A stretch of 64,000 nt of DNA from Candidatus Pacearchaeota archaeon (GTDB taxonomy: Archaea > Nanobdellota > Nanobdellia > Pacearchaeales > GW2011-AR1). The notes beneath the pieces were generated by a model. The model had not been told where the DNA came from. It did not search any database and was given only the letters and a program-made list of their open reading frames with translations. The position numbers and the translations under genes are program-made. The stretch is taken from positions 15,437 through 79,436 of the forward strand of contig JAIFVX010000001.1 of assembly GCA_019659125.1 (NCBI GenBank). Reading direction: 5' to 3'. Positions 1 to 64,000 of this stretch are shown in pieces (the stretch's first letter is position 1; every line of letters starts with the position of its first letter).

Positions 1-152
1 AAAGCTCACTCCAGGTCTGTATGATCTCCTGCGTAACCGAGCTGTCACTAAATTTTAACAGTGCTGGTACGTTTCTATAAGGGTCAGAAATGGAATGGTC
101 CATAGTAAGAGTATAGATATGTAAAAAAAGAAGTCAAGGAACTATAAAGAGT

Positions 153-1430
153 TTACTTCTTCTCTTTGATCTCAATGCAGACACCAGCACCAACAGTAGC
201 TCCAGCGTCTCGGATTGCGAATCGAGCCATGTGAGGGTTCTTTGCCTGTGTTTCTAAGACAAGGTTTCCGATAGGCTTAACTCGAACTTTAGCAAGGTCT
301 CCATTCTTCAAGAAGTCTGGATTCTTTGAACTCTGTCCGTCAGGGCTTGTCTTTTCAATCAATTCGATGAACTGGCATGGGACCTGAGCAGTGTGCAAGT
401 GGAATACAGGTGTGTAACCCTTTGCAATAACAGTAGGATGTGAAATAACTGCAATCTGAGCAACGAACTCTTCAACAATCGGGATAGGGAATGCTGCGTC
501 GCAGACAACGTCTCCTCGTGCAACATCCTTCTTTCCAATACCTCTGATGTTGACTCCAACGTTGTCTCCAGCTTCTGCAGAAGGCAACTGTTCATGATGC
601 ATTTCAACTGATCGTATCTCTCCCTCTACTCCCTTTCCAGTTCGTCCAGGTAAGATTATGACTTTCTGTCCGACCTTGATTATTCCTGTTTCAACCTTTC
701 CAACGGGAACGGTTCCAATACCGGTAATTTCATAGACATCCTGTAATGGCATTCGAAGAGGAAGGTTTGTTGGCTTCTCAGGCTGCTTGAACAAGTCAAG
801 TTGTTCCATGATAGTAGGACCCTTGTACCATGGCATGTTAGCAGATTTCTTGACAACGTTATCTCCCTTGAATCCTGAAACTGCCAAGAAGGTGATTTCA
901 TCAGGCTTGTATCCTGCTTGCTTCAAAAGAGTAGAAACCTCTGCCTTGACCTTATTGAATGCATCTTCCTTGTAGTCGACAGCGTCCATCTTGTTTGCGA
1001 TGACTGCAATCTGTCCTACTCCCATAGTCCTCAAAAGCCATACATGCTCTTTTGTCTGTGGTTGAACTCCATCTTTTGCAGATACGGTCAAGAATGCTGC
1101 ATCAGACTGTGAAGCTCCAGTGATCATGTTCTTAATGAAGTCCTTGTGTCCAGGAGCGTCAATGATGGTAACTTCATACTTGTTGGTTATCAATTTTTCA
1201 TAAGAAAGGTCGATAGTGACTCCTCGTTCTCTCTCTTCCTTAAACTTGTCCATAACGAATGCGAATTCGAATCCTACTTTTCCATGCTTCTGTGCTTCTG
1301 CCTTAAGCTTGTCAAGTTCCTGTTGAGAAAGCTTTCCAGAATCGAACATAAGTCTACCTATTGTCGTCGATTTTCCGTGGTCTACGTGACCTACAAATGC
1401 AACGTTAATTGTTGGTTTTTGCTTTGCCAT
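153..1430 (-). CDS. tuf: translation elongation factor aEF-1alpha (EF-Tu family GTPase)
   Basis: 425 aa; N-terminal GHVDHGKST G1 motif with the archaeal/eukaryotic-type start MAKQKPxINV; DAPGHKDF G3 motif; NKMD G4; full-length three-domain EF-1alpha. Confidence 0.95.
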   Translation of the reverse strand: MAKQKPTINVAFVGHVDHGKSTTIGRLMFDSGKLSQQELDKLKAEAQKHGKVGFEFAFVMDKFKEERERGVTIDLSYEKLITNKYEVTIIDAPGHKDFIKNMITGASQSDAAFLTVSAKDGVQPQTKEHVWLLRTMGVGQIAVIANKMDAVDYKEDAFNKVKAEVSTLLKQAGYKPDEITFLAVSGFKGDNVVKKSANMPWYKGPTIMEQLDLFKQPEKPTNLPLRMPLQDVYEITGIGTVPVGKVETGIIKVGQKVIILPGRTGKGVEGEIRSVEMHHEQLPSAEAGDNVGVNIRGIGKKDVARGDVVCDAAFPIPIVEEFVAQIAVISHPTVIAKGYTPVFHLHTAQVPCQFIELIEKTSPDGQSSKNPDFLKNGDLAKVRVKPIGNLVLETQAKNPHMARFAIRDAGATVGAGVCIEIKEKK

Positions 1431-1459
1431 GTGATTGTATCTTTCTCTAATTTTGAGGG

Positions 1460-1467
1460 TATTTAAA
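1460..1467 (-). promoter_or_regulatory. TATA-like box (TTTAAATA on minus strand) ~30 nt upstream of the tuf ATG; implies a near-leaderless transcript
   Basis: AT-rich octamer in the divergent intergenic region; spacing fits an archaeal TATA-to-start distance. Confidence 0.3.
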
Positions 1468-1527
1468 CTTTTCTTTCACAGGAAAGAAAACTGTACAAAG
1501 GTTATTTTGTTATTACTCTAGGGTAAC

Positions 1528-1536
1528 ATTTAAATA
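1528..1536 (+). promoter_or_regulatory. TATA-like box (ATTTAAATA) ~25 nt upstream of the ORF 1559 ATG
   Basis: Divergent promoter region shared with tuf; spacing typical of a leaderless archaeal mRNA. Confidence 0.3.
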
Positions 1537-1558
1537 GCCGTTATTTCAGCCTTTTATT

Positions 1559-1822
1559 ATGAAAGACAGAGAAACAATTTACTTCGATGCAGAATCAGTA
1601 CGTGAAGCAAGCGATGCACTTAGTTATGACCTTTCACAGTTATCTAATGAAGGATTACTTACCTATATAGACAGACTTCAGGATAGGCAGGAAACGATTG
1701 TATTAAGAGGAATAAATTCCGGCGCAACCAGAGAAGATCATACTCTTTTAAGAATGTATGACCTAGCAATACAGAGAGCACATGATGATTTCGAAGGAAG
1801 AGGCAGGAGAAAAGCCGCTTAG
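1559..1822 (+). CDS. hypothetical protein (87 aa), first gene of an opposite-strand cassette inserted between tuf and fusA
   Basis: ORF with ATG directly after the TATA-like box; no recognisable motif; ends with TAG and is followed in the same frame by ORF 1829. Confidence 0.45.
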   Translation: MKDRETIYFDAESVREASDALSYDLSQLSNEGLLTYIDRLQDRQETIVLRGINSGATREDHTLLRMYDLAIQRAHDDFEGRGRRKAA

Positions 1823-1828
1823 AGTACG

Positions 1829-2050
1829 ATGAAAATGCACTATTCTTTGTTTGCCTCGCAAGTAAGGGATTATGATCCATCTCCACTGTCAAAAAAAGAA
1901 CTGATACGTCATATTGTAAGACTAAGCAGATCTACTCAGGAGCTCGAGATGAATCGAGGTACATGCCCGGAAATTGAGTTGTGTCTTCGGGCAGTCAAGT
2001 ATGCTTCAAAAAGAGCGTATCAAGAGGCTATGCGAAAGTACTCTGCATAA
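1829..2050 (+). CDS. hypothetical protein (73 aa), same frame as ORF 1559 and separated from it by a single TAG plus 2 codons
   Basis: ORF track; 6-nt spacing to the previous stop; no recognisable motif. Confidence 0.4.
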   Translation: MKMHYSLFASQVRDYDPSPLSKKELIRHIVRLSRSTQELEMNRGTCPEIELCLRAVKYASKRAYQEAMRKYSA

Positions 2051-2054
2051 TCCT

Positions 2055-3608
2055 ATGGCTGAAAAACACTATGACGCTGACTGGGCAAAAGCAAAATCAC
2101 GTGGCTTAGTTAAAGATATGATTCAGAAGACTATTCTTACATTTAGAAGACCACAGGATCTTAAAGTTCTTTGTTTACCGGGAAGAGATGCAGCAGAGGT
2201 CTACGAAGTTTACGATCCATTAGGTATCTCGCGATATAATATCATTGGTCTAGAGCGAGATCGAAGTATTGCAGAAGAGATTGAAGGAAAGGGATTAGGT
2301 ATCAAAGTAATAAATAAAAGCCTGGAAGAGTATGTAGATAAAAATCATATTTCTTGCCTCGATGTAGTAAGCCTCGATTTTACTGGATATTTACAGAGCT
2401 CCCAGTTAGATGCCCTAAGAAAAATATGTAAAAAATATGCCAATACTAATTGGATACTTCATTGGGCAAATTCCATTAAAAGAGATGGGGCTAGTAATAA
2501 TCTGTACGTACGAGGAGCAGCAAATGATTTTGAAACGGCTGTAAGTAAGTTGAGTGACTTTATAAATAAAGAAAACTCACCAGACAATTCCATAGCGATG
2601 TCTACCGCTAATGTAATGGAAGAGTTTCAAAAAAAGATTTCCAATGGAGAGCTCAGTAAAGATGAAAAAGCTCTTTCAGCTCTCACCTTAGTTAGAGCGA
2701 CGACAGGAGGAGAGTATCTTGATGGGATAGGAAAAATTTTCAAATTCTGTACGGGAAATAAATATGAAGGATATATACAACAGTTGGAGCAGGAAATGGG
2801 GAGGGAGATAGATAGGGAAAACCCCTATAAGTCTATAGGCTATCATCCAATAGTTCGCGACATGTTAGATGAGATTTCATTGACTAGCATTAAGCAAGCT
2901 GCTAAGGAAAATAAGATAGATCCTTTGTTTATATCAACTATCTGGAGTGCATTAGAGCATGCGGCAAGTGAAACTAAGGGGTTTGTGCCGAAAGATACGG
3001 TTACATATTCATATATTTCAGAGTCAGGCAATCCAATGGTTGGAAATGTAAGCTTTCTTTCTCACAACTGGAGATATGATAAAGCCGCAAAAGAGCTTGC
3101 CAGAGCTATAGGATTTCCGAATAAGATGAATTTAAAGGAGGACTATCAATTTTTAATGGCTTGTAAGAAGGCTTCAGATGCGATGCATTCTGAAGGGCGT
3201 TCTCCAGAGGACATAAAGAACATGATGAAAAAAGAGAAGGAAATAGTCTTTCTGGGAAGTTCATCTCGTCCAGTTCTTTCAAAGCAAAGATTTGTAGAGG
3301 AGCTCGAGAATGGGATGTCACTTGATCAGATAAAAGAAAAATACAGAGGATGGGAGAACAAGCCTCTCCCCCAATGGAAAGCTCACGTCACGATGGGAAG
3401 CTACAAGTCAAAAGACTTAGTTGAAGAAGCGGATGAAGATAGTGATCTAGAGAAGATCACAAAAGAGCAGGCAGTGGATTTATTATCTTCAGGTATACCT
3501 GCCGAAGAGATCCATGCAGCATACCCTACATCATTTAGCACTCAGCAATTGCGTGCATATAAAGCCCATGTAACCATGGGCACATATAAAAACGGAAAAG
3601 AAGAATAA
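2055..3608 (+). CDS. hypothetical protein (517 aa) with a Rossmann-like N-terminal region and a duplicated C-terminal KAHVTMG[ST]YK motif
   Basis: Long ORF (track gives 1974; the ATG at 2055 lies 4 nt after the upstream stop and avoids a 77-nt overlap). N-terminus KVLCLPGRDAAEV...NIIGLERD...LDVVSLDFTGY resembles MTase motifs I/II/IV but is non-canonical. C-terminus carries WKAHVTMGSYK and YKAHVTMGTYK. Confidence 0.6.
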   Translation: MAEKHYDADWAKAKSRGLVKDMIQKTILTFRRPQDLKVLCLPGRDAAEVYEVYDPLGISRYNIIGLERDRSIAEEIEGKGLGIKVINKSLEEYVDKNHISCLDVVSLDFTGYLQSSQLDALRKICKKYANTNWILHWANSIKRDGASNNLYVRGAANDFETAVSKLSDFINKENSPDNSIAMSTANVMEEFQKKISNGELSKDEKALSALTLVRATTGGEYLDGIGKIFKFCTGNKYEGYIQQLEQEMGREIDRENPYKSIGYHPIVRDMLDEISLTSIKQAAKENKIDPLFISTIWSALEHAASETKGFVPKDTVTYSYISESGNPMVGNVSFLSHNWRYDKAAKELARAIGFPNKMNLKEDYQFLMACKKASDAMHSEGRSPEDIKNMMKKEKEIVFLGSSSRPVLSKQRFVEELENGMSLDQIKEKYRGWENKPLPQWKAHVTMGSYKSKDLVEEADEDSDLEKITKEQAVDLLSSGIPAEEIHAAYPTSFSTQQLRAYKAHVTMGTYKNGKEE

Positions 3609-5798
3609 TTACTGGTTCTCAGCCAAGCCCTTTCTACTTCTGATCTTTCTAATGACCTCTGCTTGCAATTCTGTTGGAAGCTTCTGGAAGTTCTGATCCA
3701 TAAGGGATGAGACTCCTCTACCTTCAGTCGAGCCTCGCAAGTCATTGCTCCATCCGATCATTTCAGCTACAGGAATCTTTGCCTTGATGAGCGTGTCAAT
3801 ACCTTCCTGCGTTACATCAAGGAGAACTCCTCGCTTACCACCGACAAGCTGTGTTACAGTCCCCATGAAGTCAACGGGAGCTTCAATCAAATGTGTTTGG
3901 ATAGGCTCGAGAATAGTTGCTCCACCCTTTCTCATGGCATCAAACATTCCAAGTCGAACAGCTGGATAGATCTGTGCCGGTCCTCTATGCATGTGGTCCA
4001 CGTGAAGCTTCGCATCATGCAATACAAACTTGGTCTTCATCATAGGTTCTTTTGCCAGAGGTCCACCATCTACAACAAGCTTCCATCCATCCATGATAGA
4101 ATCAATGACTTCAGGAAGTAAGACTAATCCTCTGGTTCTGTCTTCAAAGACATTTCCTTTGTACAGTTCCCGATATGATCGCGCTTCATCGTTTGGAATT
4201 CCCAGTTCGTTCAGCTTCTTCCATACATCCTCAGCTCTTTTCTTCAGTCGAGCCTCTGGAAGCTCTCCTTTTTCCATAGCTGCATAAACATCATCTTCTA
4301 AGGGAGCCATGCTCAAATAGAATATGTTATGTCCATTGGGAGTCCTGACTTCAACTTCAGGGCTTTCTCGCGCGATTGACTCTCTATAAACAACAATAGG
4401 AGGCCCTGTCTTAACGTCAAGACCTTTCTCATTCTTGATTCTTCCCTCTATGATTTCCAAGTGCAGTTCACCCATTCCAGAAAGCAAGTTTTCTCCTGTT
4501 TCCTCATTGATTTCAATCTTGATGCTTGGATCCTCTTTTCCTACTCTTCGCAGAACTTCAATTAACTTTGGAAGGTCTGCTGACTTGGTAACTTCAATAG
4601 ACTTGGTAATGACTGGCTGGAAGATATGTTTAATTTCTTCAAACGGTGTCTGCTCATTAAGTGTGATAGTCTCTCCAACATCCACATTGAGGCCTACAAG
4701 AGCAAGAACATTTCCGGCAGGTACTCTCTCAAGCTGTTCTGGCTTAATTCCATTGTAAACGAGAACTTGCTGGATTCGTGTTTTCTTCTTGGCGTTGTTG
4801 GCATATACTTCCATACCATTGACAAGAGTTCCAGAGTAGAGTCGTCCTGCAGCTATTTCTTTTCCTGATCGCTTATCAATGATGATATTGGTGATAACGA
4901 ATGCTATCTCTCCCTTTGGATCACACTGTATTAAACTTTTTCCCAAGGTACTGTCTATATCTCCCTTCCAAATTTTAGGAATTCTATATTTCTGAGCTTC
5001 TAAGGGATTAGGAAGATGTTTTACAGCCATATCAAGAATAACTTCATTAAGAGGAGCATTCTCCCATACCCACTTCTTCCTTTCCTGATCTTCCATCTCA
5101 TATATCTTGTAAATATCTTTAAAGCTAACATTCTTTTTCTTCATGAATGGCAAAGAAAGTGCCCAGTTTTCCTTTGCAGATCCAAAAGCAACGCTTCCAT
5201 CCATAACATTGACTTTCCACTTTTCCTTATACTCTGGTTCTGCGATCTGCATAAGAAGATTATTGAAATCATTAATTAGCTTCATGAATCTTTCCTGCAT
5301 CTGCTCAGGTGTTACTTTCAATTCCTTGATCAATCGATCAACCTTGTTAATGAATAATACAGGTTTCACTCTTTCTCGCAATGCCTGCTTCAAGACTGTT
5401 TCAGTCTGCGGCATGATACCCTCTACAGCGCAGATAAGGACGAAAGTGCCATCAATGGCTCGCATAGCCCGTGTAACGTTTCCTCCAAAGTCAACGTGTC
5501 CTGGAGTGTCGATGAGATTGATAAGATATTCCTGGCCTTGGAATTCGTGAGCCATAGAGACGTTTGCAGCGTCAACAGTCATTAATCGTTCTTGTTCATC
5601 AGCGTGCTGCCAGGTAGTCATTCCTTCATCGAGATTTCCAGCATTTTTAGCAGCCATCAATCCAGCTGCAGCTAACAAATTGTCAGTAAATGCAGTCTTT
5701 CCGTGGTGGATGTGCGCGCTTGTCGCTACATTACGGATTGTCTCTTGCTTCGACGTCAATCGCTTGATCTTCTCTAAACTTGTTTCTTTCTCTACCAT
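3609..5798 (-). CDS. fusA: translation elongation factor aEF-2
   Basis: 729 aa; GTPase G-domain (AHIHHGKT, DTPGHVDF, NKVD); C-terminal domain IV with the diphthamide-region HVDHMHRGPAQI motif. Confidence 0.95.
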   Translation of the reverse strand: MVEKETSLEKIKRLTSKQETIRNVATSAHIHHGKTAFTDNLLAAAGLMAAKNAGNLDEGMTTWQHADEQERLMTVDAANVSMAHEFQGQEYLINLIDTPGHVDFGGNVTRAMRAIDGTFVLICAVEGIMPQTETVLKQALRERVKPVLFINKVDRLIKELKVTPEQMQERFMKLINDFNNLLMQIAEPEYKEKWKVNVMDGSVAFGSAKENWALSLPFMKKKNVSFKDIYKIYEMEDQERKKWVWENAPLNEVILDMAVKHLPNPLEAQKYRIPKIWKGDIDSTLGKSLIQCDPKGEIAFVITNIIIDKRSGKEIAAGRLYSGTLVNGMEVYANNAKKKTRIQQVLVYNGIKPEQLERVPAGNVLALVGLNVDVGETITLNEQTPFEEIKHIFQPVITKSIEVTKSADLPKLIEVLRRVGKEDPSIKIEINEETGENLLSGMGELHLEIIEGRIKNEKGLDVKTGPPIVVYRESIARESPEVEVRTPNGHNIFYLSMAPLEDDVYAAMEKGELPEARLKKRAEDVWKKLNELGIPNDEARSYRELYKGNVFEDRTRGLVLLPEVIDSIMDGWKLVVDGGPLAKEPMMKTKFVLHDAKLHVDHMHRGPAQIYPAVRLGMFDAMRKGGATILEPIQTHLIEAPVDFMGTVTQLVGGKRGVLLDVTQEGIDTLIKAKIPVAEMIGWSNDLRGSTEGRGVSSLMDQNFQKLPTELQAEVIRKIRSRKGLAENQ

Positions 5799-5838
5799 GT
5801 TAGAATAAAGGGTGGTACAAAAAAAGGTTTTTAAACCT

Positions 5839-6159
5839 TTACTCGGAGGTTTCTTTCTCGAGCCTACTGAATTCTTCTACCCAATCATTAAAAAGGTGTC
5901 TTTCGCCATGAGCAAACAAGGATTGATACTCTTCACTTCCCATGATCTTTGCCTGTATGCGTAATTCAACGGTGTTTATCCGTACACAAAGGGAGTTATA
6001 TATGCGTGAGTGGTTATGGTTTTTATCCCTATAATCGCTTGTGTAGTCCCGAAGAACTTGTATTTTTTCTCGAGCATGCTCTCGCAGATCGACAACAATC
6101 GGTTCTTCAACCATCTCTTCATCCGGCTCAGCGTAGACTTCCATCTTATTCCTCGTCAA
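5839..6159 (-). CDS. hypothetical acidic protein (106 aa) between rps7 and fusA
   Basis: ORF co-oriented with the operon; no recognisable motif. Confidence 0.4.
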   Translation of the reverse strand: MTRNKMEVYAEPDEEMVEEPIVVDLREHAREKIQVLRDYTSDYRDKNHNHSRIYNSLCVRINTVELRIQAKIMGSEEYQSLFAHGERHLFNDWVEEFSRLEKETSE

Positions 6160-6212
6160 AACAGAGAATTAAGATTATAAATATTATGGCGATGGATTAT
6201 TTTAAAGAACTA

Positions 6213-6788
6213 TTAATCTCCACTATTACTGTCATTCCAAAAATCTTTAAATCCTGCCCACGCCCTTGACAAAAGTCCTTTCTTTTCTCGAGGAGTCTCT
6301 TCCTTTTTAACACCACATGTGGAACAGTAATTACCATCTCTGAATTGGTGAGTGCACTTAAAGCCACCCGAGTTTCTTACTGAGGGATATGAATTATATA
6401 CGTTATCTACAGATTGAGTCTTAGTGCTTTGCATATGAGCGTGTTTTTCCGATAATGCCTTATAGACAACGTTAGATAGTGCGATCGAACCGGATTTTCC
6501 ATCTGCAAGAGCTTCCAAAGCTGAAATTGCTTCCGATACCGATATATTGGACAGTTTTATCCCATCAACTATTTTTCTCGTAGCTGTATAAAGACTTTCA
6601 ACATACTCTCGTTCTGGAGACTGCTCATCAACGCTTGTAATAAGCTGGATACCTGCATCCAAGGAAATGTTTGCGTTACGAAACAGTTCACTTGTTTGTG
6701 TTGAATAAGATACAAGTTTATCAAGAGTTTCCTTATAGTAAGCTCGTTCACTATAGGTTTCTACCAACTGCGTAATATCCTCTATCAT
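6213..6788 (-). CDS. hypothetical protein (191 aa) with C-terminal C-x-H...C-x2-C zinc-ribbon-like motif
   Basis: ORF co-oriented with the operon, 31 nt downstream of rps7; CTHQFRDGNYCSTCG near the C-terminus. Confidence 0.45.
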   Translation of the reverse strand: MIEDITQLVETYSERAYYKETLDKLVSYSTQTSELFRNANISLDAGIQLITSVDEQSPEREYVESLYTATRKIVDGIKLSNISVSEAISALEALADGKSGSIALSNVVYKALSEKHAHMQSTKTQSVDNVYNSYPSVRNSGGFKCTHQFRDGNYCSTCGVKKEETPREKKGLLSRAWAGFKDFWNDSNSGD

Positions 6789-6819
6789 GCATAAAGTACC
6801 AAGAGGACTATATTTAAAG

Positions 6820-7437
6820 TTATCGTGCAGAATCGGCCTGTTTTTCAGCTTCGTTCTTCTTATTCATGGCATAGCTTTCCATATTTCCCTGTGCAGCAAG
6901 CATGATCTCATTTGCCAGCGTTTCCGCCATATGCTTTTTCTTGCCAAATGATTTAGCGTACGCTCCAATGACCATCCATCGCAATGCCATATCAATCCTT
7001 CGTACAGGGCTCGTATCAACAGCTTGAGGGTATCGTGCACCGGCATGCTCAATGACAGTGATCTCATCTCGAGGAGATGCATGCTCAATGGCGTCAATGA
7101 AGACCTGGATAGGGTTCCTCTTCATTTTTTGCTCTATCATCTCAAGTGCCTTAAGCACGGTGGCCATGTTCTTGTTGTATTTTCCAGAGCTCCAGCTTGT
7201 GATAATCTTATGCTTCTTTCCTACATGTCCTGGAACAGCAAGCCTGTTGGCAAGTCGTTCAATAATGTTCATCTTGGTCTTTGCGAATCGCTCTTGCGCT
7301 CGTCCATGGGTCTTCAAAAGAAGTCGAGGTGTAAGATTGAAATAGGGCTTCAATGCAGGGTCTTTTATCTGCACTTCAACAAGCGAGTACTTGTCGAATG
7401 CCTTGAACTCGTGCTCTTGAGGTGTTGCTGTGGTCAT
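6820..7437 (-). CDS. rps7: 30S ribosomal protein S7 (uS7)
   Basis: 205 aa; archaeal S7/S5e-like sequence (…KSFGKKKHMAETLANEIMLAAQG…); start overlaps the upstream ORF stop (ATGA). Confidence 0.9.
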   Translation of the reverse strand: MTTATPQEHEFKAFDKYSLVEVQIKDPALKPYFNLTPRLLLKTHGRAQERFAKTKMNIIERLANRLAVPGHVGKKHKIITSWSSGKYNKNMATVLKALEMIEQKMKRNPIQVFIDAIEHASPRDEITVIEHAGARYPQAVDTSPVRRIDMALRWMVIGAYAKSFGKKKHMAETLANEIMLAAQGNMESYAMNKKNEAEKQADSAR

Positions 7438-7694
7438 GTTAATGATTCAAGACCTCCCTTTTTTCTGTTTTCAATCTCAGTGTATATTTCTCTTCCTTTT
7501 ACCGTAGCTTTTACATCGTACATTCTAGTCCCTTTTTCTTTTTCATGTACATTTACTAAACCCATTTTTTGAAGCTGAAGTGCAACATCGTAAGAATCTC
7601 TTGTCTTTTCAGAGAGAGTAATACCAAAGTGTTCCGAAGTAGATAGATACAGAATTGTTTCTTGAGGATGCGATAGTCTTATCTCTTCTGCCAT
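7434..7694 (-). CDS. small winged-helix-like protein (86 aa) inserted between rps12 and rps7, translationally coupled on both sides
   Basis: ATG overlaps the rps12 stop, and its TGA overlaps the rps7 ATG; HTH-like segment ITLSEKTRDSYDVALQLQKMGLV followed by a beta-hairpin-like KGTRMYDVKATVKG. Confidence 0.55.
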   Translation of the reverse strand: MAEEIRLSHPQETILYLSTSEHFGITLSEKTRDSYDVALQLQKMGLVNVHEKEKGTRMYDVKATVKGREIYTEIENRKKGGLESLT

Positions 7695-8116
7695 TATCTT
7701 CTACCCTTCTCTATCTTGCCCTTTACCAGTCTTCGGAGAGGCTGATCATTTACTTTGATAACTTGATATCTGATTCCAGGAATATCTCCCTTCGTGCTTC
7801 CCATGGCCCCGCCAATTCGTTCAATGACAACTTCATCGTGTTCATCAATGAATCTTTGTGCTAAGTTTCCAGGGATGAATGCTCCAACTTGGATACCATT
7901 CTTTATCAATTGTACTTTGCAGCATTTTCTCATCGCTGAGTTAGGCTGCTTCGCTTCTTTTTCAAATTTCGAGATGACGATTCCTTTTGCTTGGGATGAT
8001 CGTCCTATAGGGTCTGATTTCACGTTCAATCGAAGTGTCCGTTCTTTATACTGCCTCTGGCTCCATCTAAATTTTCTTCGGTTTTTCATCAATTTTCGAG
8101 CATTCATTAAACCCAT
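7694..8116 (-). CDS. rps12: 30S ribosomal protein S12 (uS12/S23e)
   Basis: 140 aa; conserved …[17 protein letters not shown]…FIPG…[12 protein letters not shown]…[10 protein letters not shown]. Confidence 0.92.
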
Positions 8117-8156
8117 AAAAGGAGGTAAGAAGTATGGTTTTTAAATCTTCTTGATA

Positions 8157-8573
8157 CTAGAGAATTCGTAAGCCCATGCCAAACATTTCCTGGAGAAGCT
8201 TTTTCAGCTCGTCAAATCGTCGTTTGTTTCGTCCAATAAGGGCTGCTTTTGATTGGGTATTGCCAGCATTGATAATAAATTCACCATCCTTCATCTCCAG
8301 TGACTTAAATTTTACGGGAGAAACAACGTCTTCAATAAATCGTGCGGCCTCTGCATGCCCTTCTGCTTCCTGCACAATTCGTATTCTTTTTCCAAGCTTG
8401 TCTTGTAATGCGCGAATGTTTGAGGCATCAGGGCCTATCGCCTTGGACATCATATGTTTTGGCACTGCAAAATAAATAGTGTTGTTGTAAATGAAACAAT
8501 GTCTCGTCTTGACATTTGAAGCTCTGTCTAAGAGGTTTATGTATCGCATAATGTGCATATCTATTACTGACAT
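8157..8573 (-). CDS. nusA: archaeal NusA-like transcription termination factor (KH domains only)
   Basis: 138 aa; KH-type motifs (…IGRNKRRFDELKKL…); conserved position between rpoA and rps12. Confidence 0.75.
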   Translation of the reverse strand: MSVIDMHIMRYINLLDRASNVKTRHCFIYNNTIYFAVPKHMMSKAIGPDASNIRALQDKLGKRIRIVQEAEGHAEAARFIEDVVSPVKFKSLEMKDGEFIINAGNTQSKAALIGRNKRRFDELKKLLQEMFGMGLRIL

Positions 8574-8645
8574 AGTATGAACAGAGAATGAATGTGTTTC
8601 ACCATCGTATAATCTTCACTCTCAGACAGAGTTTATAAATTTATC

Positions 8646-11600
8646 CTAGTCTTTTTCTTCTTTTGAAGGTTTTGTCTTGGTTGCTAAAGGTCCAGTGACT
8701 TTAACCAATAATCCTGGAAGGCCAGTGCCGACGGGAATTGGCTGGTTAAGAAGAATATTCTCAATCACTGAGTTCAGTTCGTCTCGAGCTCCCTGGATAG
8801 TTGCATTGATAAACTGCTTGTCAGGAGTTTCGAATGTCGCACGGGCAAGAATACTTGCCTTGTCTGAGATGATTCCCATTCTCGTGACTCCCTTGACAAC
8901 ACCTGATGAAGTCATTGCGTCAGCAACAAGCTTGAGATGTCTATCATTGATATCTAATCCTTGAGAATCGATAACATGATGGATTTCATTGATGATAGTT
9001 TGGCGAGCAGCTTCTATTCCAAGTACATTTGATACGTCGTGAATGTCATTCGAAGTGATTTTTGTCCTGTCAACTCCCTTAACCTCAAGAATCTCCTTCA
9101 GGTTACTTCCTGCAGTCAAGATGACAAAATCCTTTCCTCTATTGGCTACAACAACCTGTGAAACACCCTTTATTCCAGAGATGATAGTGTCCTTCAATTT
9201 CTCTTTCAACTTGTAGATTGCCTTGAAGTCCATGTCTCCAGCAACAACGGTGATCTTCATGTCATTACCCTTAGTGCTGAATCCTTTTTCATTCAATCGC
9301 TCGATAATTCTTTGTGATCCGACATGCACCGACTTGAGTGCTTTCTGATCAAGGAGCATTTCAATCTTCTTGCTTGCGAAGTCAATCTTTATTTCAGATG
9401 CTATCTCTTTGAGTGTTACTTCTCGTATCTTTTCAGCAATCGTCTTTGCATCCTTATCATTGTTATGTTCCTTGTCAAGGCCTATCTCCATCTGAGGTGT
9501 AGAAGGTTGCTTTCGTGCATCCAAAATTTCAATTAATCGAGGCAAACCAAGTGTAATCTGCATTTCTGCAACTCCTGCATGGTGGAATACGTTAAGAACC
9601 ATTTGCGTCGAAGCTTCTCCAAATGATTGTGCAGTCACTACTCCCTGAGCTTCTCCAGGTGCGACTTTGTCCTGTTTAAGATGAAGGCGAGAGACATCCT
9701 TTCCATCATCTCCAAACATAAACTGAACGATTCGCTCAGATGCATCTCTAACAGTACCATCATATTCAACTTTCAGGTCCTGCAATGCGCTGACGAGTCT
9801 CCTATACAAGTATCCTGATTTTGGAGTTCTTAATGCAGTGTCCATAAGACTGTCTCGTCCAGTGATAGCTCCAAAGAAGAATTCAGTAGGCTTTAGCCCT
9901 CGGAAGAAAGATGACTTGATGAATCCTCGTGATTCAGGGGCAAGGTCTCCACGCTTAAAGAAGGGCAATGTCCTTTCCGTGTATCCAAAGCTGATTCGCT
10001 TGCTTCCTAATGCTTGCTGACCGACGCAGCATGCGATTTGAGTAATATTCAACATACTTCCTGCAGCTCCTGGTGTGATCATCTTGTTCACGTTTCCATC
10101 AACGGGGAAGTTTGCCTTGACAATAGTTCCCACTTCAGTTCTAACCTCGTTCAATACCTGCAATATCTTGATCTCTCGTGTTTCCTCAGCGCTCTTTCCA
10201 GGAAGCAGTGAAAGTGTTCCCTCTTCGTAATGCTTGATTATTTCAGCAGTCTTTCTCTCGGATTCAGCGACGATTTCTGCAGTTAGTTTCTTGACTTTGT
10301 CTGAAACATTGAGATCATGAAGTGAAAGCGTGTATCCTTTTCTTGATAAGTAGATAGTACCTAAAAGGAATGCTTTGTTGATTGCCTCAACAGCAGTATC
10401 ACGGTCGAATTCCTTGTCAATAATCTTCACCATCTCTCCATTTTCAGCTCCAAATGAGTTGCTTCCAGTTATCTCATGAGGAACTTTTATACTTGATCCC
10501 TTAGGAATTATCTGTGCAAAGACTTCAGTTCCGAGAAGTTCTTTCTTTCGTGCAGTATTAATAACATTTGCAGCGAAAAGAAGCTGATCAGCTTCAGCCT
10601 TCATCATGGTAGCCTTTCCAAGAAGATAGTTCCCCGTGACTGCATCCGCAATAGTTCCAACAAGATTCATGTTGTTCTTTGAGGAAATAATATTCTGATT
10701 TACGTCAAGCAATACCTTAGATTCTGCACGTGCCTCTTCAGTCTGAGGACTGTGGATGTTCATTTCATCACCGTCAAAGTCAGCGTTGTAAGGAGCAGCT
10801 GTTGCAGGATTAAGTCTGAATGTTCTTCCAGGAAGAACTCGGACATAGTGGGCCATAAGGCTTTGCTTGTGCAATGAAGGGTGTCGGTTGAATAAAACAA
10901 TGTCTCCATCTCGTAGATGTCTCTCAATCTTATATCCGGGCTGTATTTCAGCGCATAATTCTTCCTTCAGATCAGCAGTAATCCTCTTTCTCTTTCCATC
11001 AGTTCGTATGACATAGTTTGCTCCAGGATATTTCTCTCCCGCATTGATTAATTCTTTCATTACCTCAAGATTTGCAGTCGTTACGCTTTCAGCAACCGTA
11101 ATGATTCGCGCGATTTCAATAGGGATACCAACTTCATTGATGTTGATGTAAGGATCGGGCGATACGACGGTTCTTCCGGAATAGTTGACTCTCTTTCCAG
11201 CAAGGTTATGTCTAATTCTTCCCTCCTTTCCTTTGATTCTCTCAGTAATCGTCTTCAAAGGCTGTCCAGATCTATGTCGTGCAGGAGGGATTCTTGAAAT
11301 ATTATTGTCAAAGAATGTGGTAACGTGGTATTGCAGCAAGTCCCACAGGTCTTCAATAATGACCTCGGGAGCTCCCGCATTGAGGTTTTCCCACAATCTT
11401 TGGTTAGCTCTAATGATATCGGAGAGCTTGTGTGTCAGGTCGTCTTCAGATCTCTCTCCAGTGTCAAGGGTAATCGATGGTCGTACCGTTACGGAAGGAA
11501 CTAAGATGATGGCCAAGACTGCCCACTCCGGTCTGGCAGTTTTAGGATTAATTCCTATCTTCTTCAATTCATCATCCTGGATGCCTACAAGTCTCTCTCG

Positions 11601-12086
11601 TACTTCAATAGGAGAAAGTCGTTTCTTTCCGATCATAAATGTACTTGGCTTTTCTAGTTTTACTCGCTCAATAGCCTCATTGCAGAATGGACACTTCTTT
11701 GCATCTCGAGCTTTCTTAGCACGCTCTGCGGGAGCATAATTCTTCTGCTTCTCTTCGCTGAGAGTCAGTTTACCGCAATGAGGACAGAAGCTTCGCAAGC
11801 ACAGCTCAATTAAAGGAATATACTTTATATGGAAGACAGGTCGTGCAAGCTCAATGCTTCCTGGATGCCCGGGGCATTCTTTTACTCGCTTTCCGCACGT
11901 TCTGCATCTCACTCCTGGATCAATAGCTCCTAATCGCAAGTCCATTAATCCTCCATCAACAGGGAATCCATCAATGTCATACAATTCTGGAGTCACAATC
12001 TTTGCAGAGCTCAACTTCTTGACCTGGTCGGGACTAAGAAGATTGAATTTGAGTGCTCTAACTTGTTTTCTGAAGTGTGTTTGCAT
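8646..12086 (-). CDS. rpoA: DNA-directed RNA polymerase largest subunit, A' and A'' fused in one 1146-aa ORF
   Basis: N-terminus has the A' zinc motif (CRTCGKRVKECPGHPGSIEL) and catalytic NADFDGDEMNIH; the bridge-helix region (…TPKSGYLYRRLVSALQDL…) is followed without a stop by the A''-type trigger-loop region GEASTQMVLNVFHHAGVAE and the A'' C-terminus; start overlaps the rpoB stop (TAATG). Confidence 0.9.
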   Translation of the reverse strand: MQTHFRKQVRALKFNLLSPDQVKKLSSAKIVTPELYDIDGFPVDGGLMDLRLGAIDPGVRCRTCGKRVKECPGHPGSIELARPVFHIKYIPLIELCLRSFCPHCGKLTLSEEKQKNYAPAERAKKARDAKKCPFCNEAIERVKLEKPSTFMIGKKRLSPIEVRERLVGIQDDELKKIGINPKTARPEWAVLAIILVPSVTVRPSITLDTGERSEDDLTHKLSDIIRANQRLWENLNAGAPEVIIEDLWDLLQYHVTTFFDNNISRIPPARHRSGQPLKTITERIKGKEGRIRHNLAGKRVNYSGRTVVSPDPYININEVGIPIEIARIITVAESVTTANLEVMKELINAGEKYPGANYVIRTDGKRKRITADLKEELCAEIQPGYKIERHLRDGDIVLFNRHPSLHKQSLMAHYVRVLPGRTFRLNPATAAPYNADFDGDEMNIHSPQTEEARAESKVLLDVNQNIISSKNNMNLVGTIADAVTGNYLLGKATMMKAEADQLLFAANVINTARKKELLGTEVFAQIIPKGSSIKVPHEITGSNSFGAENGEMVKIIDKEFDRDTAVEAINKAFLLGTIYLSRKGYTLSLHDLNVSDKVKKLTAEIVAESERKTAEIIKHYEEGTLSLLPGKSAEETREIKILQVLNEVRTEVGTIVKANFPVDGNVNKMITPGAAGSMLNITQIACCVGQQALGSKRISFGYTERTLPFFKRGDLAPESRGFIKSSFFRGLKPTEFFFGAITGRDSLMDTALRTPKSGYLYRRLVSALQDLKVEYDGTVRDASERIVQFMFGDDGKDVSRLHLKQDKVAPGEAQGVVTAQSFGEASTQMVLNVFHHAGVAEMQITLGLPRLIEILDARKQPSTPQMEIGLDKEHNNDKDAKTIAEKIREVTLKEIASEIKIDFASKKIEMLLDQKALKSVHVGSQRIIERLNEKGFSTKGNDMKITVVAGDMDFKAIYKLKEKLKDTIISGIKGVSQVVVANRGKDFVILTAGSNLKEILEVKGVDRTKITSNDIHDVSNVLGIEAARQTIINEIHHVIDSQGLDINDRHLKLVADAMTSSGVVKGVTRMGIISDKASILARATFETPDKQFINATIQGARDELNSVIENILLNQPIPVGTGLPGLLVKVTGPLATKTKPSKEEKD

Positions 12087-15000
12087 TATTGTTCGAATTT
12101 GTTCTTAAGTTCAAATTTAGTGTGAATACCAAGGCCAAGAAGCTCGTCGACAAGCAGTTTGAATGCATACGACATTTCCAATGGCTCTATTTCGCTGCTT
12201 CCGCAGAGCGAGCACGCGATCTTATTTCTGATAATATCTTCATGGGTCATGTTTCCGCAATCCTTACAGATGTACACAACAGTCTTGTCCGAGTCATATC
12301 GTTCCTTTAATAACAATGAGGCTCCATGTCCTGCTAATGCTTGCTGCTCCATTTCTCCTAATCGAAGACCTCCTCCTCGTGATCGTCCTTCTATAGGTTG
12401 TCGTGTGAGTAATGCGACTTTTCCAGAAGCTCGTGCATGCATCTTGTTCTTGACCATATACTTCAACTTCAAGTAGTACATGTTTCCAATATAGATCTTA
12501 GCGTCCATCTTCTTTCCGGTAATACCGTTGTACATAGTCTCTTTTCCATCATAGCTGAATCCCATTTCCTTAAGCTGCCCTTCCAATTCTTCAACACTGG
12601 CTCCGGTGAATGGAGTTCCATCAATGATTCTTCCGGTGACTGCTCCTGTCTTTCCAGCAAGCAATTCAATCAAGTAACCTACTGTCATACGGCTAGGGAT
12701 ACCATGAGGGTTGAACATTAAGTCAGGTCTTACTCCTCGTGCAGTGAATGGAATGTCTTCAGAGTCAGCAATAAGACCAACGACTCCTTTTTGTCCGTGA
12801 GGTGTAGAGAACTTGTCTCCAGGTTCTGGAAGTCTTGAATCTCGGGTTCTTACTTGAGCAATCTTGTTTCCTTCCTGATCTACCGTGATGAATACAGCGT
12901 CAACAACTCCTCTCTCTTCCTGACGTATTGCTGAACTTGCTTCTTTCTTTGACTGTATACTGATGTCTTTTGCCTCACTTAAGAATTTAGGAGGTGTAAG
13001 CTTTCCAATGACAACTTCTCCCTCATTCATGTCTGCTTCAGGGTAGGCAACTCCATCATCTTCCAAGAATCTATAGGATGCCTCTGTTCTATATCCTGAA
13101 ACATCTTTAGCAGGTACAGTAATCTCATCAGAGAGCCCTCCAGGGTATTGTAATTCTGTTGCAGAATATGGTCTGAAGTAAGTATTTCTTCCCATACCTC
13201 TATCAACGCTTGCTTTATTGAGAACAACTGAGTCTTCCATGTTATATCCTTCAAATGGCATGATAGCGACGACAATATTCTGTCCCGATGGATATGCATC
13301 TAAGGTATCATAGACGAATGTTCTAACAACAGGTCTTTGAGGATAGTGGAGGATGGAAACATCAGTGTCAAGTCTGACAAGATAGTTTGCAGCATAGATT
13401 CCAAGACTTTGTTTAAGTGTTTTACTTCCTCTGTTAAGACGAGATGATTGGTCGTGATTTCCAAAAGGAACTAAGCTAGTGATAAGTCCAAAAAGATCAA
13501 TAGGGTGGATTTCAAGGTGCGTGTGCTCAGGAGACAAATCTTCTTGACTCAAAGCAACAAGAGCATTATCTTCTTCAGCGGCATCAATATATTCAATGAT
13601 TCCCTGGTTAAGAAGATCAATCCACTTCATCTTTCCCTGTTCGAGCAATACAAGATATTCATCCTTCAAGGAGCTTACTCCGTTATCTGCAACAATCAAT
13701 GGTCGTAAAACTCTTCCAACTTCAACAGACATGGTGATTTGATTAGTCATCTCATCATACCTGACACTCAATTCTTTAGGAAGCTGTCCCTTTCTTCGTA
13801 CTGCTCGTATTTTTCTTGTAAAGTCTCGAGGATCATTGACGAATCCGATGAATCGCCCGTTGAAGAAGACATCTTTCTCTCCTTCCTTACCAAGCCCAGC
13901 TTCAGTGAATTTCTTCAGGACAACATGCTCATCAAATGCAACGGCCGTTGAAATCTTACTAAGAATGGCTAGGTTCTTTCTCAATCCGATTTCAGTTCCT
14001 TCAGGAGTCTCAGTAGGACAGAATCGACCATAGTGAGTTGGGTGAAGGGTTCTAGCAAGAAAGTTTTCCTGTTCTCCAGGAAGCATGCTAGAGACTCTTT
14101 GTAATTGTGAGAGGATGGCAAGATAATTGGTTTTGTCCATGTTTTGTGTTACACCGCTTCTCTCACCAATCCAACTTCCTGTGGCGATGGCGCTTTCAAT
14201 TCTATGGGTGAACAGTGTCGATTTAGCAATGGTTTTGATAGAATAGAATTTCTTTCTCTTGGCAGTCTTTTGAAGAGAATATTGGATGTCTCGAATAAGA
14301 ATGTTCAAGTTGACTCTAAACAAGTCAGACATCAAGTCTCCTGAGAGCTTTACCCGCTTGTTTGCATAGTGGTCTTTGTCAGTTCGTATCTTGGTTCCTT
14401 CCTTAGAACGAAGATAGAGTCTTAGTAATCTGCAGAGAGTCAATGCTTTCTCAGTTCGTGAAGGCTTGTCCATACCGATATGGGGCAAGAAGAATGAGTC
14501 GATTCTTTGCTTGACTCTGTCAAGAATTTCCTTCTTCGTTCCCTGGATTCCTGACTTTTCAGCAATATACATCATCGCCTCTTCATTATCTTTTATCTGG
14601 GCGAATTCGTAGAGGTTGACAATAAGCCCGTCATTCTCGTGGCTTATGTTCTTGGCAATATCTGCCTCTTTTGTCATTCCTAGGGCCTTCAAAACAACGA
14701 TAGCAGGGATGTTCTTGAGTCTGCTGAATGTCAAATCTAGGATTCCTTCGCTTGTTTCAGCGATAGTGGTAGGGATTCTATATGATCCTCTCTGGGAGAA
14801 GACCCTCAATATTAATCCTTGTCTTCCCTCTTCAATAAATGGCTGGTTGGCTGCAAGGTCCTCGTTCATGACCATGACTCGCTCATTACCATTGATGATG
14901 AAATATCCTCCAGGGTCAAGAGGATCCATGTAGTTCTGGACAAGCTCTTCCTTGTTCATTCCATAGGTAGTGCATGCAGCGCTTCGTACCATGATAGGGA

Positions 15001-15334
15001 TTCTTCCAATTTCAACTTCAGCGCTATCCGCCTGGTCTCCGTATTTCACGCTGATCTCGACGTAGACCGGAGCTGAGTATGTTAAATTTCTTAATCGTGC
15101 AATAGAAGGGGTAATAGTCGTAGAACTTCCATCAGCTTCAATAATATTCGGCTTTCCTACTCGGACTTTGCCGAGCTTGATGTCAACTTCCTCATGATTG
15201 ATAGTCTCATTCAACTCATAGACCAGTTGCTGCATTCTGTTATTGACGAAATCGTTGAAGGAAAGGATGTTCGACTCTACAAGCGAGTGCTGTTCAAGGT
15301 ATTTTCTTACAAGGATATTTTTTTGTTTCATCAT
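12086..15334 (-). CDS. rpoB: DNA-directed RNA polymerase subunit B (unsplit)
   Basis: ~1082 aa from the ATG at 15334, which overlaps the rpoH TGA (the track's longer ORF to 15409 would overlap rpoH by 78 nt); conserved GDKFSTPHGQKG, NPHGIPSRMTVG and a C-terminal Zn ribbon CKDCG…CSLCG. Confidence 0.93.
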   Translation of the reverse strand: MMKQKNILVRKYLEQHSLVESNILSFNDFVNNRMQQLVYELNETINHEEVDIKLGKVRVGKPNIIEADGSSTTITPSIARLRNLTYSAPVYVEISVKYGDQADSAEVEIGRIPIMVRSAACTTYGMNKEELVQNYMDPLDPGGYFIINGNERVMVMNEDLAANQPFIEEGRQGLILRVFSQRGSYRIPTTIAETSEGILDLTFSRLKNIPAIVVLKALGMTKEADIAKNISHENDGLIVNLYEFAQIKDNEEAMMYIAEKSGIQGTKKEILDRVKQRIDSFFLPHIGMDKPSRTEKALTLCRLLRLYLRSKEGTKIRTDKDHYANKRVKLSGDLMSDLFRVNLNILIRDIQYSLQKTAKRKKFYSIKTIAKSTLFTHRIESAIATGSWIGERSGVTQNMDKTNYLAILSQLQRVSSMLPGEQENFLARTLHPTHYGRFCPTETPEGTEIGLRKNLAILSKISTAVAFDEHVVLKKFTEAGLGKEGEKDVFFNGRFIGFVNDPRDFTRKIRAVRRKGQLPKELSVRYDEMTNQITMSVEVGRVLRPLIVADNGVSSLKDEYLVLLEQGKMKWIDLLNQGIIEYIDAAEEDNALVALSQEDLSPEHTHLEIHPIDLFGLITSLVPFGNHDQSSRLNRGSKTLKQSLGIYAANYLVRLDTDVSILHYPQRPVVRTFVYDTLDAYPSGQNIVVAIMPFEGYNMEDSVVLNKASVDRGMGRNTYFRPYSATELQYPGGLSDEITVPAKDVSGYRTEASYRFLEDDGVAYPEADMNEGEVVIGKLTPPKFLSEAKDISIQSKKEASSAIRQEERGVVDAVFITVDQEGNKIAQVRTRDSRLPEPGDKFSTPHGQKGVVGLIADSEDIPFTARGVRPDLMFNPHGIPSRMTVGYLIELLAGKTGAVTGRIIDGTPFTGASVEELEGQLKEMGFSYDGKETMYNGITGKKMDAKIYIGNMYYLKLKYMVKNKMHARASGKVALLTRQPIEGRSRGGGLRLGEMEQQALAGHGASLLLKERYDSDKTVVYICKDCGNMTHEDIIRNKIACSLCGSSEIEPLEMSYAFKLLVDELLGLGIHTKFELKNKFEQ

Positions 15335-15555
15335 ACGATCACCCGATAATAGACATGAGTCTTGTCTTCCTCTTTGCGCTCTATTTTTATGATGTCTCCA
15401 GAAAGGCATGCTTCAGGAAGTGCAGGATCAGTAGCTTTTATTTTTGGAAGCTGCGACAAGGAAATGTTATACTTTTCAAGTAACTCTTTCACCTCATTAG
15501 GTTTCAATTTGGTATGTCGTGGCTGGAGGATATGCATAAGGGAGTGTGAAGGCAT
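15331..15555 (-). CDS. rpoH: RNA polymerase subunit H (Rpb5 homolog)
   Basis: 74 aa; conserved …LSQLPKIKATDPALPE…GDIIKIERKEEDKTHVYYRVIV; first gene of the rpoH-B-A operon. Confidence 0.85.
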   Translation of the reverse strand: MPSHSLMHILQPRHTKLKPNEVKELLEKYNISLSQLPKIKATDPALPEACLSGDIIKIERKEEDKTHVYYRVIV

Positions 15556-15588
15556 TAAATTAATAATGACTCTGGAATAATAAAAGAC

Positions 15589-15594
15589 TATAAA
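15589..15594 (-). promoter_or_regulatory. TATA-like hexamer (TTTATA on minus strand) ~33 nt upstream of the rpoH ATG, preceded by an A-rich BRE-like stretch
   Basis: Minus-strand sequence aaaaagccagTTTTATAgtc… upstream of the operon start. Confidence 0.3.
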
Positions 15595-15705
15595 ACTGGC
15601 TTTTTAAACTTTTCTAAAAGTGCGGCTAATTACAATTACCTCAAAAACCAGCTTAGCGGTCCCTGTAAACAGCCCCCACTTCTTTATATATTTTTCCCTA
15701 GAAAT

Positions 15706-15779
15706 GGCCCCGAAGGGATTTGAACCCTCGACACCTGGATTAAAAGTCCAGTGCTCTAACCAGGCTGAGCTACGGAGCC
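15706..15779 (-). tRNA. tRNA-Lys (anticodon UUU)
   Basis: 74-nt cloverleaf on the minus strand: acceptor GGCTCCG/CGGGGCC, anticodon stem CTGGA/TCCAG with loop CTTTTAA, T-arm GAGGG-TTCAAAT-CCCTT; discriminator A, no encoded CCA. Confidence 0.85.
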
Positions 15780-15878
15780 ATAAATGAGCTACAAAAAGTT
15801 GTTATTTAAATGTTATTTATCTGCATTTAAAAGCTCATGTTGTTGAATAATAATCTTTAAATGGGTATAAATGTATAA

Positions 15879-16730
15879 TTGCAGATAGATGATAGCTTTT
15901 TATTAGAAGAGATAACAGGACAGATAATTAGTTCAGGAGCTGTTGAAATAAGAGATGTTGATTCTGGCCAAAACCCATTCGTCTATAGTTCTGGAAACCG
16001 AGGCCCAGGCTATGTCATGATAAAAGGTCTTGTCGGCCAGCCGAAGACTCTTAATTTTCTGACAAGAAAGTTAGCAGAAAAGATATCCTCACATTATGGC
16101 CCTCACTTTGAATTTGTCGAAGGAAATGCAACAGGAGGCATGGTTCCAGCATGGCAATTCAGATCAGACCTTGAAGATGTGTTAGGATTAGAAAAGGGAA
16201 CAATTCCCTATACTTATTTGCGGGGAACGAGAAAGGAAGGAGGACACGGTGAACTCATAACAGGAAATGCAAATAATCCCCTTATCAAAAAAGGAATGCC
16301 TGCACTGGTTTTTGAAGAATTGGTGAATTATGCGACAACCACTACAAATGCAGCTAAGGAATTCAGAGCGGCAGGCTATCCCGTCTCTCATGGCGCATGT
16401 ATATTGTTTTACGATAACCCTGAAGCCAGGCGGTTGCTTAAGGAAAATGAAGTAACACAATTATATCTTATTACTCTTCCTGAACTCCTAGATGTCGCCG
16501 AGGCAAACAAGCTTCTTTCAAGCACAGCTGTTAATTCCTATCGCGAGTCTTTGAGAGACCCTCTAGGCTGGCAGCTCAGCAGGAATATGGTTATTCCTAA
16601 AGAGTCCGCTAAGAAAGCGCTAGAGCAAGGCATTCACATGCGTGAGTTGCAGGCTGAAGAGGCTCTTAAGCTTGGGGCTCCCGAGGCGTATCTTAAGAAT
16701 GGATTTGTGTACTGGGCTAAGCAAACATGA
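15879..16730 (+). CDS. pyrE: orotate phosphoribosyltransferase-like type I PRTase (283 aa, with C-terminal extension)
   Basis: N-terminal F-x-Y-SSG-x-x-GPGY (OPRT-like) and a PRPP-binding loop LVFEELVNYATTTTNA; stop overlaps the pyrF start (ATGA). Confidence 0.6.
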   Translation: MQIDDSFLLEEITGQIISSGAVEIRDVDSGQNPFVYSSGNRGPGYVMIKGLVGQPKTLNFLTRKLAEKISSHYGPHFEFVEGNATGGMVPAWQFRSDLEDVLGLEKGTIPYTYLRGTRKEGGHGELITGNANNPLIKKGMPALVFEELVNYATTTTNAAKEFRAAGYPVSHGACILFYDNPEARRLLKENEVTQLYLITLPELLDVAEANKLLSSTAVNSYRESLRDPLGWQLSRNMVIPKESAKKALEQGIHMRELQAEEALKLGAPEAYLKNGFVYWAKQT

Positions 16731-17467
16731 GCCAGCCGTTTCTCTATATTGCTCTTGATTATCCGACTCAAGATGAGGTTCTATCTCAGGCAAAAGATTT
16801 CACCCGTGCAGTGAAGGAAGATTACGGATTCAAGGTAAACCTTGACACGATAGCTAATTTTTCTCCCTCTGCTGGAAGCCCGTATGATTTTATGTGGGAG
16901 ATGCTGAGGCTTGAGAAACCCCTCTTTTTTGATTTTAAGATGTGGAATGGGGAGAGAACGATGAGATCAATCATTGAACGCTGCGGTGAGGCTGGAATAG
17001 ATATTGTTAACATCTATGCTCATGCGGGAGAGAAATTTATTAAGAACGTGAAAGAATCACTTGAAAACACACCAACTCTGTTGTTTGCCCTAACGGTTCT
17101 CTCGCATTATAATGATAGTGACACCCGAAGACTCTACAAGCGATCTTTTGGGGATTCAGTGAAAATGTTATCGAGAATTGCCGAGAAAGGAGGGGCTGAC
17201 GGAATTATCCTTCCAGGAACAGAGCTTCACCGTGTGAAAAGAAGTCCTCTACTAAAATTGGCTACCGGGATAAGGCCTACATGGTATAAGAATAAGAAAA
17301 AGAACAATCAGGAACAGATAGTAACTCCTGAGGAAGCTACTGCAGCAGGAGCAGACTTCTACGTCATGGGTTCTCCCATCCTAGATTACGAGACAGAGCA
17401 TGAAAAAATAGAAGCTCTTGAAAGAGTATTATCGGATATTAAGACCGCCGCGTCTCGTCAAGAATAA
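16727..17467 (+). CDS. pyrF: orotidine-5'-phosphate decarboxylase
   Basis: 246 aa; PFLYIALDYP…KVNLD motif typical of OMP decarboxylase; coupled to the upstream PRTase. Confidence 0.7.
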   Translation: MSQPFLYIALDYPTQDEVLSQAKDFTRAVKEDYGFKVNLDTIANFSPSAGSPYDFMWEMLRLEKPLFFDFKMWNGERTMRSIIERCGEAGIDIVNIYAHAGEKFIKNVKESLENTPTLLFALTVLSHYNDSDTRRLYKRSFGDSVKMLSRIAEKGGADGIILPGTELHRVKRSPLLKLATGIRPTWYKNKKKNNQEQIVTPEEATAAGADFYVMGSPILDYETEHEKIEALERVLSDIKTAASRQE

Positions 17468-17774
17468 TACCTTTCCTGAAAGCACCTTTCTCATATCTCT
17501 TTTTCCTTCGTGCGTGATCAAGTTCTCTCATATCGATTCTCTTTGTCCTCACAATGGCGTGGAGGACCTCATAAATATCAGATAGTTCAGATACGGATTC
17601 CTCTTTAATAAATTCATCAACTTCTTCCTGTAGTTTTTCCTTCAATTTCTTCCAATATTCAACAGGATCTGCCCTATGGATAACTGCACTTTTTCCATCC
17701 TTCTCAATAATTTCAGGAACTTTGTCGCGGATGAGTTTATCGTACTTAATTACAAAGGATTTCTCTTTAACCAT
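17439..17774 (-). CDS. MazG/HisE-like all-alpha NTP pyrophosphohydrolase (111 aa)
   Basis: YDKLIRDKVPEII…EE…EL motif pattern of small MazG-like pyrophosphatases. Confidence 0.55.
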   Translation of the reverse strand: MVKEKSFVIKYDKLIRDKVPEIIEKDGKSAVIHRADPVEYWKKLKEKLQEEVDEFIKEESVSELSDIYEVLHAIVRTKRIDMRELDHARRKKRYEKGAFRKGIILDETRRS

Positions 17775-17835
17775 AGAATGCAGAGGAACAATGACTTTAA
17801 ATAAATACCAGGTAAATTTTCATCCAGAGAGAGTG

Positions 17836-18153
17836 CTAAAAACTATCCTTGATGTTTTCAAGAATAGTATCCTTGTCTATAGCCCCTGATACTCGGTTGA
17901 CTTGTTCTCCATCTATGAGGAATAAGGTTGTAGGGATGCTTACAACATCAAATCTCTCTGCCAATCCTTGCTCAGCATCAACATCAACTTTTGCGAAATG
18001 GACACCTTTCGATTCGTGTGCAGCCTCATCAAAATGTGGCTCCATGATCTTGCAAGGGTGGCACCATTCAGCCCAAAAATCTATCACCCACTTTCCTTTT
18101 GATGTATGTTCATCAAAGTTTTTATCAGTCAAAATAGTAATATGATCACCCAT
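17836..18153 (-). CDS. trxA: thioredoxin
   Basis: WCHPCK active site; ~105 aa from the likely start MGDHITIL (track ORF extends to 18195). Confidence 0.85.
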   Translation of the reverse strand: MGDHITILTDKNFDEHTSKGKWVIDFWAEWCHPCKIMEPHFDEAAHESKGVHFAKVDVDAEQGLAERFDVVSIPTTLFLIDGEQVNRVSGAIDKDTILENIKDSF

Positions 18154-18244
18154 TGAACTCCTTACAAGCCATGTGTTAATAAACTTTATGTTCACACCGG
18201 ACGAATATATTTATATTAAAAGCCCCTTTTATCGACGGAGTTGC

Positions 18245-18559
18245 ATGAAAAATAAAACTTTAAAGGACTATTTGGAATCAGAGTTCTCTCTTGAGCCAAG
18301 TAGACATCATGCTGTTGGAGAGTACATGGATGGACATAGTGTCAACTTTGAAATCCCTCTGAAGATCACACATGAGCAGCTCGAGGATGCAATAAACCTT
18401 TATTATATGGAACGAAACTATAAGTCAGATAAGTTTGGAAAAGGAGATCAGCACTTTACTAACCATCAGTATATGGTGGCTGTGACAAGCACACCCATAC
18501 TGAGAGCAGGAAAATACAAGATTACGATATCGATCACCCCGCTGAGAAAACTTAAATAG
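18245..18559 (+). CDS. hypothetical protein (~104 aa)
   Basis: ORF 18173..18559 trimmed to the internal ATG at 18245 (MKNKTLKDY), divergent from trx; no motif. Confidence 0.4.
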   Translation: MKNKTLKDYLESEFSLEPSRHHAVGEYMDGHSVNFEIPLKITHEQLEDAINLYYMERNYKSDKFGKGDQHFTNHQYMVAVTSTPILRAGKYKITISITPLRKLK

Positions 18560-18579
18560 CCATCCAAATTATTAATAGT

Positions 18580-19185
18580 ATGAACAAGGAGGAATTGTTT
18601 TCCTCTTTGAGAGCCCAGGGATTTTCAGGACCGATTCTTGATGCCTTTACACAAGTTCCGCGAGAGAATTTTGTTCTCCCCGCGTTTAAAGACCTTACAT
18701 ATGAAGACACAGCGCTTCCCCTTGCTGCGGGAGCCACCATTTCACAGCCTTCAACGATAGCATTTATGCTGCAGTTGCTTGACCTGCGCAAAGGGCAAAA
18801 GATATTGGAAATAGGTTCAGGATCCGGATATGTCCTTGCGCTTCTCGAAGAGATTGCTCATGGAAAGATTTATGGCCTAGAGATATCCAGGGAGCTCGCA
18901 GAAAAATCGCGGGAATTGCTGAAAGATAAAAGGAATGTTCATATCCTCCATAAAAATGGGATGAAAGGATTGCTGTCACACGCTCCCTATGACAGGATTC
19001 TCGTCAGCGCAGCCTTCAAGGAAGTTCCTTACTATTTAAAGAGACAGCTTAAGCGAGGAGGAATCCTCGTTGTTCCTGTGAATCACTCCATTATCAAATT
19101 AAGAAAACACATCATAGGAGTAGAAGAGATAGAATACAATGGCTTTTCCTTCGTCTCCTTGATGAATGCTCCTATTGAAGAATAG
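18580..19185 (+). CDS. pcm: protein-L-isoaspartate O-methyltransferase
   Basis: 201 aa; …VPRENFV…GATISQPSTIAFMLQLL…ILEIGSGSGY… SAM-MTase motif I and PIMT signature. Confidence 0.85.
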   Translation: MNKEELFSSLRAQGFSGPILDAFTQVPRENFVLPAFKDLTYEDTALPLAAGATISQPSTIAFMLQLLDLRKGQKILEIGSGSGYVLALLEEIAHGKIYGLEISRELAEKSRELLKDKRNVHILHKNGMKGLLSHAPYDRILVSAAFKEVPYYLKRQLKRGGILVVPVNHSIIKLRKHIIGVEEIEYNGFSFVSLMNAPIEE

Positions 19186-21054
19186 CTAGTGCTTGTAAAG
19201 CATTGAAAGATGAGGGATCATGATGTTACTCCAAGTTTCATATTTTTTCTGATGTAATGGATCATCTTCAATTTCTGAAATTTTCATCAGTCTACCTGAT
19301 TCCAATGCAAGGTCTTTACGTTTTATTGCACCCTCAGTATGAGCAGTATAGATAAGTCCAAAATGTACTCGGTCAACAGCAGTGTTACGTGCGAGCAGAG
19401 TACCCACTAACTTAGGTTCGGAGAGAGGACCATCTATTTCCACCTCCTCATCAAGTTCGCGCATCATACTTGAACGAATATAGGGGTGTTTGTCAGTCTT
19501 ATTCACATGGCCTCCGACACCAATGGAATGTTTGCCAAATAACCGCGAATCACCATAGTCTTTGATATTCTTTGCCCGCACATAAGAGAATACACTTTCG
19601 TCTGGCCCAAAAAGAAGAACATACGGAATAGGTTGAAGAAGACTTTCATCATCTTCGCAATCATACCGTGATTGCCAGAATGATTCGTTGTTAAGCATAT
19701 TCAGCAGTCTTTCTTGAGCACGACTATCAATAGGTTCAAAACCTTCAGAGCCTTCGTTCCTTCTGAATTTCCTTAGCTTATCAAGATCCTCGACAAGAAC
19801 GATCCTGTCCAACTTCCTGTAATTCTTAGCCGCAGCTGTGAAGTCAAATTCCTTGAATTGTTTGGCGGTTTTTGGTCCTATCTGTCCCTGGTAGTTGGAG
19901 CCGATTTCACCCCCATAGACTTTGTCGGGAGTCTCATTGGTTCTGTAGAACTTGATGCTCGTCAATGGCTTGCCATCCCGTAATCGCATATTAGTAACTT
20001 CATCAGATCGTATCTCAAAAACCAAGTCTCCTCTAAATCCTGGATCAATGAATCCTGCCAGATCAAGAGGACCCATAATTCCTACATTCGAGAAGCTTTC
20101 TACCTCGGCACTCAAGTGTGCAGGTACCCGAAGTACTCCTTGCGAGGCGAACAATGCATGATCACCATTCCTCATGACAAAGGGAGTGTCTGGCTTTGCA
20201 ACTAGAGGTTCAAAATAATCTTCTGCATTGTAATGTTTTATCTTTTTTAAATCGATGGGGATTGGATTATTCCGAGTTCTAAGGCCAACAACACCCTCAG
20301 TTGCCTCTCCGTGAAGGTCAAGATTTACTCGCAAACCTCCATCAGCAAGAAGAGGACAGCTCTCAGGCGCGGTGAACTGTTTATCTGCATTTCTATAATT
20401 AATAAACGGGTCTTTTTTGAATTCACTGATAAGTTCACCCGTACTTAATTGAGAATCATATCCCTGAAAGAATCGTAATTGATTGAAGCTAAGGCCAGGA
20501 TACACAATAGCATTGAAAGAGAGAGGTTGTAAAAGAAGCCATAGTCTTAAGGCAGTGTTTGAATTCGGATGAGCATGCGCTTCATCCATCGTAGGATTGT
20601 AATCGGTGAACATTCGAGCATTGAAAAAGAGCCTTCCGCTGGTACTTTTGGGTGAGGATTTCATGACCTCTCCCTGATGAAGAATTACTTTTTCCTCCAA
20701 AGGCAAAAGATAGGTATATCTATTTTTTATCTCATATCCATTGGTAATGTCAAATTTCTGTCGTTGTCTCTTTGGGATGCGCAAAAGAGTTCTATAGATT
20801 TCTTCAGTATCTGGACTGAGTAAACCCTGGGTTTCAGTGTCGAGTACATAGATCTCATTACCAACAATAGGATCTATTGAGGCTGGCTGGATTCTTCCCT
20901 CCAATCCCTCATCTTTAAACCATCCTTTGCGCGGACCTTCGTCAACACGACCAAGGTTTGTTCCAACATTGAGAATCTCTCCATTGAGAATTTTTGATCG
21001 AATCTGCTGTGAAACTAGACTATATCCTCGATCTTCATCCATTGTATACAGCAT
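19186..21054 (-). CDS. long dCTP deaminase/dUTPase-superfamily protein fused to a C-terminal Nudix-like domain (622 aa)
   Basis: N-terminal ~430 aa: LVSQQIRSKILNGEI…RIQPASIDP… and GFIDPGFRGDLVFEI (dCTP deaminase/dUTPase motifs, tandem-barrel long form). C-terminal ~185 aa (…QPIPYVLLFG…GVGGHVNKTD…MMRELDEEV…VHFGLIYTAHTEG…) is clearly homologous to the adjacent ORF 21093. Confidence 0.65.
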   Translation of the reverse strand: MLYTMDEDRGYSLVSQQIRSKILNGEILNVGTNLGRVDEGPRKGWFKDEGLEGRIQPASIDPIVGNEIYVLDTETQGLLSPDTEEIYRTLLRIPKRQRQKFDITNGYEIKNRYTYLLPLEEKVILHQGEVMKSSPKSTSGRLFFNARMFTDYNPTMDEAHAHPNSNTALRLWLLLQPLSFNAIVYPGLSFNQLRFFQGYDSQLSTGELISEFKKDPFINYRNADKQFTAPESCPLLADGGLRVNLDLHGEATEGVVGLRTRNNPIPIDLKKIKHYNAEDYFEPLVAKPDTPFVMRNGDHALFASQGVLRVPAHLSAEVESFSNVGIMGPLDLAGFIDPGFRGDLVFEIRSDEVTNMRLRDGKPLTSIKFYRTNETPDKVYGGEIGSNYQGQIGPKTAKQFKEFDFTAAAKNYRKLDRIVLVEDLDKLRKFRRNEGSEGFEPIDSRAQERLLNMLNNESFWQSRYDCEDDESLLQPIPYVLLFGPDESVFSYVRAKNIKDYGDSRLFGKHSIGVGGHVNKTDKHPYIRSSMMRELDEEVEIDGPLSEPKLVGTLLARNTAVDRVHFGLIYTAHTEGAIKRKDLALESGRLMKISEIEDDPLHQKKYETWSNIMIPHLSMLYKH

Positions 21055-21092
21055 GCTCTAGGTATTTTAAATATGATTATACTTGAATATAG

Positions 21093-21758
21093 ATGAATCA
21101 AACTGAAAGGATTTTTATAGAGGAGAGACAAAAAGAGAGTATGGTGAGAGAGATTCTTGTTGTAAAAAAAGAAACCTTATTTGGAGAAGAGAGTTTCCAA
21201 GGCTTTATCCCTGATTCACAGAGGAATTTCATTGATACTATCCACAACTCATTTGAGTACAAAGAGAGGGATTCTGTAGAGGAAGATACTTCCTTCAGGC
21301 AACCAATTCCCTATGTTTTCATTATCAATAAGAATGATAAGAAAGTGTTTGCTTACCGTAGAGCATCCAAGGGATATAGTGAAAAAAGGCTGAGAAATAA
21401 CTGGTCGTGTGGCTTGGGAGGCCATATCGATAAGAGTGATTCTGAAAACCCCGTCATGACTGCCATGATGCGTGAGCTTGATGAGGAAGTTGTTTCCTCG
21501 CATGCCTTAACACCTACAATCATTGGCTATCTGAATGACGAGACGAATGACGTAGGAAAAGTTCATTTCGGAGTCATAGCTATTGCAGAAACTGAAGGAA
21601 CCGTTGAAAAAGGAAGCGATGAGATGGCTGAAGGGAGATTCATTTCTATTGAAGAGATGGAATCACTACTTTCTGATCCCTCAAGTGAAGTTGAGAACTG
21701 GACGAAGATTGCCTGGCCCTATGTGAAAGAATATATGTTAAATCTTTCTATCGTGTAG
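21093..21758 (+). CDS. Nudix-like hydrolase, stand-alone paralog of the C-terminal domain of the dcd-like fusion
   Basis: 221 aa; …QPIPYVFIINKNDKKVFAYRRAS…GLGGHIDKSDSENPVMTAMMRELDEEV… (Nudix-box-like G…E…RELxEE with one extra spacer residue); ~40% identical over ~150 aa to residues ~440-600 of the 622-aa protein. Confidence 0.6.
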   Translation: MNQTERIFIEERQKESMVREILVVKKETLFGEESFQGFIPDSQRNFIDTIHNSFEYKERDSVEEDTSFRQPIPYVFIINKNDKKVFAYRRASKGYSEKRLRNNWSCGLGGHIDKSDSENPVMTAMMRELDEEVVSSHALTPTIIGYLNDETNDVGKVHFGVIAIAETEGTVEKGSDEMAEGRFISIEEMESLLSDPSSEVENWTKIAWPYVKEYMLNLSIV

Positions 21759-22169
21759 AACAATCGCTGAATGTCGCGGGATTTTTTCGTCCTGTGCATA
21801 CGCGGCGTGATACCGTACATATTGACTATCAAGTTTCTTTGCTACATGTCCTCGTGCAATAAGCGGAATTCTTGTCCCATTATCGCGGGCAATGCTGATA
21901 GAAGTATAATCGCTCTCAGGCAAATAATCATGAATATGCAATGTCCCTTGATAGCTTACATGATCAAGGCCATCTTGTCGGCAGGCGATTTCACGTAGCC
22001 TAAAAAACTTCTTTATTTTTGTCTCAGGTTTGAAGAGATGCACCTGTGACTTAATATATTTGTTTTTCTCATAATTAAGAGTGCGTTCTAGTTTGTTAGA
22101 AAGATTATCACGATAAAATTTGCGTCCTCGTACAGGTACCTTTGTATGAGCAGGTGTAAGCCATGTCAT
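21738..22169 (-). CDS. hypothetical protein (143 aa)
   Basis: ORF convergent with 21093 (21-nt overlap); His/Arg-rich; no assignable motif. Confidence 0.4.
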   Translation of the reverse strand: MTWLTPAHTKVPVRGRKFYRDNLSNKLERTLNYEKNKYIKSQVHLFKPETKIKKFFRLREIACRQDGLDHVSYQGTLHIHDYLPESDYTSISIARDNGTRIPLIARGHVAKKLDSQYVRYHAAYAQDEKIPRHSAIVLHDRKI

Positions 22170-22200
22170 GCCAGAAAGAGAAAATCTCTGTTTATAAGAA

Positions 22201-22398
22201 TTACTGTTCCCGAGGCTCGAATGCCTTCATAGAAAGAATCATTCTGTATCGTTCGGAAGGGTCGATCATCTCAAGTTCTGTAGCCGTAGGGCCATCGAAG
22301 TATGGCTTGTAAGGAATGTCGATGTTCTTTATAGCTTTAGCTACTTCTCTCCTTCTCTGAGATTCAATATCATAGTGTGTCATAAAATGCCTCGCCAT
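22201..22398 (-). CDS. hypothetical small protein (65 aa) downstream of nrdJ
   Basis: ORF track; no motif. Confidence 0.3.
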   Translation of the reverse strand: MARHFMTHYDIESQRRREVAKAIKNIDIPYKPYFDGPTATELEMIDPSERYRMILSMKAFEPREQ

Positions 22399-22425
22399 TA
22401 ACCCTTTATAAACCTTTTTAGAATG

Positions 22426-25284
22426 TTATTCGCCGCAGCCAGATCTCGTTGATTGCTTGCACGAAGTACAATAGATTGAGCAGTTCCCTGTTCTCTTTGC
22501 AGGTCCTCCACAATGTGGACAGGTAAGACCTTCATTACCAAATGCTTCGATAGATGTCTGCTTTTCCTCTTCAAGTGCAGGCTCAAGCGGTTTGATTTCC
22601 AGATCTATCTTACCAGTACTCTGGCCAAAGGTTGCTAACATAAACTGAGAGACATAGTCAACAATCGACGAGGCCGTCCTGATAGGAGTTACATCAGCAT
22701 CAAGCTGTCCTCCACCCGTATTCTTTACAAACCCTGAAGGCTCGAACTTCTGATGCCTGAACTTTCCAAAGAGATCGCTGACAGAAACCCCATATTGAAG
22801 GTTTAATGAGATCGAGGTTGCCCATGCATCCATTAATCCTCGAATGGTTGATCCTTGCTTGTGCATGCTTACGAAAATCTCACCAGGCTTTCCATCGTCA
22901 TATAATCCTACAGTCAAATATCCTTCATGACCTGCAATCTCGAATTTATGAGTGATCGATTTTCTTGTCTGAGGCATCTTCTTTCTCTGGACAACAATCA
23001 CTGACTTGACTTTCTGCTTCACCATCTCTCCATCAGTCTTCTGCGTGTTGAGAGGCTGGCTGCGCTTGCTGTTCTCTCGGTAGATTGCCACAGCCTTCAA
23101 TCCTTGCTCCCAGGAGAAGATATACGCCTCTGCAATCTCATCAACGGTTGAGTTCTCAGGCATGTTAATGGTCTTGCTAATGGCGCCAGAAATGAATGGT
23201 TGGCTTACTCCCATCATCTTGATATGTCCAAAATGATGAATTGATCGCTTCCCTTGTGCTGGCTTGAATGCACAGTCAAAGATAGGAAGATGTTCATCTA
23301 AAAGCTCAGGAGCTCCCTCGATCATGTCGGTCTTGTCAATGTACTCTATGATCTTTTCAATCTGCTGAGAAGTATATCCAAGATTCTGCAACGCAAGCGC
23401 GACACTCTTGTTCACGATCTTAAGCATTCCTCCTCCTGCAAGTACCTTATACTTCACTAATGCAATGTCGGGCTCTATACCAGTAGTATCGCAATCCATC
23501 ATGAATGCAATAGTTCCTGTAGGAGCTAATACAGTCACTTGAGCATTTCGATAGCCATGCTGCTCTCCGAGTTCAAGAGCTTCAGTCCAACAATCCCATG
23601 CCTCATTGACTAAATATCGCAAAGGTGCAGGTGTTTTCTCGACATCAATCTTCTTGACAGCTTCTCGATGCATTTTGATAACATTAATCATAGACTCTTT
23701 ATTCTCTTGATAGCGAGGGAATGCCCCTACAAGCCCTGCAAGCTGTGCTGAGGCCTTGTATGCCTCTCCACACATGATTGCAGTGATTGCCGCCGCTACG
23801 GCCCTGCCTTCATCAGAATCATAGGGCAAGCCAACGCTCATAAGCAATGCACCAAGGTTTGCATATCCTAATCCAAGTGTCCTGAAATCATGCGATCGGC
23901 GTGCAATTTTCTGAGTAGGGTAACTTGCTCCATCAACAAGGATATCCATCGAAATAATGAATTTTCTGACAACCTGCTTGAATCTCTCTGCATCAAACAA
24001 TCCCTCATCCGTTCTGAACTTCATAAGGTTGATAGAAGCAAGATTGCAAGCAGTATCATCGAGGAACATATATTCAGAACAGGGATTAGATGCATTGATT
24101 CTACCACTAGCTTTGCACGTGTGCCATGTGTTGATGACTGTGTCAAACTGCATTCCAGGATCTCCACATAACCATGTTCCCTCGGCAATCTTTCTAAGCA
24201 TTTCACGTGCTTTAAGTGTCTCACAAGCTTGCTTGGTAATGACGAATCGTGTCTGCCACTCTCCATTAGCTTTTACAGCTTTCATGAACTCATCGGAAGC
24301 CCTGACTGACATGTTTGAATTCTGGAAGAAGACGCTAGTGTATGCCTCTCCATTCATTCCTCCTGAATAGCCTGCCTCAATCAAAGCCCAGGCTTTTTTC
24401 TCTTCCTTCTGCTTTGCCTCAATGAATTCCATAATATCAGGATGATCTACATTTAATATTTCCATTTTAGCAGCTCTTCGTGTCTTGCCTCCCGACTTAA
24501 TGACGCCTGCATACGCATCATAGCCTTTCATGAATGCAACAGGACCTGATGAGGGACCGCCTCCCGTTAACTTTTCCTTAGAGCTACGAAGGGTAGATCT
24601 GTTTGTTCCTGTTCCCGATCCTCCCTTGAAGAGCATTGCTTCAGCAACCTGGACCTCAAGGATTGATTCCATATTGTCTTCCATACCTTGGATGAAGCAG
24701 GCAGAGCATTGAGGCCGGTCATCGGCTCGTTGTGTAGGGATGATGCTGTCACTAGCGCTGTCCCACTTATAATGCGCAACACCTCCAGCATTAGGGTCAT
24801 ACTCTTGATTGACCCCAGCATTAAACCATACAGGGGAATTAAAGACACATAACTGGTTGAGGCATATGGCTGCGACCTCATCACGTAAGGTAGCGCTCTG
24901 AGCTTCATCGAAATATCCTTGTTTGATTGCCTGCCGTGCAATAAACCGGGCAACTCGCCCAACAAGCTGCTCAACACTTCCTTCCCTCTCCCCCTTTGTC
25001 TGATTGCCCCAGAAATATTTGCTTGCGACAACCTTGATTGCCAAAGGCGACCAGAATTCAGGTCTTCTTACATTTGGCTGGACGAAAATAAGCTTTCCGC
25101 GGTCATCAGTAACCTTTACCTCTTCAGAAATCCATCGGATGGGATTGCCATAGATATCAAATTCAAATGGACTTTTTCCAGGAGCGCTGAAGAAATGATC
25201 GATGAGCGGAGAGCTTCCCGCAGCAGAAAGTCGTGTTCCCATGGTCCTCTCACCATCATCATATTTCTTGAACTTTGTATCCAT
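22426..25284 (-). CDS. nrdJ: ribonucleoside-triphosphate/diphosphate reductase, class II (adenosylcobalamin-dependent, monomeric type)
   Basis: 952 aa; active-site region ASNPCSEYMFLDDTACNL; allosteric/ATP-cone-less N-terminus; C-terminal Cys-rich Zn-ribbon tail CPHCGG…CTSCK…GCGE. Confidence 0.9.
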   Translation of the reverse strand: MDTKFKKYDDGERTMGTRLSAAGSSPLIDHFFSAPGKSPFEFDIYGNPIRWISEEVKVTDDRGKLIFVQPNVRRPEFWSPLAIKVVASKYFWGNQTKGEREGSVEQLVGRVARFIARQAIKQGYFDEAQSATLRDEVAAICLNQLCVFNSPVWFNAGVNQEYDPNAGGVAHYKWDSASDSIIPTQRADDRPQCSACFIQGMEDNMESILEVQVAEAMLFKGGSGTGTNRSTLRSSKEKLTGGGPSSGPVAFMKGYDAYAGVIKSGGKTRRAAKMEILNVDHPDIMEFIEAKQKEEKKAWALIEAGYSGGMNGEAYTSVFFQNSNMSVRASDEFMKAVKANGEWQTRFVITKQACETLKAREMLRKIAEGTWLCGDPGMQFDTVINTWHTCKASGRINASNPCSEYMFLDDTACNLASINLMKFRTDEGLFDAERFKQVVRKFIISMDILVDGASYPTQKIARRSHDFRTLGLGYANLGALLMSVGLPYDSDEGRAVAAAITAIMCGEAYKASAQLAGLVGAFPRYQENKESMINVIKMHREAVKKIDVEKTPAPLRYLVNEAWDCWTEALELGEQHGYRNAQVTVLAPTGTIAFMMDCDTTGIEPDIALVKYKVLAGGGMLKIVNKSVALALQNLGYTSQQIEKIIEYIDKTDMIEGAPELLDEHLPIFDCAFKPAQGKRSIHHFGHIKMMGVSQPFISGAISKTINMPENSTVDEIAEAYIFSWEQGLKAVAIYRENSKRSQPLNTQKTDGEMVKQKVKSVIVVQRKKMPQTRKSITHKFEIAGHEGYLTVGLYDDGKPGEIFVSMHKQGSTIRGLMDAWATSISLNLQYGVSVSDLFGKFRHQKFEPSGFVKNTGGGQLDADVTPIRTASSIVDYVSQFMLATFGQSTGKIDLEIKPLEPALEEEKQTSIEAFGNEGLTCPHCGGPAKRTGNCSIYCTSCKQSTRSGCGE

Positions 25285-25724
25285 TAGCTCTTGAGCTCCT
25301 TAATTTCTTTATTAAAATCAGCAACATCTCTAAAATCTTTGTAAACAGAAGCAAATCGGATGTAGGCAACTTTGTCAATCTTCTTCAACTCTCGAGAGAC
25401 AAGCTCTCCTATGAGGTTGGCATTCACTTCTTTGCCTTTTCTCCGTAGTTTTTCCTCTATAGTGTGTATCATGATGTCAATTGTTTCAGCACTTACAGGA
25501 CGCTTTTCACATGCCCTGAGGATTCCTTTCCGCACCTTTTCACTATCGAAATCCTCGCGCCTCCCATCTTTCTTTATTACTCTCAGCTCAACCTTCTCGA
25601 TTCCTTCATGAGTGTTGAAACGCTGGTGGCATTTCAGGCATTCACGCCTCCTTTTTATCATGCCCTCTGCATCACGCTTGTCTATCACCTTGGTTTCTTG
25701 GTTTTGGCAGTAGGGGCATAACAT
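25284..25724 (-). CDS. nrdR: NrdR transcriptional repressor (Zn ribbon plus ATP-cone)
   Basis: MLCPYCQNQETKVIDKRD…RRRECLKCHQRF…EKRPVS…KVAYIRFASVYKDF: near-canonical NrdR; stop overlaps the nrdJ start; track ORF begins 4 codons earlier (25736). Confidence 0.9.
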   Translation of the reverse strand: MLCPYCQNQETKVIDKRDAEGMIKRRRECLKCHQRFNTHEGIEKVELRVIKKDGRREDFDSEKVRKGILRACEKRPVSAETIDIMIHTIEEKLRRKGKEVNANLIGELVSRELKKIDKVAYIRFASVYKDFRDVADFNKEIKELKS

Positions 25725-25762
25725 TGTGCACCCCAATATCTTGTGTTTTTTTGCAATCTCAG

Positions 25763-25776
25763 CACAAGTTATTGTG
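25763..25776 (-). promoter_or_regulatory. NrdR-box-like palindrome CACAAGTTATTGTG (CAC-N8-GTG) ~40 nt upstream of nrdR
   Basis: Perfect 5+5 inverted repeat with an AT-rich centre in the nrdR-nrdJ leader; matches the NrdR box architecture. Confidence 0.5.
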
Positions 25777-25874
25777 TTTTATAAGATCTTGGAGTCACAT
25801 TCATATTTAAAGGTTTCTACGAATTTTTTTCTTCCGTCGATAAAAAAGAAAATAGAAATCGTTATGTTTCTGGA

Positions 25875-26177
25875 GTGATAAAATTGTTTATTCACAACTC
25901 TTATAAACACTCGTTGCTTTATTTCTCTATGGTCCTTAGTGAACTCGCATCACAATTGAATATTCCTCTCTGGACAGTCATTGTTGTGCTTATCTGGGTC
26001 CTTGCATGGAAAGGATTTGCTCTGTGGAAAGCAGGACGAAGGAATCAGCCAGTATGGTTTGTCGCTCTTCTGGTGGTTAATACATTAGGATTGCTTGAAA
26101 TTCTCTATATCTTCCTCTTCTCGGAAATAAAACTGGATGATAAGAAGCAGAGAAGGAAAAATGCATACAAAATTTAA
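25875..26177 (+). CDS. small membrane protein (100 aa, 2-3 TM)
   Basis: Hydrophobic segments LWTVIVVLIWVLAW / WFVALLVVNTLGLLEILYIFLF. Confidence 0.4.
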   Translation: MIKLFIHNSYKHSLLYFSMVLSELASQLNIPLWTVIVVLIWVLAWKGFALWKAGRRNQPVWFVALLVVNTLGLLEILYIFLFSEIKLDDKKQRRKNAYKI

Positions 26178-26385
26178 GCGACATCAGAAGGTAAAGATCC
26201 TCCACGAACCTGATCCTGAATATATAGAGTATTATTCCGATACAGAAATTCCTATAAAGAAAGGCATGATTGGAAAGATCAATATTCTTTTACCCAATGG
26301 AAGATATCATGTGGAGATAGACAAAGATGGCGAAGTTATCGCCTATGCTCCTTTCAACGAAGAAGATCTAGAGGCTATCGATTAA
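26161..26385 (+). CDS. hypothetical protein (~74 aa)
   Basis: ORF 26137..26385, likely starting at MHTKFKRHQK; no motif. Confidence 0.35.
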   Translation: MHTKFKRHQKVKILHEPDPEYIEYYSDTEIPIKKGMIGKINILLPNGRYHVEIDKDGEVIAYAPFNEEDLEAID

Positions 26386-26831
26386 TTCTTATTATACTGG
26401 GATATGTAATATTTGTACATTGCACCCATGTTCTCAGGAATTGTTTTTGTAATCTTATATTCGGAAAAGTGATCAGCATTAAGCTTTATATCTTGCTTAT
26501 CTATCTTTATCAAGAAACCCGTTGAAATATCTTGTCTTTCCTTTTCAGTCTTAAATTTACCTACATATTGGCCTAAGAAGGTTCTTTTCTCAGGATCTAT
26601 CTTCAATCCAAGCTCATTCAAAGCAATTCTCTTAAGAGTGTCTTCTATCTCCTCTCCTTTGTACATCCTCAATCCTGGAAGAGCCCATTGATTCTCATAG
26701 GGAGGTATTTTCCTCTTTACTATGATAAATCCTTCACTTCCATATTCAATAAGCAAGTCAAATGTAGGAATCACTGCCCATTCTAAAATCTGCTCAAATA
26801 TCCCTCGTGGTGCGAACTTAATCTCACCCAT
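26382..26831 (-). CDS. Nudix-family-like hydrolase (149 aa, degenerate Nudix box)
   Basis: …QWALPGLRMYKGEEIEDTLKRIALNELGL… resembles the GX5EX7REUXEEXGU box with substitutions. Confidence 0.45.
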   Translation of the reverse strand: MGEIKFAPRGIFEQILEWAVIPTFDLLIEYGSEGFIIVKRKIPPYENQWALPGLRMYKGEEIEDTLKRIALNELGLKIDPEKRTFLGQYVGKFKTEKERQDISTGFLIKIDKQDIKLNADHFSEYKITKTIPENMGAMYKYYISQYNKN

Positions 26832-26833
26832 AG

Positions 26834-27544
26834 TTAAGCACTCGCAGAAGCGTTCACTTGTGCGTCAATATCGACGTCGGAATCATGCTTTTCCTTGGCA
26901 ATGAAAGACCACCACGGCTTATGGACTGATATAATGGTGCCTGTCTCTGCATCCACGTCAGCTGCAACAACCATTTTTTTATTGAATATCAAGAATACTC
27001 GTGAATCTTTTTCCGTCCGCACTTCATAGGCGATCCTCGTTTTATTACCATTACCAACTTCTTTTAATTCGATAGTGCAGTTGTCGTTCTCGCACTTTGT
27101 CCGCAATCTTTTCAATGCGGTTGCAGACGCTCGATCAGGCATGATTTTCACGTCGGCCTTTCTTCCATTGGATAGATAGACGCGTAAGATAGATCCAAGA
27201 GTGCCATTGCCAATATCTTCAGTTGTCAGGTTCAAGCCAGTCTTAGCGTTTATTCGACCGGCAATGATTGCCTTTTGTTCGGGAGTCAGATCGCTAATCG
27301 TAATGTTTTTCCCTTCAACACGGATTCTTTTTTCCCTCTCCTTTTCTTTAATTGCTGCCTGTATCCTCTGCTGTCCCTCAAATCTCTGCTCTATTCTTTC
27401 TCGTGCACGCACTTCAGCATTTGTCGTTGTATTTACAGTTCCTTCATCAGTCGTTCGTGCTGTAAGGGTCATTTCAATAGCATAAACACCAGAGATAAAA
27501 CTAATGGCGACAATGACGAGCAAACAGAATGCAATCTTTTTCAT
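26834..27544 (-). CDS. secreted/membrane-anchored hypothetical protein
   Basis: N-terminal signal peptide MKKIAFCLLVIVAISFISGVYA; Thr/Asn-rich; track ORF extends to 27559. Confidence 0.5.
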   Translation of the reverse strand: MKKIAFCLLVIVAISFISGVYAIEMTLTARTTDEGTVNTTTNAEVRARERIEQRFEGQQRIQAAIKEKEREKRIRVEGKNITISDLTPEQKAIIAGRINAKTGLNLTTEDIGNGTLGSILRVYLSNGRKADVKIMPDRASATALKRLRTKCENDNCTIELKEVGNGNKTRIAYEVRTEKDSRVFLIFNKKMVVAADVDAETGTIISVHKPWWSFIAKEKHDSDVDIDAQVNASASA

Positions 27545-27666
27545 TATTTCTAGAACCAAATAATCTATTTAAATTTATTTATTAAGCTTTTTTCGTAGCT
27601 TGCGAACTCTTCGTGATCTTCGTACAGTCTTTCTCATACCTTTCCATAGAAAAATCATATTTAAAT

Positions 27667-27930
27667 CTATCTTTTATCATAGGGTGTTTTAATGGCTTTT
27701 ACAAATTTCCATTTTTTAGTCCATCCATGAGTCTTATACCGAAGAAAGAAATGCCCCCCAATACCCAACACTATCCAAAAGAGAACCCACCATCCAACTG
27801 CTTTAGAACCTTCCCAAAAAAACACACTAAGCGTTAGTATAATAAGTACTGGATATTTTACTAAACGAAACCAGAGAGGTTGCCCATGTATTATGACATA
27901 CTTTTCCTTAAGAAGTGTGTTTTTATCCAT
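27667..27930 (-). CDS. small membrane protein (87 aa, 2 TM)
   Basis: Two hydrophobic helices; no motif. Confidence 0.4.
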   Translation of the reverse strand: MDKNTLLKEKYVIIHGQPLWFRLVKYPVLIILTLSVFFWEGSKAVGWWVLFWIVLGIGGHFFLRYKTHGWTKKWKFVKAIKTPYDKR

Positions 27931-28174
27931 AATAGAGTCGTTGGAGGAACAGAATGAACCATAAGCTCCCGAGAACTATATCAATAGCAAAGGAAAGATA
28001 GAAAGAAAGGGTAAGGTAGCAGACAGCAAGCACATACATGCCAAGCGCCGTTATAAGTGATGTCTGCAGAGTTACCGATCCCTTTTTCTTCCGGAAACCG
28101 TCATAAATCTGAGGAATAAGTGCATAGCCAAACAAAACTGTGCATGCAAAGATGACCATATCCTGCCAGATCAT
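27923..28174 (-). CDS. semiSWEET-like PQ-loop family membrane protein (83 aa, 3 TM)
   Basis: 3 predicted TM helices with the PQ motif (…ALIPQIYDGFRKKK…) after TM1, typical of PQ-loop/semiSWEET triple-helix bundles. Confidence 0.5.
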   Translation of the reverse strand: MIWQDMVIFACTVLFGYALIPQIYDGFRKKKGSVTLQTSLITALGMYVLAVCYLTLSFYLSFAIDIVLGSLWFILFLQRLYYG

Positions 28175-29235
28175 GGCATCTCCTTTAAAATCTTTATAAC
28201 ATAGTTGATGTCCTTTTTTGTGATGTCCTCATTCAAGGTAAATCGTAGAGCGCTCTTAATCTCCGTATCATTGATTCCCAGTGCTTGTAACGCACGTTTG
28301 TCCTCGGTCTTCGTGTCGCAGGCGCTTCCGGTTGAGCACATGATTCCTTTTTGTGAAAGGTAGAGAACAGCTTTCGCAGCATCCAGAGGAATAGAAACAT
28401 GCACATTATTGTAGATTCTCTTCTCTTTAGAGCCATTAATGAATCCTCCAAGGGGTTCTAATTGTTCCATGAAATAATCTCTCAGATTCTTTATCTTTCG
28501 CGTATCAACTTTTTTCATCAGTTTTAATGCTGCAGCAAATCCTACAATGCCAGGGACATTCTCAGTTCCTGAGCGCAATCCTCGTTCCTGCCCTCCCCCA
28601 TACATTAAGGGAGTAAGTGAAACTCCCTCCCTCACATATAACAATCCGATTCCTTTTGGACCCCCAATCTTATGTGCAGATGCCGACAGCATGTCAATAC
28701 CCATCGTTTTTACCTGTAAAGGTGCTTTGCCGAAACTTTGTACGGCATCAGTATGGAAGAGAGCTCCTTTTTTCTTGCAAAGCATGCCTATTTCTCGTAG
28801 GTCCTGCATTACCCCGAGCTCATTATGGGTATGGATGATTGAAACAAGCATTCCTTTATGCAGAGACTGTTCAAGTTTCTTCATATCGATCAATCCTTCA
28901 TGATTCACAGGAATTTGAACTGCATTGAGAATGCGCGCAGGCTCGTACACCGAGGCATGCTCGATAGCACTAATAATCGTTTTCTTCTTTAAGCCAAGAA
29001 TGGCAAGGTTATTTGATTCCGTAGCTCCAGATGTAAATATGATTTCCCAAGGCTTTGCACCAATCTCCTGCGCAATACTTTTTCGTGCTTCTTCGACTGC
29101 TGATCGTGCTCGCTCACCCATACTATGAGGGGAGCTTGGATTTCCATAGTCATGGAGAAAGTACCTCTCCATTACCTTCACCACTTCATTTTTTACTGAG
29201 GTAGATGCTGCAGTATCAAGATAGATGGTCTTCAT
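28171..29235 (-). CDS. iscS: cysteine desulfurase (NifS/IscS-like class V aminotransferase)
   Basis: 354 aa; IYLDTAASTSV N-terminus, PLP-lysine motif SASAHKIGGPKG, catalytic-loop SGSAC. Confidence 0.85.
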   Translation of the reverse strand: MKTIYLDTAASTSVKNEVVKVMERYFLHDYGNPSSPHSMGERARSAVEEARKSIAQEIGAKPWEIIFTSGATESNNLAILGLKKKTIISAIEHASVYEPARILNAVQIPVNHEGLIDMKKLEQSLHKGMLVSIIHTHNELGVMQDLREIGMLCKKKGALFHTDAVQSFGKAPLQVKTMGIDMLSASAHKIGGPKGIGLLYVREGVSLTPLMYGGGQERGLRSGTENVPGIVGFAAALKLMKKVDTRKIKNLRDYFMEQLEPLGGFINGSKEKRIYNNVHVSIPLDAAKAVLYLSQKGIMCSTGSACDTKTEDKRALQALGINDTEIKSALRFTLNEDITKKDINYVIKILKEMP

Positions 29236-29283
29236 TGCTAAAAGAACAGATACTGTTTTATATACCTTTCACAGTCCTTTTTC

Positions 29284-30081
29284 ATGGATGTCGATGCATT
29301 CAAGAAAACAGTCTACTCGTTTTATGAGAAGAACAAAAGGGATTTGCCCTGGAGAAAAGACCTATCACCATATAGTATTCTCGTCTCTGAAATCATGCTA
29401 CAACAAACCCAGGTTTCTAGGGTCATTAAGAAGTACCACGAATTTATGAAGCGCTTCCCAGATTTTCAATCGCTTGCATCTGCTTCAGCCTCGGAAGTGA
29501 TCAAGGAATGGTCTGGTCTCGGATATAATAGGCGAGCTCTTGCACTCAAAACGATAGCCGAGCAGGTAATAAAGGATCATCATGGAAAATTACCATCATC
29601 TCCCGAGGTCCTTGAAACGTTTCCAGGTATCGGTAAGGCAACTGCAGCCTCAATTGTCGCATTCGCATTTAACCTTCCCGTAGTTTTCATAGAGACAAAT
29701 GTAAGAAGTGTATTCATTCATCATTTCTTTAAGGGCCAGCAGGAAGTTTCTGACAAAGATATTCTTCCTCTAGTAAAAGTGACCTTAGATGAGCAAAACC
29801 CGCGTGAGTGGTACTATGCCCTCATGGATCTTGGCAGTGTCTTGAAGAAGGAGTATAATGCAAGCAGACAAAGTACACATTATACGAAGCAATCACCATT
29901 TCTAACATCAAATAGAAGAATTAGGGGAATGATTATCAAGCAGCTTGTCAAAGGCCCCAACGAAGAGGAAAAATTGAAAGATATATTGAATATAGATGAT
30001 GATGTGCTGCAGACTAACCTAAAGCAACTTGAAAAAGAGGGATTCATTATCAAGAAAGGGAAGAGTATACGATTAAGATAA
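29284..30081 (+). CDS. HhH-GPD DNA glycosylase, MutY/Nth-like but lacking the [4Fe-4S] cysteine cluster
   Basis: 265 aa; LPWR…PYSILVSEIMLQQTQV…GLGYNRRA…LETFPGIGKATAASIVAFAF (HhH-GPD); no CX6CX2CX5C motif downstream; C-terminal ~70 aa wHTH-like tail. Confidence 0.75.
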   Translation: MDVDAFKKTVYSFYEKNKRDLPWRKDLSPYSILVSEIMLQQTQVSRVIKKYHEFMKRFPDFQSLASASASEVIKEWSGLGYNRRALALKTIAEQVIKDHHGKLPSSPEVLETFPGIGKATAASIVAFAFNLPVVFIETNVRSVFIHHFFKGQQEVSDKDILPLVKVTLDEQNPREWYYALMDLGSVLKKEYNASRQSTHYTKQSPFLTSNRRIRGMIIKQLVKGPNEEEKLKDILNIDDDVLQTNLKQLEKEGFIIKKGKSIRLR

Positions 30082-30112
30082 GATTTATTAGTGATGTAAT
30101 TGTTGATACTGC

Positions 30113-30727
30113 ATGTCCGAGTATAAATTTGTCTATGAGACATCCATCTACCATAAGCTGAAGGTCTGGACTATTTTTCTCCTTATCATAGGGGTTTTGT
30201 TGACCATCTCATTCTTTTATTTTAAGAATCTTATAGCTCACCCAGGGGTTTTCACATCTCCCTTCTCCTCACTCACCAAATTCTTCAACAGTCAGCTTGA
30301 GAGCTTCACATTTTTCAAGCTCATCTATCTTTCATTCCTGAGCGAGCTTTTCTTCTCCCCCATACCGACAGAAATACTATTTCCCATATCGCTCAAGGCA
30401 GGCTTCCCATTTTTTCTTACGTTCTCAGTCCTTATAGTCATGGTCGTATTTACCAACTTTGTAAATTATACTATTGGGGAGAAACTGAGTTCGGTTATTA
30501 TGCAGCTGATCTCGAAGAAAAAGGTCTATGAAATAAGGCGATGGGTGGGCAAGTATGGATTCTATGCTATCTTGCTTGCGAACATGACTCCTGTTTTACC
30601 CTCTCCAGCCCTCTCATTTGCCGTAGGACTTACCAAGTACAATCGTACAAGGCTTTTCACAGCACTCCTTCTTGGAAGCGGCATCAAATATCTTGCTATT
30701 GGAGGAACGTATTTGTTCTTCAAGTAA
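30113..30727 (+). CDS. DedA/VTT-domain family membrane protein
   Basis: 204 aa multi-TM; …GKYGFYAILLANMTPVLPSPALSFAVGLTKY…LLLGSGIKYLAIGG pattern of the DedA/TVP38 family. Confidence 0.55.
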   Translation: MSEYKFVYETSIYHKLKVWTIFLLIIGVLLTISFFYFKNLIAHPGVFTSPFSSLTKFFNSQLESFTFFKLIYLSFLSELFFSPIPTEILFPISLKAGFPFFLTFSVLIVMVVFTNFVNYTIGEKLSSVIMQLISKKKVYEIRRWVGKYGFYAILLANMTPVLPSPALSFAVGLTKYNRTRLFTALLLGSGIKYLAIGGTYLFFK

Positions 30728-30768
30728 ATAATCAAAACCTTTTTATAACACAAGAACCTCCCCTGAAC

Positions 30769-31245
30769 ATGATAGAGGTTCTTTATGACAAATCTGCCCC
30801 CTTGGAAAAAACATTCAATGCCCATCGTCTTCTTGGCTCGAAAGTCCTTTCACCCGAAGGTCTGGTTGTAGGAAGAGTGAAGGAGATTCGTATCAGCCCC
30901 GATGATATGGATGTTGAAGGGATCATCGTGAGCCGAGGATGGTTCAAGAATACTATCTACATTGGAAAAAATTATTTCAAGAAGCTTTCACAGGAATCTC
31001 TTATCCTCTCAATAGAACCAACAATCCTTATTGAAGGAAGGGAAGTCATTAATTTTGAAGGAAAGAGGCTAGGGAAAATTACGCGTATAGAAAGAGCAGA
31101 CACCACAAATGCAATACGACAGATTGTTATCAAGCGCATGTTCCATCAAGAGGTAGTTATCCCGGGGAAATTCATCCAGGGTATAGGAAAGTCAGTCATT
31201 CTAAAAGAGTCCTATGATAAACCTGAAGCAGTTCAACGAACTTAA
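30769..31245 (+). CDS. PRC-barrel domain protein
   Basis: ORF 30541..31245 trimmed to the ATG at 30769 (MIEVLYDK) to avoid overlap with the DedA gene; LLGSKVLSPEGLVVGRVKEIRI…EGIIVS PRC-barrel signature. Confidence 0.6.
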   Translation: MIEVLYDKSAPLEKTFNAHRLLGSKVLSPEGLVVGRVKEIRISPDDMDVEGIIVSRGWFKNTIYIGKNYFKKLSQESLILSIEPTILIEGREVINFEGKRLGKITRIERADTTNAIRQIVIKRMFHQEVVIPGKFIQGIGKSVILKESYDKPEAVQRT

Positions 31246-31678
31246 CGCGATAACATCTGATGACGTCCTTGGCAAAGAAGTCATAGATATGAATGGGGAA
31301 TTTCTTGGAGTCGTTGAAACGCTGTTCATTCATCCCCAGAACATCGAGGTCATAGGCATCCAGATTGACAAAGGATTCTTGAGAAGAGGATTGCTGATTG
31401 GCAAAGATCATATCGAAAAGGTGACTCCTCATGCCGTATTCCTTAAGATAAAACCAGCAGTTAGTGTCAAAGGAATGAAGGTATTTGACAGCGACGGCAA
31501 GGATATAGGGACGGTCATGGGGCTCTCGGTGAAGCAGGGAACGAATGAAATCGACAATCTTGCAGTTTCTTCTCCATTCTTTAAGAAAAAAGTAAACATT
31601 GCAGGAGATCTCATAAAATTCATCGGCTACAATGTCTTTCTCACCGACAAGCGGGAAAATCTTAAATTGCCAGATTAG
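31214..31678 (+). CDS. PRC-barrel domain protein (tandem paralog)
   Basis: 154 aa; VLGKEVIDMNGEFLGVVETLFI…VIGIQIDKG PRC-barrel signature. Confidence 0.6.
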   Translation: MINLKQFNELNAITSDDVLGKEVIDMNGEFLGVVETLFIHPQNIEVIGIQIDKGFLRRGLLIGKDHIEKVTPHAVFLKIKPAVSVKGMKVFDSDGKDIGTVMGLSVKQGTNEIDNLAVSSPFFKKKVNIAGDLIKFIGYNVFLTDKRENLKLPD

Positions 31679-31735
31679 ATGTAATGTATTTTACACTACA
31701 TATTAATTTTTAAACTAGACAGCCAATTAAACATC

Positions 31736-32542
31736 ATGACTGCTTTGATGTCAAGACCTTCGGAAGAAGTATCGACTGATAACCTAGATTCCTCTGCTCT
31801 TTTAGATTTAGTAAGAAAAAGAGAATCGGGATTGAGAAGTAAACTACAATCTCAGAAGGATGAACTTGATAAAGGTCAAGAAGATACATTTAAATTCCTG
31901 CAATATAGCTACAATTTAATAGCTAAAATAGATAGCACACCTTTCATTTCATACGACAAAAAGGTAGCAGAGAATCCTTATCATTGGTTTTTGACGTTTC
32001 CCCCACAATTTAAAGAAGGAGAAATGAGTTACTCGGAAGGACAGTTTAAGCAGTTTTCAGCTGCGGTGGAAAAGGGCAATGAAACAATGGACACATTAAT
32101 TAAGATATATAATGAAAGTGAGAAACGTGTCATATTAAAAGCCCTTTTGCCAAACGGCCAAGGGTATCATTCTTCAATAGGCAACAGAGACAAGGGCTTT
32201 GAAACGGGAGGAAATCCTGTCAAGGTATGGTGGAGAACATTTGCATTACCTAATTTATTAGATAAGCCGTTGCTTGCCAAAGCTCTTGAATTTGACCATG
32301 CCGTAGACAGCGAGCATCGAGGACATCTCCAAGGAAAGAAGTATGGCTTTAGGATAGTTAATACTTCTGAGAACGAACTTAAACCCCTTTTCTTATGGAG
32401 ACAATACTATGCAGGTAGTCATTGCCCAACATTTGAGAAGATGGATCATCTCTTGCTTGAACAAATGGGTGTTGACCCGAAGTCACAAGATCGATTGAAG
32501 TATAATTTGTGGGCAGACAGACATGATACGCGAGATGTATAA
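31736..32542 (+). CDS. hypothetical protein (268 aa)
   Basis: ORF track; no motif recognised. Confidence 0.4.
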   Translation: MTALMSRPSEEVSTDNLDSSALLDLVRKRESGLRSKLQSQKDELDKGQEDTFKFLQYSYNLIAKIDSTPFISYDKKVAENPYHWFLTFPPQFKEGEMSYSEGQFKQFSAAVEKGNETMDTLIKIYNESEKRVILKALLPNGQGYHSSIGNRDKGFETGGNPVKVWWRTFALPNLLDKPLLAKALEFDHAVDSEHRGHLQGKKYGFRIVNTSENELKPLFLWRQYYAGSHCPTFEKMDHLLLEQMGVDPKSQDRLKYNLWADRHDTRDV

Positions 32543-32550
32543 AACAAACT

Positions 32551-32928
32551 CTACTTTTTATCGCAACCTGAAAGAACTCGAAGTTGATCAAGAGTCTTGA
32601 AACCATACACAACGCTGTTGTTGATATACCATGCAGGAACACTCCTGATATTCTTACACTGATTCATATCAGTACAATCAATGAATGAAATCTCTCCAAA
32701 TGCGTTCCCAAACACCCTCTCCTGCTTCTCGCAGTCTGCACACGTAGCAGAAGTATAGAATTCACTTCCCTTGTTTTTTAAACATTGAGCAAGCTTAAGA
32801 CTCTCGTCTTCTCCGCTTAAGTATCCAGTAACCTTGGAGAACCAATCAGTGAATAAATAGAGTCCGGCAACAAGGATGACAAGAACAGCAAAGGTTACAT
32901 AGAGTCTTCTTCGTGCATCCATCTCCAA
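32551..32928 (-). CDS. membrane-anchored thioredoxin/glutaredoxin-fold protein (CxxC)
   Basis: N-terminal TM; FYTSATCADCEKQ (CxxC) and C-terminal VPAWYINNSVVYGFKTLDQL reminiscent of Grx/Trx-fold proteins. Confidence 0.45.
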   Translation of the reverse strand: MEMDARRRLYVTFAVLVILVAGLYLFTDWFSKVTGYLSGEDESLKLAQCLKNKGSEFYTSATCADCEKQERVFGNAFGEISFIDCTDMNQCKNIRSVPAWYINNSVVYGFKTLDQLRVLSGCDKK

Positions 32929-32997
32929 TCGTAGGAAGTGATACTTTTAAGGATTTCTAAACACAATCTTTATAAAACGGACTTAGTATAGTAATGT

Positions 32998-33561
32998 ATG
33001 ATTCCCGTGCTTTGGATTGGATTGGTTGTTGCTGGCCTTATTGTCCTCTTGATATTCATGTTTGTAATGTACTATAACAGATTTGTTGTCTTAGACAATA
33101 GGATCGACAATAGTCTAGCACAGATAGATGTTCAGCTTAAAAAACGAGCAGATCTAGTTCCTAATCTTCTTGAGACGGTGAAGGGATACATGAAACATGA
33201 GAAATCCATCATCAAATCGGTGACCGATGCTCGACAGGCCATGATGTCAGCATCAAACCTTCCAGATCGGGCCAAAGCAGGTGCAGATCTTCAGACTGCC
33301 TTGCGTTCAGTCTTTGCAATCTCGGAAAATTATCCTCAGTTGAAGGCAAATGAAGGCTTCGTCCAGCTTCAGCAGGATCTTTCAGCTATTGAGGACAAAA
33401 TCGCATACGCACGACAGTTCTACAATGATGCGATTGTCACATACAATAACTCCGTCGAGACATTCCCTGGAGTCATGTTTGCGAACCTCTGGCACAAGAA
33501 GCCTAAACCACAACTCACCATCAAGGAAGAAGAAAAGGCAGTTCCTAAAGTTCAATTCTAA
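32998..33561 (+). CDS. lemA: LemA family protein
   Basis: N-terminal TM then YNRFV…QIDVQLKKRADLVPNLLETVKGYMKHE…YPQLKANEGF… characteristic LemA motifs. Confidence 0.85.
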   Translation: MIPVLWIGLVVAGLIVLLIFMFVMYYNRFVVLDNRIDNSLAQIDVQLKKRADLVPNLLETVKGYMKHEKSIIKSVTDARQAMMSASNLPDRAKAGADLQTALRSVFAISENYPQLKANEGFVQLQQDLSAIEDKIAYARQFYNDAIVTYNNSVETFPGVMFANLWHKKPKPQLTIKEEEKAVPKVQF

Positions 33562-33568
33562 GGTCTCA

Positions 33569-34150
33569 TTATATCTTCTGAGGGAAAGCTCTCTTGTAAA
33601 TCAACGCAAATACAACACCAAAGACAAATCCTCCTACATGGGCCCAGAAGGCAATGCCACTACTTGCTCCAAATAATCCTGCTGTCCCGCTGAAAAGCTG
33701 GAGTATAAACCAGAGACCGAGCATGACGAATGCTGAAACTCTGCCGACGCCTCCACCTCCCGTTATATACACGCCAGCATTGGGGAAGAAGACAATGTAT
33801 GCCCCGAGCACTCCACTGATGGCTCCGCTCGCTCCTACTGAAGGAATGACTGATCCGATATTCAGAAGAAAATGGGAAAGTGTTGCAGCTACTCCTGCAA
33901 GAAGATAAAAAACAAGATAGGTGAAATGCCCCAGTCTGTCTTCAACGTTATCTCCGAAAATATAGAGAAACCACATATTTCCAAGAAGGTGCGCCCATCC
34001 TCCATGCAGGAACATGCTGGTAAAGATAGTAGTGATGCTAAAATATGCAGGTGTAAATCCATAGGTTGCTATGATTCCATCAAGGTTCTGCAGGGAGATA
34101 ACGAAAATAATAACGTTAAGAGCGATCAGTACCCAGTTAACTATGTTCAC
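33569..34150 (-). CDS. rhomboid-family intramembrane serine protease
   Basis: 193 aa, 6 TM; FLHGGWAHLLGNMWFLYIFG and catalytic GASGAISGVLGAY … H motif. Confidence 0.85.
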   Translation of the reverse strand: MNIVNWVLIALNVIIFVISLQNLDGIIATYGFTPAYFSITTIFTSMFLHGGWAHLLGNMWFLYIFGDNVEDRLGHFTYLVFYLLAGVAATLSHFLLNIGSVIPSVGASGAISGVLGAYIVFFPNAGVYITGGGGVGRVSAFVMLGLWFILQLFSGTAGLFGASSGIAFWAHVGGFVFGVVFALIYKRAFPQKI

Positions 34151-34216
34151 CCCTACACTAGATTATCATCACGAAGAGGAAAGAATTGCGCTCGTTTGGA
34201 GACCATAGAAGTATAC

Positions 34217-35092
34217 TTAGGAGGCTACAACAATATTTAACTCTTTTGAAGCAAGGAATTCGTTAAGGCACTCTTCACAGCAGCACCCTGCCAGCTTTCT
34301 ATCACATGCAGAGCACAGTGATGTGAATTTATTGCAGGTCTTATTTCTGCAATCCTTGTATAAGTCACACTTGATTCCACACCCTTCGCATAAAGAAAGT
34401 GAAGATTCATCTCCTGCACTCATGAGCCTCTTGTCAAAGACAAAGCATTTCCCTTCCCAGGCGGTGTTAGGAAGCTGCTGCACAAAGTTCAAGATTCCAC
34501 CATCAAGTTGTACAACATTCTTAAATCCCTGCTGGATGAGGTATGCAGATGCTTTCTCGCATCGTATCCCTCCCGTGCAATACATGGCAATTTTCTTGTC
34601 TTTTTTATCCTTTAAAGATTCGGCAAATGCGGGAAAGTCTCTAAAATTAGAAGTGGAAGCGGTAATAGCATTCTTGAATTTCCCCACACGTGATTCATAT
34701 TCATTTCTTGCGTCGACAATCAAAACATCCTTATCATTATAAAGATCAAGAAACTCTTGAGGAGAGATATGCTTTCCCGTCTTTGTCAGGTCTACTTCTT
34801 GCTCAAACCGGACAATCTCTTTCTTCACTTTGACAACCATCCGGTTGAACGGATGTAACTCTCCTTGTTCCTCTTTAAATTGAATGCCTGAAAAAAGAGG
34901 GTTTTTTATCATACATTCTCTATAGGTCTCAATCTGCTCCTTACTTCCCGAGACCGAACCATTGATACCCTCTTCAGCAACCAGTATTCTTCCCAGCAGG
35001 CCCAGCTGCTTGCAATACTCTTTGTGCTTTACAGCAAATTCTTGAGGGCTGTCTATCTTTACGTACTTGTAAAACAATACTATCTGCACCAT
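34217..35092 (-). CDS. trhO: rhodanese-domain tRNA uridine(34) hydroxylase TrhO/YceA-like, with Cys-rich C-terminal extension
   Basis: IVLFYKYVKI…LGLLGRILVAEEGINGSV… (UPF0176 N-domain), rhodanese CTGGIRCEKA…QLDGGI; C-terminal 60 aa contains 13 Cys (CEGCGIKCDLYKDCRNKTCNKFTSLCSACDRKLAGCCCEEC). Confidence 0.75.
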   Translation of the reverse strand: MVQIVLFYKYVKIDSPQEFAVKHKEYCKQLGLLGRILVAEEGINGSVSGSKEQIETYRECMIKNPLFSGIQFKEEQGELHPFNRMVVKVKKEIVRFEQEVDLTKTGKHISPQEFLDLYNDKDVLIVDARNEYESRVGKFKNAITASTSNFRDFPAFAESLKDKKDKKIAMYCTGGIRCEKASAYLIQQGFKNVVQLDGGILNFVQQLPNTAWEGKCFVFDKRLMSAGDESSLSLCEGCGIKCDLYKDCRNKTCNKFTSLCSACDRKLAGCCCEECLNEFLASKELNIVVAS

Positions 35093-35168
35093 CTCATAAT
35101 GTGAAAAAAAGCTCTTATAAACCTTTAGAAATCACAAGCCTTAAAAACCGCATCTACACGTCAATATC

Positions 35169-35834
35169 ATGGAAAACCAGCATGCAAGCAGGAAAGGAGT
35201 AGCTATTTTTATGTTTGGAACTATGCGTGTTCCCAAGCCAGGAATGTTGTTTTTCAAGCAGCCGACCGAACATGTACTTGCTACTCATCATAAAGACCTC
35301 GATATGATGACTCCCCTATTAGAACACTCCGATATTACAGAACCATATATTGCGACAGTTGCCAGAGGTCTAGAAGAAGAGGTTAAAGGTGACTCCACAT
35401 ACTATCTTTTGAATACTGGTCGTATGACTGAGAGAGGAAGCGGCCGTAAGATATACAAACCTTATTCAGATCGATCGTTCCCAGGCGTCGGAGGAGCTGA
35501 AGGAGTCCATAGCTTTCTTGTAGAAGCAACACATCCTGAAAACGTCATCGTGGATGAGGAAGAAGCATCGGCGTATATCTGGATTCCAGTACCTCATTTA
35601 CAGGGAGGCCACCCGATTCATTTTAAGGGTAGGGTCTATGAATGCTATGATCATGCATTCCAGTCATTTAAACGGGCAAGCGACATCTACCACAATTGGA
35701 AGCAACGATCAAGCCAACCTAACCTTCACCCCGATCTCATAAAACTGCCTATTGAGAGAACACAGGAACTTAATCATAAGGGGGAATTTCTTGATAAAAT
35801 CAGAGCTCAGCGTTCAGCCCGATATTCAGCGTGA
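35169..35834 (+). CDS. hypothetical protein (221 aa), possibly a degenerate Nudix-fold protein
   Basis: VAIFMF…GMLFFKQ…EPYIATVARGLEEEVKG loosely resembles a Nudix box (E-x7-RGLEEE); weak. Confidence 0.35.
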   Translation: MENQHASRKGVAIFMFGTMRVPKPGMLFFKQPTEHVLATHHKDLDMMTPLLEHSDITEPYIATVARGLEEEVKGDSTYYLLNTGRMTERGSGRKIYKPYSDRSFPGVGGAEGVHSFLVEATHPENVIVDEEEASAYIWIPVPHLQGGHPIHFKGRVYECYDHAFQSFKRASDIYHNWKQRSSQPNLHPDLIKLPIERTQELNHKGEFLDKIRAQRSARYSA

Positions 35835-36460
35835 AACTGGTCAAGATACTTCTCCATAAACTGATGCCTTTCCAGAGCCATTTTCTTTCCAGTCTCAGTA
35901 TTCATCCTATCTTTTAACAACAAAAGTTTCTCATAAAAGTGATTGATACCAGTCCCTTTAGATGCCTTGTACTGTTCAAATGATGTGTGAGATGTAGGAA
36001 CAATCTCAGGATTGTGAATTTCTCTGCCTTTATACCCTCCATAGGCAAAGCATCGGGCAATGCCAATAGCTCCTAAAGCATCTAGCCTGTCACCATCTTG
36101 GACAACCTGTCCCTCCAAAGAACTCATCGGAGTGGCAACGCCAGCTCCCTTGAATGATATCTCTTTAATAATCGCAGTTACTCGATCTATAGTGCTTTCA
36201 TCAACCCTACAGGTACTCAACCATTCTCGTGCAAGCCGTGGAGCAACGGATTCATCACCCATAGTAAACTTCCAGTCGGCAATGTCGTGCAACAACGCCC
36301 CGAGCTCAACGATAAACAAATCAGCCTTCTCTTCTTTCCCAATCTTTACCGCCATGGCGTAGACCCTCTGGATGTGTTGCCAGTCATGGCCGCTTCCTTC
36401 CCCTTCGAGGGTTTTCCTGACATACACCTTAGTCATCGAGATAACATCCTCTTTAATCAT
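35807..36460 (-). CDS. HD-domain phosphohydrolase
   Basis: H…HD motif (WQHIQRV…GALLHDIADWKF) and downstream D; ~210 aa. Confidence 0.7.
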   Translation of the reverse strand: MIKEDVISMTKVYVRKTLEGEGSGHDWQHIQRVYAMAVKIGKEEKADLFIVELGALLHDIADWKFTMGDESVAPRLAREWLSTCRVDESTIDRVTAIIKEISFKGAGVATPMSSLEGQVVQDGDRLDALGAIGIARCFAYGGYKGREIHNPEIVPTSHTSFEQYKASKGTGINHFYEKLLLLKDRMNTETGKKMALERHQFMEKYLDQFHAEYRAER

Positions 36461-36646
36461 AGTTCTTAAACACTAACTTTCATTAAAAGCATTGTGGCGT
36501 TCACCTGGCAAGTTCGTTTAACTGTAATTCCTCAAAAATGGCGGCATTATTACCGAAAGCTTAAAATACTTCTTTCACGGCCTAGAATTGCTTCTAGCGA
36601 GTGTGGTGATTGTGTGTGGTTCGCTTAAACTAACAGTTCAACAAAA

Positions 36647-37501
36647 ATGGTGATACGGAATCAGGAAACAAAAAAAGTTGTATGCTCTCTTATTCTGGAT
36701 ACGCAGTACGAAAATGATATACGAGTTCTTTTAGGAAAGGTCAAAGACAGTCATCGAGATCATGGGCTGAGTGTTATTCCCGTAGGGTGCGGCCATGTCG
36801 ATTATCTACCCTGGAAACAAAGGGACGAAACCCCGTGGGAGGCTCTCCATGGTGAGCTTCATGAAGAGGCTTCAGGTTCATGGGGACTGAGAGCATATAG
36901 CAAGAATGTCTATGAAAAAGCAAAAAGCTTGCTTGAGGAGAAATTCGGCACTGATGAGAATCTCTCTATTTTTGAAAAAGCAGTAGATAAAGGATGGTGC
37001 AGTAATCATCATATTCGTCATGCTGTTCAAAACAAGGCCAAGTACTATGAGATAGTAAGGGATGGGCGAATGGGAGAGATAAGCATGCAGTTAAAGGAAG
37101 AAGTAGTAACTCCATGGATCACCTTTCCCTATAAGGATGGTGAGGCTTATGTATATCTCACCGAGTTGATTTCAATACCACATAAACCTTCAAGAATACA
37201 GGCAAGTGATACTGAATATGAATACACGCGATGGGTGTCTCAACATAGGCTAGAAAAAAACCCTGCGTTTTTAAGAAAGAACAAGTATGAAAGCGCAGAG
37301 ATTCCGGAGAGTGTAAGGGCCCTGTCTCTTAGTGGAATACGAGGATATCAAGATATAATCTCTCTTAAGAGAAAGTATGGATTTTCACTCCCCACGATAC
37401 CCGTATCAAAAGGATACAGCTGGGGCAGTCAAGTAGAAAAAGCACCTCGTTTCTTACAACCCGATGATTCTCTACAATTTACATACAGTGCTGCATCATA
37501 G
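36647..37501 (+). CDS. hypothetical protein (284 aa) with degenerate Nudix-like N-terminal region
   Basis: VVCSLILD…IRVLLGKVK…IPVGCGHVD…ETPWEALHGELHEEASG resembles a Nudix box with R->G; weak. Confidence 0.35.
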   Translation: MVIRNQETKKVVCSLILDTQYENDIRVLLGKVKDSHRDHGLSVIPVGCGHVDYLPWKQRDETPWEALHGELHEEASGSWGLRAYSKNVYEKAKSLLEEKFGTDENLSIFEKAVDKGWCSNHHIRHAVQNKAKYYEIVRDGRMGEISMQLKEEVVTPWITFPYKDGEAYVYLTELISIPHKPSRIQASDTEYEYTRWVSQHRLEKNPAFLRKNKYESAEIPESVRALSLSGIRGYQDIISLKRKYGFSLPTIPVSKGYSWGSQVEKAPRFLQPDDSLQFTYSAAS

Positions 37502-37530
37502 TTTAAATACATCTTCTTCCTTTTTCTTCT

Positions 37531-38427
37531 ATGCCTCAAAAATTATCATTCGAAGACGAGATTGCGAAAAACAAGATAAAATCAACGATCCTCATAGGTG
37601 TTGTCATCATTGTTTTCGTTCTTCTAGGATATATCATTGCAAGCATCCTTGACCCTTCATTCTTTTTTGGAATTATGATCATCTCCATCATCATCTCTTT
37701 GAGTTATACACTTATCAGCTATTACAACTCAGACAAGATCGCCCTGGCAAGTGTCAATGCAAAGCCAGCATCACCTCATGAACACAAAGCTCTTCTGAAT
37801 GTAGTTGAAAACATGGCTCTCGCTTCTGGTTTGCCGATGCCCAAGGTCTATGTCATGGAATCCGAGCAGATCAATGCTTTTGCCTCAGGCAGGGATCCGC
37901 ACCATGCAGTCATTTGTGTCACCTCTGGAGCTTTAAGAAAGCTCACCAAGCAAGAGCTTGAAGGAGTTATTGCTCACGAGATGTCTCATATCGCCAACTT
38001 CGATATTCGATTTATGACGCTTGCAGCAGTTCTCATAGGGATGATCTCTATCCTTGCAGAAATATTTCTTAGGAGTCTCTGGATGGCGGGAGATAAGGAA
38101 GATAGAAAAGGAGGGATTCTTATTATTGTAGGAATTATTTTTGCTATCCTCGCCCCTCTCCTTTCAAGACTTGTAGCCCTTACCATCTCAAGGAAGAGAG
38201 AATATACTGCAGATGCAACGGGAGTGAAGTTCACCCGTTATCCTCCGGGACTGGCAAATGCTTTAAAGAAGATAAAGCAGGAACATATTAATCCAAATGA
38301 TGTAAAAAGATATCCGAAAGCAGTCGCTCCTCTTTTCATCTCGGATCCTTTCAAGAAAAGAATTCAGACACTGATGTCAACTCATCCCGATATTAATGAT
38401 AGGATTTCCAGGCTCGAGCGAATGTAA
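37531..38427 (+). CDS. htpX: HtpX-like M48 zinc metalloprotease
   Basis: 298 aa, TM helices; HEMSHI zinc-binding motif and a downstream E; typical HtpX topology. Confidence 0.9.
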   Translation: MPQKLSFEDEIAKNKIKSTILIGVVIIVFVLLGYIIASILDPSFFFGIMIISIIISLSYTLISYYNSDKIALASVNAKPASPHEHKALLNVVENMALASGLPMPKVYVMESEQINAFASGRDPHHAVICVTSGALRKLTKQELEGVIAHEMSHIANFDIRFMTLAAVLIGMISILAEIFLRSLWMAGDKEDRKGGILIIVGIIFAILAPLLSRLVALTISRKREYTADATGVKFTRYPPGLANALKKIKQEHINPNDVKRYPKAVAPLFISDPFKKRIQTLMSTHPDINDRISRLERM

Positions 38428-38458
38428 AATTTATAAATCTGATAGTTATTACTAGAAT

Positions 38459-38752
38459 ATGAAGTTTTCCGAGCAATGTTATGCAGTATTAAAGAAAGTG
38501 CCAAAGGGTAAAGTGACGACGTATAAAGAGATAGCACACACGTTGAACACAAAAGCATACCGCGCAGTTGGTAACGCGATGAATAAGAATCCTTATGCTC
38601 CTGAGGTGCCCTGCCACCGAGTCGTCAATGCAGATGGAAGGCTAGGAGGGTTTGCATACGGCAAGGAAAGAAAAATAAAACTTCTGAAAGAAGAAGGAAT
38701 AAAGATTGAAAAGGGAACTGTTGATCTGAAGACGTATCTTCATCAGTTCTAA
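38459..38752 (+). CDS. ogt: methylated-DNA-protein-cysteine methyltransferase, short DNA-binding/active-site-domain-only form
   Basis: 97 aa; active-site PCHRVV with Cys retained; HTH …YKEIAHTLNTKAYRAVGNA. Confidence 0.85.
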   Translation: MKFSEQCYAVLKKVPKGKVTTYKEIAHTLNTKAYRAVGNAMNKNPYAPEVPCHRVVNADGRLGGFAYGKERKIKLLKEEGIKIEKGTVDLKTYLHQF

Positions 38753-38797
38753 TAATAGTTCGCATAGATTGAAATACAATGCTATCCTCTTCTTTCT

Positions 38798-39361
38798 ATG
38801 ATGCTTCAGGAAGAATTCTTCAATAGAAGTACCATCCAGGTGGCGAAAGACATGCTGGGATGTTACATTGTATCAGAGTCCAAGGAAGGAAGGACGGTGG
38901 GAAAGATAGTGGAAACGGAAGCGTATCTCTCAGATGATCCGGGCTCGCACACCTTCAAGGGAAAAACAAAAAGGAATGAAGTGATGTTCGGACCTCCAGG
39001 AAGAGCTTATGTCTATTTCATTTATGGAGCACATCATTGCATCAATATAGTTACTCAAAAAGCAGGGATGGGTGAGGCAGTGTTGATTCGTGCACTCGAA
39101 CCGATCTCAGGGATCGACATCATGAAAAAGAGGAGAGGAAAAGAGGATATTTATGAGTTGTGCAGTGGCCCTGGCAAGCTTGTCGTCGCTCTCGGTATAG
39201 ATAAAACATTTAACGGCCTTGAGTTGAATAAGCGGATAAAAATGCTTGAGCAACAGGAAAAGCCGACTATTGTTGCAACAACCCGTGTTGGCCTTTCAAA
39301 TGGAAAAGACCTTCCCTATCGCTTCTACATCCGAGATAACCCATTTATCTCAAGAAAATAA
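38798..39361 (+). CDS. mpg: DNA-3-methyladenine glycosylase (Mpg/AAG family)
   Basis: 187 aa; IVETEAYLSDDPGSHTFKGKTKRNEVMFGPPGRAYVYFIYGAHHCINIV signature. Confidence 0.88.
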   Translation: MMLQEEFFNRSTIQVAKDMLGCYIVSESKEGRTVGKIVETEAYLSDDPGSHTFKGKTKRNEVMFGPPGRAYVYFIYGAHHCINIVTQKAGMGEAVLIRALEPISGIDIMKKRRGKEDIYELCSGPGKLVVALGIDKTFNGLELNKRIKMLEQQEKPTIVATTRVGLSNGKDLPYRFYIRDNPFISRK

Positions 39362-39394
39362 TAAGGCTTAAATATTGTCTTTCGTTACAGTAGT

Positions 39395-39832
39395 ATGCCT
39401 AAAAAGGTCATCAAAAAATCCTCTGAAAAGAAACTTCAGGGTATTGAAGGATGGATTATTGTCTACTTGATAATGATTGTATTCTGGGCAGTCGGAGTAA
39501 TTTACTTTTTTATTGCAGTTCCTTTGATAAATGATTTGGTTGCTTCCGATGATTACGGTCTTGCAGGAGTATTACATACCGGTATGGTTGCATGGTTCTT
39601 CGTGTTTCTCATTACTATGTACTTCACCTTCAAGAAAAGAAAGGCAGCGATTCAGTGGAACATAGGGTTAATAGTTTTCTATGCCATAATTGTCTTTCTG
39701 ATGAACTCAGTTTATTCTTCTCTCATCCAGCAGTCCGGAGTAAGTAATCCTATTACAGCTTACGTACTTCCCCTCGCTTGGCTGTGGTACTGGAATTCTT
39801 CTATAAGAGTAAAGAACACATTTGTTAATTAA
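39395..39832 (+). CDS. hypothetical membrane protein (145 aa, ~4 TM)
   Basis: Hydrophobic helices; no motif. Confidence 0.4.
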   Translation: MPKKVIKKSSEKKLQGIEGWIIVYLIMIVFWAVGVIYFFIAVPLINDLVASDDYGLAGVLHTGMVAWFFVFLITMYFTFKKRKAAIQWNIGLIVFYAIIVFLMNSVYSSLIQQSGVSNPITAYVLPLAWLWYWNSSIRVKNTFVN

Positions 39833-39838
39833 TATAAC

Positions 39839-39912
39839 TGGGAATGCCGGGATTCGCACCCGGGTCGGACGCACCCCATGCGCCAATCATAACTAAGCTA
39901 GACCACATCCCC
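39839..39912 (-). tRNA. tRNA-Pro (anticodon GGG)
   Basis: Minus-strand 74-nt cloverleaf: acceptor GGGGATG/CATTCCC, anticodon stem GGCGC/GCGTC with loop ATGGGGT, T-arm CCGGG-TGCGAAT-CCCGG; discriminator A, no CCA; D-stem only 3 bp plus a mismatch. Confidence 0.65.
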
Positions 39913-39965
39913 TGAATTATTTTAAAATTGGAAATGTTTAAATAACCTCTCTAGGAGATAAGAGC

Positions 39966-40409
39966 ATGGAACCTACGCCAAACATTCCTATTATAAGACA
40001 TCATAGCGACTTGCTGAGCAAGGATGCTATGCGAGTTGCCCAAGGTTATTCCGTTGACCTTGGTGAAATGCCTGCATTAATTTATTTAGGAAACTCAGTA
40101 GGAAACACAGATCTAAAAGATTTCGCCAGAGCCAAAGGAATGAGGATAGCGACCAGCTCAATGGCAGCATGTGCGCTCGTGGAGTATGAACTCATAGAAC
40201 GAGAGACATTTCAGATGCCCTATATAGTAAAAACATTGATAGAAATTGCAGGTGGAGACCGAAGCGCTCTTAAACCAGGTGTTAAAGAAGATGATATTGC
40301 CTATCAGCTGTTTGAAAGAGATAATACTCCCGCGGAAGAACTTAGAGAACAAGGAAAACAATTTGAGCAACTTGCTAACTATCTTGCTCACCTTCGGATT
40401 GAGAATTAG
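39966..40409 (+). CDS. hypothetical protein (147 aa)
   Basis: ORF track; no motif. Confidence 0.4.
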   Translation: MEPTPNIPIIRHHSDLLSKDAMRVAQGYSVDLGEMPALIYLGNSVGNTDLKDFARAKGMRIATSSMAACALVEYELIERETFQMPYIVKTLIEIAGGDRSALKPGVKEDDIAYQLFERDNTPAEELREQGKQFEQLANYLAHLRIEN

Positions 40410-40456
40410 GGTAAATCTTTATACTAGAGTATGTAAAAAAGCAGTTATAAAATTAT

Positions 40457-40864
40457 CTAGTTGCAGAGGATAGAACAAGAATCAGTATCAGCTAGATAGA
40501 AAACTTCAATAGGTCCACATCTTAGATTGTTTTCACCAAAGACGGGAAACGTCTGTGTACAGGAGATGAGATCGGATCCATCAAGATTACTTAATGTTGC
40601 ATCAACAGTGAGGTTATCTCCTACATTGAGATTGTGAAGATTTACATGTCTGGTAATGGTAGAAGATAGATTCTCCGTAATTACAAAATGCCCTCCAATA
40701 TGTTTTCCATTAAATTCTACAGTCGCTTCCTTCTCAAAAGAGCCATTCGTGAAGACAGGACGAGGTTTTATCTGAAGAAGAATTCCAGAGCTGGTTGCAA
40801 CCGCAAGAGCAGTGCCAAGTAAGATGCCGATGATTGTAGTTATGGTTATTTTTTTAAGAATCAT
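40457..40864 (-). CDS. secreted hypothetical protein (135 aa)
   Basis: N-terminal signal peptide/TM (ITITTIIGILLGTALAVA). Confidence 0.4.
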   Translation of the reverse strand: MILKKITITTIIGILLGTALAVATSSGILLQIKPRPVFTNGSFEKEATVEFNGKHIGGHFVITENLSSTITRHVNLHNLNVGDNLTVDATLSNLDGSDLISCTQTFPVFGENNLRCGPIEVFYLADTDSCSILCN

Positions 40865-40905
40865 GTATGAATAAAGCCGTTTCTCTATAAATACCTTTCC
40901 AATAA

Positions 40906-41412
40906 CTATTTCACCCGTTTGACTCTTTGCGCTTTCTGGATGTTTCTGCTTCGCGCTCTTTTTTGTGCAGGAGTAGGCTTTTCTCGTTCGGGAACATTTC
41001 TTTTATCCTTAGCTCTAAAAACATCTCCTTTCACATGAGTTGGTGTAGAAGAAAGGTTATCTAGAATTTTTCGTGTCGAAGGAGAATCCCCCTTTAGTTT
41101 GCCATTCTCCACATGGGCATCTTCCTTGCTGATGAGCCATGCCTGCGTATCCCAACTTCCGCTTCTCCGTTTCCCGGCAAGACGCTGTGAATGACCTTTT
41201 CTTCCAACATCTTGAATACGGAACATAGTGAACTCGCTTTTTGGTCTAACAACAACACGATAATAGTGACCTCTTCCTGTAGTACCTGGTTTTGCTCGCG
41301 TTCTTCCTTCAGGCTGAGCAAGAGCCCTTGCTCGAGGAGACATACGTCTCCATGTCTCCTGTGCCTTCCGTATATTACGTCGTGGAAAAAATAATTGTCG
41401 TAAAGAAGCCAT
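40906..41412 (-). CDS. highly basic hypothetical protein (168 aa; Arg/Lys-rich)
   Basis: ORF with strong Arg/Lys bias (…RRNIRKAQETWRR…KRARSRNIQKAQRVKRVK); possible nucleic-acid binder. Confidence 0.4.
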   Translation of the reverse strand: MASLRQLFFPRRNIRKAQETWRRMSPRARALAQPEGRTRAKPGTTGRGHYYRVVVRPKSEFTMFRIQDVGRKGHSQRLAGKRRSGSWDTQAWLISKEDAHVENGKLKGDSPSTRKILDNLSSTPTHVKGDVFRAKDKRNVPEREKPTPAQKRARSRNIQKAQRVKRVK

Positions 41413-41486
41413 GTAAGAAAGTAGTCGCTGAAATATAAATAATTTGTGTTGGCAGAAAGTAATTTATACATCCAGCTTCTTCATCG

Positions 41487-42134
41487 ATGATGGAATATAA
41501 TGTAAGAGTGATATCGAACGATTTTATTGCACCAAACATAAAGATGCTACGGATAGAGAAGCCTCTGGGATTGCAGTTTGTCCCAGGGCATGCAGCGATG
41601 CTCTCACTTGAATCGCATAGGAATGTTGTAAGTCCCTTCTCGATCACTTCCCATAATGCTGATCCATATCTGGAATTTATCATTAAGAGATATAGAGAGG
41701 GTATTACGGAGAAATTTCATGCTCTGCAACCAGGAGATAAGCTTGCAATCACTGCATTGTTTGGAGCCCATAGATATACGGGTGCAGGAGTATTTATTGC
41801 TGCAGGAACTGGTATAAACCCGTTCTTAGCTATGTTAAGAGAACTACATTCAACTAATAATCTAGATAATCATTCTCTTATCTATTCGGTAAAGAAGCAT
41901 GAAGATATCATTCTTGAATCTGAATTAAAAGAAATGCTCGGAGACAAATGTATAATTACATTGACGCAAGAGGAAAAGCAAGGATATCATCACGGAAGAA
42001 TTGATATATCGTTGTTAAAGGAAAAAATAAAAGATTTCAATGAGGAATTTTATGTCTGTGGTTCCCTTAAGTTTACGAAGGACATAAAGTCAATCCTCGC
42101 AGAAATAAAGCATAAGATATATAAAGCTCTTTGA
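41487..42134 (+). CDS. FNR-like FAD/NAD(P)-binding oxidoreductase (no Fe-S domain)
   Basis: 215 aa; FAD-binding R-x-F-S-like SPFSITS and NAD-binding GTGINPFLAML motifs. Confidence 0.65.
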   Translation: MMEYNVRVISNDFIAPNIKMLRIEKPLGLQFVPGHAAMLSLESHRNVVSPFSITSHNADPYLEFIIKRYREGITEKFHALQPGDKLAITALFGAHRYTGAGVFIAAGTGINPFLAMLRELHSTNNLDNHSLIYSVKKHEDIILESELKEMLGDKCIITLTQEEKQGYHHGRIDISLLKEKIKDFNEEFYVCGSLKFTKDIKSILAEIKHKIYKAL

Positions 42135-42271
42135 CCTCTGAAATTTATGAACGTAAAAGAGATGAGTGATTGGAATAATTCTATTAAGCATTATAATACA
42201 TGTACCTTTGCCCTCGTGGCGATGTTGTCCAGGTAATTTCGTAACATTTCTCTGTTCCTGCATAACACCCT

Positions 42272-42571
42272 ATGACACTAAATATCTATTCTCATGTTTT
42301 TGAACTCCCGATCACAAAAGTGGAAACACTCCTTCCCTCTGCTTTGCTTGAAGAGATGAAAGAGTTTATGGAACGAAATACCTTAGCAGTATCTCGGCAA
42401 GCGGGAAAAAAGAAAATTCACTGCTGTACACGTTGCTTAAAGGCTCATGCTTTGAAGACAGCGAAGGAAATGAACTTTTTGTACCTGGAAAAATTAATTG
42501 ATAGAATCATCGAAGCAGAAGCAGGGCACAATGGCTATTATATGGATGAGGATGACCTGATTAAGATTTGA
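42272..42571 (+). CDS. hypothetical protein (99 aa)
   Basis: ORF track; CC…C cluster (IHCCTRCLKAH); no family assigned. Confidence 0.35.
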   Translation: MTLNIYSHVFELPITKVETLLPSALLEEMKEFMERNTLAVSRQAGKKKIHCCTRCLKAHALKTAKEMNFLYLEKLIDRIIEAEAGHNGYYMDEDDLIKI

Positions 42572-44540
42572 ATCCTCTTTGCCGGTCGACGAATCGGGAG
42601 ACAAATTCCTTATGTCTGTCACGATCAATGACCTTGATAAGTCTCCAGAGATTTCTTCCCTCAACAAGTTCAGCCTTTATCTTTCCAAGCGCCTTATTTC
42701 TTACAAATTCCGAGATGAATATGTCATTGCTGGCATATTCGGCAAAGTTCTTTGCTGCCGGAAGCGTGTTGCCCCATGAGCTGAATTTTACTTTCCCTTC
42801 AGAGCTTTCGGCAATAAGATCTCCCTTGTGGACTGAGATCCCAAATTCAATCTTCTGTGAGTGATATTTGTTATACTCAAGCAGCGTAGCTTCGATATCG
42901 CTGGCAGCGCTTAATGCTTGTATGACGATATCTTCCTTTATCAATGCAGGTGAAAATACCATGACTCGATATGCTCCGTCAAGGTAGATCTTTGCCCCTA
43001 ATCCGCGTGCTCTCACAAGAGCTTTATCAACAGCTGCAAGAGCATCTGCTGTTCCAGAGAGATTAGCAATATTCTTTACCTTCAGACACACGACTGCAGA
43101 GTCAACCTTTTCAGTCTTAGGAACCATGATTGGCTGTCCCATAGGTCGTGTACTGACAGGTGGCGCGACATAGGTATTTCCAAGCCGTGGCCTTCGTACT
43201 CGTCTGATGATCGCGATGACAATGATTGCAACAAGGACAATAATTATGAATGCAATCCAGAAGTATGTGCTTCCAGGATCTAAGGCCTCTAAGTCTTGTA
43301 CTGAGATCGCCCTGCCCGTGAGTGATGCAACTCCAAGACTTGTACTCTTCTGTCCATCCTGAACCTGAATGGAGTATTCTCCACGAGGTGCATATAATGA
43401 GTATCGTTTCGACTCCCCTACTTCTAGCGATATATCTCGTACTTCTTTTGTATCACCAATAGAAAGCTCAACAAGCTTGTGATAAGGTACGTTTCCTATA
43501 TTGAGAATGCTTATGGTATTGTTATCGCGTATGAACAATGCCTCTTCGTGTTCCTCAACCGAAAAGCTCTTGGTAACAAGGAAATTTCCAAAGTTTGCTG
43601 ATATCTTCCAATTTCCTGGAGTTGCATTAGATTCAAGCTTGTATGCTTGCGCATCCCCAGCTCGTGCAATGCCTCTAAATACACTCGTTCCCCGAGGATC
43701 AGAAAGTGCAATACCAATATCTCCTGTTGCAGGGGCGCCTGACTGATCATAGAGCAAGGCAGTGTAGGTCAATTCCTCTCCAGGAATGACGCTGACAGTA
43801 CTGAGAGCAATATCACTGCTCCGCACAAGCTGTCGCACTCTAAAGAACGTTGTTGCATCTCCTGTATTGATAATCTGGGAGCTGCTGTCTTTTTCATATG
43901 CATTGATTTGCGCTACATAATTTCCTGGAATTGCATCTCCAGGTATGGTAATAACCATGTTGAATGCACCTGCATGAACTGCAGTGAGAAAACTTATATT
44001 GAGAGGCTCTAAGAAAACTGAAGCATAACCTTCAAGGCCTGCACTGTTCCCTTTGATTGCTGTTCCGGAAAGGGATATGGTCTCGCCAGGAGAAAAAACG
44101 CTACCGTTGACTTCCACAAGGACATCGATTCCTTTGCTAATAAGAAATGTCTGAGTATCATGGGCAGCTTCATCCCATTCTACTCGCAAAAAGCATTCAC
44201 CTCCCATCTCCCCGATAAGAGCGCTATCAAGGGTAATTGAAAGAGGAATGGTCTTGGTTTCTCCTGCCTGAAGGGTATAAGGACTTCTGTAAAGTTCAAG
44301 CTCGGCAGCACCACAGAACAACTTTAAGCTTAAATAATCGCTAACGGTGTTTGCAGCATCCATCGTAGCACTGAGAGTGAGCGTGTCTCCCTTACTGTAT
44401 AATGAGTTCGGCTGGGTAAATGATACCTCTGCAGCAGCCATGGGAATGACAAATAAAACTAATAAAATAACGAACAACCCTTTTTTATCAAACCTCATCG
44501 TTTTATCCCGTATTTTTTCTATATAAACCTTGTGCACCAA
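42561..44540 (-). CDS. large surface protein: signal peptide, ~400-aa extracellular region, one TM, and a ~210-aa cytoplasmic domain with cyclase-homology-like pattern
   Basis: Signal peptide MRFDKKGLFVILLVLFVIPMAAA; TM YFWIAFIIIVLVAIIVIAII followed by RRVRRPR. Tail (…AVVCLKVKNIANL…AKIYLDGAYRVMVFS…KIEFGISVHKGDLIAESSEGKVKFSSWGNTLPAAKNFAEYASNDIFISEFV) mirrors the beta-alpha-beta-beta-alpha-beta pattern of class III nucleotidyl cyclase/GGDEF folds but lacks the first metal-binding Asp. Confidence 0.5.
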   Translation of the reverse strand: MVHKVYIEKIRDKTMRFDKKGLFVILLVLFVIPMAAAEVSFTQPNSLYSKGDTLTLSATMDAANTVSDYLSLKLFCGAAELELYRSPYTLQAGETKTIPLSITLDSALIGEMGGECFLRVEWDEAAHDTQTFLISKGIDVLVEVNGSVFSPGETISLSGTAIKGNSAGLEGYASVFLEPLNISFLTAVHAGAFNMVITIPGDAIPGNYVAQINAYEKDSSSQIINTGDATTFFRVRQLVRSSDIALSTVSVIPGEELTYTALLYDQSGAPATGDIGIALSDPRGTSVFRGIARAGDAQAYKLESNATPGNWKISANFGNFLVTKSFSVEEHEEALFIRDNNTISILNIGNVPYHKLVELSIGDTKEVRDISLEVGESKRYSLYAPRGEYSIQVQDGQKSTSLGVASLTGRAISVQDLEALDPGSTYFWIAFIIIVLVAIIVIAIIRRVRRPRLGNTYVAPPVSTRPMGQPIMVPKTEKVDSAVVCLKVKNIANLSGTADALAAVDKALVRARGLGAKIYLDGAYRVMVFSPALIKEDIVIQALSAASDIEATLLEYNKYHSQKIEFGISVHKGDLIAESSEGKVKFSSWGNTLPAAKNFAEYASNDIFISEFVRNKALGKIKAELVEGRNLWRLIKVIDRDRHKEFVSRFVDRQRGFKS

Positions 44541-44571
44541 TATTTATAAATCATCCCCTATCATAAAACTC

Positions 44572-45123
44572 ATGGATAGATTTTCGGCACTCCACCTTCT
44601 ACATGAATATGTAACATCTGAAAGTATACGAAGGCATTGCTATGCGGTAGCTGCTTCAATGGAAGCTTATGCGGAGAAATACCATGAAAGCAAGGATGCA
44701 TGGTGGATAACAGGATTACTGCATGATTTTGATTACGAGAAATACCCTACCATTCCGGAGCATGTTACTGAGGGCGTAAAAATCCTCAAGGCTAAAGGAT
44801 ACCTGCATGAGATGATAGAAGCTATTCAAGGTCATGTAGACTATCTTGGAGTTCCAAGAAAAAGCTTGATGGCAAAAACATTGTTTGCAGTTGATGAATT
44901 GTCAGGGTTTGTTGTTGCACTTGCTAAAGTGAGGCAAGACAGATTTACCACTATGGATGCGGAATCAGTGAAGAAAGCACTGAAAAAGAAGGGATTTGCA
45001 GCAGCAATAAACAGAGACTATATCGAAAAAGGCATTGCAGAGCTCGAAGTCAATAAAGAAGAGCATTTCAATCTCGTTATTCATGCGCTAAAGAAAATCC
45101 AGAAAGATCTCGGCTTTACCTAA
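44572..45123 (+). CDS. HD-domain phosphohydrolase
   Basis: H…HD (…RRHCYAVAAS…GLLHDFDYEKY…) motif; track ORF starts at 44530, the likely start is MDRFSALHLL. Confidence 0.65.
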   Translation: MDRFSALHLLHEYVTSESIRRHCYAVAASMEAYAEKYHESKDAWWITGLLHDFDYEKYPTIPEHVTEGVKILKAKGYLHEMIEAIQGHVDYLGVPRKSLMAKTLFAVDELSGFVVALAKVRQDRFTTMDAESVKKALKKKGFAAAINRDYIEKGIAELEVNKEEHFNLVIHALKKIQKDLGFT

Positions 45124-45154
45124 TGTTTATAAATCTAAAACCCATGAGATAGCG

Positions 45155-46294
45155 ATGAAAGAAGAGTTCAGTGTCACTCCATGGGATATTAAGGGAGATA
45201 TTGATTACGACAAACTCATAAAGAAGTTTGGTGTTGAGCCTCTAACTCCATCATTATTAAAAAGGATTGAGAAGACTGTCGGGGAATCCCATTTCATGCT
45301 ACGAAGAGGTATTTTCTTTGCTCATAGGGATATGGAATGGATTCTTGATGAGTACGGAAAAGTAAAGGGCCCTCAACAGGAAAAATTCTTCCTTTACACA
45401 GGAAGAGCTCCCTCAGGTCCAGTTCATATTGGTCATCTTGTTCCATGGGTTTTTACAAAATGGCTGCAAGACAAATTTAATGCTGAACTCTGGTTCCAGT
45501 TTCCCGATGAGGAAAAAGTGCTCATGAAGCAGGATATTACATTCGAAGATACGGCAAAGTACCTGAAAGAGAATATGCTTGATGTGATCGCACTAGGCTT
45601 TAACCCGAAGAAGACCCATTTTCTTATTGACACAAAGCATGCCAATCTGATGTACAAGGAAGCATGCAAGGTCGCTAAGAAAATAACGTTTTCGATGGTG
45701 AAAGCATCATTTGGTCTTAATGAGCAATCTAACATCGGCTCCATATTCTACACTGCTATGCAGGCAGTCCCAGCATTTTTGCCTTCCATTCTATCAAAAC
45801 GGGAAACTCCCTGCCTTATTCCTCACGCCATAGATCAAGATCCTCATTTCAGGCTGACGAGAGATATCTTACCAAAGTTAGGACATTACAAACCAGCATC
45901 AATACAATGCTCCTTCCTTCCCCCATTACAAGGTCGTGGAAAGATGAGCTCTTCCGAAGGTACTGCAATTTACACTACAGACTCCCCTGAAGACGTTGCG
46001 AAGAAGATAAACAAATACGCATTCTCAGGAGGAAAAGATACTCTGGAAGAGCATAGGAAAAAAGGCGGGAACCCTGACATCGATATCTCATTCCAGTATC
46101 TAAGATATTTGTTCGAGCCTGATGACAAGAAGCTTGAGAAAATATACAAAGATTATAAGTCGGGAAAGCTCCTTTCAGGAGATCTAAAGAAAATGACCAT
46201 TGAGAAGATCAATGCCTTCCTCAAAGATCATCAGGAAAAGAGAAAGCACGCAGAACAATTCCTCAACGCATTTATTCTCGAGACGAACGACTAG
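45155..46294 (+). CDS. trpS: tryptophanyl-tRNA synthetase (archaeal/eukaryotic type)
   Basis: 379 aa; class I HIGH (TGRAPSGPVHIGHL) and KMSSS (GKMSSSEG) motifs; length and motifs fit TrpRS rather than TyrRS. Confidence 0.85.
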   Translation: MKEEFSVTPWDIKGDIDYDKLIKKFGVEPLTPSLLKRIEKTVGESHFMLRRGIFFAHRDMEWILDEYGKVKGPQQEKFFLYTGRAPSGPVHIGHLVPWVFTKWLQDKFNAELWFQFPDEEKVLMKQDITFEDTAKYLKENMLDVIALGFNPKKTHFLIDTKHANLMYKEACKVAKKITFSMVKASFGLNEQSNIGSIFYTAMQAVPAFLPSILSKRETPCLIPHAIDQDPHFRLTRDILPKLGHYKPASIQCSFLPPLQGRGKMSSSEGTAIYTTDSPEDVAKKINKYAFSGGKDTLEEHRKKGGNPDIDISFQYLRYLFEPDDKKLEKIYKDYKSGKLLSGDLKKMTIEKINAFLKDHQEKRKHAEQFLNAFILETND

Positions 46295-47000
46295 AATCGA
46301 CTGATTTCATGAGTTTGTAAAGAGCAGGACCTCGTGTCTTAGTCTGATGATACCACTTTGAATCTTTCATCTCTTGAGCGGCAGTTTGATAATCTCCCTT
46401 ATTAATTGCCGTGATGAATTTCTGAAATCCCTCGAACCTTCGAGGTCCCAGGTTGAACATCATATCAGCAACTACTACTTTTACTGCATCAGGTTTACTA
46501 TCATAATCATGGATATAGTGTCGAGCGTGTTTTTCGGCTTCCCTGAGGTCGTGTTCAAATAGTGTATAGATTTGGTCTTGTGATAGGGCTTCCTTCCCTT
46601 GAAGAATTTCGTTATAGTTTGCTCCTACAGATTGAATGAGGTGTGGAGCGTCTTTTCTCTTTAGATTGAATCCAATTCCAATAGTGGGGATCTTTTCGGT
46701 GTCGAAATATCGAACAGGTTTATATCCTTCCTCAACTTTCAGTCTCGTACGCAGCTCATTACGATAAGACTCTTGCCTGATAAGAGGTTTTGATAATGAC
46801 TGAACTTTTTCCTCAAGCTTAGACATTTGTGTTGTAGGGATTTCCTCAGCAGGCTCTTGGATTCCCAGTGTAGGGGGAACCCAGTTAGGATCATACGTAT
46901 CTTCAGGCTTAGAGGAAGGTTGTATACTATAAAGAAACCCGCCTGCAACTACAGACAAGAAACCGGCCATGCCTATCATCCCTTTAGTAACTTTGTTCAT
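46272..47000 (-). CDS. GH24 (T4-lysozyme-like) muramidase with N-terminal Gly/Ala-rich signal-anchor (SAR-endolysin-like architecture)
   Basis: 242 aa; N-terminal weakly hydrophobic TM GMIGMAGFLSVVAGGFLYSI; catalytic region EEGYKPVRYFDTEKIPTIGIGFNL (Glu-Asp-Thr triad spacing of T4 lysozyme); C-terminal …VVVADMMFNLGPRRFEGFQKFITAINKGDYQTAAQEMKDSKWYHQTKTRGPALYKLM parallels T4L …ALINMVFQMGETGVAGF…AKSRWYNQTPNRAKRV. Confidence 0.85.
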   Translation of the reverse strand: MNKVTKGMIGMAGFLSVVAGGFLYSIQPSSKPEDTYDPNWVPPTLGIQEPAEEIPTTQMSKLEEKVQSLSKPLIRQESYRNELRTRLKVEEGYKPVRYFDTEKIPTIGIGFNLKRKDAPHLIQSVGANYNEILQGKEALSQDQIYTLFEHDLREAEKHARHYIHDYDSKPDAVKVVVADMMFNLGPRRFEGFQKFITAINKGDYQTAAQEMKDSKWYHQTKTRGPALYKLMKSVDSSRSSRE

Positions 47001-47260
47001 TTTTGCATTTCCTCGTATGGTATCTTTCCCTCAGTATATCCTGAAGGAAGATATTCTTGCTCTTGATTGTTTCTAGGCGTATTAATATGTGGCTTATATA
47101 CATTATGGCTAGCCCCTTCCTGCTCGACCATATATTCCAAGACATCCCGAGGAGGAAGATCATGTCTCCCATTGTAGGCTTTTCCCAAGAACATGAGAGG
47201 TATACCTACCATTGCTCCAAGGGCATACCCAATTAAAGAATTTCTTCGTTCTTTTTTCAT
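46997..47260 (-). CDS. small one-TM membrane protein (87 aa), holin/pinholin-like, translationally coupled to the lysozyme gene
   Basis: Stop overlaps the lysozyme ATG (ATGA); single TM LIGYALGAMVGIPLMFLG after a basic N-terminus; charged C-terminal tail. Confidence 0.5.
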   Translation of the reverse strand: MKKERRNSLIGYALGAMVGIPLMFLGKAYNGRHDLPPRDVLEYMVEQEGASHNVYKPHINTPRNNQEQEYLPSGYTEGKIPYEEMQK

Positions 47261-47370
47261 AGCTTTTACTCAAAAAGCTGCTATTTAAACCTTGCTATTT
47301 GTACCTATTGCATAGTAACTACATAACCACCTAAGAATATCTTTATAAATATCATTCATTTTCAAAGAGC

Positions 47371-49092
47371 ATGAGAATCATTACTCTCCATTGCGATTAT
47401 ATCAAGTTCAAGCCTCTGAAGAAAGCGTTGAAGTCTGTCGAGGATTTGAAGGATATGAAAGAGAAAGTGGTCAAAGATCCTCTGGTTGTTCTGACAGCTG
47501 TTGAAGAGGGAGACAATGACCAGACAATCAAGCATCTTATTGCATCGATAAAGAAAACAGCAGGAGAGGTAAAGGCGAAGCATATTGTTCTCTATCCCTA
47601 TGCACATTTATCGTCGAATCTAGCAAAGCCCGATACAGCCCTTGGATACCTGGTGGAAGCAGAAGCTGTCCTCAAAAAGGAAGGCTTTGAAGTAACTCGC
47701 GCTCCCTTTGGATACTACAAGGAATTCGAGCTTAAATGCAAGGGTCATCCTCTTTCCGAGCTCTCTCGAGAGTTTCGGACTGATGAGCAGAAGGGAAAAC
47801 TGTCATCTACCCCTCCAAAGAAAGTTGCCAAGGAATCAGGGAAAATAATCTTAGACAGAAGGAATCTGAAGCCTAATGATCACAGGATTTTAGGAGAGGA
47901 TCTGGGAATATTCTATTTAAGCGATGATATTGGTCCCGGCTTGCCTTTGTGGTTGCCTAATGGAGAGACTATTAGAAATGAATTGGAACAATACATGCGT
48001 CAGGTTGAAACACGACATGGTTACAAGTATGTGACGACGCCGCACATTACAAAAGGTCATCTGTATGAGAAAACAGGACATCTTCCATACTATGCAGATA
48101 CAATGTTTTCCCCTATAGAGATTGAAGGTATCAACTATTACTTGAAACCGATGAACTGTCCTCATCACCATATGATCTTCAACAAGCTTGTGAAGAGTTA
48201 CCGAGATTTGCCTTTACGATTGGCGGAGCCAGGAGTAGTCTATCGTAATGAACTTTCAGGTGTAACCTATGGATTAATGAGAGTACGCCATATCATGCAG
48301 AATGATGCACACATCTATATCACTCCTGACCAATTGAAAGCAGAGTTTGTCAAAGTCCTTGAACTGTTCAATGAAGTGTATAAGGTAATGGGAATAAAAG
48401 ACTATTATTTTAGACTTTCCCTTCCCGACTTTAAGGGAAACCCTGAGAAATATAGTGGGGATCCCACGGAATGGGAATTTGCATCCGAAGAAATTAGAAA
48501 GGCAATGAAGCAATGGGGTGGCAAATTTACTGAGGAAAAGGGAGAGGCTGCATTCTACGGCCCTAAGATTGATGTGCAGGTAAAGAATGCTAATGGCAAG
48601 GAAGAAACGCTTGCAACAGTACAAGTTGATATTGTCGTTCCTAAACGATTGAACCTCGTGTATGTCGACGAGAAAGGCGAGAAAAAGACTCCGATCGTCA
48701 TCCATAGAGCGATACTAGGAAGTTATGAGCGATTTGTTGCATTCCTTCTCGAGCAGACTGAAGGCAAATTGCCTTTCTGGCTTTCCCCCATTCAAGTGAG
48801 AATTGTCAACTTCACAGACAGGAACGTAAAAGCAGCGGAAAAAATACTTGCTCAGATAAGGAAAGAGCTTCCCTCATTACGTATAGAATCAGATTTTAGA
48901 AACACTACCGTAAATGACAAGGTTCGTGATTCAGAACTACTAAAGATTCCATATATAGTTGTTATCGGCGACAAAGAAGAGGAAAAAAATACTCTGGCAG
49001 TCAGAGAAAGGGGAAGCGCAAAGCCAAAATTCGGAGTCTCCTTAAATGACTTTATAAAAGAAATAAAACATAAGACCGAACAGCGCGAGTGA
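47371..49092 (+). CDS. thrS: threonyl-tRNA synthetase, archaeal type with N-terminal archaea-specific editing domain
   Basis: 573 aa; class II core (…FRLSLPDFKG…HRAILGSYERFVAFLLEQTEGKLPFWLSPIQVRIV…) and anticodon-binding domain; N-terminal ~140 aa are not the bacterial N1/N2 type. Confidence 0.9.
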   Translation: MRIITLHCDYIKFKPLKKALKSVEDLKDMKEKVVKDPLVVLTAVEEGDNDQTIKHLIASIKKTAGEVKAKHIVLYPYAHLSSNLAKPDTALGYLVEAEAVLKKEGFEVTRAPFGYYKEFELKCKGHPLSELSREFRTDEQKGKLSSTPPKKVAKESGKIILDRRNLKPNDHRILGEDLGIFYLSDDIGPGLPLWLPNGETIRNELEQYMRQVETRHGYKYVTTPHITKGHLYEKTGHLPYYADTMFSPIEIEGINYYLKPMNCPHHHMIFNKLVKSYRDLPLRLAEPGVVYRNELSGVTYGLMRVRHIMQNDAHIYITPDQLKAEFVKVLELFNEVYKVMGIKDYYFRLSLPDFKGNPEKYSGDPTEWEFASEEIRKAMKQWGGKFTEEKGEAAFYGPKIDVQVKNANGKEETLATVQVDIVVPKRLNLVYVDEKGEKKTPIVIHRAILGSYERFVAFLLEQTEGKLPFWLSPIQVRIVNFTDRNVKAAEKILAQIRKELPSLRIESDFRNTTVNDKVRDSELLKIPYIVVIGDKEEEKNTLAVRERGSAKPKFGVSLNDFIKEIKHKTEQRE

Positions 49093-49127
49093 GGAAAACT
49101 TATAAACCCTAGTATCCATTAACACCT

Positions 49128-49832
49128 ATGAAATTAGCACCATACATTGACAAATTGAACTCTTCCGCATCCTACAAGGACTTCATGAAGAAGTACAAGG
49201 ATTCTTTCATGATTGCTGGATTCTTCATACTTGATTTAGATCAGGGCAAAAATATTCACCAGATAGACTATTTCATCCCTTCTCAGAAGAAGATCGCAGC
49301 ATTCACCCTCGATGGGCAGGTTACGGTACAGATACTTGAATCTATGAGTAAGAAAGCTCCTGAAAAGATGGACATAAAGACTAACATCGATCTTGATGAG
49401 CTTGCAGGAATCCTTGAGGATGAGATGAAGAACCGGAGCATTACCGAGGAAATAAGAAAAGTCATTGCAATCCTTCAGATGAATGAGGGAAAGAAGATAT
49501 GGAACCTTAATTGTGTTCTTTCCGGTATGAGTATTCTAAGAGCCCACGTTGATGATGAATCAAAGACAGTCTTGAAGATGGAGAGATCATCGATCATGGA
49601 CTATATGAAGAAAGTATCTCCTGATATGCTTCCACAGCAACAGCCTGAAGATAAGAAGGGAATGGAAGATCAAATTGGCAAACTCACTAAGTTAGAAGAG
49701 CAGATAGAAAAAGAGAAAACTGAGCTTCAACAGAAGCTTAATACTGCTCTTGATAAAGCTCAAAAAGAATCAAAATTTGAGAAACCTGCAAAGGTCAATA
49801 AGGTCGCAAAGACTGAAAAGAAGAAAGCTTAA
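49128..49832 (+). CDS. hypothetical coiled-coil protein (234 aa)
   Basis: Lys/Glu-rich heptad-like C-terminus; no motif. Confidence 0.4.
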   Translation: MKLAPYIDKLNSSASYKDFMKKYKDSFMIAGFFILDLDQGKNIHQIDYFIPSQKKIAAFTLDGQVTVQILESMSKKAPEKMDIKTNIDLDELAGILEDEMKNRSITEEIRKVIAILQMNEGKKIWNLNCVLSGMSILRAHVDDESKTVLKMERSSIMDYMKKVSPDMLPQQQPEDKKGMEDQIGKLTKLEEQIEKEKTELQQKLNTALDKAQKESKFEKPAKVNKVAKTEKKKA

Positions 49833-50356
49833 TGATGCTTGTTCCAAAGCAATTTCGTATATCCTTCCTTAACTAAGTCTTTAGAATCAAATCCTAACTT
49901 CTTGACAATGTCGAGCACTTCTTTCCTCGCATGAGGTATATTGTGGTTGGTAAGGTACTCTACCTCTGCAAACCATCCCAATCCATTGACATAATTTAAC
50001 TCGACATGGAAATGCTTCTTGATATGGTATAATTCTGTCTTCTTCTCCTTATGGAGCCATTTCTTAAATCCGAAGTCCTTGATAAGCTCCAAGAACCCTT
50101 CGATGTCATAGACGACGAATTCAACCTCTTTTTTGGCATACACTCCATCCTGATACGAGATCCTCTGCTTGAAATTGATAATATGCCTGTCTTTCATCCT
50201 TCTCACACGGAGACTTTTTTGAGGGTAATGACCATGTTCTAAGGTGTAATAATCATCATATTTCTGGATTATCCCAGCATACGTGGCAAATTTCCGTACG
50301 TCTTTTCTCAAGGCTTCAGGAGAAGAAATCTTTATCTTTGCCTCGACCTCTATCAT
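49829..50356 (-). CDS. CYTH-domain protein (class IV adenylyl cyclase / triphosphatase fold)
   Basis: N-terminal EVEAKIKI (ExExK signature) plus downstream acidic/basic beta-strand pattern; 175 aa. Confidence 0.65.
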   Translation of the reverse strand: MIEVEAKIKISSPEALRKDVRKFATYAGIIQKYDDYYTLEHGHYPQKSLRVRRMKDRHIINFKQRISYQDGVYAKKEVEFVVYDIEGFLELIKDFGFKKWLHKEKKTELYHIKKHFHVELNYVNGLGWFAEVEYLTNHNIPHARKEVLDIVKKLGFDSKDLVKEGYTKLLWNKHH

Positions 50357-50425
50357 TCCTTCTATAACAAATTACATTATTTAAGCTTACCTAATAAAAA
50401 TATAAAACAAGAGAAAAAAATCTGC

Positions 50426-50890
50426 TTATGAGCAGGGTATACTGATAGATTCAGTACAGGTTTGGTCTCTTCCAGTATCTGTTCTGATAACAGCAGCAAT
50501 GCTGACAGCCTTTGGAACTGTTCCGGTAGGTCCGAACGAGACATTTACTATTCTCGATTCAAGCTTTCCTGGTAAGTTGTTTAATGCTATCGTGTCATTA
50601 ACAATGGTTGTGTCATCTGATCGGGTAAGGATAAACTTTATCCCGCTCAGTGTTGATTCACCACTGTTGTATCGATAGGTTACGTTAGCACTGGTTGTTG
50701 CACCATTTTTAACGCACTTGACAGGCTCTACATTAAGTGATATGCAGGCAGTCTGTCCAGGTACTTGCTCGGCTCCTCCTCTGATTGCTGGCTGTACGAA
50801 AGACCAAACGATGACGACAGCAGCCAACACCAATAAGATGATGAGCACCGTCGTTACGACATCGCTTAAACCTCTTTTTGCCATCCCCAC
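50426..50890 (-). CDS. archaeal type IV pilin-like protein (class III signal peptide)
   Basis: MGMAKRG|LSDVVTTVLIILLVLAAVVIV: basic n-region, G/L cleavage context, hydrophobic helix; Thr/Ser-rich body (154 aa). Confidence 0.7.
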   Translation of the reverse strand: MGMAKRGLSDVVTTVLIILLVLAAVVIVWSFVQPAIRGGAEQVPGQTACISLNVEPVKCVKNGATTSANVTYRYNSGESTLSGIKFILTRSDDTTIVNDTIALNNLPGKLESRIVNVSFGPTGTVPKAVSIAAVIRTDTGRDQTCTESISIPCS

Positions 50891-50971
50891 TAGAACAAAA
50901 TGTTATTTATAAATGTTTCTTCGATTCCTTATTGTTGTTTTAACGTCTGTTACGTTTAAGGTGTTGCATAA

Positions 50972-52615
50972 TTATCGGTGAGTGTACCAGAACTCATTCT
51001 CTTTCTTTGAATCAAGTCTTACAAAACCAAATCGTTCAAATTGGATGAGATCATCGACCTTCAAAGATTTGATTCCCGACTCGGCCAGTCCTTGCACCCA
51101 TTTAGCATTGGGCATCAAGACCCTTGCAGGAACAGAAGATGAGACCCACTGTATTTTTGGGATGGGCTTATTTTCGAGCGATGTGAATACAGCCTTGTTT
51201 CCCGTTGCAGGAAGCTTGACATTGTACAGATGAAGAAGTCGTACTTCCTTTCCTTTAAGCTCTTTCAAGTCTTTCTTTGAGATGTAGATTGAATCAACCT
51301 CAACAGTTCTCATTTCATCCTTATCGGGATGGATAGGGATTTTTACACTTTTTAAATTTGGCTTCTTGTCTATCTTCAATTCAACAGGATCTTCAACAAA
51401 ATAATATCGTGATGTCTCTTTGTCTATTAATTTGCGGCTGATCGCGGCAATCATGTCAAAATCAAGATGAACTTCGTATTTTGAGAGCCCTGTTTGCTTG
51501 ACCAATTCATAGAGTACTTCCTTTCTGATCCCTCGTCTTCGTAATGCTCTTAAGGTCATTAATCGAGGATCATCCCATCCGATATAATCTCCTGATTCGA
51601 TCAATTCCCGGATTTCTCTGCCCTTGGTTGTTGCATCAATAACACTAAATCTGCCATATTGTACAACTGTCTGTCTCTTCAATTTCAAAAGTTCTTTGAT
51701 CATGTCTTGTAATGGCATCCTCTGTTCAAATTCATTAGTCCTTAAGATATGAGTTACCCCCATGATGCTATCTTCAATAGGATTATAGAAATCATAGAGT
51801 GGCCACACTTTGTATTTTGTCTTCTGCCTAAAATGAGGTTTGTCGATCATCCTAAACAAGGCAGCATCCCTCATGACGTGATTATCATGCTGCATGTCTC
51901 CCTTTATTCGCAAAACAGCCTCCCCTTCCTTATACTTTCCTGCAAGAAATTGTTTCCAGTGCTCAAGATTTTCTTTCACGTTTATTTTTCTATGTTCACA
52001 TTCCTTTCCGGAATGCCTGAGTTCCTGCATAGTGTCTCGGTCACAGAAGCACATGTATGCCTTTCCCTTTTCTATTAATTGCTCAGCATACGTATACAAT
52101 AAAGGAATGTCATCAGAAACATACTTCATAGAATCGAATTTGATATGTAAATACTCCTTGATGTCATCAAGCATTGCATTAACATATTCTTGTGTTACTT
52201 TCTCAGGATTTGCATCCTCAAATCTCAGGAGGCATTTTCCCTTATAGCGTTCAGCATAAATTGAATTAAGCAAGAATGAAAGTGCATGGCCGAGATGCAG
52301 GTACTTTGAAGGTTCTGGTGGAATCCTTGTGATGACTCCTTTTTCAGTATTAGGTAAAGGAGGAAGGTCCTTTTCTTTCTCCTCATGAGTCTTTACGATA
52401 TCACCCAATGATGCATACTCTTCTCCTCTCTGATCATTATCCATCGCATTGACCTTTTTTACAATCGCCTGGATGTCTGGAAGTATATTCTTGATATCTT
52501 TCTTGTCAAGCCCATGTTGGAACAGCTTAGTCAGTATTTTTCCTGCTTCAGCCGTGCCGAACTCAAGAGCATTCTTAAGCGCATACGCCTTTATTTCCTT
52601 GGAAAAATCCTTCAT
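50972..52615 (-). CDS. gltX: glutamyl-tRNA synthetase (archaeal GluRS/GlnRS-type class I)
   Basis: 547 aa; …ITRIPPEPSKYLHLGHALSFLLN…RFEDANPEK… HIGH-region and catalytic-core conservation; archaeal length. Confidence 0.88.
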   Translation of the reverse strand: MKDFSKEIKAYALKNALEFGTAEAGKILTKLFQHGLDKKDIKNILPDIQAIVKKVNAMDNDQRGEEYASLGDIVKTHEEKEKDLPPLPNTEKGVITRIPPEPSKYLHLGHALSFLLNSIYAERYKGKCLLRFEDANPEKVTQEYVNAMLDDIKEYLHIKFDSMKYVSDDIPLLYTYAEQLIEKGKAYMCFCDRDTMQELRHSGKECEHRKINVKENLEHWKQFLAGKYKEGEAVLRIKGDMQHDNHVMRDAALFRMIDKPHFRQKTKYKVWPLYDFYNPIEDSIMGVTHILRTNEFEQRMPLQDMIKELLKLKRQTVVQYGRFSVIDATTKGREIRELIESGDYIGWDDPRLMTLRALRRRGIRKEVLYELVKQTGLSKYEVHLDFDMIAAISRKLIDKETSRYYFVEDPVELKIDKKPNLKSVKIPIHPDKDEMRTVEVDSIYISKKDLKELKGKEVRLLHLYNVKLPATGNKAVFTSLENKPIPKIQWVSSSVPARVLMPNAKWVQGLAESGIKSLKVDDLIQFERFGFVRLDSKKENEFWYTHR

Positions 52616-52649
52616 GTTAGAATATGAGAAAAGTGTTATTTAAATCCAT

Positions 52650-53000
52650 TTATCGAATATTCGGGGTAACATCACCAAGCCGTGATTCAATCATATCCAA
52701 TCTCTCTAAAAATCGATCAAGCTTGTATTCTAAATCATCAATCTTCACTCGTAAAGTCTGTATGTCTCCACCATGTTCCTGAGGATTCGGCGAGGGAGTG
52801 TTGAAAACACTAGGGGAGCTTGGAGCGATGGTATCAAAGAAGCTTAAAGGTGATGGCGAGGGTACAGCAGTTATCGTTGATGGTTGGGGGCCTGTCAAAT
52901 CAACAATATCTTTTTCTGGCTCCTTTTTCTTTAAGATTCCACGCTTCTGAAGCATAGTAAAATCAAGAACATCCCCGCTTTTTCCTCCAAAGATACCCAT
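52650..53000 (-). CDS. hypothetical protein (116 aa) with Pro/Ser-rich centre and C-terminal coiled coil
   Basis: ORF track; no motif. Confidence 0.35.
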   Translation of the reverse strand: MGIFGGKSGDVLDFTMLQKRGILKKKEPEKDIVDLTGPQPSTITAVPSPSPLSFFDTIAPSSPSVFNTPSPNPQEHGGDIQTLRVKIDDLEYKLDRFLERLDMIESRLGDVTPNIR

Positions 53001-53104
53001 CCATTCCTAAGAAAAGCATTCTATTTAAAGATAGACACAATCAAATACGACCGTCTGGTGATTACAGAGGAAAGCTTTAAAAGCAGACTCTTTGCTAGAT
53101 AGGT

Positions 53105-53473
53105 ATGTCTGACGAACAAAAACTGCTCTACAGTATCGCTGCTAGAAAGCAATCTCCACTCTTGGATGACATCCATATGATGAAAGAGACTGCAGAACAT
53201 AACACCAGAACTCCTCTCTATGCTCTCTATGCTATCTCTGAACACTCGCTAGCAGACTTGGACGACACCCCATACGATCTAACGATGCAATACTGCAGAA
53301 CCCATGACATACCAGTGCGTCCTATGAAAAGCCCCCAGGCAGTGATCGATGATATAATGGATTCGGACGAAGGACGGTTTTATGCCTGCCTCAATGAGAA
53401 TACTAAAGATGAAGACGATCTTGAACATCTCTGCCAAGGAACTCACATTGTTTTCGTGAAACGAGGTAATTAG
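53105..53473 (+). CDS. hypothetical acidic protein (122 aa)
   Basis: ORF track; no motif. Confidence 0.35.
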   Translation: MSDEQKLLYSIAARKQSPLLDDIHMMKETAEHNTRTPLYALYAISEHSLADLDDTPYDLTMQYCRTHDIPVRPMKSPQAVIDDIMDSDEGRFYACLNENTKDEDDLEHLCQGTHIVFVKRGN

Positions 53474-53667
53474 TTCTTTCGTTGGGTACCTATACTTAAA
53501 ACCACAAGCGCTCCCAAAAGAAACCATAATCCTACATAATATCCCTTGGCAGCATCAATGTCTTCAAATACCGCATACCCCGTTACAGACTGGAAAGAGT
53601 TAAGAAAGATGATGAAACTCATCACGATAAAACTCACACCGACAACCATAAACACTCGTCTCTTCAT
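53470..53667 (-). CDS. small membrane protein (65 aa, 2 TM)
   Basis: Two hydrophobic helices; stop adjacent to the start of the His-phosphatase gene. Confidence 0.3.
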   Translation of the reverse strand: MKRRVFMVVGVSFIVMSFIIFLNSFQSVTGYAVFEDIDAAKGYYVGLWFLLGALVVLSIGTQRKN

Positions 53668-53673
53668 GTATTT

Positions 53674-54318
53674 TTAAGGGGGCGTACCTTTAAATGCTTG
53701 TCGCTGGCGCTTCATGCCCCCAAGGATAAGATGTTGATAATCATTAATGTGGAATGAACTTACTTTGTCTTTGTTAATAACAATTTTGCTGACACTTGCA
53801 TTACTTAAGCTGTAATATCTCCCTTCAGTCACATCAAGGTTAAGTGAATTCAAGATGAGATGCAAAGAAACAATTCCATGTCCTACCACAAGCACATTTT
53901 CATGAGGATGTTTCTTTACTAGCTCCTGGTAAAATGAGCCAGCCCTCTTGTAGGTATCAAGCAAGCTTTCTCCTTTAGGTGGTCGAAAAAGATGGAAAGG
54001 AATTCCTTTCTTATGGGCCTCTGCAACATATGAACCCCAGTCATCAATTCCTTGTTCCCCAAAAACGCCCATGTCGTGCTCGATAATCTTGTTCGTATAG
54101 ACAACAGGAATCCCGGGAAGATAGGCAAGAATCTCCTTTAACGTTTCCTTTGCCCTCATAAGGGTACTGCAATAAATTCTGTCAATTTTCATCCCTCGAA
54201 AGCGCACTCCAAGCCTCCGTGCCTGCTCCTTTCCATCTTCAGTCAGAGGGGCATCAATAGAAGAGGCAATATGGGCATTCCGCTGCGACTTAGCATGCCT
54301 CACCAAATACAACCTCAT
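53674..54318 (-). CDS. histidine phosphatase superfamily (phosphoglycerate-mutase-like) protein
   Basis: N-terminal LYLVRHAKS (RHG-type motif with G->A) and downstream catalytic H in …LVVGHG…. Confidence 0.65.
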   Translation of the reverse strand: MRLYLVRHAKSQRNAHIASSIDAPLTEDGKEQARRLGVRFRGMKIDRIYCSTLMRAKETLKEILAYLPGIPVVYTNKIIEHDMGVFGEQGIDDWGSYVAEAHKKGIPFHLFRPPKGESLLDTYKRAGSFYQELVKKHPHENVLVVGHGIVSLHLILNSLNLDVTEGRYYSLSNASVSKIVINKDKVSSFHINDYQHLILGGMKRQRQAFKGTPP

Positions 54319-54400
54319 TCTCTTTGCTGGAAAACAAACTTTATAAATTATGCTTGTCCAGAATCTTTAAATAAAGCATTTCCTCTCTATAAACAATAAA

Positions 54401-55918
54401 ATGGCGGTGAATATTCATAATCTTATTGCGGCAATCAGCCCTGACATATATTGTGATCCAAGCGTAAAAGAGGAAGTGAAACGGATTGTCAAAAAAGATG
54501 GTTATCTTAAGGCAGCTGAGAAGGCAAAGCCGCGGGAGAGCGGTTTCGTGGATTTCGATGAGATTGCTCTGAAGAATCCATTCTCATCTCCAGGATTAAA
54601 GGACCCTCGTGAAGTGCACAAGCTTGTCTATGATTCGTTCGGGGAAAGCCTTGAACCTCTCTATTTCTGGATTCTTGACACCTTGATGGAGAATTATGGG
54701 AAGGTTGACAAGCTTACTGACAATTTCATTTCATCTCCAGGCTCCGCACATTTCGCTGAAATGGGGGGCAGGGCAACGAGGATGCAGGAAGAGGCAATGA
54801 AGATCTTAGGCACGGCAAACCAGATTGTGCGATCAGTTCTCAATATTATTTATGACCTGAAGGAATTTGACATTCGACTTGGAGCCTATCATGATATTCA
54901 TGACAAGGATGATAAGAAAAGAAAGGCCGCGTTACTTTCCTTGAAGCAAATATGGCTTGACACCGTTGATGTAAAAAGAAATACAAGTTCGATCAAGGGA
55001 TTTGTACAGCAGTTTGAATATGTCACCCTTATAGATGCCTTTATGGCCGCTAATTCTCTTGAAGAGGTAGAGAAACTTGATCTTAATGATCGCGTAAAAA
55101 AAATCCTCGAGCAAAGAATTCCCGAATTCCTGAGATGGGTTGATGAATCCGAGAAAGAATTGAGAAAAAGATATCAGGTTGAAAAGATATATCTGAAGAG
55201 CCAAGTCAATGCCATACGGCTCTACGCTCGATGGGTAAAGCCCTATCTTCAGGCTGCTGCAAAGCTGGAACAGAATGCACGATCCACAGCAGCGTTGGTG
55301 ACCTCATTCAACACAACGCTCTTTGAACTTGCACTCCTGGGAGAAGGCAAATATGATCCTGATGACGATGTCAAAAAGGGTGATCTTCCTACAATGGTAA
55401 AAAATACGGAGAAAAGGGTGTATTCTCCCATTGTTATTGTTGAGATTAACTTCAGGAGTGTCCCTGAACGAGCAAGCCAGCAGGGAGGATATGGATTCAG
55501 AGGAAGACTTGAAGCAGAGTTCACAAGCTATGCTTTGAACGACCAGGAGCTTAAGGTATTAAGAGAGGAAATTGGAAAGGATGATGTCGGCGAGGTGCTC
55601 AAATTCATTCAGGGAGCAACTGATGAAAGTCTAGCTCAGATAGAGGAAGACATCAATAAATATACGAATGAAAAGAAAGATGATAAGAAGGAAGATAAGG
55701 AAGATAAGGATGATGAAGATGTCAATCCTTTCACCTCTTTGTTTGCCTTCAAAGACAAGAAAGATGATAAGAAAGAAGACCTTTCAAAGGGGATAAAGCC
55801 CGACAGTACGATAGAAAAGGCAGTCCGTTCACAAGCAATTATAGAAGCACGGAAGGGATGCAGAAGACTGTATGATGGCTATAAGAAAGCCCATAGCATG
55901 CCTGCATTTCCCGGCTAG
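54401..55918 (+). CDS. hypothetical protein (505 aa) with Lys/Asp/Glu low-complexity C-terminal region
   Basis: Long ORF; helical-looking; KDDKKEDKEDKDDED repeats; no assignable domain. Confidence 0.5.
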   Translation: MAVNIHNLIAAISPDIYCDPSVKEEVKRIVKKDGYLKAAEKAKPRESGFVDFDEIALKNPFSSPGLKDPREVHKLVYDSFGESLEPLYFWILDTLMENYGKVDKLTDNFISSPGSAHFAEMGGRATRMQEEAMKILGTANQIVRSVLNIIYDLKEFDIRLGAYHDIHDKDDKKRKAALLSLKQIWLDTVDVKRNTSSIKGFVQQFEYVTLIDAFMAANSLEEVEKLDLNDRVKKILEQRIPEFLRWVDESEKELRKRYQVEKIYLKSQVNAIRLYARWVKPYLQAAAKLEQNARSTAALVTSFNTTLFELALLGEGKYDPDDDVKKGDLPTMVKNTEKRVYSPIVIVEINFRSVPERASQQGGYGFRGRLEAEFTSYALNDQELKVLREEIGKDDVGEVLKFIQGATDESLAQIEEDINKYTNEKKDDKKEDKEDKDDEDVNPFTSLFAFKDKKDDKKEDLSKGIKPDSTIEKAVRSQAIIEARKGCRRLYDGYKKAHSMPAFPG

Positions 55919-55945
55919 CAACCCTTAAATAGTTTTAAGCCTTTT

Positions 55946-56440
55946 ATGAGTATGAAAAAAGTAAAAATAATTCGGGAGATTCCTTCAAAGATAAAAGAAG
56001 TAAAGGAAGTCCCTCGCGAGTCAAAATCTCTGGAAGAGGAAGTTCACGAGTCTGAAACTGAAACCTTTGCCTCTACTATCTCTACAACTCCTCCTCCATC
56101 GCTTGTCTTAAAAAATGAAAGAACTGAAGAGCGGAATGAAGAGCCGGAGGCACCACGACAGCAACAACAAGGCCCTCAATTGACAGGCTCTCAATTATAT
56201 GAAGTAGGAAGAACGCTGGGTGGAAATGTACGGAGTGATTATGCAGAAACAACTCGGCCAGGAACTCGACCTCTTGTGGTTAATGAACCTTCCAGAGACT
56301 CTCCAGAGCATCAAACAGTCTCTCCTACTGCTCCACTAACTGAGAGTTTTACCCAGCGGGTTGAACCAGAGCGGATAGAGAAGAGATATGATGAAAGGGA
56401 TACGAGACCAGGACGACGGAAGTACCCTTGGGAAGCATAA
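55946..56440 (+). CDS. hypothetical acidic/disordered protein (164 aa)
   Basis: Glu/Pro/Thr-rich low complexity; co-oriented with flanking ORFs. Confidence 0.35.
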   Translation: MSMKKVKIIREIPSKIKEVKEVPRESKSLEEEVHESETETFASTISTTPPPSLVLKNERTEERNEEPEAPRQQQQGPQLTGSQLYEVGRTLGGNVRSDYAETTRPGTRPLVVNEPSRDSPEHQTVSPTAPLTESFTQRVEPERIEKRYDERDTRPGRRKYPWEA

Positions 56441-56470
56441 GCTTAAATAAAAAGAACTCATAAAAAAGAA

Positions 56471-58318
56471 ATGGCAGGAACAAGCAACATATATGGTGGA
56501 GGATATAGCCTAGAATCTAATTATTCTGATTACTCAGTGGGAAACATGAATTACAAAGTCCCCGTCTCTCAGTTTGGAGCACCCTCTGACCCTCGAACTG
56601 CAAATCAGCTACAGGCAGTATCCCAAAAATTGAACACCGGTCTAAAAACTATAGAGGTATCTGCGGTTGCCCTAGGCGGAGAGGCTATGAGCCTTATCGA
56701 CCAGATTCCCAAGCAGCAATTCCAGGAAATCAACCGACTGAAGAAATTGACAGGGGTTGATCTGACATTCCATGGCCCCTTAGTCGAAGCGACAGGCTTC
56801 GCAGGCAGGCAGGGGTGGAGTGAGATGGATAGGGAGCAGGCAGAGAGGCAGATGTTCTCCGCTGTGGAAAGAGGCCAGAAGCTTGATCCTGACGGTAATA
56901 TAGTGATAACATTCCACTCAAGCAATGGTTTACCTGAGCCTGTCACTGAAGTCATCAATGAACAAGGAAAGAAAGAAATAACGAGTGTCTGGCTTATTGA
57001 TGAGCGGGATGGAAAATTCGCTCAGATTAAACCCAAAGAAAGCTATTGGGAAGGAAAAAAATATGACGAGCCTGGAAAAATAAATGAGCTGATACAAAAA
57101 CACAATCAAAGTGAGTGGGAAGAACAGCTTCAGAGAGTAAACTACAATCTTCTTCAAGGAACAAACCTTATTGACAATGCTCTTAACCTCGATAAAGTGC
57201 AGAATAGGATTGAAAAACCCGAGCTCCTCAATTACTATAAGACCTATACAGAGAATGCAGAGGAAGGGGACAAAAGAATCCAGCGTCTAGGAGAGTTTGC
57301 TCCCGTGATAAAAGATAAACTGCGCGAGATAACCCAGGGGCAAATCGCCTTAAGCAATACCTATAGTGCATTCCAGAACCTCTATGACGATGCCTACTAT
57401 GCCGCACAAAAAAGCAAATCGACGGATGACCAGAAGAAGCTTGACGCACTGAGAGCAGAAATCTCCCCCAAACTTCACAACATAAAAGACCCTGACAAAA
57501 TTCCAGAGCTTGCCGATGCGCTTCTGCGGGGAATCAACGTTCTGAAGTCCATAGAACCTCCCAAAATCCTAAGGCCATTGCATGATTTCGCCATTGACAA
57601 GGCCTCTGAAACCTTTTCGAATGTTGCCTATAAATCATACAAAGAATTCAAAGAAAAAGCTCCGATCATTAGCATAGAAAATCCTCCTGCAGGAGGCGGA
57701 CAAAGTGGTTTAAGCCGTGCAGAAGACTTGAGAAGATTAGTAGACGAATCACGAAAGAAGTTTGCTGAAAAAGCTATGAAGGAAGGTATGTCCAAATCAG
57801 ATGCAGAATTCCAGGCTGAAAAGCTCATTGGAGTCACGTGGGACGTTGGCCATATTAACATGATTAGAAAGTATGGTTATAGCGAGAAAGATGTCATTAA
57901 AGAATCAGAGAAAATAGGGGACTACGTGAAGCACGTCCATCTTTCCGATAACTTTGGTCTTGAACATACAGAGCTTCCTATGGGGATGGGTAATGTTCCT
58001 ACCAAGGAAATCTTACAGCTCAATGAAAAATACAAACAGGCGAAGAAAATCATCGAAACGGGAGGATGGTTTAAGGATTTCAAGATCACTCCCTTCAACG
58101 AAACACTAAGAGCGTTTAATTCTCCTATCTATGGGATGCAGATGGCCCCTTCATGGGGAACAGCAGCAGGAAGGCAAGGGGGATATTTCGCGGGATATGG
58201 GACATTCCTTCCTGAACAGCACTTCTCGATGTATGGTTCAGGGTTTGCTAATCTTCCTGTTGAGCTCGGAGGACAGATGTCTGGAAGAAACAGGCTCTCC
58301 GGTGCACCAATTGAGTAG
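56471..58318 (+). CDS. xylose-isomerase-like TIM-barrel (sugar-phosphate isomerase/epimerase, AP-endonuclease-2 family) protein with ~330-aa helical insertion
   Basis: 615 aa; N-terminal strands …GLKTIEVSAV…GVDLTFHGPL…NIVITFHSS… and C-terminal …GVTWDVGHINMI…VKHVHLSDNFGLEHTELPMGMGNVP… match the metal-binding DxGH / HxHxD / E pattern of the family, separated by a long coiled-coil-like insert. Confidence 0.55.
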   Translation: MAGTSNIYGGGYSLESNYSDYSVGNMNYKVPVSQFGAPSDPRTANQLQAVSQKLNTGLKTIEVSAVALGGEAMSLIDQIPKQQFQEINRLKKLTGVDLTFHGPLVEATGFAGRQGWSEMDREQAERQMFSAVERGQKLDPDGNIVITFHSSNGLPEPVTEVINEQGKKEITSVWLIDERDGKFAQIKPKESYWEGKKYDEPGKINELIQKHNQSEWEEQLQRVNYNLLQGTNLIDNALNLDKVQNRIEKPELLNYYKTYTENAEEGDKRIQRLGEFAPVIKDKLREITQGQIALSNTYSAFQNLYDDAYYAAQKSKSTDDQKKLDALRAEISPKLHNIKDPDKIPELADALLRGINVLKSIEPPKILRPLHDFAIDKASETFSNVAYKSYKEFKEKAPIISIENPPAGGGQSGLSRAEDLRRLVDESRKKFAEKAMKEGMSKSDAEFQAEKLIGVTWDVGHINMIRKYGYSEKDVIKESEKIGDYVKHVHLSDNFGLEHTELPMGMGNVPTKEILQLNEKYKQAKKIIETGGWFKDFKITPFNETLRAFNSPIYGMQMAPSWGTAAGRQGGYFAGYGTFLPEQHFSMYGSGFANLPVELGGQMSGRNRLSGAPIE

Positions 58319-58347
58319 TAAACATTTAAAAGTATCATAATCGTCTA

Positions 58348-59202
58348 ATGCGCATGGCAAAAAAGGGTGTGGGCGTTTCTAAAAAAGAACGAAAAGAGGA
58401 TGCTGAACCCCGAAAAATCACTTTTACTACCGAAAAAGAAATTGCAATGGATTTTGCGCTTAAAGTGCATAGACGTTTTGACAGGATCATAAAAGCATCC
58501 ATTTTATTCGGCTCTCAGGCAACAAACACTGCCACCTCCTCATCGGATATTGATATTGTCCTTATCTTGGATGATGCATCCATAAATTGGGATATGGAAC
58601 TTGTCTCGTGGTATCGAGAAGAGCTGGCGAAGATGGTAAGCAATGCAGAATATAATCGGGATCTGCATATCAATTCAGTGAAATTGACGACATGGTGGCA
58701 TGACTTGTTGTATGGGGACCCCGTGGTCATCAATATTCTACGATATGGAGAAGGCCTTATTGATACGGGAGGATTCTTTAGTCCTTTGAAAGCATTATTG
58801 CTGCAGGGAAAAATCCGTTCAACACCTGAAGCGGTCTACTCTGCATTGCAAAGATCACCAATGCATCTTGCACGGTCTCGTGCTTCCGAAATGGGCGCCA
58901 TTGAAGGAGTATACTGGGCAATGACCGATGCGTCACAGGCAGCACTTATCACGGCTGGAAAAATGCCTCCCAGTCCTGAGCATATTCCTCTCTTTCTAAA
59001 AGAGACCTTTGTAGATAGAGGAATGCTTAAGATGAATCATGTGAATGCATTACGGGATATCTATCTTCTTCATAAATCGATCTCTCACGGAGAAACAACT
59101 AAGATTCGTGGTGTTGATATCGACCGCTGGCATGACATAGCAGAAACATTCATGAAAGAAATGACGCGTATTATCGACGCGTTGTTGGAATCTAAAAAAT
59201 AA
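58348..59202 (+). CDS. nucleotidyltransferase-domain protein with C-terminal helical domain (KNTase/MNT-HEPN-like fusion)
   Basis: Pol-beta-type NTase motif ILFGSQATNTATSSSDIDIVLILDD followed by ~180 aa of helical sequence. Confidence 0.65.
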   Translation: MRMAKKGVGVSKKERKEDAEPRKITFTTEKEIAMDFALKVHRRFDRIIKASILFGSQATNTATSSSDIDIVLILDDASINWDMELVSWYREELAKMVSNAEYNRDLHINSVKLTTWWHDLLYGDPVVINILRYGEGLIDTGGFFSPLKALLLQGKIRSTPEAVYSALQRSPMHLARSRASEMGAIEGVYWAMTDASQAALITAGKMPPSPEHIPLFLKETFVDRGMLKMNHVNALRDIYLLHKSISHGETTKIRGVDIDRWHDIAETFMKEMTRIIDALLESKK

Positions 59203-59964
59203 TTAAGCTACAGTTTGATACAACTCTTCGCTTGCTCTCTCTGCATCTTTTCCACCCTTCTTGACAGCAGCCTTAAGATTCTGATATGCATATGTGTCTT
59301 GAGTATATGCTCCAAACGATGCATCCATTCTTTGTTTAGATGAACCAGCAGCAATCTGAAGCATCTGAACCGCATGTCGTGTATCAGCAGATGAATAAAT
59401 ATTTGCTACCATGTCCGAAAACTTTTCAGGATCATTATCTTCAAGTCTCAACTTAACAGCTTCTCTTATGAGAGAAGCGCTTTGGTTGATAGCATTACTC
59501 TGTTTCAGAGGATTTTGTGTAGCAAGATCCTGAAGAGCATTCTCCAGTTTCTTAAAATTCTCATGAAGAGGGACTATTTCATCATGCTCTTTCTTTCCAA
59601 TCTTATATGGGGTAATACCCATATAGTTATCAGCAAATTCCTTCTTATGTGTACCATATGCATAATCAACAATATCGTCAGCATCACTCTTGAATGTTTC
59701 ATATGATTTTCTCGTGAATCGCCTGGCAAGAGCATCACCAGTCTGTAAAGCAAGGCTATCAGGACTTTGAGGTGTAATAACAAGGTTTCCAGCAGTTTGG
59801 TTTACAATATTTTCAAGAAATCCTCTTCCTGCAATTCTGTTCTTTGCATCATCTCCAACGAGAGCTTGAGAGGCCTTCGTTAACTTATCGCTTGTTCCAG
59901 CATAAGCTACGAACTCGTCAAACAAATCTTTTGTAGGTGTTTTTGCCATACTAATCCACTGCAC
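59203..59964 (-). CDS. hypothetical protein (253 aa)
   Basis: ORF track; likely start MAKTPTKDL; no motif. Confidence 0.4.
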   Translation of the reverse strand: MQWISMAKTPTKDLFDEFVAYAGTSDKLTKASQALVGDDAKNRIAGRGFLENIVNQTAGNLVITPQSPDSLALQTGDALARRFTRKSYETFKSDADDIVDYAYGTHKKEFADNYMGITPYKIGKKEHDEIVPLHENFKKLENALQDLATQNPLKQSNAINQSASLIREAVKLRLEDNDPEKFSDMVANIYSSADTRHAVQMLQIAAGSSKQRMDASFGAYTQDTYAYQNLKAAVKKGGKDAERASEELYQTVA

Positions 59965-60011
59965 AAACCCTATTTAAATCTTTCTATTGTAAGAACTAAC
60001 GAGTAGTAACA

Positions 60012-62525
60012 TCAGAACACATTGACGGTTCTGTCCTCACGGAGCTCATTGACAGGTTTTTCCTCTTCAGCACTCATCGCATCATTCAGTAAAGGGATAT
60101 CATTCTTCTCCGCTCCCGATGGGCTATACTCAGACTTCTCAAGCTCATGAATGACCACATCCTCTATATCATCTGAATTATAGGCAAACGCCCGGACAGG
60201 CTGGGCCTGCATTTCAAGAGGTGGAGGGCTTGCAGATGCACTCTCCTCTTTCCTTTCTTCTTTCTTTTGCTCCTTCTCAATCTCGGCGATCAATGAGCTG
60301 ACTTTATGCGCCGCATCAGCATTGACTGAGATGCTGTCAATACCCTCTCCCACGAGGAATCGAGCCATGTCCTCCCTACTTCCTGCCTGACCGCATAATG
60401 AGCTCTCGACCCCATACTTCCTACATTTTCGTATAACATATCGTAGAGAATTCAAGACAGCAGGATGCATCTCGGTATAAAGGTCTTGCACTTCAGTGTT
60501 ATTCCTGTCAAGGGCAAGGGTGTATTGTGTCAAATCATTGGTGCCAAAGCTGATGAAGTTGATGCCTTCCTCGCATAGCTCGTTGATAATCTGCACCGCT
60601 GCAGGTGTCTCCACCATGATCCCAAGAACAACATTGCTTGGAATACCAAGCTCGCGAGCAAGTTCCTTAGTCCTTCGTACCTCATCAACACTAATGACTT
60701 GAGGCATCATGATTCCAATCTTCTTATCAGGGAATGTATTTGCAACCCTGAATGCTGCGCTGATTTCGGCCTTCAATATTTCAGGGTGCTTCAAGCTATA
60801 GCGAATTCCATGGTCTCCCAACATCGGATTCCCCTCATTGAGTTTCGGAGAGCCCTCAAGATTCCTGTATTCATCACTTCTGATATCTGAGGTCCTGACC
60901 CATATCTCTTTGAAAGGTGTTGCAATGGTGTGCAATCCTTTGTAGACAACCTCGATATAGTCATTGATCTTGTTATGATTGACGAAGTGAAGCGGATGTT
61001 TTCCTGAACGTCCGATAATACCCTCTAATCGGACAAGACCAACAGAGGTTGCTTTTGATAGTGCAGCCCGCTCAGCATATTCAGGAAGGTCAACAATGAC
61101 CTTGATTTTTGTCTTAGTAGGCACAACTGGTAATATTTCCACCTCTTTTGTCTCACCTTTGCCTTCCAACACCTTTCCTATATTTCCATCAACGGTAATC
61201 ATCTGTCCATCATGAAGCGTTTCCGTAGCACTGCCCGTACCTACAACAGCAGGGATTCCCATCTCGCGGGAGACAATAGCTGCATGAGAGGTTATTCCAC
61301 CCTCATTAGTAACAATAGCGCTTGCTCGTTCCATGGCAATTACCATGTCCGGATTAGTCATTTCCGTGACAAGAACATCTCCTTTCATGACCTTGCTCAA
61401 TTCAGACTCATCATGGATGATTTTTACAGGTCCTGTGCCTACCCCTGGACTTGCTCCAAGTCCGGAAAGAAGCACGCTACCAATAGAAGCAGCCTGATGC
61501 TGCTGTTCCTTATGGAGCGTCGTGATTGGCCGTGATTGCACAATGAATAACTCACCCTTGCTGATGCAAAACTCTATATCTTGAGGCTTTCCATAATGCT
61601 TTTCAAGCTCCATACCATATGAAGCCAGTCTTTTTATCTCATAATTACTCAAAACCTGCTGGGTTGCCCGATCAGACGTGAGCTTGACAACCGTGGTTTT
61701 TCCTGAAGAATCTCGGACAATAGCACTTTTTTTCTCATTGACCTTTGTTTCCTTAATCGTTTCATCGTCCCTACCAACCATGTAATGATCAGGTTTTATC
61801 CTTCCTGATACGATTCCTTCACCAAGTCCCCAGACAGCCTCAATCACTACATTATTATCATGCTTGACAGGATTTCGTGAGAACATGACTCCAGACTTAT
61901 CAGAATCAATCATCTTCTGAACAACGACAGCAAGATAAGAAGAATTTCCAAACCCTTTCTTTATTCTATAATAAATGGCTCTGGCATTGAAAAGTGATGA
62001 GAAACACTGCTTTACCTTCCGGATAAGCTCGACATGCCCTTTTACATTCACATAACTGTCCTGCTGGCCAGCAAAGCTTGCATCAGCCAGGTCTTCAGTC
62101 GTTGCAGAGCTTCTGACAGCAACAAAAGGAGGCTCATGAGAATTTTTTAATATCCCTTTTGCATGCCCATGCACATTCTCAAGGCTCTGTTTATCGACGT
62201 CTAGAATATCGTAAGCCTCAATGATCTCCTCTTCCAAATCTTTGGGCAACTTGGCATTTTCAATGAGGGAGCGTATCTTTTCAGAGGCTTTCTGCAATAC
62301 CTTAGTATCCTCAATATCAAGGTGCTCTAGAATAGAATCAATCTCTTGTTTCAATCCGGCATGCTCGATAAAATAAGCGTATGCCTGGGCAGTTATCACG
62401 AACCCTGGCGGTATAGGGAATTTAAAATTATACATCTCTGCCAGGCTCGCGCCCTTGCCCCCAGCAATAGAGATATCTTTATTGCTCAGCTCAGAGAACC
62501 ACTTTACCAGCCCCTCTTTTTCCAT
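60012..62525 (-). CDS. ppsA: phosphoenolpyruvate synthase (pyruvate, water dikinase) with ~80-aa acidic C-terminal extension
   Basis: 837 aa; N-terminal PPDK_N (…ISIAGGKGASLAEM…), phospho-His domain GGITSHAAIVSREMGIPAVVG, C-terminal PEP-utilising TIM barrel. Confidence 0.88.
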   Translation of the reverse strand: MEKEGLVKWFSELSNKDISIAGGKGASLAEMYNFKFPIPPGFVITAQAYAYFIEHAGLKQEIDSILEHLDIEDTKVLQKASEKIRSLIENAKLPKDLEEEIIEAYDILDVDKQSLENVHGHAKGILKNSHEPPFVAVRSSATTEDLADASFAGQQDSYVNVKGHVELIRKVKQCFSSLFNARAIYYRIKKGFGNSSYLAVVVQKMIDSDKSGVMFSRNPVKHDNNVVIEAVWGLGEGIVSGRIKPDHYMVGRDDETIKETKVNEKKSAIVRDSSGKTTVVKLTSDRATQQVLSNYEIKRLASYGMELEKHYGKPQDIEFCISKGELFIVQSRPITTLHKEQQHQAASIGSVLLSGLGASPGVGTGPVKIIHDESELSKVMKGDVLVTEMTNPDMVIAMERASAIVTNEGGITSHAAIVSREMGIPAVVGTGSATETLHDGQMITVDGNIGKVLEGKGETKEVEILPVVPTKTKIKVIVDLPEYAERAALSKATSVGLVRLEGIIGRSGKHPLHFVNHNKINDYIEVVYKGLHTIATPFKEIWVRTSDIRSDEYRNLEGSPKLNEGNPMLGDHGIRYSLKHPEILKAEISAAFRVANTFPDKKIGIMMPQVISVDEVRRTKELARELGIPSNVVLGIMVETPAAVQIINELCEEGINFISFGTNDLTQYTLALDRNNTEVQDLYTEMHPAVLNSLRYVIRKCRKYGVESSLCGQAGSREDMARFLVGEGIDSISVNADAAHKVSSLIAEIEKEQKKEERKEESASASPPPLEMQAQPVRAFAYNSDDIEDVVIHELEKSEYSPSGAEKNDIPLLNDAMSAEEEKPVNELREDRTVNVF

Positions 62526-62611
62526 TCCTTAGAAAAAACAAACAGAGTTAATAAAGATTACTGAGAGAGTTAAAACTAAATAAAAAAGAAAAAACATAAT
62601 TCTACGAAGGC

Positions 62612-62881
62612 TTAACGCCTTCTGTTGTTGAACATCCTGACTATGAACAGTAGGATGACGGCTCCGACAATGGCGGCGATAATCTGCATGACAAGGCCTC
62701 CCGTTCCAATTCCAATAGCGCTAAAAATGAGGCCTCCAATCAAAGCTCCGATCACACCGACAATTAAGTCTCCAATGAGTCCAAAGGCAACTCCCTTAAC
62801 CATAATGTCGGCTAGGAAACCCGCCAATAACCCGATACCGAGAAAGACTAGTATACTTATTGCATCAGCCATAGGTAACAC
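62612..62881 (-). CDS. GlsB/YeaQ/YmgE-family (transglycosylase-associated) small membrane protein
   Basis: 89 aa; Gly-zipper-rich TMs (…GLLAGFLADIMVKG…GDLIVGVIGALIGGLIF…) typical of this bacterial family. Confidence 0.7.
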   Translation of the reverse strand: MLPMADAISILVFLGIGLLAGFLADIMVKGVAFGLIGDLIVGVIGALIGGLIFSAIGIGTGGLVMQIIAAIVGAVILLFIVRMFNNRRR

Positions 62882-62962
62882 CTCCTTTTAGCTTTTTAGA
62901 ATGAATAGAAAGGTGTATATTATATCCAATCCTCTTCTCTATTTAAACCTTTTTCCACCCGG

Positions 62963-63670
62963 CTAATATGAATTATACGAATAAGCCCCAACTTCATATC
63001 TAATATCGCCTTTGCTATCTTTTACTTCAGTAATTTTCAGATAATCGAATGGTGTAAAATAGATTTCTTTTCCTTCTAATAAATGCACCAATTCCTTACC
63101 TTCACTTGGAGAGGAAGCAATACGCGTCTTAACAAATGCTTGAGCCAACTCATCAATCGTTTTAATACTATTATGCCGACAAATACAAAAACCGATAGTG
63201 CAACTTTTCAACACTCTTCCACCCTTTCTAGCTCTTTCTTCCAAAGTTCCATAAAACTTTTCAGGGATTGCCCGAGCCATTATTTCCAATATGTTATCAT
63301 CAAACGATGATTTTTTCTTTATCTTCTTGGATTGCTTTTTAGAACCTTTTTCAGATGTTTTATCAGAAACTTTGTATTTATTCCCATAGATTTGTTCTTC
63401 CACTTCGGGATGAAGAGTAAAATAAGTTAGTTCTGCATACAACATATTCTCATTTGTAGATTCCAGCTCGATTCTGTTACCTTGAGTTGTATAAATGACC
63501 TTCTTTCCCTTCTCCATATATAATGTGTGTGGTTTCTTTGTCTCCATCGAGGAGTCTCTAGGTCGACTTTCATTTATCGATGGAACAGACATGGTTTTTC
63601 CCTCAAGAGAACTATTTGACACGGGATCGGTTCGAGGTCTTTCCATTAATCCTTCATCTTCTAATGTCAT
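62963..63670 (-). CDS. hypothetical protein (235 aa)
   Basis: ORF track; Lys/Ser-rich middle region; no motif. Confidence 0.4.
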   Translation of the reverse strand: MTLEDEGLMERPRTDPVSNSSLEGKTMSVPSINESRPRDSSMETKKPHTLYMEKGKKVIYTTQGNRIELESTNENMLYAELTYFTLHPEVEEQIYGNKYKVSDKTSEKGSKKQSKKIKKKSSFDDNILEIMARAIPEKFYGTLEERARKGGRVLKSCTIGFCICRHNSIKTIDELAQAFVKTRIASSPSEGKELVHLLEGKEIYFTPFDYLKITEVKDSKGDIRYEVGAYSYNSY

Positions 63671-63731
63671 AAAAATAAACCCTAGAAGCTATATTTAAAG
63701 CTTTCTTTTTAATTACCTGGCAGTTACAGAA

Positions 63732-64000
63732 TTAAGCAACTTTCTCAAAAGTAATGCGGGTCTTGCACGGCACTTTCGACCGAACAGTGGCAAGCGCATC
63801 CCGGGCGATCTTTGCAGCCTTCTCATTCTGGCATGCGATGAAGAACAGCTGCTGTCCCGGCTTCACTATTGCAGCTCGTCCGATGACAATGCCAAAGGAT
63901 TGTGTCATTCCAGTAGAGATTCTGTCTGCTCCTGCCATTCCACCAGCGCTTTTGTTCTCTCGCTGAAGATGATGGGGGAATACCTTGACGTTAAAATAGA
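63732..64000 (-). CDS. rpl10e: 50S ribosomal protein L10e (uL16), C-terminal part; gene continues beyond the window end
   Basis: …MAGADRISTGMTQSFGIVIGRAAIVKPGQQLFFIACQNEKAAKIARDALATVRSKVPC… matches the conserved uL16/L10e C-terminus; the reading frame stays open to position 64000. Confidence 0.7.
   Translation of the reverse strand, partial: YFNVKVFPHHLQRENKSAGGMAGADRISTGMTQSFGIVIGRAAIVKPGQQLFFIACQNEKAAKIARDALATVRSKVPCKTRITFEKVA

Follow-up and report, generated by a model that had tools for sequence, protein, structure and literature searches.

A three-gene unit encoding a methyltransferase-fold protein in a variable gene slot between EF-2 and EF-1α of a Pacearchaeota archaeon

The locus and its genes

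The window considered here, a stretch of 64,000 nucleotides, is from a 575-kb contig of Candidatus Pacearchaeota (DPANN), a tiny symbiotic archaeon. Its minus strand carries a translation and transcription neighborhood in the order rpoB-rpoA-...-S12-S7-EF2-...-EF1α, in which every junction after S12 is filled: ORF86 lies in the S12/S7 gap, ORF191 and ORF106 in the S7/EF-2 gap, and a unit of three plus-strand genes in the EF-2/EF-1α gap. These three, which public annotation lists as KW805_00065, KW805_00070, and KW805_00075 (Candidatus Pacearchaeota archaeon), are all present, opposite to the EF genes, as a preliminary description had it. The features are:

153-1430, minus strand: EF-1α (aEF1A) gene, left flank of the slot (Pfam GTP_EFTU, D2, D3, and GTP-eEF1A_C, E 2e-54)
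1431-1558: divergent promoter region of 128 nt with two opposed TTTAAATA TATA boxes (1460-1467, minus strand; 1529-1536, plus strand)
1464-1477 and 1482-1495: 14-nt inverted repeat between the two opposed TATA boxes
1559-1822, plus strand: ORF87 (KW805_00065), orphan with only self matches, TAG stop; three-helix bundle predicted by AF2
1829-2050, plus strand: ORF73 (KW805_00070), orphan, diverged paralog of ORF87 by BLASTP
2055-3608, plus strand: ORF517 (KW805_00075), methyltransferase-fold protein with two C-terminal helical repeats (AF2, homologs)
2055-2489, plus strand: ORF517 aa 1-145, N-terminal helices and β1-β5 of a class I SAM-methyltransferase fold (Foldseek against PDB)
2490-2969, plus strand: ORF517 aa 146-305, hypervariable all-helical insertion between β5 and β6, candidate target-recognition module (pairwise identity, AF2)
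2970-3074, plus strand: ORF517 aa 306-340, conserved β6-β7 hairpin (YSYISESGxPM) completing the sheet (alignment, AF2)
3240-3410, plus strand: ORF517 aa 396-452, conserved strand and then helical repeat 1, ending in WKAHVTMGSYK (nt 3378-3407); 60% pairwise identity
3456-3593, plus strand: ORF517 aa 468-513, helical repeat 2, ending in YKAHVTMGTYK (nt 3561-3590); weak DUF433 similarity
3609-5798, minus strand: EF-2 (aEF2) gene, right flank, convergent with ORF517 (Pfam GTP_EFTU, EFG_III, EFG_IV, and EFG_C)

The genes are closely packed. ORF87 ends with a TAG at 1820-1822, followed by AGT ACG and then the ORF73 ATG at 1829; ORF87 and ORF73 share a frame (offset 270 nt) and, as described previously, only TAG plus two codons separate them. 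The TAA of ORF73 occupies 2048-2050; after a further 4 nt comes ORF517, in another frame, its start being taken as the ATG at 2055 (the mechanical start is a TTG at 1974). The stop codons of ORF517 (3606-3608) and EF-2 (3609-3611) are 0 nt apart, with the junction TAATTA.

Promoters, stop codons, and composition

The TATA-like element earlier ascribed to the cassette is the TTTAAATA octamer at 1529-1536, whose first base precedes the ORF87 ATG by 30 nt. EF-1α has the same octamer as its own TATA box at 1460-1467 on the minus strand, and the TATA-like TTTAAAAA of EF-2 begins 37 nt upstream of that gene. There are 19 occurrences of TTTAAATA in the window vs. 4.6 expected. Of the 53 start codons examined, at least 11, that of EF-1α included, have an exact or near-exact TATA octamer beginning ~27-37 nt upstream. 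TATA boxes are thus present individually at EF-2, EF-1α, S12, ORF191, and ORF87. Since EF-2, EF-1α, and ORF87 each have one, no operon is interrupted, and the suggestion that the cassette is parked in an essential operon finds no support.

The block had also been called noticeably AT-rich. It is AT-richer than its immediate neighbors, with a GC content of 0.387 for ORF517 and 0.39-0.41 for the cassette vs. 0.44 for EF-1α and 0.43 for EF-2, but this is inside the genome's own range: the window mean is 0.421 +/- 0.024 (48 genes), which puts ORF517 at only -1.4 SD. Synonymous-codon usage is likewise native, with a log-likelihood for ORF517 of -1.088 vs. a genome mean of -1.094 +/- 0.054, and a value for ORF87 typical of the genome. 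Foreign composition is accordingly not borne out.

TAG is an ordinary stop codon here. It ends 12 of 53 window genes, rpoA' among them, and no tRNA with a CUA anticodon was found in the window, only tRNA-Lys and tRNA-Pro; read-through of the ORF87 TAG, which had been raised for checking, finds no encouragement in this.

The EF-2/EF-1α slot in relatives

EF-2 and EF-1α are not neighbors in this lineage, contrary to the expectation that they would normally be adjacent and co-directional. The comparison covers 80 recovered loci from relatives whose EF-2 is 69-87% identical. EF-2 directly adjoins EF-1α in none of the 31 relatives in which both genes were seen; the gap there is 547-6495 nt long and holds from one to eight ORFs, on either strand. 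EF-1α is inverted in one relative's locus, and was not seen in seven of the 17 loci that reach 10 kb past EF-2. The occupants of the slot are unrelated, mostly singleton ORFs, with toxin-antitoxin-like genes (RHH, HicB-like, PIN-like) in some. When the genes from S12 to EF-1α (or, if no EF-1α was located, as far as 7 kb past EF-2) were clustered, 458 genes fell into 343 clusters, 266 of them singletons, and a similarly loose neighborhood with other occupants is found in all 80 relatives.

No member of the ORF517 family is within 10 kb of EF-2 in any of the 80 close relatives, making its location unique among the 81 sampled loci; to this extent the placement of the cassette is lineage-specific, as the preliminary description had anticipated. 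Because the gap is always filled in this lineage, and with differing genes, the cassette does not appear to have been recently imported.

A predicted methyltransferase-fold core in ORF517

The AF2 model of ORF517 (pLDDT 91, pTM 0.88) has a seven-stranded Rossmann-like sheet with flanking helices, in which parallel strands β1-β5 are followed by further helices and then by a β6-β7 hairpin (strands at residues 38-40, 63-66, 84-86, 104-112, 132-140, 310-321, and 327-337). In Foldseek searches of PDB and BFVD with this model, all top matches are class I methyltransferases at probability 1.0, those in BFVD being generic ones. The most compact PDB matches are the RsmD-like structures 2ift and 2fpo, with an rmsd of 3-4 Å over 135-140 columns; E-values are modest (~1e-3), and the matches cover only ~140 of the 517 residues. 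At the sequence level, no methyltransferase model matches ORF517 at threshold, and a PDB search with the full-family profile gave no meaningful match, including to any PDB methyltransferase. The structural results agree with the earlier reading of a Rossmann-like N-terminus with methyltransferase-like but non-canonical motifs.

Invariant residues in a 74-member family alignment include K12, G43, E48, E67, D108, R143, Y320, and P327. Six of these (K12, E48, E67, D108, R143, and Y320) are also invariant in 13 array paralogs with 21-39% mutual identity, while P327 varies in four diverged array paralogs. The motif I loop after β1 reads L/F-P-G-x-D-A-x-E rather than the glycine-rich E/DxGxGxG, with only G43 invariant; it departs from the canonical pattern, and its location is the expected one. 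E67, within ERD, is at the C-terminal end of β2, as is usual for a ribose-binding acidic residue. Motif IV is S-L-D-Y-T-G-P in the family and SLDFTGY in ORF517; its Asp is kept, but the two prolines of the amino-methyltransferase pattern (D/N/S)PP(Y/F/W) are absent. Because motifs I and IV are non-canonical and no model reaches threshold, the case for SAM binding is made from the fold and residue positions only. On the predicted structure, ORF517 is probably an enzyme built on a class I SAM-dependent methyltransferase core. In it, G43 would lie in the loop after β1 and E67 at the end of β2, at the canonical ribose-binding position, and D108 would end β4, where the catalytic residue of motif IV is canonically found; K12, E48, R143, and Y320 would line the presumed active site. 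A tetrad of the 2′-O-ribose-methyltransferase K-D-K-E type (K12, D108, K142/R143, E/D323) was considered and not adopted, because position 142 may be K, R, S, T, or M and position 323 E, D, N, or S in the paralogs, leaving only K12, D108, and R143 fixed.

Insertion and C-terminal repeats

Conservation is very uneven along the protein. Pairwise identity is 46-51% in core segments and 16-18% in two helical segments; the C-terminal repeats, at about 60%, are better conserved throughout the family than any other part. One of the variable segments is the insertion at aa 146-305, with a mean pairwise identity of 16% vs. 47% in the flanking core; its model is helical, with pLDDT mostly 84-97 and a low of 78 at aa 171-180.

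Repeats 1 and 2 align with each other, and include KAHVTMGSYK at aa 442-451 and KAHVTMGTYK at aa 503-512. Seven of the nine codons encoding the same residue in both copies differ at the third position. The earlier proposal that this duplicated motif is under selection at the protein level, having diverged at synonymous sites, is upheld by these differences and by its family-wide conservation. Similarity to DUF433 is found at ORF517 aa 471-492 (E 0.009), at 16.2 bits below the cut-off of 23.6; 28 of 74 family members have such matches, and one distant relative, P0173, exceeds the cut-off with 30.1 bits. With most matches sub-threshold, a helix-turn-helix character is possible for the repeats. 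A PDB sequence search with the C-terminal repeat profile gave no meaningful match. A likeness to the GcrA N-terminal domain was considered and dropped, there being no Pfam GcrA match even at E<=1.

The small ORFs

ORF87 and ORF73 are 31% identical over 61 aa (BLASTP, E 7e-6) and have no similarity at the DNA level. Their likeness in protein but not in DNA points to an old duplication, after which selection acted on what the copies encode. Among 5.8 billion proteins, their only matches are to themselves; they are not conserved core genes. The best AF2 model of ORF87 (pLDDT 84) has helices at residues 11-22, 30-54, and 58-86; the other four of the five models are low-confidence (mean pLDDT 60-67), and a fold search with the ORF87 model gave no significant match. 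Scans of ORF87, ORF73, and ORF517 with Pfam, NCBIfam, PHROGs, and PADLOC gave nothing above threshold. RHH-like DUF7557 proteins flank ORF517 family members at three other loci (L005, L016, and L018), but kinship of the small ORFs with these was rejected at an hhalign probability of 0.1%.

The ORF517 family

The family comprises 1154 representative clusters at 50% identity, mostly DPANN, and matches no curated model; scans of its 74-member set with Pfam, NCBIfam, PHROGs, and PADLOC gave nothing above threshold. The 82 homologs of ORF517 are 23-42% identical to it, the best at 42%, while EF-2 has relatives at 87%. Some genomes carry tandem arrays of three to six diverged paralogs (L014, L026, and L030). 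Neighboring genes elsewhere encode tRNA synthetases, ribosomal proteins, PolD, GAPDH, and PGK: L001 has TyrRS/TrpRS and an L7Ae-S28e-L24e...EF-2 run, L003 has MetRS, L006 has S17e, and in L014 EF-1α is directly downstream. This is a setting among housekeeping genes, not one typical of a defense island. It yields no conserved partner gene across 23 family loci, and, with no consistent partner, the neighborhoods leave the substrate class (DNA, RNA, protein, or small molecule) unconstrained. Further afield, a short AT-rich homolog is found as a moron-like insert in the terminase/portal gap of a GC-rich phage contig (L115), homologs in Steroidobacter are fused to TPR domains, and the L030 array is near an SNF2 helicase-methyltransferase fusion. 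In the literature library searched, nothing relevant turned up on PF20553/Methyltransf_35 or on DPANN methyltransferase families.

Possible origins and functions

The reading preferred here, with a probability of about one half, is that of a native, separately transcribed three-gene unit in a hypervariable slot, with ORF517 likely a DNA or RNA methyltransferase of variable specificity. The block would be one of several hypervariable gene slots in the S12-S7-EF2-EF1α neighborhood of this Pacearchaeota lineage. Transcription would start at a standard TATA box, which precedes ORF87 by ~23-30 nt, and, judging by the gaps of 6 and 4 nt, the transcript probably runs through ORF87, ORF73, and ORF517, head-on with EF-2. 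ORF87 and ORF73 would be lineage-specific, mutually paralogous helical proteins co-expressed with the enzyme; they are not its obligate partners, because they are absent beside every other family member. ORF517 itself most likely methylates DNA or RNA, the ~160-residue helical insertion between β5 and β6 being the proposed target recognizer and the two C-terminal three-helix repeats, each ending in KAHxTMGTY, the proposed nucleic-acid binders. Specificity that varied among family members would explain why arrays of three to six diverged paralogs, catalytically intact by their residues, are kept.

The first interpretation of this locus was a recently acquired foreign module (defense, restriction-modification, or selfish) in an essential, highly expressed operon, and several observations still lean that way. 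The site is unique among 81 loci; the family is patchy, fast-evolving, and expanding into arrays, one of them (L030) near the SNF2 fusion; a homolog sits moron-like in a phage contig (L115); and toxin-antitoxin-like genes occupy other relatives' slots. The cassette itself, however, has no att-like or terminal repeats flanking it and no integrase, transposase, recombinase, or nuclease ORF. Its proteins have no PHROG match; PADLOC gave none for ORF517 and one marginal match for ORF87 (HEC-01B, E 0.013, 13.3 bits); plasmid collections gave no match, and phage collections a single weak one, to a 595-kb uncultured phage. Its neighbors are EF-1α and EF-2, with no nuclease or effector partner, and its only island-like trait is absence from the site in relatives. 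The native codon usage and GC, a promoter octamer shared with housekeeping genes, the separate TATA boxes of the EF genes, and the housekeeping company of the family elsewhere all argue against recent insertion of such a module, which we regard as improbable.

A different kind of doubt concerns the small ORFs, which could be a single 162-aa two-repeat read-through protein, a pseudogene in decay, or spurious ORFs within a long 5′ leader of ORF517. Their shared frame, the mere TAG plus two codons between them, their want of homologs, and the low confidence of four of the five ORF87 models would suit this; the ordinary use of TAG with no suppressor or Pyl tRNA in the window, protein similarity that is not matched in DNA, a consensus TATA box at standard distance from the ORF87 ATG, and the typical codon usage of ORF87 make it very improbable. 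More serious, if still unlikely, is that ORF517 is a DPANN housekeeping rRNA or tRNA methyltransferase shuffled beside translation genes, with repeats that would bind structured RNA or the ribosome. A genomic context amid housekeeping genes would equally fit an rRNA/tRNA modification enzyme: translation genes are often neighbors (L001, L003, L006, and L014), the most compact structural matches, 2ift and 2fpo, are RsmD-like 16S rRNA m2G methyltransferases, and the extreme conservation of the C-terminal repeats suggests a conserved macromolecular partner. Diverged arrays and a hypervariable insertion would nevertheless be unusual for such an enzyme, the best homolog is only 42% identical against 87% for EF-2, a fixed position is kept in none of the 80 relatives' loci, and homologs turn up in a phage contig and, fused to TPR domains, in Steroidobacter. 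It could conceivably also be that DPANN symbionts have diversified, into multi-copy arrays, a new class of nucleic-acid-modifying enzymes by which they mark or disguise self DNA or RNA when in conflict with hosts and viruses. Its members would combine the methyltransferase core, a hypervariable helical target-recognition insertion, and the tandem KAHxTMGTY helix-turn-helix pair, with occasional capture of homologs by phages and bacteria; the Pacearchaeota translation-gene neighborhood would then be a preferred landing zone for fast-turnover accessory genes. This we consider a rather unlikely extension.

Most DPANN genes are without an assigned function, and the ORF517 family is now defined by its fold, candidate active site, modular conservation, and arrays; with 1154 representative clusters, it is a tractable target for biochemistry. 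If the preferred reading of a DNA or RNA methyltransferase of variable specificity is correct, the family bears on self/non-self marking in ultra-small symbiotic archaea; should it prove to be just another lineage-specific methyltransferase, the result is an ordinary one. Separately, the variable filling of every S12-S7-EF2-EF1α junction in about 80 related genomes is a caution for synteny-based inference in DPANN, in particular for the argument that an interrupted operon means a foreign insertion, and the neighborhood may offer a clue to the sites at which these genomes accumulate new genes.

Comparison with known systems

The slot itself differs from the contiguous archaeal fusA-tuf pair, which was found in none of 31 relatives. 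ORF517 resembles class I methyltransferases in having an invariant acidic residue at the end of β2 (E67) and an invariant Asp at the end of β4 (D108), where such enzymes usually have their cofactor-binding and catalytic residues, and its β1-β5 superposes on the RsmD-like enzymes 2ift (HI0767) and 2fpo (YhhF/RsmD) at an rmsd of 3-4 Å. The family sequence following β1 (CFPG..A.E) also resembles CFAGSGALGLEA, which we take to be the corresponding RsmD loop. Unlike RsmD, ORF517 has a single motif I glycine and D-Y/F-T-G rather than DPPY/F as motif IV, and at 517 aa it far exceeds the ~180-200 aa of RsmD, with a 160-residue β5-β6 insertion and ~180 extra C-terminal residues that include the repeats.

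The only methyltransferase model matched recurrently is PF20553 Methyltransf_35 (“putative O-methyltransferase”), in 21 of 74 members at E<1, with a best E of 6.9e-5. In P0003 and P0047, the two members with coordinates (15.4 and 15.6 bits, where gathering requires 27), the match runs collinearly with the model from the N-terminal helix up to and including β5; in P0003, aa 5-178 correspond to model positions 8-164 of 309. ORF517 itself has no match, the second half of the model is unmatched, and PF20553 is itself uncharacterized. Repeat 2 matches the core of PF04255 DUF433, here compared together with homeodomain-like helix-turn-helix domains, and the predicted module has three helices; unlike DUF433, the domain in ORF517 is duplicated and enzyme-fused, and KAHxTMGTY is not a DUF433 feature.

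The family has none of the DNA-methyltransferase motifs DPPY/SPPY (N6/N4) or PC and ENV (C5), and, unlike in restriction-modification, ORF517 has no nearby partner endonuclease or PADLOC match; DNA is a candidate substrate. Where it does resemble DNA methyltransferases with variable target-recognition domains is in its organization: a conserved core, a hypervariable segment, a predicted nucleic-acid-binding module, and multiple diverged copies per genome.

The EF-2/EF-1α slot

Gene order in the window, which is from a DPANN archaeon, matches the canonical archaeal order, rpoB-rpoA-...-S12-S7-fusA-EF1α (PMC10833476), and the opposite-strand block of three ORFs (87, 73, and 517 aa) that the preliminary description placed between EF-1α and EF-2 is present as described.

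Features of the slot and its surroundings (coordinates, strand, feature)
153-1430, minus, EF-1α
1559-1822, plus, ORF87
1829-2050, plus, ORF73
2055-3608, plus, ORF517
3609-5798, minus, EF-2
5839-6159, minus, ORF106, orphan between S7 and EF-2
6213-6788, minus, ORF191, orphan between S7 and EF-2, own TATA box at 6811-6818
6820-7437, minus, S7
7434-7694, minus, ORF86, orphan between S12 and S7, weak winged-helix-like match
7694-8116, minus, S12, RNA polymerase subunits next on the same strand

After the TAG that ends ORF87 (1820-1822) come, as described, two codons and an in-frame ATG; ORF73 and ORF517 are spaced by 4 nt, and no nucleotide separates the ORF517 stop codon from that of EF-2 (TAATTA). 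The three ORFs are probably co-transcribed. The duplicated motif of ORF517 was also found (KAHVTMGSYK, aa 442-451; KAHVTMGTYK, aa 503-512), with the reported synonymous divergence: third positions differ in seven of nine shared codons. ORF86 shares 1 nt with the S12 stop and 4 nt with the S7 start; ORF86, ORF106, and ORF191 have no Pfam or NCBIfam matches.

The TATA-like element ahead of ORF87 is a TTTAAATA box at 1529-1536. This is the TATA consensus of the genome, with 19 occurrences in the whole window against 4.6 expected. Of the 53 start codons examined, at least 11 have an exact or near-exact octamer beginning ~27-37 nt upstream, which implies that short or absent 5′ leaders are the norm in this genome. 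EF-1α, EF-2 (TTTAAAAA), S12, ORF191, and ORF87 each have an octamer of their own, so the three-gene unit has a separate promoter and the notion of an interrupted operon is not upheld. With the TATA boxes of EF-1α and ORF87 facing opposite ways, the 128-nt spacer is a divergent promoter region. Between the two boxes lies a 14-nt inverted repeat (TAAACTTTTCTTTC / GAAAGAAAACTGTA, 4-nt loop, window 1464-1495), possibly an operator or a structure.

Variability of the slot among relatives

A metagenome scan with the window EF-2 as query yielded 80 loci, with EF-2 identities of 69-87%. EF-2 and EF-1α had been taken to be normally adjacent; in the 31 loci with both genes, they are separated by 547 to 6495 nt, always containing one to eight ORFs, on either strand. 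The “interrupted” arrangement is thus the normal state of the lineage. EF-1α is inverted in one locus and not seen in 7 of the 17 that reach 10 kb past EF-2; the S12-S7 and S7-EF2 junctions are likewise variably filled, and the str neighborhood is generally loose in this Pacearchaeota lineage, which may reflect either a true hotspot or low synteny throughout these genomes. ORFs for clustering were taken from the S12-to-EF-1α interval or, in loci without a recognized EF-1α, from the first 7 kb past EF-2; the 458 ORFs gathered in this way fall into 343 clusters, of which 266 have a single member. Judged by sequence, recurrent slot genes look RHH/CopG-like (8 loci), HicB-like, PIN-like, NYN, DenV-like, or like a nuclease (SNase). 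Relatives of ORF517 (tblastn and family HMM) and of ORF87, ORF73, ORF86, ORF106, and ORF191 (tblastn) were found in none of the 80 loci, so the placement of the cassette in this hypervariable slot is specific to the window genome.

Origin of the cassette and status of its small ORFs

Unique as its placement is, the cassette is native in composition, and a recent foreign defense or selfish module seems quite improbable. The GC content of ORF517 is 0.387 and its GC3 0.334 (48 larger window genes: 0.421 ± 0.024 and 0.40 ± 0.055), and its synonymous-codon log-likelihood under window usage is -1.088, vs. a mean of -1.094 ± 0.054. The block seems AT-rich only next to the EF genes, both of which rank near the top in GC content and codon bias. 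A search around the block found no direct or inverted repeats bracketing it, and the cassette has no recombinase gene. All the features observed in the preliminary description are present, and its interpretation is supported in part; foreign insertion into an operon is not supported.

That ORF87 and ORF73 are one read-through gene, or spurious, is very improbable. They share 31% identity across 61 aa (E 7e-6), with no similarity to each other at the DNA level, and neither has a homolog among 5.8 billion proteins. The structure predicted for ORF87 is a three-helix bundle (best model pLDDT 84, the others 60-67), for which a fold search gave no informative match. The consensus TATA at standard distance and typical codon usage favor real genes; read-through of TAG is unsupported, as this codon is the stop of 12 of the 53 window genes and the window contains no tRNA(CUA). 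Such small ORFs precede no other family member, so these two are not obligate partners of ORF517.

Genomic contexts of the ORF517 family

It is rather unlikely that ORF517 is a housekeeping methyltransferase of rRNA or tRNA that shuffling moved to its present place. Neighbors of family genes differ in each genome and are mostly housekeeping: tRNA synthetases and an L7Ae-S28e-L24e run at locus L001, elsewhere ParA, SMC, Cdc6 and PolD, or RNase J, and at L014 an EF-1α 85% identical to that of the window, directly downstream of the family gene. There are also tandem arrays, with three copies at L014 (6882-11563), five to six at L026 (2923-13746), and three at L030 (3165-9263); genes for GAPDH, PGK, the thermosome, and MPG glycosylase border these arrays. 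A single MAG (AlinenSediments_bin-4957) is the source of both L014 and L030 and thus has at least six copies. Array copies are 21-39% identical to one another, and all keep K12, E48, E67, D108, R143, and Y320 (ORF517 numbering); with these candidate catalytic residues retained, the paralogs are diverged but probably active enzymes.

Near the L030 array is an SNF2-methyltransferase fusion, and L030 also encodes a 385-aa protein (11264-12421, minus) with at least two copies of the family C-terminal repeat and no methyltransferase core, so the repeat module also occurs alone. An RHH-like protein of ~90 aa (Pfam DUF7557) adjoins the family gene at L005 (9578-9853), L016 (9641-9952), and L018 (8317-8562); a 400-480-aa Ig-like-domain protein is encoded nearby on the opposite strand at these loci and L030, with the DUF7557 ORF between it and the family gene at L016 and L018.

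Outside DPANN, the family core occurs in bacterial homologs with the motifs CLPG..E, SLDLCG, YVSDRGTPM, and WKAHLTMGTY. In a few proteins from Steroidobacter(aceae), this core is joined to TPR repeats of ~450 aa, for example at L029 (9899-12814; Steroidobacteraceae MAG) and in P0181 (Steroidobacter sp. S1-65); a cultured isolate with such a homolog could be an experimental entry point. A short AT-rich homolog lies between the terminase large subunit and portal genes of a GC-rich tailed-phage contig (L115, 2846-3876; IMG/VR UViG_3300033153_003320; also L114). The homolog is split into ORFs of 140 and 191 aa; KAHITMGTY is kept, and the β2 acidic residue appears to be lost. A plasmid collection gave no matches to the family, and a phage collection one weak match, to a huge phage.

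ORF517 as a putative methyltransferase

For ORF517, 82 homologs were found with identities of 23-42%, most of them full-length; an exhaustive profile search gave 1154 representative clusters (429 at E≤1e-30), many of ~440-470 aa and without C-terminal repeats. Named members are from Pacearchaeota, Woesearchaeota, Nanoarchaeota, “Micrarchaeota,” and Aenigmarchaeota, and no curated model matches the family. Weak Pfam matches recur to Methyltransf_35 (“putative O-methyltransferase”; 21 of 74 aligned members) and DUF433 (a helix-turn-helix domain; 28 of 74).

An AlphaFold2 model from the 74-sequence alignment (pLDDT 91, pTM 0.88) has N-terminal helices, β1-β5, an all-helical region (aa 145-305), a β-hairpin (aa 310-337), helices and one strand, and finally two three-helix modules. 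Foldseek searches of PDB and BFVD with it returned class I SAM methyltransferases exclusively, bearing out the Rossmann- or methyltransferase-like N-terminus proposed earlier as a predicted fold. G43 after β1, E67 after β2, and D108 after β4, at cofactor or catalytic positions of this fold, are invariant, as are K12, E48, R143, and Y320; these residues make up a candidate active site. Conservation is modular and strikingly uneven.

Pairwise identity within the family
Core: 46-51%
Helical segment, aa 146-305: 16%
Helical segment, aa 341-395: 18%
Each C-terminal repeat: 60%

ORF517 would be predicted to perform SAM-dependent methyl transfer, and the helix-turn-helix-like repeats suggest nucleic acid as the substrate; the hypervariable insertion may be a target-recognition module. 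A further prospect, which we consider unlikely, is that the family serves DPANN symbionts as a system for modifying nucleic acids with variable specificity. The most compact structural matches are the RsmD-like 2ift and 2fpo. Classical amino-methyltransferases have a DPPY motif IV, whereas the ORF517 family has D-Y/F-T-G, which places ORF517 outside that group. Overall, ORF517 is a new architectural variant inside the known methyltransferase superfamily.

Follow-up and report, generated by a model that had tools for sequence, protein, structure and literature searches.

Cells must supply dUMP and remove dUTP in order to make thymidylate and to keep their DNA free of uracil. Bifunctional DCD-DUT enzymes carry out both steps, the deamination of dCTP and the hydrolysis of dUTP, in one active site of a homotrimer with subunits of ~190 aa. 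Long-form dCTP deaminases (long DCDs; PF06559 + PF22569, A. tumefaciens 2R9Q, PRK07559) have a tandem-domain architecture, and we found no biochemical characterisation of this canonical family in the literature searched. Among the Nudix proteins, B. subtilis YmaB is one that we take to be a member of the COG4112/TM1382 family. It belongs to the nrd operon, and a preliminary, unspecific dNTP pyrophosphohydrolase activity has been reported for it (PMC5960316). TM1382 itself (3E57) is a stand-alone protein whose function is listed as undetermined (PMC5389931). E. coli NudI (YfaO) was shown experimentally to hydrolyse dUTP and dCTP, an activity scored as stepwise triphosphatase (PMC5389931). It resembles the module described below in being a Nudix protein, but it is small and canonical, lacks an N-terminal extension, lies outside COG4112 and is neither fused to nor clustered with dcd. 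dCTP deaminase domains are also used by anti-phage proteins (PADLOC dCTPase).

We analysed a window of 64,000 nucleotides from a Candidatus Pacearchaeota archaeon (GCA_019659125.1), a small member of the DPANN group, in which a long dCTP deaminase and a COG4112/TM1382-type Nudix module are encoded by a single gene. The literature searched (including that on COG4112, TM1382, 2R9Q and DPANN dCTP deaminase) held no description of such a DCD-Nudix fusion, nor of any fused COG4112 form or of how such a form relates to dcd, dut and thyX; the fusion is new to that literature and the function of its Nudix module was previously unassigned. The main features of the region are:

17836..18195, minus strand: thioredoxin, found repeatedly near the fusion (Pfam Thioredoxin in the syntenic gene)
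19186..21054, minus strand: fusion gene (ORF), 622 aa, long dCTP deaminase plus COG4112/TM1382-type Nudix module
21055..21140, between the divergent genes: short AT-rich intergenic region (from the sequence)
21093..21758, plus strand: stand-alone COG4112/TM1382-type Nudix paralogue, 221-aa ORF (Pfam NUDIX 33.4 bits, cutoff 21.1)
22426..25284, minus strand: class II ribonucleotide reductase (RNR) (ORF; Pfam of the syntenic gene)
25284..25736, minus strand: nrdR, in an operon with the class II RNR gene (ORF; Pfam of the syntenic gene)
25731-25746 and 25762-25777, at nrdR: two NrdR-box-like palindromes, 31 bp apart

The preliminary description of this DNA had reported two divergently transcribed ORFs, one of them a fusion, and both points hold. 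The gene is one ORF of 622 codons; the NCBI model (P0001, 100% identical, Ca. Pacearchaeota) has 618 aa and starts at M5 (nt 21042). The motifs that had been quoted are found at aa 15-27 (SQQIRSKILNGEI), 55-61 (IQPASID), 333-347 (AGFIDPGFRGDLVFE) and 532-538 (RELDEEV). There are more than 120 homologues of full length; the best 120 listed all measure 562-765 aa, align over 91-100% of the query and stem from many separate assemblies. The fusion occurs in ~50 GTDB species representatives, labelled Woese-, Pace- or Nanoarchaeota almost throughout, with a few loci broken by frameshifts or contig ends. Since full-length homologues recur in so many independent assemblies, the fusion is a true, widely conserved protein and not an assembly or frameshift artefact. 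Present annotations name it dCTP deaminase only.

The deaminase part (aa 1-400) displays the following features:

20461..20901, minus strand: N-terminal half, aa 52-198 (Pfam DCD_N, PF06559, 54 bits, cutoff 21.4; alignment to 2r9q)
20632-20655, minus strand: Ser/Arg motif S134-P-K-S137-T-S-G-R141 of the N-terminal half (invariant in 82 homologues)
20524-20544, minus strand: LWLLLQP in the N-terminal half, with Leu at the position of the catalytic Glu of canonical long DCDs (alignment to 2r9q)
19855..20355, minus strand: C-terminal half, aa 234-400 (Pfam DCD_C, PF22569, 95.9 bits, cutoff 22)
20014-20058, minus strand: A333-GFIDPGFRGDLVF-E347 in the C-terminal half (alignment to 2qxx, invariant residues)
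19876-19893, minus strand: C-terminal lid Y388-QGQIG (Y388, Q391 and G393 invariant)

DCD_N and DCD_C follow each other in N-to-C order, both above the gathering score, and Pfam DCD is matched as well. The part aligns with 2r9q by sequence (E 1.6e-25), and an AF2 model of the fusion (pLDDT 93.6, pTM 0.87) matches the same structure in Foldseek (E 7e-27, TM relative to target 0.90). With the canonical long DCDs it shares the tandem architecture, the Ser/Arg motif in the first half and the Glu in the second. It differs from them in its low identity (~22%), in the loss of the first-half Glu, which canonical members retain (LWLEI / LWIEV), and in the added C-terminal Nudix module. Its score against NCBIfam PRK07559 is 146 bits, below the equivalog cutoff of 283, which makes the part a divergent subfamily rather than an equivalog. 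In the C-terminal half the Ser/Arg motif is degenerate (SFSNVGIMG). A dCTP deaminase is expected to have a Ser-x3-Arg motif, a G-x-ID-x-G-x-x-G-x4-Glu motif and a C-terminal YQGQ lid. This set is present once per chain in composite form: the first half supplies S137/R141, the second D337/E347 and Y388-QGQ; across 82 aligned fusions S134, S137, R141, G334, D337, F340, E347, Y388, Q391 and G393 are invariant. The alignment also recovers the dUTPase-fold catalytic residues, as this one composite set. The N-terminal 400 aa are, on these alignments, a long-form two-domain dCTP deaminase, as had been proposed.

The fused Nudix module and the corresponding box of its free paralogue are laid out as follows:

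19189..19842, minus strand: fused Nudix module, aa 405-622, with a helical extension at its N terminus, as is typical of TM1382 (phmmer to 3e57, aa 412-611)
19441-19521, minus strand: atypical Nudix box G512-x-GGH...R532-E-L-D-E-E537 (conserved in the fusions)
19621-19635, minus strand: family motif QPIPY
19357-19368, minus strand: family motif VHFG
19231-19239, minus strand: family motif ETW
21411-21491, plus strand: Nudix box of the stand-alone paralogue

Pfam, run on the isolated C-terminal 225 aa, returned no match, including to NUDIX (PF00293), so the fold was assigned through 3E57 instead. The fused module matches 3e57 in phmmer with E 2.4e-16 (aa 412-611) and the stand-alone paralogue with E 4.5e-21, in both cases over the whole length including the helical extension. 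In Foldseek, the AF2 model aligns with 3e57 ('putative Nudix hydrolase') at TM ~0.8, followed by lower Nudix fold matches to 2fkb, NUDT12, MutT2, 3oga and MutT; 3oga, Salmonella YfaO, ranks 45th. A homologous fusion (P0427) does reach Pfam NUDIX at 27.6 bits (cutoff 21.1).

Compared with the canonical box G-x5-E-x7-R-E-U-x-E-E-x-G-U, the RE-x-x-EE core is kept, and more residues separate the first conserved Gly from the Arg (G512 to R532 in the fused copy). Eight residues ahead of this Arg the fused copy lacks the canonical Glu, and the trailing Gly is replaced by Glu in the fused module and by Val in its paralogue. Invariant in 82 fusions are G514, G515, H516, R532, H564, E606 and W608. E533, E536 and E537 are conserved to at least 90% in the fusions and are invariant in a family alignment of 52 sequences (archaeal fused, archaeal stand-alone and bacterial members), where R532 is conserved to at least 90% in fused and free forms alike. 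The family-invariant pattern of this alignment, Q-x-IPY, G-x-GGH, RE-x-x-EE, VHFG and E-W, is common to TM1382 and both window copies; TM1382 is stand-alone, whereas the module in the fusion is attached to a dCTP deaminase. Members carry the name COG4112 from the source databases, and a profile search for this Nudix type found 7645 cluster representatives. From the profile matches and the model, the shared domain is of the Nudix fold, TM1382/COG4112 type. This agrees with the Nudix-like domain noted in the preliminary description, and structure prediction with fold search leads to the same assignment.

The stand-alone paralogue probably starts at M17 (nt 21141) and has 205 aa, as in the NCBI model of an identical protein (P0121). 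BLASTP aligns it with the fused module at 35% identity over 186 aa (E = 3e-36); the paralogy that had been noted is clear, but the identity is below the ~40% then given. Its orthologues in other DPANN-type assemblies (~205 aa, 45-62% identity) form an old clade separate from the fused modules. Adjacency to a fusion occurs in only one of ~50 other loci and is missing in the closest relative. The two genes had been presented side by side; this distribution and the separate clades do not support their forming a unit, and the paralogue is no obligate partner of the fusion. A recent tandem duplication was considered as its source and rejected, given the 35% identity, the separate clades and the location of orthologues elsewhere in other genomes. 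Most likely it is a free pyrophosphatase that acts in the same pathway on dUTP or, in a wider sense, on pyrimidine dNTPs. In the intergenic region, TATTTTAAATA could be a TATA element in either direction.

The surroundings of the fusion are rich in genes of deoxynucleotide metabolism. The end of the class II RNR gene lies 1.37 kb from the fusion start and nrdR follows, which agrees with the 1.3 kb noted before. An NrdR-box scan of the window gave 4 matches against 0.65 expected, and the same boxes are found upstream of nrdR in 9 other loci. We considered whether the fusion belongs to the NrdR regulon and dropped the idea: the scan found no box in 21055-21140, and across the window and the other loci scanned no boxes of the fusion's own were seen; in L030 and L046, the only loci with boxes near it, the intergenic region is shared. 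In ~50 GTDB loci the neighbours include nrdR and/or RNR (12 loci), thioredoxin within 10 kb (10), thyX (5) and tmk (3). thyX directly adjoins the fusion in L024 and L038, ndk is the next gene downstream of it in L043 and L048, and in P0007 and P0013 an NDK, which serves a neighbouring step of the pathway, is even fused on in the order DCD-Nudix-NDK. The closest relative keeps the gene order beside nrdR/RNR, PCMT, thioredoxin and RNA polymerase genes. Two further ORFs of the window were set aside. One, of 111 aa (17439..17774), had been considered MazG-like and has no Pfam match and no significant PDB match; the other, a third Nudix gene (26382..26831), had been considered kin of the small Nudix gene beside the stand-alone orthologues in L002 and proved unrelated.

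We could also observe a second fusion, in which the COG4112 Nudix precedes a short single-domain Dcd, the reverse of the order in the archaeal protein. It was found in P0403 and 15 further complete loci as one continuous ORF with linkers of variable length, and in an end-truncated locus (L077). These genes lie in a conserved cluster of bacterial type, topA-[Nudix::dcd]-tmk-thyX. The Nudix modules fused in the two lineages belong to different clades; as judged from the sequences, the Nudix + short Dcd fusion arose independently of the DCD-Nudix fusion. The two relatives of the cluster with an unfused dcd, L079 and L081, both encode a dUTPase, confirmed by Pfam (PF00692), directly upstream of it. 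This is exactly the slot that the Nudix module takes in the 16 loci. No dut was found in the flanks of the fused cluster loci examined; the search covered 4-10 kb on either side of each gene in addition to the 64-kb window. L036 offers a similar picture. There dut stands directly ahead of a canonical unfused long DCD, a hint that long DCDs depend on a separate dUTP hydrolase.

This comparison with other genomes suggests that the Nudix part takes over the role of the usual dUTPase. Our main reading, to which we give a probability of roughly 0.6, is that the fusion would be a housekeeping two-module enzyme leading from dCTP to dUMP. The tandem dUTPase-fold domain would bind dCTP in one composite active site per chain, formed by Ser137 and Arg141 of the first half and by Asp337, Glu347 and the YQGQ lid of the second, and this site would deaminate dCTP to dUTP. 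The Nudix module, with its RE-x-x-EE metal-binding helix, would then cleave dUTP to dUMP and pyrophosphate, so that no dUTP would build up, and the dUMP would be delivered to ThyX for thymidine synthesis. The module would thus be a non-homologous stand-in for the trimeric dUTPase (Dut). NudI and, with its preliminary activity, YmaB offer precedents for a Nudix hydrolase of this sort. The predicted net reaction, dCTP to dUMP + NH3 + PPi in one polypeptide with free dUTP avoided, resembles that of the bifunctional DCD-DUT enzymes, and the deaminase part is also like them in its dUTPase fold and in the motifs GFIDPGF-x-G-x4-E and YQGQ. In contrast to their single site for both steps, the fusion has a 400-aa tandem-domain deaminase, and the second step is predicted to fall to an unrelated appended Nudix domain. 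What the two parts catalyse, which substrate the Nudix module takes and whether there is any channelling are inferred. The dCTP to dUTP to dUMP coupling proposed in the preliminary description is strongly favoured by comparative context (linkage to thyX, tmk, ndk and RNR, the second fusion, the displacement of dut) rather than by biochemistry.

Another explanation, unlikely in our view but worth weighing, is that the long deaminase part already performs both reactions, as a bifunctional dCTP deaminase-dUTPase that releases dUMP. The Nudix module would then do another job in the pathway, for example sanitation or trimming of dNTP pools (dCTP, dTTP, dATP, damaged dNTPs) as proposed for YmaB, whose reported activity fits such a role. 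The C-terminal deaminase half is, among short-form enzymes, most like the M. tuberculosis dCTP deaminase-dUTPase 2qxx (E 8.8e-12) and the bifunctional B. halodurans 4xjc (E 2.8e-5), and sequence likeness alone does not decide between mono- and bifunctional enzymes. Since this half is closer to them than to the monofunctional E. coli Dcd (E 0.17), the deaminase part might itself hydrolyse dUTP. Coexistence with dut points the same way. In L035 and L036 a fusion with all motifs intact stands alongside an adjacent pair of dut and long DCD, and in L060-L062 three stand-alone COG4112-like genes are found next to a conventional dut, so members of COG4112 are no universal Dut replacements; these three belong to a divergent branch with AGH instead of the invariant GGH. 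Against a bifunctional deaminase stands the dut that directly precedes both the unfused dcd of the bacterial cluster and the long DCD of L036, suggesting that these unfused deaminases are monofunctional, and the dut slot is taken by the Nudix module in 16 loci.

It is improbable that the Nudix module is a non-catalytic, regulatory nucleotide-binding domain, for instance a dTTP or dUTP sensor that tunes the deaminase allosterically. Such a role would fit the atypical Nudix box and the missing Pfam NUDIX match of the isolated fused module; dCTP deaminases are feedback-regulated by dTTP (2qxx and 4a6a are dTTP complexes), and the Nudix clan has non-enzymatic members (PMC5389931). However, a decay towards regulation would be expected to relax E533, E536 and E537, which are invariant, and R532, conserved to at least 90% in fused and free copies, and in the bacterial cluster the module takes the place of a catalytic enzyme. 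The anti-phage option raised in the preliminary description, nucleotide depletion by a dCTP-destroying deaminase and hydrolase, is the least probable: dCTP deaminase defence is a PADLOC model class and a kinase::long-DCD beside the fusion in L035 matches dCTPase (E 1.3e-17), but PADLOC returned nothing at E <= 1 for the fusion, which has no kinase-like N-terminal domain, for the paralogue or for three ORFs beside them, and nothing for P0403 either. The fusion is kept in ~50 species representatives in housekeeping synteny, GC content is level at about 0.41-0.43 across the region, which gives no hint of an island, and viral contigs (IMG/VR) yielded no full fusion.

Returning to the reading of the fusion as a two-module enzyme, its wider form would make TM1382/COG4112 an unrecognised, non-homologous class of dUTP pyrophosphatases (~7,600 cluster representatives). 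This class would have replaced Dut in many ultra-small DPANN archaea and a bacterial lineage and been fused to dCTP deaminases at least twice independently, as a modular DCD-DUT equivalent feeding ThyX; we regard this extension as evenly balanced. If the Nudix module is a dUTP hydrolase, a function would be given to a large family including TM1382, whose structure (3E57) has been solved since 2008 without an assigned function. A likely gap in how genome-reduced DPANN archaea and the bacterial lineage handle pyrimidine deoxynucleotides would be filled, and the annotations that call the fusion a dCTP deaminase only would be corrected. It would be a clean case of non-orthologous displacement of Dut, with convergent fusion on two occasions to different deaminase architectures and in opposite domain order.

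In L035, the long DCD copy of the dut pair is the one that carries the kinase-like domain. The presence of a fusion beside a dut + long DCD pair in L035 and L036 looks redundant if both share one job, which counts against the main reading. In favour of that reading, copies of the Nudix module are found in viruses too, where they lie directly upstream of RNR genes in four contigs and near tmk in two.

The source of the window is a DPANN-type archaeon, in which the two genes are arranged divergently:

19186..21054, minus strand: fusion gene, an ORF of 622 aa (NCBI model from M5, 618 aa)
21093..21758, plus strand: stand-alone Nudix gene, an ORF of 221 aa (NCBI model from M17 at nt 21141, 205 aa)

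All motifs quoted in the preliminary description were present in these ORFs. An NCBI protein on a 575-kb Candidatus Pacearchaeota contig matches the fusion protein with 100% identity. The C-terminal ~190 aa of the fusion and the neighbouring protein are indeed paralogous, with 35% identity over 186 aa (E 3e-36), and 1.37 kb lie between the fusion and the nrdR and class II RNR genes. A 143-aa ORF (21738-22169, minus strand) shares 21 nt with the 3' end of the stand-alone gene. Pfam, NCBIfam and PADLOC scans gave no match for it; a weak homologue, with 29% identity across 78 aa (E 5e-10), is found directly upstream of the fusion in locus L001.

The fusion is genuine and widespread. The best 120 of 1184 database matches, drawn from NCBI, JGI, ENA and Logan assemblies, were all 562-765 aa long with 91-100% query coverage, and some carry the JGI name 'dCTP deaminase / predicted NUDIX family phosphoesterase'. 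Scanning GTDB species representatives revealed 55 loci, of which about 50 encode the complete fusion. Almost all bear the label Woese-, Pace- or Nanoarchaeota; the few others are labelled Methanosarcinales, Methanobacteriota, Euryarchaeota, 'bacterium' or simply 'archaeon'. A search of IMG/VR yielded no complete fusion.

Pfam assigns residues 52-198 to DCD_N and 234-400 to DCD_C, and among solved structures this part is best matched by the A. tumefaciens long dCTP deaminase (2R9Q, E 1.6e-25). Since it scores 146 bits against an NCBIfam equivalog cutoff of 283, the fusion represents a divergent deaminase subfamily. The Nudix module (aa 412-611) matches T. maritima TM1382 (PDB 3E57) over its whole length (E 2.4e-16), as does the stand-alone protein (E 4.5e-21). 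The latter exceeds the Pfam NUDIX cutoff (33.4 vs 21.1 bits), and the fused module scanned alone falls below it. A confident AlphaFold2 model of the fusion built from 82 homologues (pLDDT 93.6, pTM 0.87) superposes on 2R9Q with a TM of 0.90 and on 3E57, a 'putative Nudix hydrolase', with a TM of ~0.8; short-form dCTP deaminases and further Nudix enzymes come next among the fold matches. Because sequence and model both lead to 3E57, the shared domain is a Nudix domain, as had been proposed from its RELDEEV core.

Across 82 aligned fusions, S134, S137, R141, G334, D337, F340, E347, Y388, Q391 and G393 of the deaminase and G514, G515, H516, R532, H564, E606 and W608 of the Nudix module are invariant, while E533, E536, E537 and D521 of the latter are at least 90% conserved. 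The RE-x-x-EE glutamates are also invariant in a 52-sequence alignment of fused, archaeal free and bacterial family members, in a Nudix box of atypical spacing. When each deaminase half was aligned separately to characterised enzymes, the first was found to keep the Ser-x3-Arg motif and to carry Leu at the Glu position (LWLLLQP vs LYLEISP of 2R9Q), whereas canonical long DCDs keep Glu in both halves. The second keeps AGFIDPGF-x-G-x4-E and the YQGQ lid, and its Ser/Arg motif no longer has the Arg. We infer that each chain has a single composite active site.

Neighbouring genes were counted within 10 kb on either side of about 50 archaeal fusion loci, many of them truncated. They include nrdR and/or class II RNR (12 loci; divergently adjacent in L025, L030 and L046), thioredoxin (10), thyX (5; directly adjacent in L024 and L038), tmk (3; adjacent in L040) and ndk (2; immediately downstream in L043 and L048). 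In two proteins, P0007 and P0013, NDK is itself fused on, in the order DCD-Nudix-NDK. The closest relative of the window's fusion (L001/L054, 68% identity) shares its gene order, nrdR-RNR ... fusion-PCMT-x-thioredoxin ... RNA polymerase. Neighbour genes, NDK fusions and kept gene order thus point to housekeeping dNTP and thymidylate metabolism. This context, and a PADLOC scan of the window's fusion and its neighbours without matches, argue against the nucleotide-depletion antiviral function that had also been considered. The idea that the stand-alone copy forms a unit with the fusion is not supported: the divergent pair recurs only in L012, no stand-alone Nudix gene adjoins the fusion in L001/L054, and in other genomes the orthologues of the copy are found at different sites, once (L002/L003) beside thyX-tmk-thioredoxin.

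A profile search with the Nudix module retrieved 7,645 cluster representatives, mostly stand-alone proteins of ~200 aa that source databases label COG4112. B. subtilis YmaB is presumably a member as well. Among the longer matches was P0403 (430 aa), in which the Nudix module precedes a short single-domain Dcd. Its cluster, topA-[Nudix::dcd]-tmk-thyX, is conserved on its own contig and in 17 further metagenomic loci (within L063-L081), in a context that looks bacterial (TopA, DprA). Nudix::dcd is one uninterrupted ORF with variable-length linkers in 16 loci and the end-truncated L077, with all motifs intact. Domain order, deaminase architecture and Nudix-module clades all differ from those of the archaeal protein, indicating an independent fusion event.

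That the module may be a dUTP hydrolase is most strongly supported by loci with a conventional Dut, which a dUTPase probe with Pfam PF00692 verification detected in only 7 of the fetched loci. L079 and L081, the only bacterial-cluster members with an unfused dcd, both have dut directly upstream of it (topA-dut-dcd-tmk-thyX in L081; the same in L079, with topA not detected). Here dut takes the slot of the Nudix module in the fused loci, whose fetched flanks contain no dut. As the cluster encodes Dcd, ThyX and Tmk, only the dUTP to dUMP step of the dCTP-to-dTDP route is without another gene. The canonical unfused long DCD of L036 is also directly preceded by dut. The underlying pathway logic is given in PMC5519681, where dUMP arises from dUTP via Dut or from dCTP via Dcd:dut. 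Within its 64 kb, the window itself contains no Dut, ThyX, Tmk or NDK.

Some observations cut the other way. The second half of the deaminase resembles the bifunctional DCD-DUT enzymes most closely. The COG4112-like genes of L060-L062 each adjoin dut; these three genes form a divergent branch with AGH instead of the invariant GGH. Finally, L035 and L036 carry an intact fusion alongside an adjacent dut and long DCD pair. In L035 this pair lies directly upstream of the fusion:

7224-7877, plus strand: DUF1653::dUTPase fusion
7959-9641, plus strand: kinase-like (AAA_18)::long-DCD protein, 561 aa

Because the kinase-like domain matches the PADLOC dCTPase defence model (E 1.3e-17), the L035 pair may be an accessory system, possibly a defence-type dCTP deaminase with its own dUTPase.

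On balance, comparative genomics favours the proposed conversion of dCTP to dUMP in one polypeptide as the best-supported explanation (probability about 0.6): the deaminase part would convert dCTP to dUTP, and the appended Nudix module would hydrolyse dUTP to dUMP. With these predicted activities the fusion would be a modular analogue of DCD-DUT, and the COG4112/TM1382 family would include dUTP pyrophosphatases that replace Dut. The literature searched contained no description of the fusion or characterisation of a long DCD. In a survey of the Nudix clan, 3E57 is entered as 'Undetermined', and E. coli NudI is reported to hydrolyse dUTP and dCTP (PMC5389931); YmaB is a Nudix protein of the B. 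subtilis nrd operon with preliminary dNTP pyrophosphohydrolase activity (PMC5960316).

In the window (25731-25746 and 25762-25777) and in L025, L026, L030, L035, L041, L045, L046, L051 and L054, nrdR is directly preceded by NrdR boxes of the bacterial type, which implies a functional NrdR-RNR regulon in archaea. In these DPANN-type genomes the boxes often form a tandem pair 31 bp apart, and one L046 box matches the consensus ACACAATATATTGTGT perfectly. Viral COG4112-like genes occur immediately upstream of an RNR gene on four IMG/VR contigs (L092, L093, L111, L113) and within a few kb of tmk on two (L083, L105). P0413 (591 aa, on a 5.8-kb NCBI contig) adds a further architecture, a COG4112 module N-terminal to the uncharacterised domain DUF1015. 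A tandem-duplicated ThyX (~550-620 aa, two Thy1 Pfam stretches), paralleling the tandem-duplicated deaminase, is present in both the DPANN loci and the bacterial-type cluster, among others at:

L002 8709-10373, minus strand
L064 6362-8107, plus strand
L038 6036-7715, minus strand

In a Nitrospiraceae locus (L007, 6001-7357) a COG4112 gene immediately precedes pyrF (OMP decarboxylase); the window's pyrF (16727..17467) is 1.7 kb from the fusion. Upstream of this pyrF, a 283-aa ORF (15879-16730, plus strand) has no Pfam match, and L001 has a phosphoribosyltransferase (PF00156) in a similar position. A 111-aa ORF (17439-17774, minus strand) that appeared MazG-like by eye had no Pfam and no significant PDB match. 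Other genes of the window include:

26382-26831, minus strand: third, canonical small Nudix protein, 149 aa (Pfam NUDIX 34.5 bits), ~650 bp beyond the nrdR start
29284-30081, plus strand: HhH-GPD base-excision glycosylase (annotated)
38798-39361, plus strand: methylpurine-DNA glycosylase (annotated)
46272-47000, minus strand: phage-lysozyme-domain protein (annotated)

The third Nudix protein proved unrelated to the small Nudix protein that lies beside the stand-alone COG4112 orthologue in L002.

Follow-up and report, generated by a model that had tools for sequence, protein, structure and literature searches.

A position of varied occupancy between two tRNA synthetase genes holds a T4-type lysozyme

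We identified in the chromosome of a Candidatus Pacearchaeota archaeon (575,302-bp contig, NCBI) a gene for a 242-aa GH24 (T4-type) lysozyme that fills a conserved position between the genes for Trp-tRNA synthetase (TrpRS) and Thr-tRNA synthetase (ThrRS). In related Pacearchaeota and Woesearchaeota this slot is either empty or occupied by a single exported protein that acts on cell walls, the occupants representing at least five families. The lysozyme gene (46272..47000, minus strand; MBX4196025.1, “glycoside hydrolase family protein”), which we recognized from its ORF and from Pfam, PDB and AlphaFold/Foldseek matches, is probably a long-resident muramidase gene of the Pacearchaeota chromosome whose product works outside the cell. 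Coordinates refer to the window, the 64-kb stretch of DNA that was analyzed. TrpRS (45155..46294, plus strand; Pfam PF00579, 3.7e-29) bounds the slot on the left; its 3′ end is convergent with that of the lysozyme gene and overlaps it by 23 nt. The right border is ThrRS (47371..49092, plus strand; Pfam PF08915, PF00587 and PF03129, and synteny), transcribed divergently from the promoter of a unit comprising the lysozyme gene and the gene of an orphan single-pass membrane protein of 87 aa (46997..47260, minus strand; MBX4196026.1, KW805_00355). The stop codon of the 87-aa ORF overlaps the lysozyme start in an ATGA (46997-47000) that reads “tcat” on the plus strand. Both ORFs, their overlap and the two-gene unit had been proposed in a preliminary description of this DNA, and our analysis bears them out.

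The pair is surrounded by housekeeping genes. The neighboring ThrRS carries the archaea-specific editing domain PF08915 (Pfam, 2.4e-46), and the 64 kb also encode EF-1alpha, EF-2 and an Rpb1/Rpb2-type RNA polymerase, upholding the earlier assignment to an archaeal chromosome. Searches of Pfam, the window ORFs and repeats recovered no phage structural genes, integrase or att-like or flanking repeats near the lysozyme locus, and the GC content of the two-gene unit (0.41) resembles that of its flanks. The earlier view that the locus is not a prophage stands.

Catalytic domain and relationship to phage lysozymes

The Pfam profile PF00959 (Phage_lysozyme) matched the 242-aa protein with an E-value of 4.7e-11 (43.5 bits, against a cut-off of 22.3) and a PHROG endolysin profile matched it at 2.8e-16. 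The best PDB sequence matches were the lysozyme domain of T4 gp5 (1e-11) and T4 lysozyme (4e-10), and Foldseek also retrieved T4 lysozyme from the PDB (probability 1.0; TM ~0.75 relative to the target). The catalytic domain spans approximately residues 81-235 (46296..46760, minus strand), as delimited by alignment A1 and by AlphaFold, which modeled residues 81-230 with pLDDT values of at least 91. Within it, the triad E91-x8-D100-x5-T106 aligns with E11, D20 and T26 of T4 lysozyme; we read its codons by eye at 46728-46730, 46701-46703 and 46683-46685, respectively. Across the 30 homologues of alignment A1, E91 and T106 never vary, and D100 shows at least 90% conservation. With a significant profile match and an intact triad, the protein is a true GH24 lysozyme, as had been claimed. 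T4 lysozyme and the T4 gp5 domain have the two-lobed alpha/beta fold and the E-x8-D-x5-T motif in common with the archaeal enzyme, at ~24-27% identity. Unlike the phage gene for T4 lysozyme, however, the chromosomal gene of the archaeon encodes an N-terminal extension of ~90 residues (signal or anchor, spacer and stalk helix) and an insertion of ~6-20 residues after the TIGIGFNL motif, the latter common to its subfamily (P0002-P0014). No cell-wall-binding domain could be recognized, PF00959 being the only Pfam match at E ≤0.1.

GH24 is predominantly a phage family, and phage proteins are found among the relatives of the archaeal enzyme: one (P0012) shares its contig with an SU10-type capsid gene, and there are 1267 matching phage records. 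Such kinship might be expected if a block of two genes had passed from a bacteriophage into the archaeal chromosome and had recently been domesticated or was decaying there as a remnant of a phage or prophage, yet we consider this origin very unlikely. Identity to GenBank phages reaches 33-36% at best (38-44% anywhere), and the 87-aa ORF has no phage homologue in PHROG. In addition to the matching GC content and the lack of phage genes, integrase and att-like repeats nearby, the codon usage of both genes is native-like (log-likelihood ratio, LLR, of 0.248 for the lysozyme, in a training range of 0.154-0.499), their promoter obeys the leaderless rule of the host, and GH24 proteins recur at the same position in other archaea, as described below. 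In the GH24 tree, archaeal monophyly received a bootstrap of 16%, and of 0% when the window protein was included, values compatible with vertical descent as well as with repeated acquisition.

Promoter and translational coupling

A TATA-like box (TTTAAATA; 47282..47289, minus strand) lies upstream of the 87-aa ORF, its end exactly 21 nt from the start codon, and is the putative leaderless promoter of the two genes. The same distance of 21 nt between octamer and ATG recurs at 12 genes in the window, including the 87-aa ORF, TrpRS and ThrRS (the latter with its box at 47342-47349). The sequence upstream of the lysozyme, the second cistron, holds no TATA box of its own; a GAGG Shine-Dalgarno-like motif (47011..47014, minus strand) lies 10 nt upstream of the lysozyme ATG, within the 87-aa ORF. 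Transcription from the leaderless-placed box would thus yield a two-gene transcript with the membrane protein as first cistron, and the lysozyme would be translated from the GAGG site and coupled via the ATGA overlap. These signals largely establish the predicted two-gene leaderless transcript with coupled translation of the lysozyme.

Occupants of the slot in related archaea

With TrpRS we retrieved 80 orthologous loci and searched them by tblastn and HMMs, followed by Pfam; the slot pattern they reveal is based on MAG contigs and in-house ORF calls. The slot proteins are encoded on the minus strand, convergent with TrpRS and from immediately to ~660 nt downstream of it. GH24 lysozymes of the same subfamily occupy this position in four other Pace/Woesearchaeota MAGs (L013, L046, L051 and L069; TrpRS identity 67-72%), and a distant GH24 occupies it in L055. 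Elsewhere the slot holds SLT + PG_binding_1 proteins (L004 and L005), SleB-like Hydrolase_2 proteins (L008, L024, L035 and L037, with L066 and L017 as weaker cases), an Amidase_3 protein (L039) or a LysM protein (L012). Most related genomes have an empty slot or unrelated genes in it; TrpRS and ThrRS are only 3-185 nt apart in the empty slots of L009, L010, L018, L030 and L044. When profiles were run on all ORFs of at least 50 aa in 82 loci and the window, the slot families were confined to the slot, except for GH24 in the query loci L001 and L002. Of 285 downstream ORFs, 13 belonged to slot families, compared with none of the 501 upstream ORFs (Fisher p = 1.6e-6), the upstream ones being screened by BLAST clustering and home-made profiles rather than Pfam. 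In the TrpRS tree, 10 of the 11 informative members of the window's clade encode an exported slot protein, and these 10 proteins belong to four families, three of recognized wall hydrolases and one unknown. Every slot protein begins with a signal, lipobox-like or transmembrane (TM) segment in which Gly, Ala, Ser and Thr make up a fraction of 0.38-0.62, the exception being one L006 paralogue without a hydrophobic N-terminus. Such a segment is missing from most of the phage-like relatives.

We tentatively propose that the gap is a dedicated, fast-turnover “bacterial-wall hydrolase slot” of a Pacearchaeales clade, a reading that we regard as possible rather than probable. One exported enzyme may have been replaced repeatedly by non-homologous ones with similar anchors (GH24, SLT + PG_binding_1, SleB-like Hydrolase_2, Amidase_3, a LysM protein and an unknown Cys/His family). 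If true, the slot would act as a determinant of specificity toward those bacteria that these archaea attach to, feed on or fight, and would provide genomic evidence that members of this DPANN clade depend on bacterial rather than archaeal interactions. A bolder extension of the proposal is that the shared type of anchor could permit a regulated, SAR (signal-arrest-release)-like release of the slot enzymes. Such a shared position whose occupants swap between families seems to be previously undescribed.

The lysozyme N-terminus resembles a SAR domain in composition only

The lysozyme starts with MNKVTK, which contributes two lysines (K3 and K6), followed by an uncharged run (residues 7-26, GMIGMAGFLSVVAGGFLYSI; 46923..46982, minus strand) that hydropathy and composition identify as a weakly hydrophobic N-terminal signal or anchor. 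Its mean Kyte-Doolittle hydropathy is 1.66 and its Gly/Ala/Ser/Thr fraction 0.45 (9/20), compared to typical hydropathies of 1.7-3.0 and a median fraction of 0.305 for the 24 TM-like segments of the window. The helix is unusually weakly hydrophobic for this genome, and its hydropathy is among the lowest TM-like values of the window. This corroborates the Gly/Ala/Ser-rich, weakly hydrophobic helix of the preliminary description, in which the locus was headlined as a phage-style lysis cassette of a pinholin and a SAR endolysin. SAR domains have two to three basic residues and then ~20 uncharged residues, about half of them weakly hydrophobic (PMC9239132), a composition to which the archaeal segment conforms as a weakly hydrophobic TM domain behind basic residues. 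SAR endolysins such as P1 Lyz, phage 21 R and Mu gp22 likewise combine a lysozyme-superfamily domain with an N-terminal uncharged Gly/Ala/Ser-rich helix after a short basic stretch and, as at the archaeal locus, a small membrane-protein gene adjoins the endolysin gene in the S21 68 system. These likenesses and the translational coupling of the two archaeal genes would suit a functional phage-type module for lysis or regulated release, in which an inactive, membrane-held SAR endolysin is freed by a (pin)holin- or releasin-like 87-aa partner via the membrane potential. We nonetheless judge such a module highly improbable, on the evidence of both proteins and of the locus.

The SAR domain of SAR endolysins lies directly against the catalytic core, into which it refolds (PMC9239132). 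In Mu gp22, for example, the SAR domain (residues 6-25) and the catalytic Glu 37 are ~11 residues apart (PMC9239132), whereas 64 residues separate the end of the archaeal helix (residue 26) from E91. Rather than directly adjoining the catalytic domain, the helix is followed by residues 27-91 (46728..46922, minus strand), which AlphaFold models as a Pro/Glu-rich, low-confidence spacer (27-55; pLDDT 42-67 at residues 21-60) and a long helix (56-91) leading into the catalytic domain. Because the spacer and this helix intervene, the kind of refolding into the core that is known from SAR enzymes would be impossible for the N-terminal helix, and the long distance and disordered spacer speak against a SAR endolysin identity. 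No homologue covers residues 27-91, matches spanning only the C-terminal 56-69% of the query, and 74 of the 76 metagenomic relatives of this GH24 subfamily are without any N-terminal extension. Further, unrelated slot hydrolases (SLT, Hydrolase_2 and Amidase_3) have N-termini of the same composition, which therefore marks the exported hydrolases of these archaea and not phage SAR ancestry. The genomic setting differs as well: instead of a phage or prophage lysis cassette in a murein-walled host, the gene lies in an archaeal TrpRS-ThrRS gap that is syntenic in other Pace/Woesearchaeota MAGs. An archaeon without murein would also offer such a module nothing to lyse from within. The definitive test of a SAR domain is its release from the membrane upon depolarization or by a pinholin (PMC9239132).

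The 87-aa protein is probably a lineage-specific accessory and not a holin

The 87-aa protein has a basic N-terminus (MKKERRN), a sole hydrophobic segment (residues 8-26, SLIGYALGAMVGIPLMFLG; 47183..47239, minus strand; Kyte-Doolittle 1.89) and a hydrophilic tail of ~60 residues whose net charge, counted from the sequence, is negative. AlphaFold modeled a single helix (residues 9-30) and the remainder at low confidence, with an ectodomain predicted to be disordered (pLDDT ~51). Since the N-terminus is basic, the positive-inside rule predicts an N-in/C-out topology. By contrast, the pinholin prototype S21 68 has two TM helices and is N-in and C-in (PMC9636201), and the one TM segment of the 87-aa protein speaks against a pinholin identity. 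The predicted topology agrees with that of class III holins (T4 T type: one TM domain, N-in/C-out, large periplasmic domain), but the ectodomain is only ~60 residues long, predicted disordered and without homology.

No Pfam or PHROG family matched the 87-aa protein at E ≤0.1, including any holin or pinholin profile. Among 5.8 billion proteins the query matched only itself, and among 1.84 billion representatives just three spurious repeat proteins; no relatives were found in metagenome DNA, and tblastn against 82 loci returned no match. No related locus has a small N-terminal-TM ORF upstream of its slot hydrolase, where other neighbors or none are found. Neither membership in a holin family nor a conserved pairing with an endolysin is borne out by these results, and the conservation at orthologous loci that the preliminary description had itself made a requirement was seen at none of them. 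We conclude that the protein is probably a lineage-specific accessory, which is not found with other slot hydrolases, and that it is not a holin. Thus, with its 64-residue spacer, a non-conserved one-TM partner without holin homology and no murein to lyse, the locus is unlike SAR systems, and the headline of a phage-style lysis cassette does not survive. For annotation, the case cautions that a Gly/Ala-rich N-terminal helix and a small membrane-protein ORF are insufficient to call a SAR endolysin and a pinholin.

The 87-aa protein bears a weak, non-significant likeness to the anchor at the N-terminus of the lysozyme in L069 (z = 3.7; p ~0.01 by shuffling, over 19 comparisons). The 87-aa ORF could also be a young lineage-specific gene, possibly de novo or a remnant, with no role in the function of a lysozyme that works alone. 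Its lack of homologues at any sensitivity, its predicted disordered ectodomain and the slot hydrolases that do without such a partner at related loci would be in keeping with this, as would the likeness to the L069 anchor. We find the idea rather doubtful, given that the codon usage of the ORF equals that of bona fide genes (in-frame LLR 0.292, above all 59 spurious nested ORFs), that its ATG has exactly the spacing of the leaderless promoters and that it is translationally coupled to the lysozyme. Because of this codon usage, spacing and coupling, the 87-aa protein is almost certainly made, and made together with the lysozyme, as judged from the DNA.

Predicted action on bacterial walls

A basic N-terminus followed by a weakly hydrophobic segment of 20 residues would direct the lysozyme into the Sec pathway, the segment then being retained as a type II anchor or cleaved. 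The disordered Pro/Glu-rich spacer (~30 residues) and the helical stalk (~35 residues) would keep the catalytic domain off the membrane, where E91, D100 and T106 would hydrolyze the MurNAc-beta-1,4-GlcNAc bonds of bacterial peptidoglycan. The substrate could be a bacterial partner, prey, competitor or wall debris; the most likely target of this predicted exported muramidase would be the walls of neighboring bacteria. The evidence favors a reading that had been offered earlier as a fallback, namely a factor with which a possibly episymbiotic archaeon lyses bacteria or interacts with its host. To our knowledge, archaea lack murein, lysozymes leave the beta-1,3 linkages of pseudomurein intact and no Pacearchaeota have been cultured.

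A housekeeping autolysin whose substrate is a wall of murein-like or pseudomurein-like material, made by the archaeon itself or by an archaeal host, might share some of the observed features, such as the conservation of the slot within one clade, expected of a cell-envelope function, and the predicted export of its enzymes. It is exceedingly unlikely, however, in view of the missing murein and of pseudomurein linkages that resist lysozymes. According to Strock et al. (PMC12352652), only two archaeal peptidoglycan hydrolases come from pseudomurein-making classes. Further, most related genomes have no gene or unrelated genes in the slot, which in others swaps bond specificities (muramidase, lytic transglycosylase and amidase); such swapping and absences are more readily reconciled with an accessory, diversifying function than with an essential role.

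Peptidoglycan hydrolases are already known in these archaea. Pacearchaeota and Woesearchaeota encode extracellular murein-lytic proteins that have been read as a sign of bacterial interaction (PMC8204110, PMC9723730), and peptidoglycan hydrolases of archaea have been reported to kill bacteria and to feature prominently in Nanoarchaeota, with Pacearchaeales entries in the published table (Strock et al., 2025, PMC12352652). Examples include Woldo and Danwoldo, two modular enzymes of Halogranum salarium (Strock et al., 2025, PMC12352652), and the GH25 muramidase of Aciduliprofundum boonei, an antibacterial hydrolase (Metcalf, 2014, as cited in PMC12352652). As far as sequence can tell, the GH24 enzyme shares with the hydrolases of A. 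boonei and H. salarium the combination of a murein-cleaving family, a murein-less organism and an export signal. The catalytic families differ, however (GH24 here; GH25, M23 or glucosaminidase in the A. boonei and Strock et al. enzymes), and the window lysozyme is apparently membrane-anchored via a long linker, whereas the Strock-type enzymes are Tat-secreted. PF00959, matched by the 242-aa protein, is on the catalytic-domain list of Strock et al. (2025), but the protein, with PF00959 only and no cell-wall-binding domain, falls outside their definition of “modular”. At a fixed position that holds other murein hydrolases in relatives, a predicted exported muramidase gives concrete evidence of these archaea acting on bacterial walls, and the slot enzymes are testable reagents for finding bacterial partners among co-occurring bacteria. 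The giant lytic transglycosylase (GH23) proteins of Pacearchaeota and Woesearchaeota, which carry an SLT-type domain and reach ~3000 aa (Castelle, 2021, PMC8204110; Vigneron, 2022, PMC9723730), come from the same lineages and have the same proposed role, to bind or degrade the walls of bacterial partners or prey, though the window enzyme is a single-domain GH24 of 242 aa. The small SLT + PG_binding_1 slot proteins (L004 and L005) are closer analogues of these giant proteins than is the GH24 lysozyme.

A GH24 lysozyme gene in an archaeal chromosome

The lysozyme gene (46272..47000, (-); NCBI MBX4196025.1, 'glycoside hydrolase family protein') encodes 242 aa and is preceded on the same strand by an 87-aa ORF (46997..47260, (-); MBX4196026.1, 'hypothetical protein KW805_00355'). 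An ATGA overlap ('tcat' at 46997-47000 on the + strand) joins the stop codon of the 87-aa ORF to the start codon of the lysozyme gene. The left neighbour is the convergent gene for Trp-tRNA synthetase (TrpRS; 45155..46294, (+)), whose 3' end overlaps that of the lysozyme gene by 23 nt. To the right lies the divergent gene for Thr-tRNA synthetase (ThrRS; 47371..49092, (+)) with its archaea-specific editing domain. Other genes in the window encode EF-1alpha, EF-2, Rpb1/Rpb2-type RNA polymerase subunits, ribonucleotide reductase, GluRS and PPDK, and a 544-aa ORF with a TTG start (1974-3608, (+)) lies among the translation-factor genes and had no Pfam match at E <=1e-5. In NCBI, both proteins come from a 575,302-bp Candidatus Pacearchaeota archaeon contig. 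The GC content of the two-gene cassette (0.41) is the same as that of its flanks, and a search for insertion scars around 46272-47370 returned short chance repeats only, one of them formed by the two TATA boxes, and no att-like repeats. The setting is chromosomal and non-prophage, in a DPANN archaeon, and its housekeeping neighbours bear out the preliminary description, which had seen no prophage here.

The 242-aa protein matched the Pfam Phage_lysozyme profile (43.5 bits, cut-off 22.3) and PHROG endolysin families, and its best PDB sequence matches were the T4 gp5 lysozyme domain and T4 lysozyme (1e-11 to 4e-10). The canonical E-x8-D-x5-T motif corresponds to E91, D100 and T106; across 30 aligned homologues, E91 and T106 were invariant and D100 was at least 90% conserved. 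An AlphaFold model built from this alignment had a pLDDT of at least 91 over residues 81-230 and retrieved T4 lysozyme structures with Foldseek (probability 1.0, TM ~0.75 relative to the target). Every computable GH24 feature was thus found, so that the family assignment is secure and the T4-lysozyme core recognised earlier stands. The protein would be expected to have lysozyme activity.

A putative slot for unrelated wall hydrolases between TrpRS and ThrRS

TrpRS-based retrieval yielded 80 loci from Pacearchaeota, Woesearchaeota and 'Nanoarchaeota' MAGs (TrpRS 65-89% identical), with at least 700 nt downstream of TrpRS in 71 of them. The common gene order is MG2-domain protein, TrpRS, gap, ThrRS and a 234-aa protein. 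The gap, hereafter the slot, spans 3 nt to ~3.8 kb, and empty slots occur, with TrpRS and ThrRS 3-185 nt apart. In four loci (L051, L013, L046 and L069; L numbers denote related loci on MAG contigs), a GH24 gene (30-40% identity) is positioned and oriented like that of the window and thus converges on TrpRS. Elsewhere the slot holds a GH24 protein of a different subfamily (L055; Pfam 4e-45), SLT plus PG_binding_1 (L004, L005), SleB-type Hydrolase_2 (L008, L024, L035, L037 and, less clearly, L066 and L017), Amidase_3 (L039), a LysM protein with a Tat signal (L012) or exported proteins of unknown family (L006, L036, L023). When all ORFs of 50 aa or longer in the related loci and the window were searched with profiles, these wall-acting families were confined to the slot, apart from the two GH24 query loci (L001, L002). 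They accounted for 13 of 285 downstream ORFs versus none of 501 upstream ORFs (Fisher p = 1.6e-6), the upstream ORFs in this count having been screened by BLAST clusters and our own profiles, not Pfam. The positional association with other murein hydrolases is conserved. In the TrpRS tree, 10 of the 11 informative members of the window clade have an exported slot protein. Of the four families represented, three are recognised wall hydrolases and the fourth is unknown; in several other clades no member has such a slot protein.

The closest relative, L003 (contig JAIFVW010000006.1, TrpRS 89% identical), is uninformative on the cassette, as its contig breaks off within the 3' part of TrpRS. Contigs of about nine other MAG loci also end near TrpRS, several within 900 nt after it; a slot that varies between strains could have interrupted the assembly there.

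One uncharacterised slot family comprises two ORFs in L006 (8100-8630 and 8637-9287, both (-)) and one in L036 (3803-4366, (-)), two of the three having an N-terminal hydrophobic segment. It had no Pfam, PHROG or PDB-sequence match, and its invariant Cys (NCAxYAR) and YTH His suggest a papain-like (NlpC/CHAP-type) wall peptidase. Small ORFs accompany some slots. A soluble ORF of ~130 aa overlaps or abuts the slot hydrolase directly upstream in L013 (8790-9194, (-)) and L036 (4363-4746, (-)), and ORFs of similar size occur in L004 (8860-9303) and L008 (4001-4420). The L013 and L036 proteins clustered by BLAST and had no Pfam match; some slot enzymes may have a conserved partner in this protein. 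Just upstream of ThrRS, unannotated + strand ORFs in L004 (9404-9847), L006 (10017-10439), L013 (9786-10103) and L050 (8786-9223) have in common an N-terminal motif resembling TLRxYLEExLGI. On the far side of TrpRS, the MG2 gene of the window (42561-44540, (-)) encodes a 659-aa protein with a signal peptide, an MG2 (alpha-2-macroglobulin-type) domain, a TM segment (423-445) and a cytoplasmic tail, and is syntenic with TrpRS in 36 of the 80 loci. The annotated TTG start of this gene, which makes it overlap the divergent HD-domain gene by 11 nt, could be a misannotation.

In the literature searched, we found no description of a fixed site between TrpRS and ThrRS where unrelated wall hydrolases take each other's place; whether such genes cluster is a question that Strock et al. 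expressly leave open (PMC12352652). We regard this candidate pattern as the most interesting outcome of the analysis.

The N-terminal helix does not mark a SAR endolysin

Residues 7-26 (GMIGMAGFLSVVAGGFLYSI), preceded by MNKVTK, are the sole hydrophobic segment of the 242-aa protein. Their mean Kyte-Doolittle hydropathy is 1.66 and their Gly/Ala/Ser/Thr fraction 0.45; in the 24 TM-like segments of the window, the median of this fraction is 0.305 and hydropathy is mostly higher. The Hessa-scale insertion energy is ~+1.8 kcal/mol (indicative only). The Gly/Ala/Ser-rich, weakly hydrophobic helix of the preliminary description is therefore real, and its composition fits the published description of SAR domains (PMC9239132). 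In SAR endolysins, however, the SAR helix directly adjoins the catalytic core, into which it refolds, as in Mu gp22, with the SAR domain at residues 6-25 and the catalytic Glu at 37 (PMC9239132). The catalytic Glu of the archaeal protein lies 64 residues beyond the end of the helix, and the AlphaFold model has a low-confidence Pro/Glu-rich stretch (27-55) followed by a single long helix (56-91) leading into the catalytic domain.

Slot proteins of any family begin with a short basic stretch followed by a hydrophobic segment in which Gly, Ala, Ser and Thr together make up a fraction of 0.38-0.62, the sole exception being one L006 paralogue without a hydrophobic N-terminus. Some of these signals look cleavable (L046, ...ALTVQA|ETLEQ; L051, ...TAFS|HLES), others have lipobox-like N-termini (L008, LVAGC; L013, VGGC), and L069 and L055 combine an anchor with a long charged linker, as does the window protein. 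Because the same composition recurs across slot proteins of every family, the weakly hydrophobic helix is, on this comparison, a general property of the predicted exported wall hydrolases of these organisms, not a sign of phage SAR ancestry. On two computable grounds, the distance from helix to catalytic Glu and the location in an archaeal chromosome instead of a phage lysis cassette, the protein falls outside the SAR endolysin class as defined, to which it had been assigned. A class III (archaeal type IV pilin-like) signal at 'KG|MIGM' was provisionally rejected as well: the site departs from the FlaFind-type pattern at the third post-cut residue, and the orthologues have no such motif in common.

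The upstream gene does not encode a pinholin

In all probability, the 87-aa ORF is a genuine gene. Scored in frame, its codon usage (0.292) is close to the average for 15 bona fide genes (0.294), and each of the 59 spurious ORFs that lie within these genes scored lower (maximum 0.261). Exactly 21 nt separate its ATG from the end of a TATA-like octamer, TTTAAATA (47282-47289). Twelve window genes, this one and those for TrpRS and ThrRS among them, have a TATA-like octamer (TTTAAATA or TTTATAAA) at this distance from the ATG; other sites are 45126-45133 and 47342-47349. Such spacing indicates a leaderless-transcript signature, and leaderless transcripts would be predominant in this Pacearchaeote. 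The lysozyme ORF is without a TATA-like box; a GAGG motif lies 10 nt before its ATG, and this ATG overlaps the stop codon of the 87-aa ORF. As a TATA-like box precedes only the 87-aa ORF, and the lysozyme start has GAGG and the stop overlap, the two genes form, at the sequence level, one operon and would be expressed as such.

The single-TM ORF and its ATGA overlap are as first described: one hydrophobic segment (8-26) follows MKKERRN and precedes a hydrophilic tail of ~60 residues, which is net negative by residue count, and the model shows a helix at 9-30 and little else. No family in Pfam or PHROG matched the protein, no homologue was found among 5.8 billion proteins, and no relative was found in metagenome DNA. 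A full HMMER search of 1.84 billion representatives gave only three matches (P0061-P0063), all of them long proteins with ankyrin-like, WAP-like or low-complexity repeats and each scored by summing 5-8 weak stretches; we judged them spurious and rejected them as homologues. By tblastn, the ORF had no match in any related locus. We also considered that the ORF is a remnant of the N-terminal anchor of a former slot occupant; the best local alignment, with the N-terminus of the L069 lysozyme, was not significant (z = 3.7, shuffle p ~0.01 over 19 comparisons).

Slot hydrolases have no upstream neighbour in L051, L023, L035 and L055; elsewhere the neighbour is a 134-aa soluble protein (L013), a nucleotidyltransferase (L046) or an 85-aa Cys-rich soluble protein (L069). 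The only other small membrane ORF beside a slot hydrolase, a 92-aa ORF with a C-terminal hydrophobic tail-anchor (L055 8207-8485, (-)), lies downstream of the TM-anchored GH24 gene and is unrelated to the 87-aa ORF. With a single hydrophobic segment, no Pfam or PHROG family and absence from related loci, the 87-aa protein is, on these three computable counts, not the pinholin that had been proposed.

Origin of the GH24 gene

The closest proteins anywhere are only 38-44% identical to the 242-aa protein, and the best cultured-phage matches (Synechococcus, Helicobacter and Pelagibacter phages) 33-36%. Among these closest relatives is the signal-peptide GH24 protein P0005 (43% identical), encoded at 6001-6579 of a 245-kb contig (L001) where its neighbours have almost no Pfam matches. 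The catalytic core is likely ultimately of phage or bacterial origin, given the distribution of the GH24 family. Of 76 metagenomic relatives of the subfamily, 74 are without an N-terminal extension and have the catalytic Glu at about residue 14, the pattern of soluble phage endolysins. The 80 GH24 loci retrieved from JGI metagenomes look like soluble phage endolysins, and TrpRS or ThrRS accompanied none of them. Cellular versions such as P0002-P0005 have classical signal peptides, and an export module appears to have been added to these archaeal, and some bacterial-like, forms. In the neighbour-joining tree, bootstrap values for a single origin of the archaeal genes were 16% for the four archaeal slot GH24 orthologues together and 0% with the window protein added, too low to decide between one origin and several. 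In this genome the lysozyme gene is old and resident, and the codon usage and GC content of the cassette are native. We saw no sign that the lysozyme and 87-aa genes arrived together.

Proposed role

The locus combines an intact GH24 domain, an N-terminal export-type segment and, at the sequence level, a two-gene operon with a host-type promoter. We infer that the lysozyme is exported via Sec and then anchored or secreted, the flexible spacer and stalk presenting the catalytic domain beyond the membrane, where it would hydrolyse the bacterial peptidoglycan of a partner, prey, competitor or debris. The 87-aa protein would be made with the enzyme and be dispensable for the class as a whole. Related loci and protein architecture thus favour the anti-bacterial, non-prophage lysozyme of the preliminary description and argue against its phage-style lysis cassette of SAR endolysin and pinholin. 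Wall-lytic genes in the same lineages have been read likewise (PMC8204110; PMC9723730), and archaeal peptidoglycan hydrolases have been shown able to kill bacteria (PMC12352652). The 242-aa protein would work like the archaeal antibacterial hydrolases already described. Having no wall-binding domain, it falls outside the 'modular' class of Strock et al. The gene itself is of a known kind, already auto-annotated and ordinary for this lineage; hydrolases of Pacearchaeales are already in the table of Strock et al. (PMC12352652).
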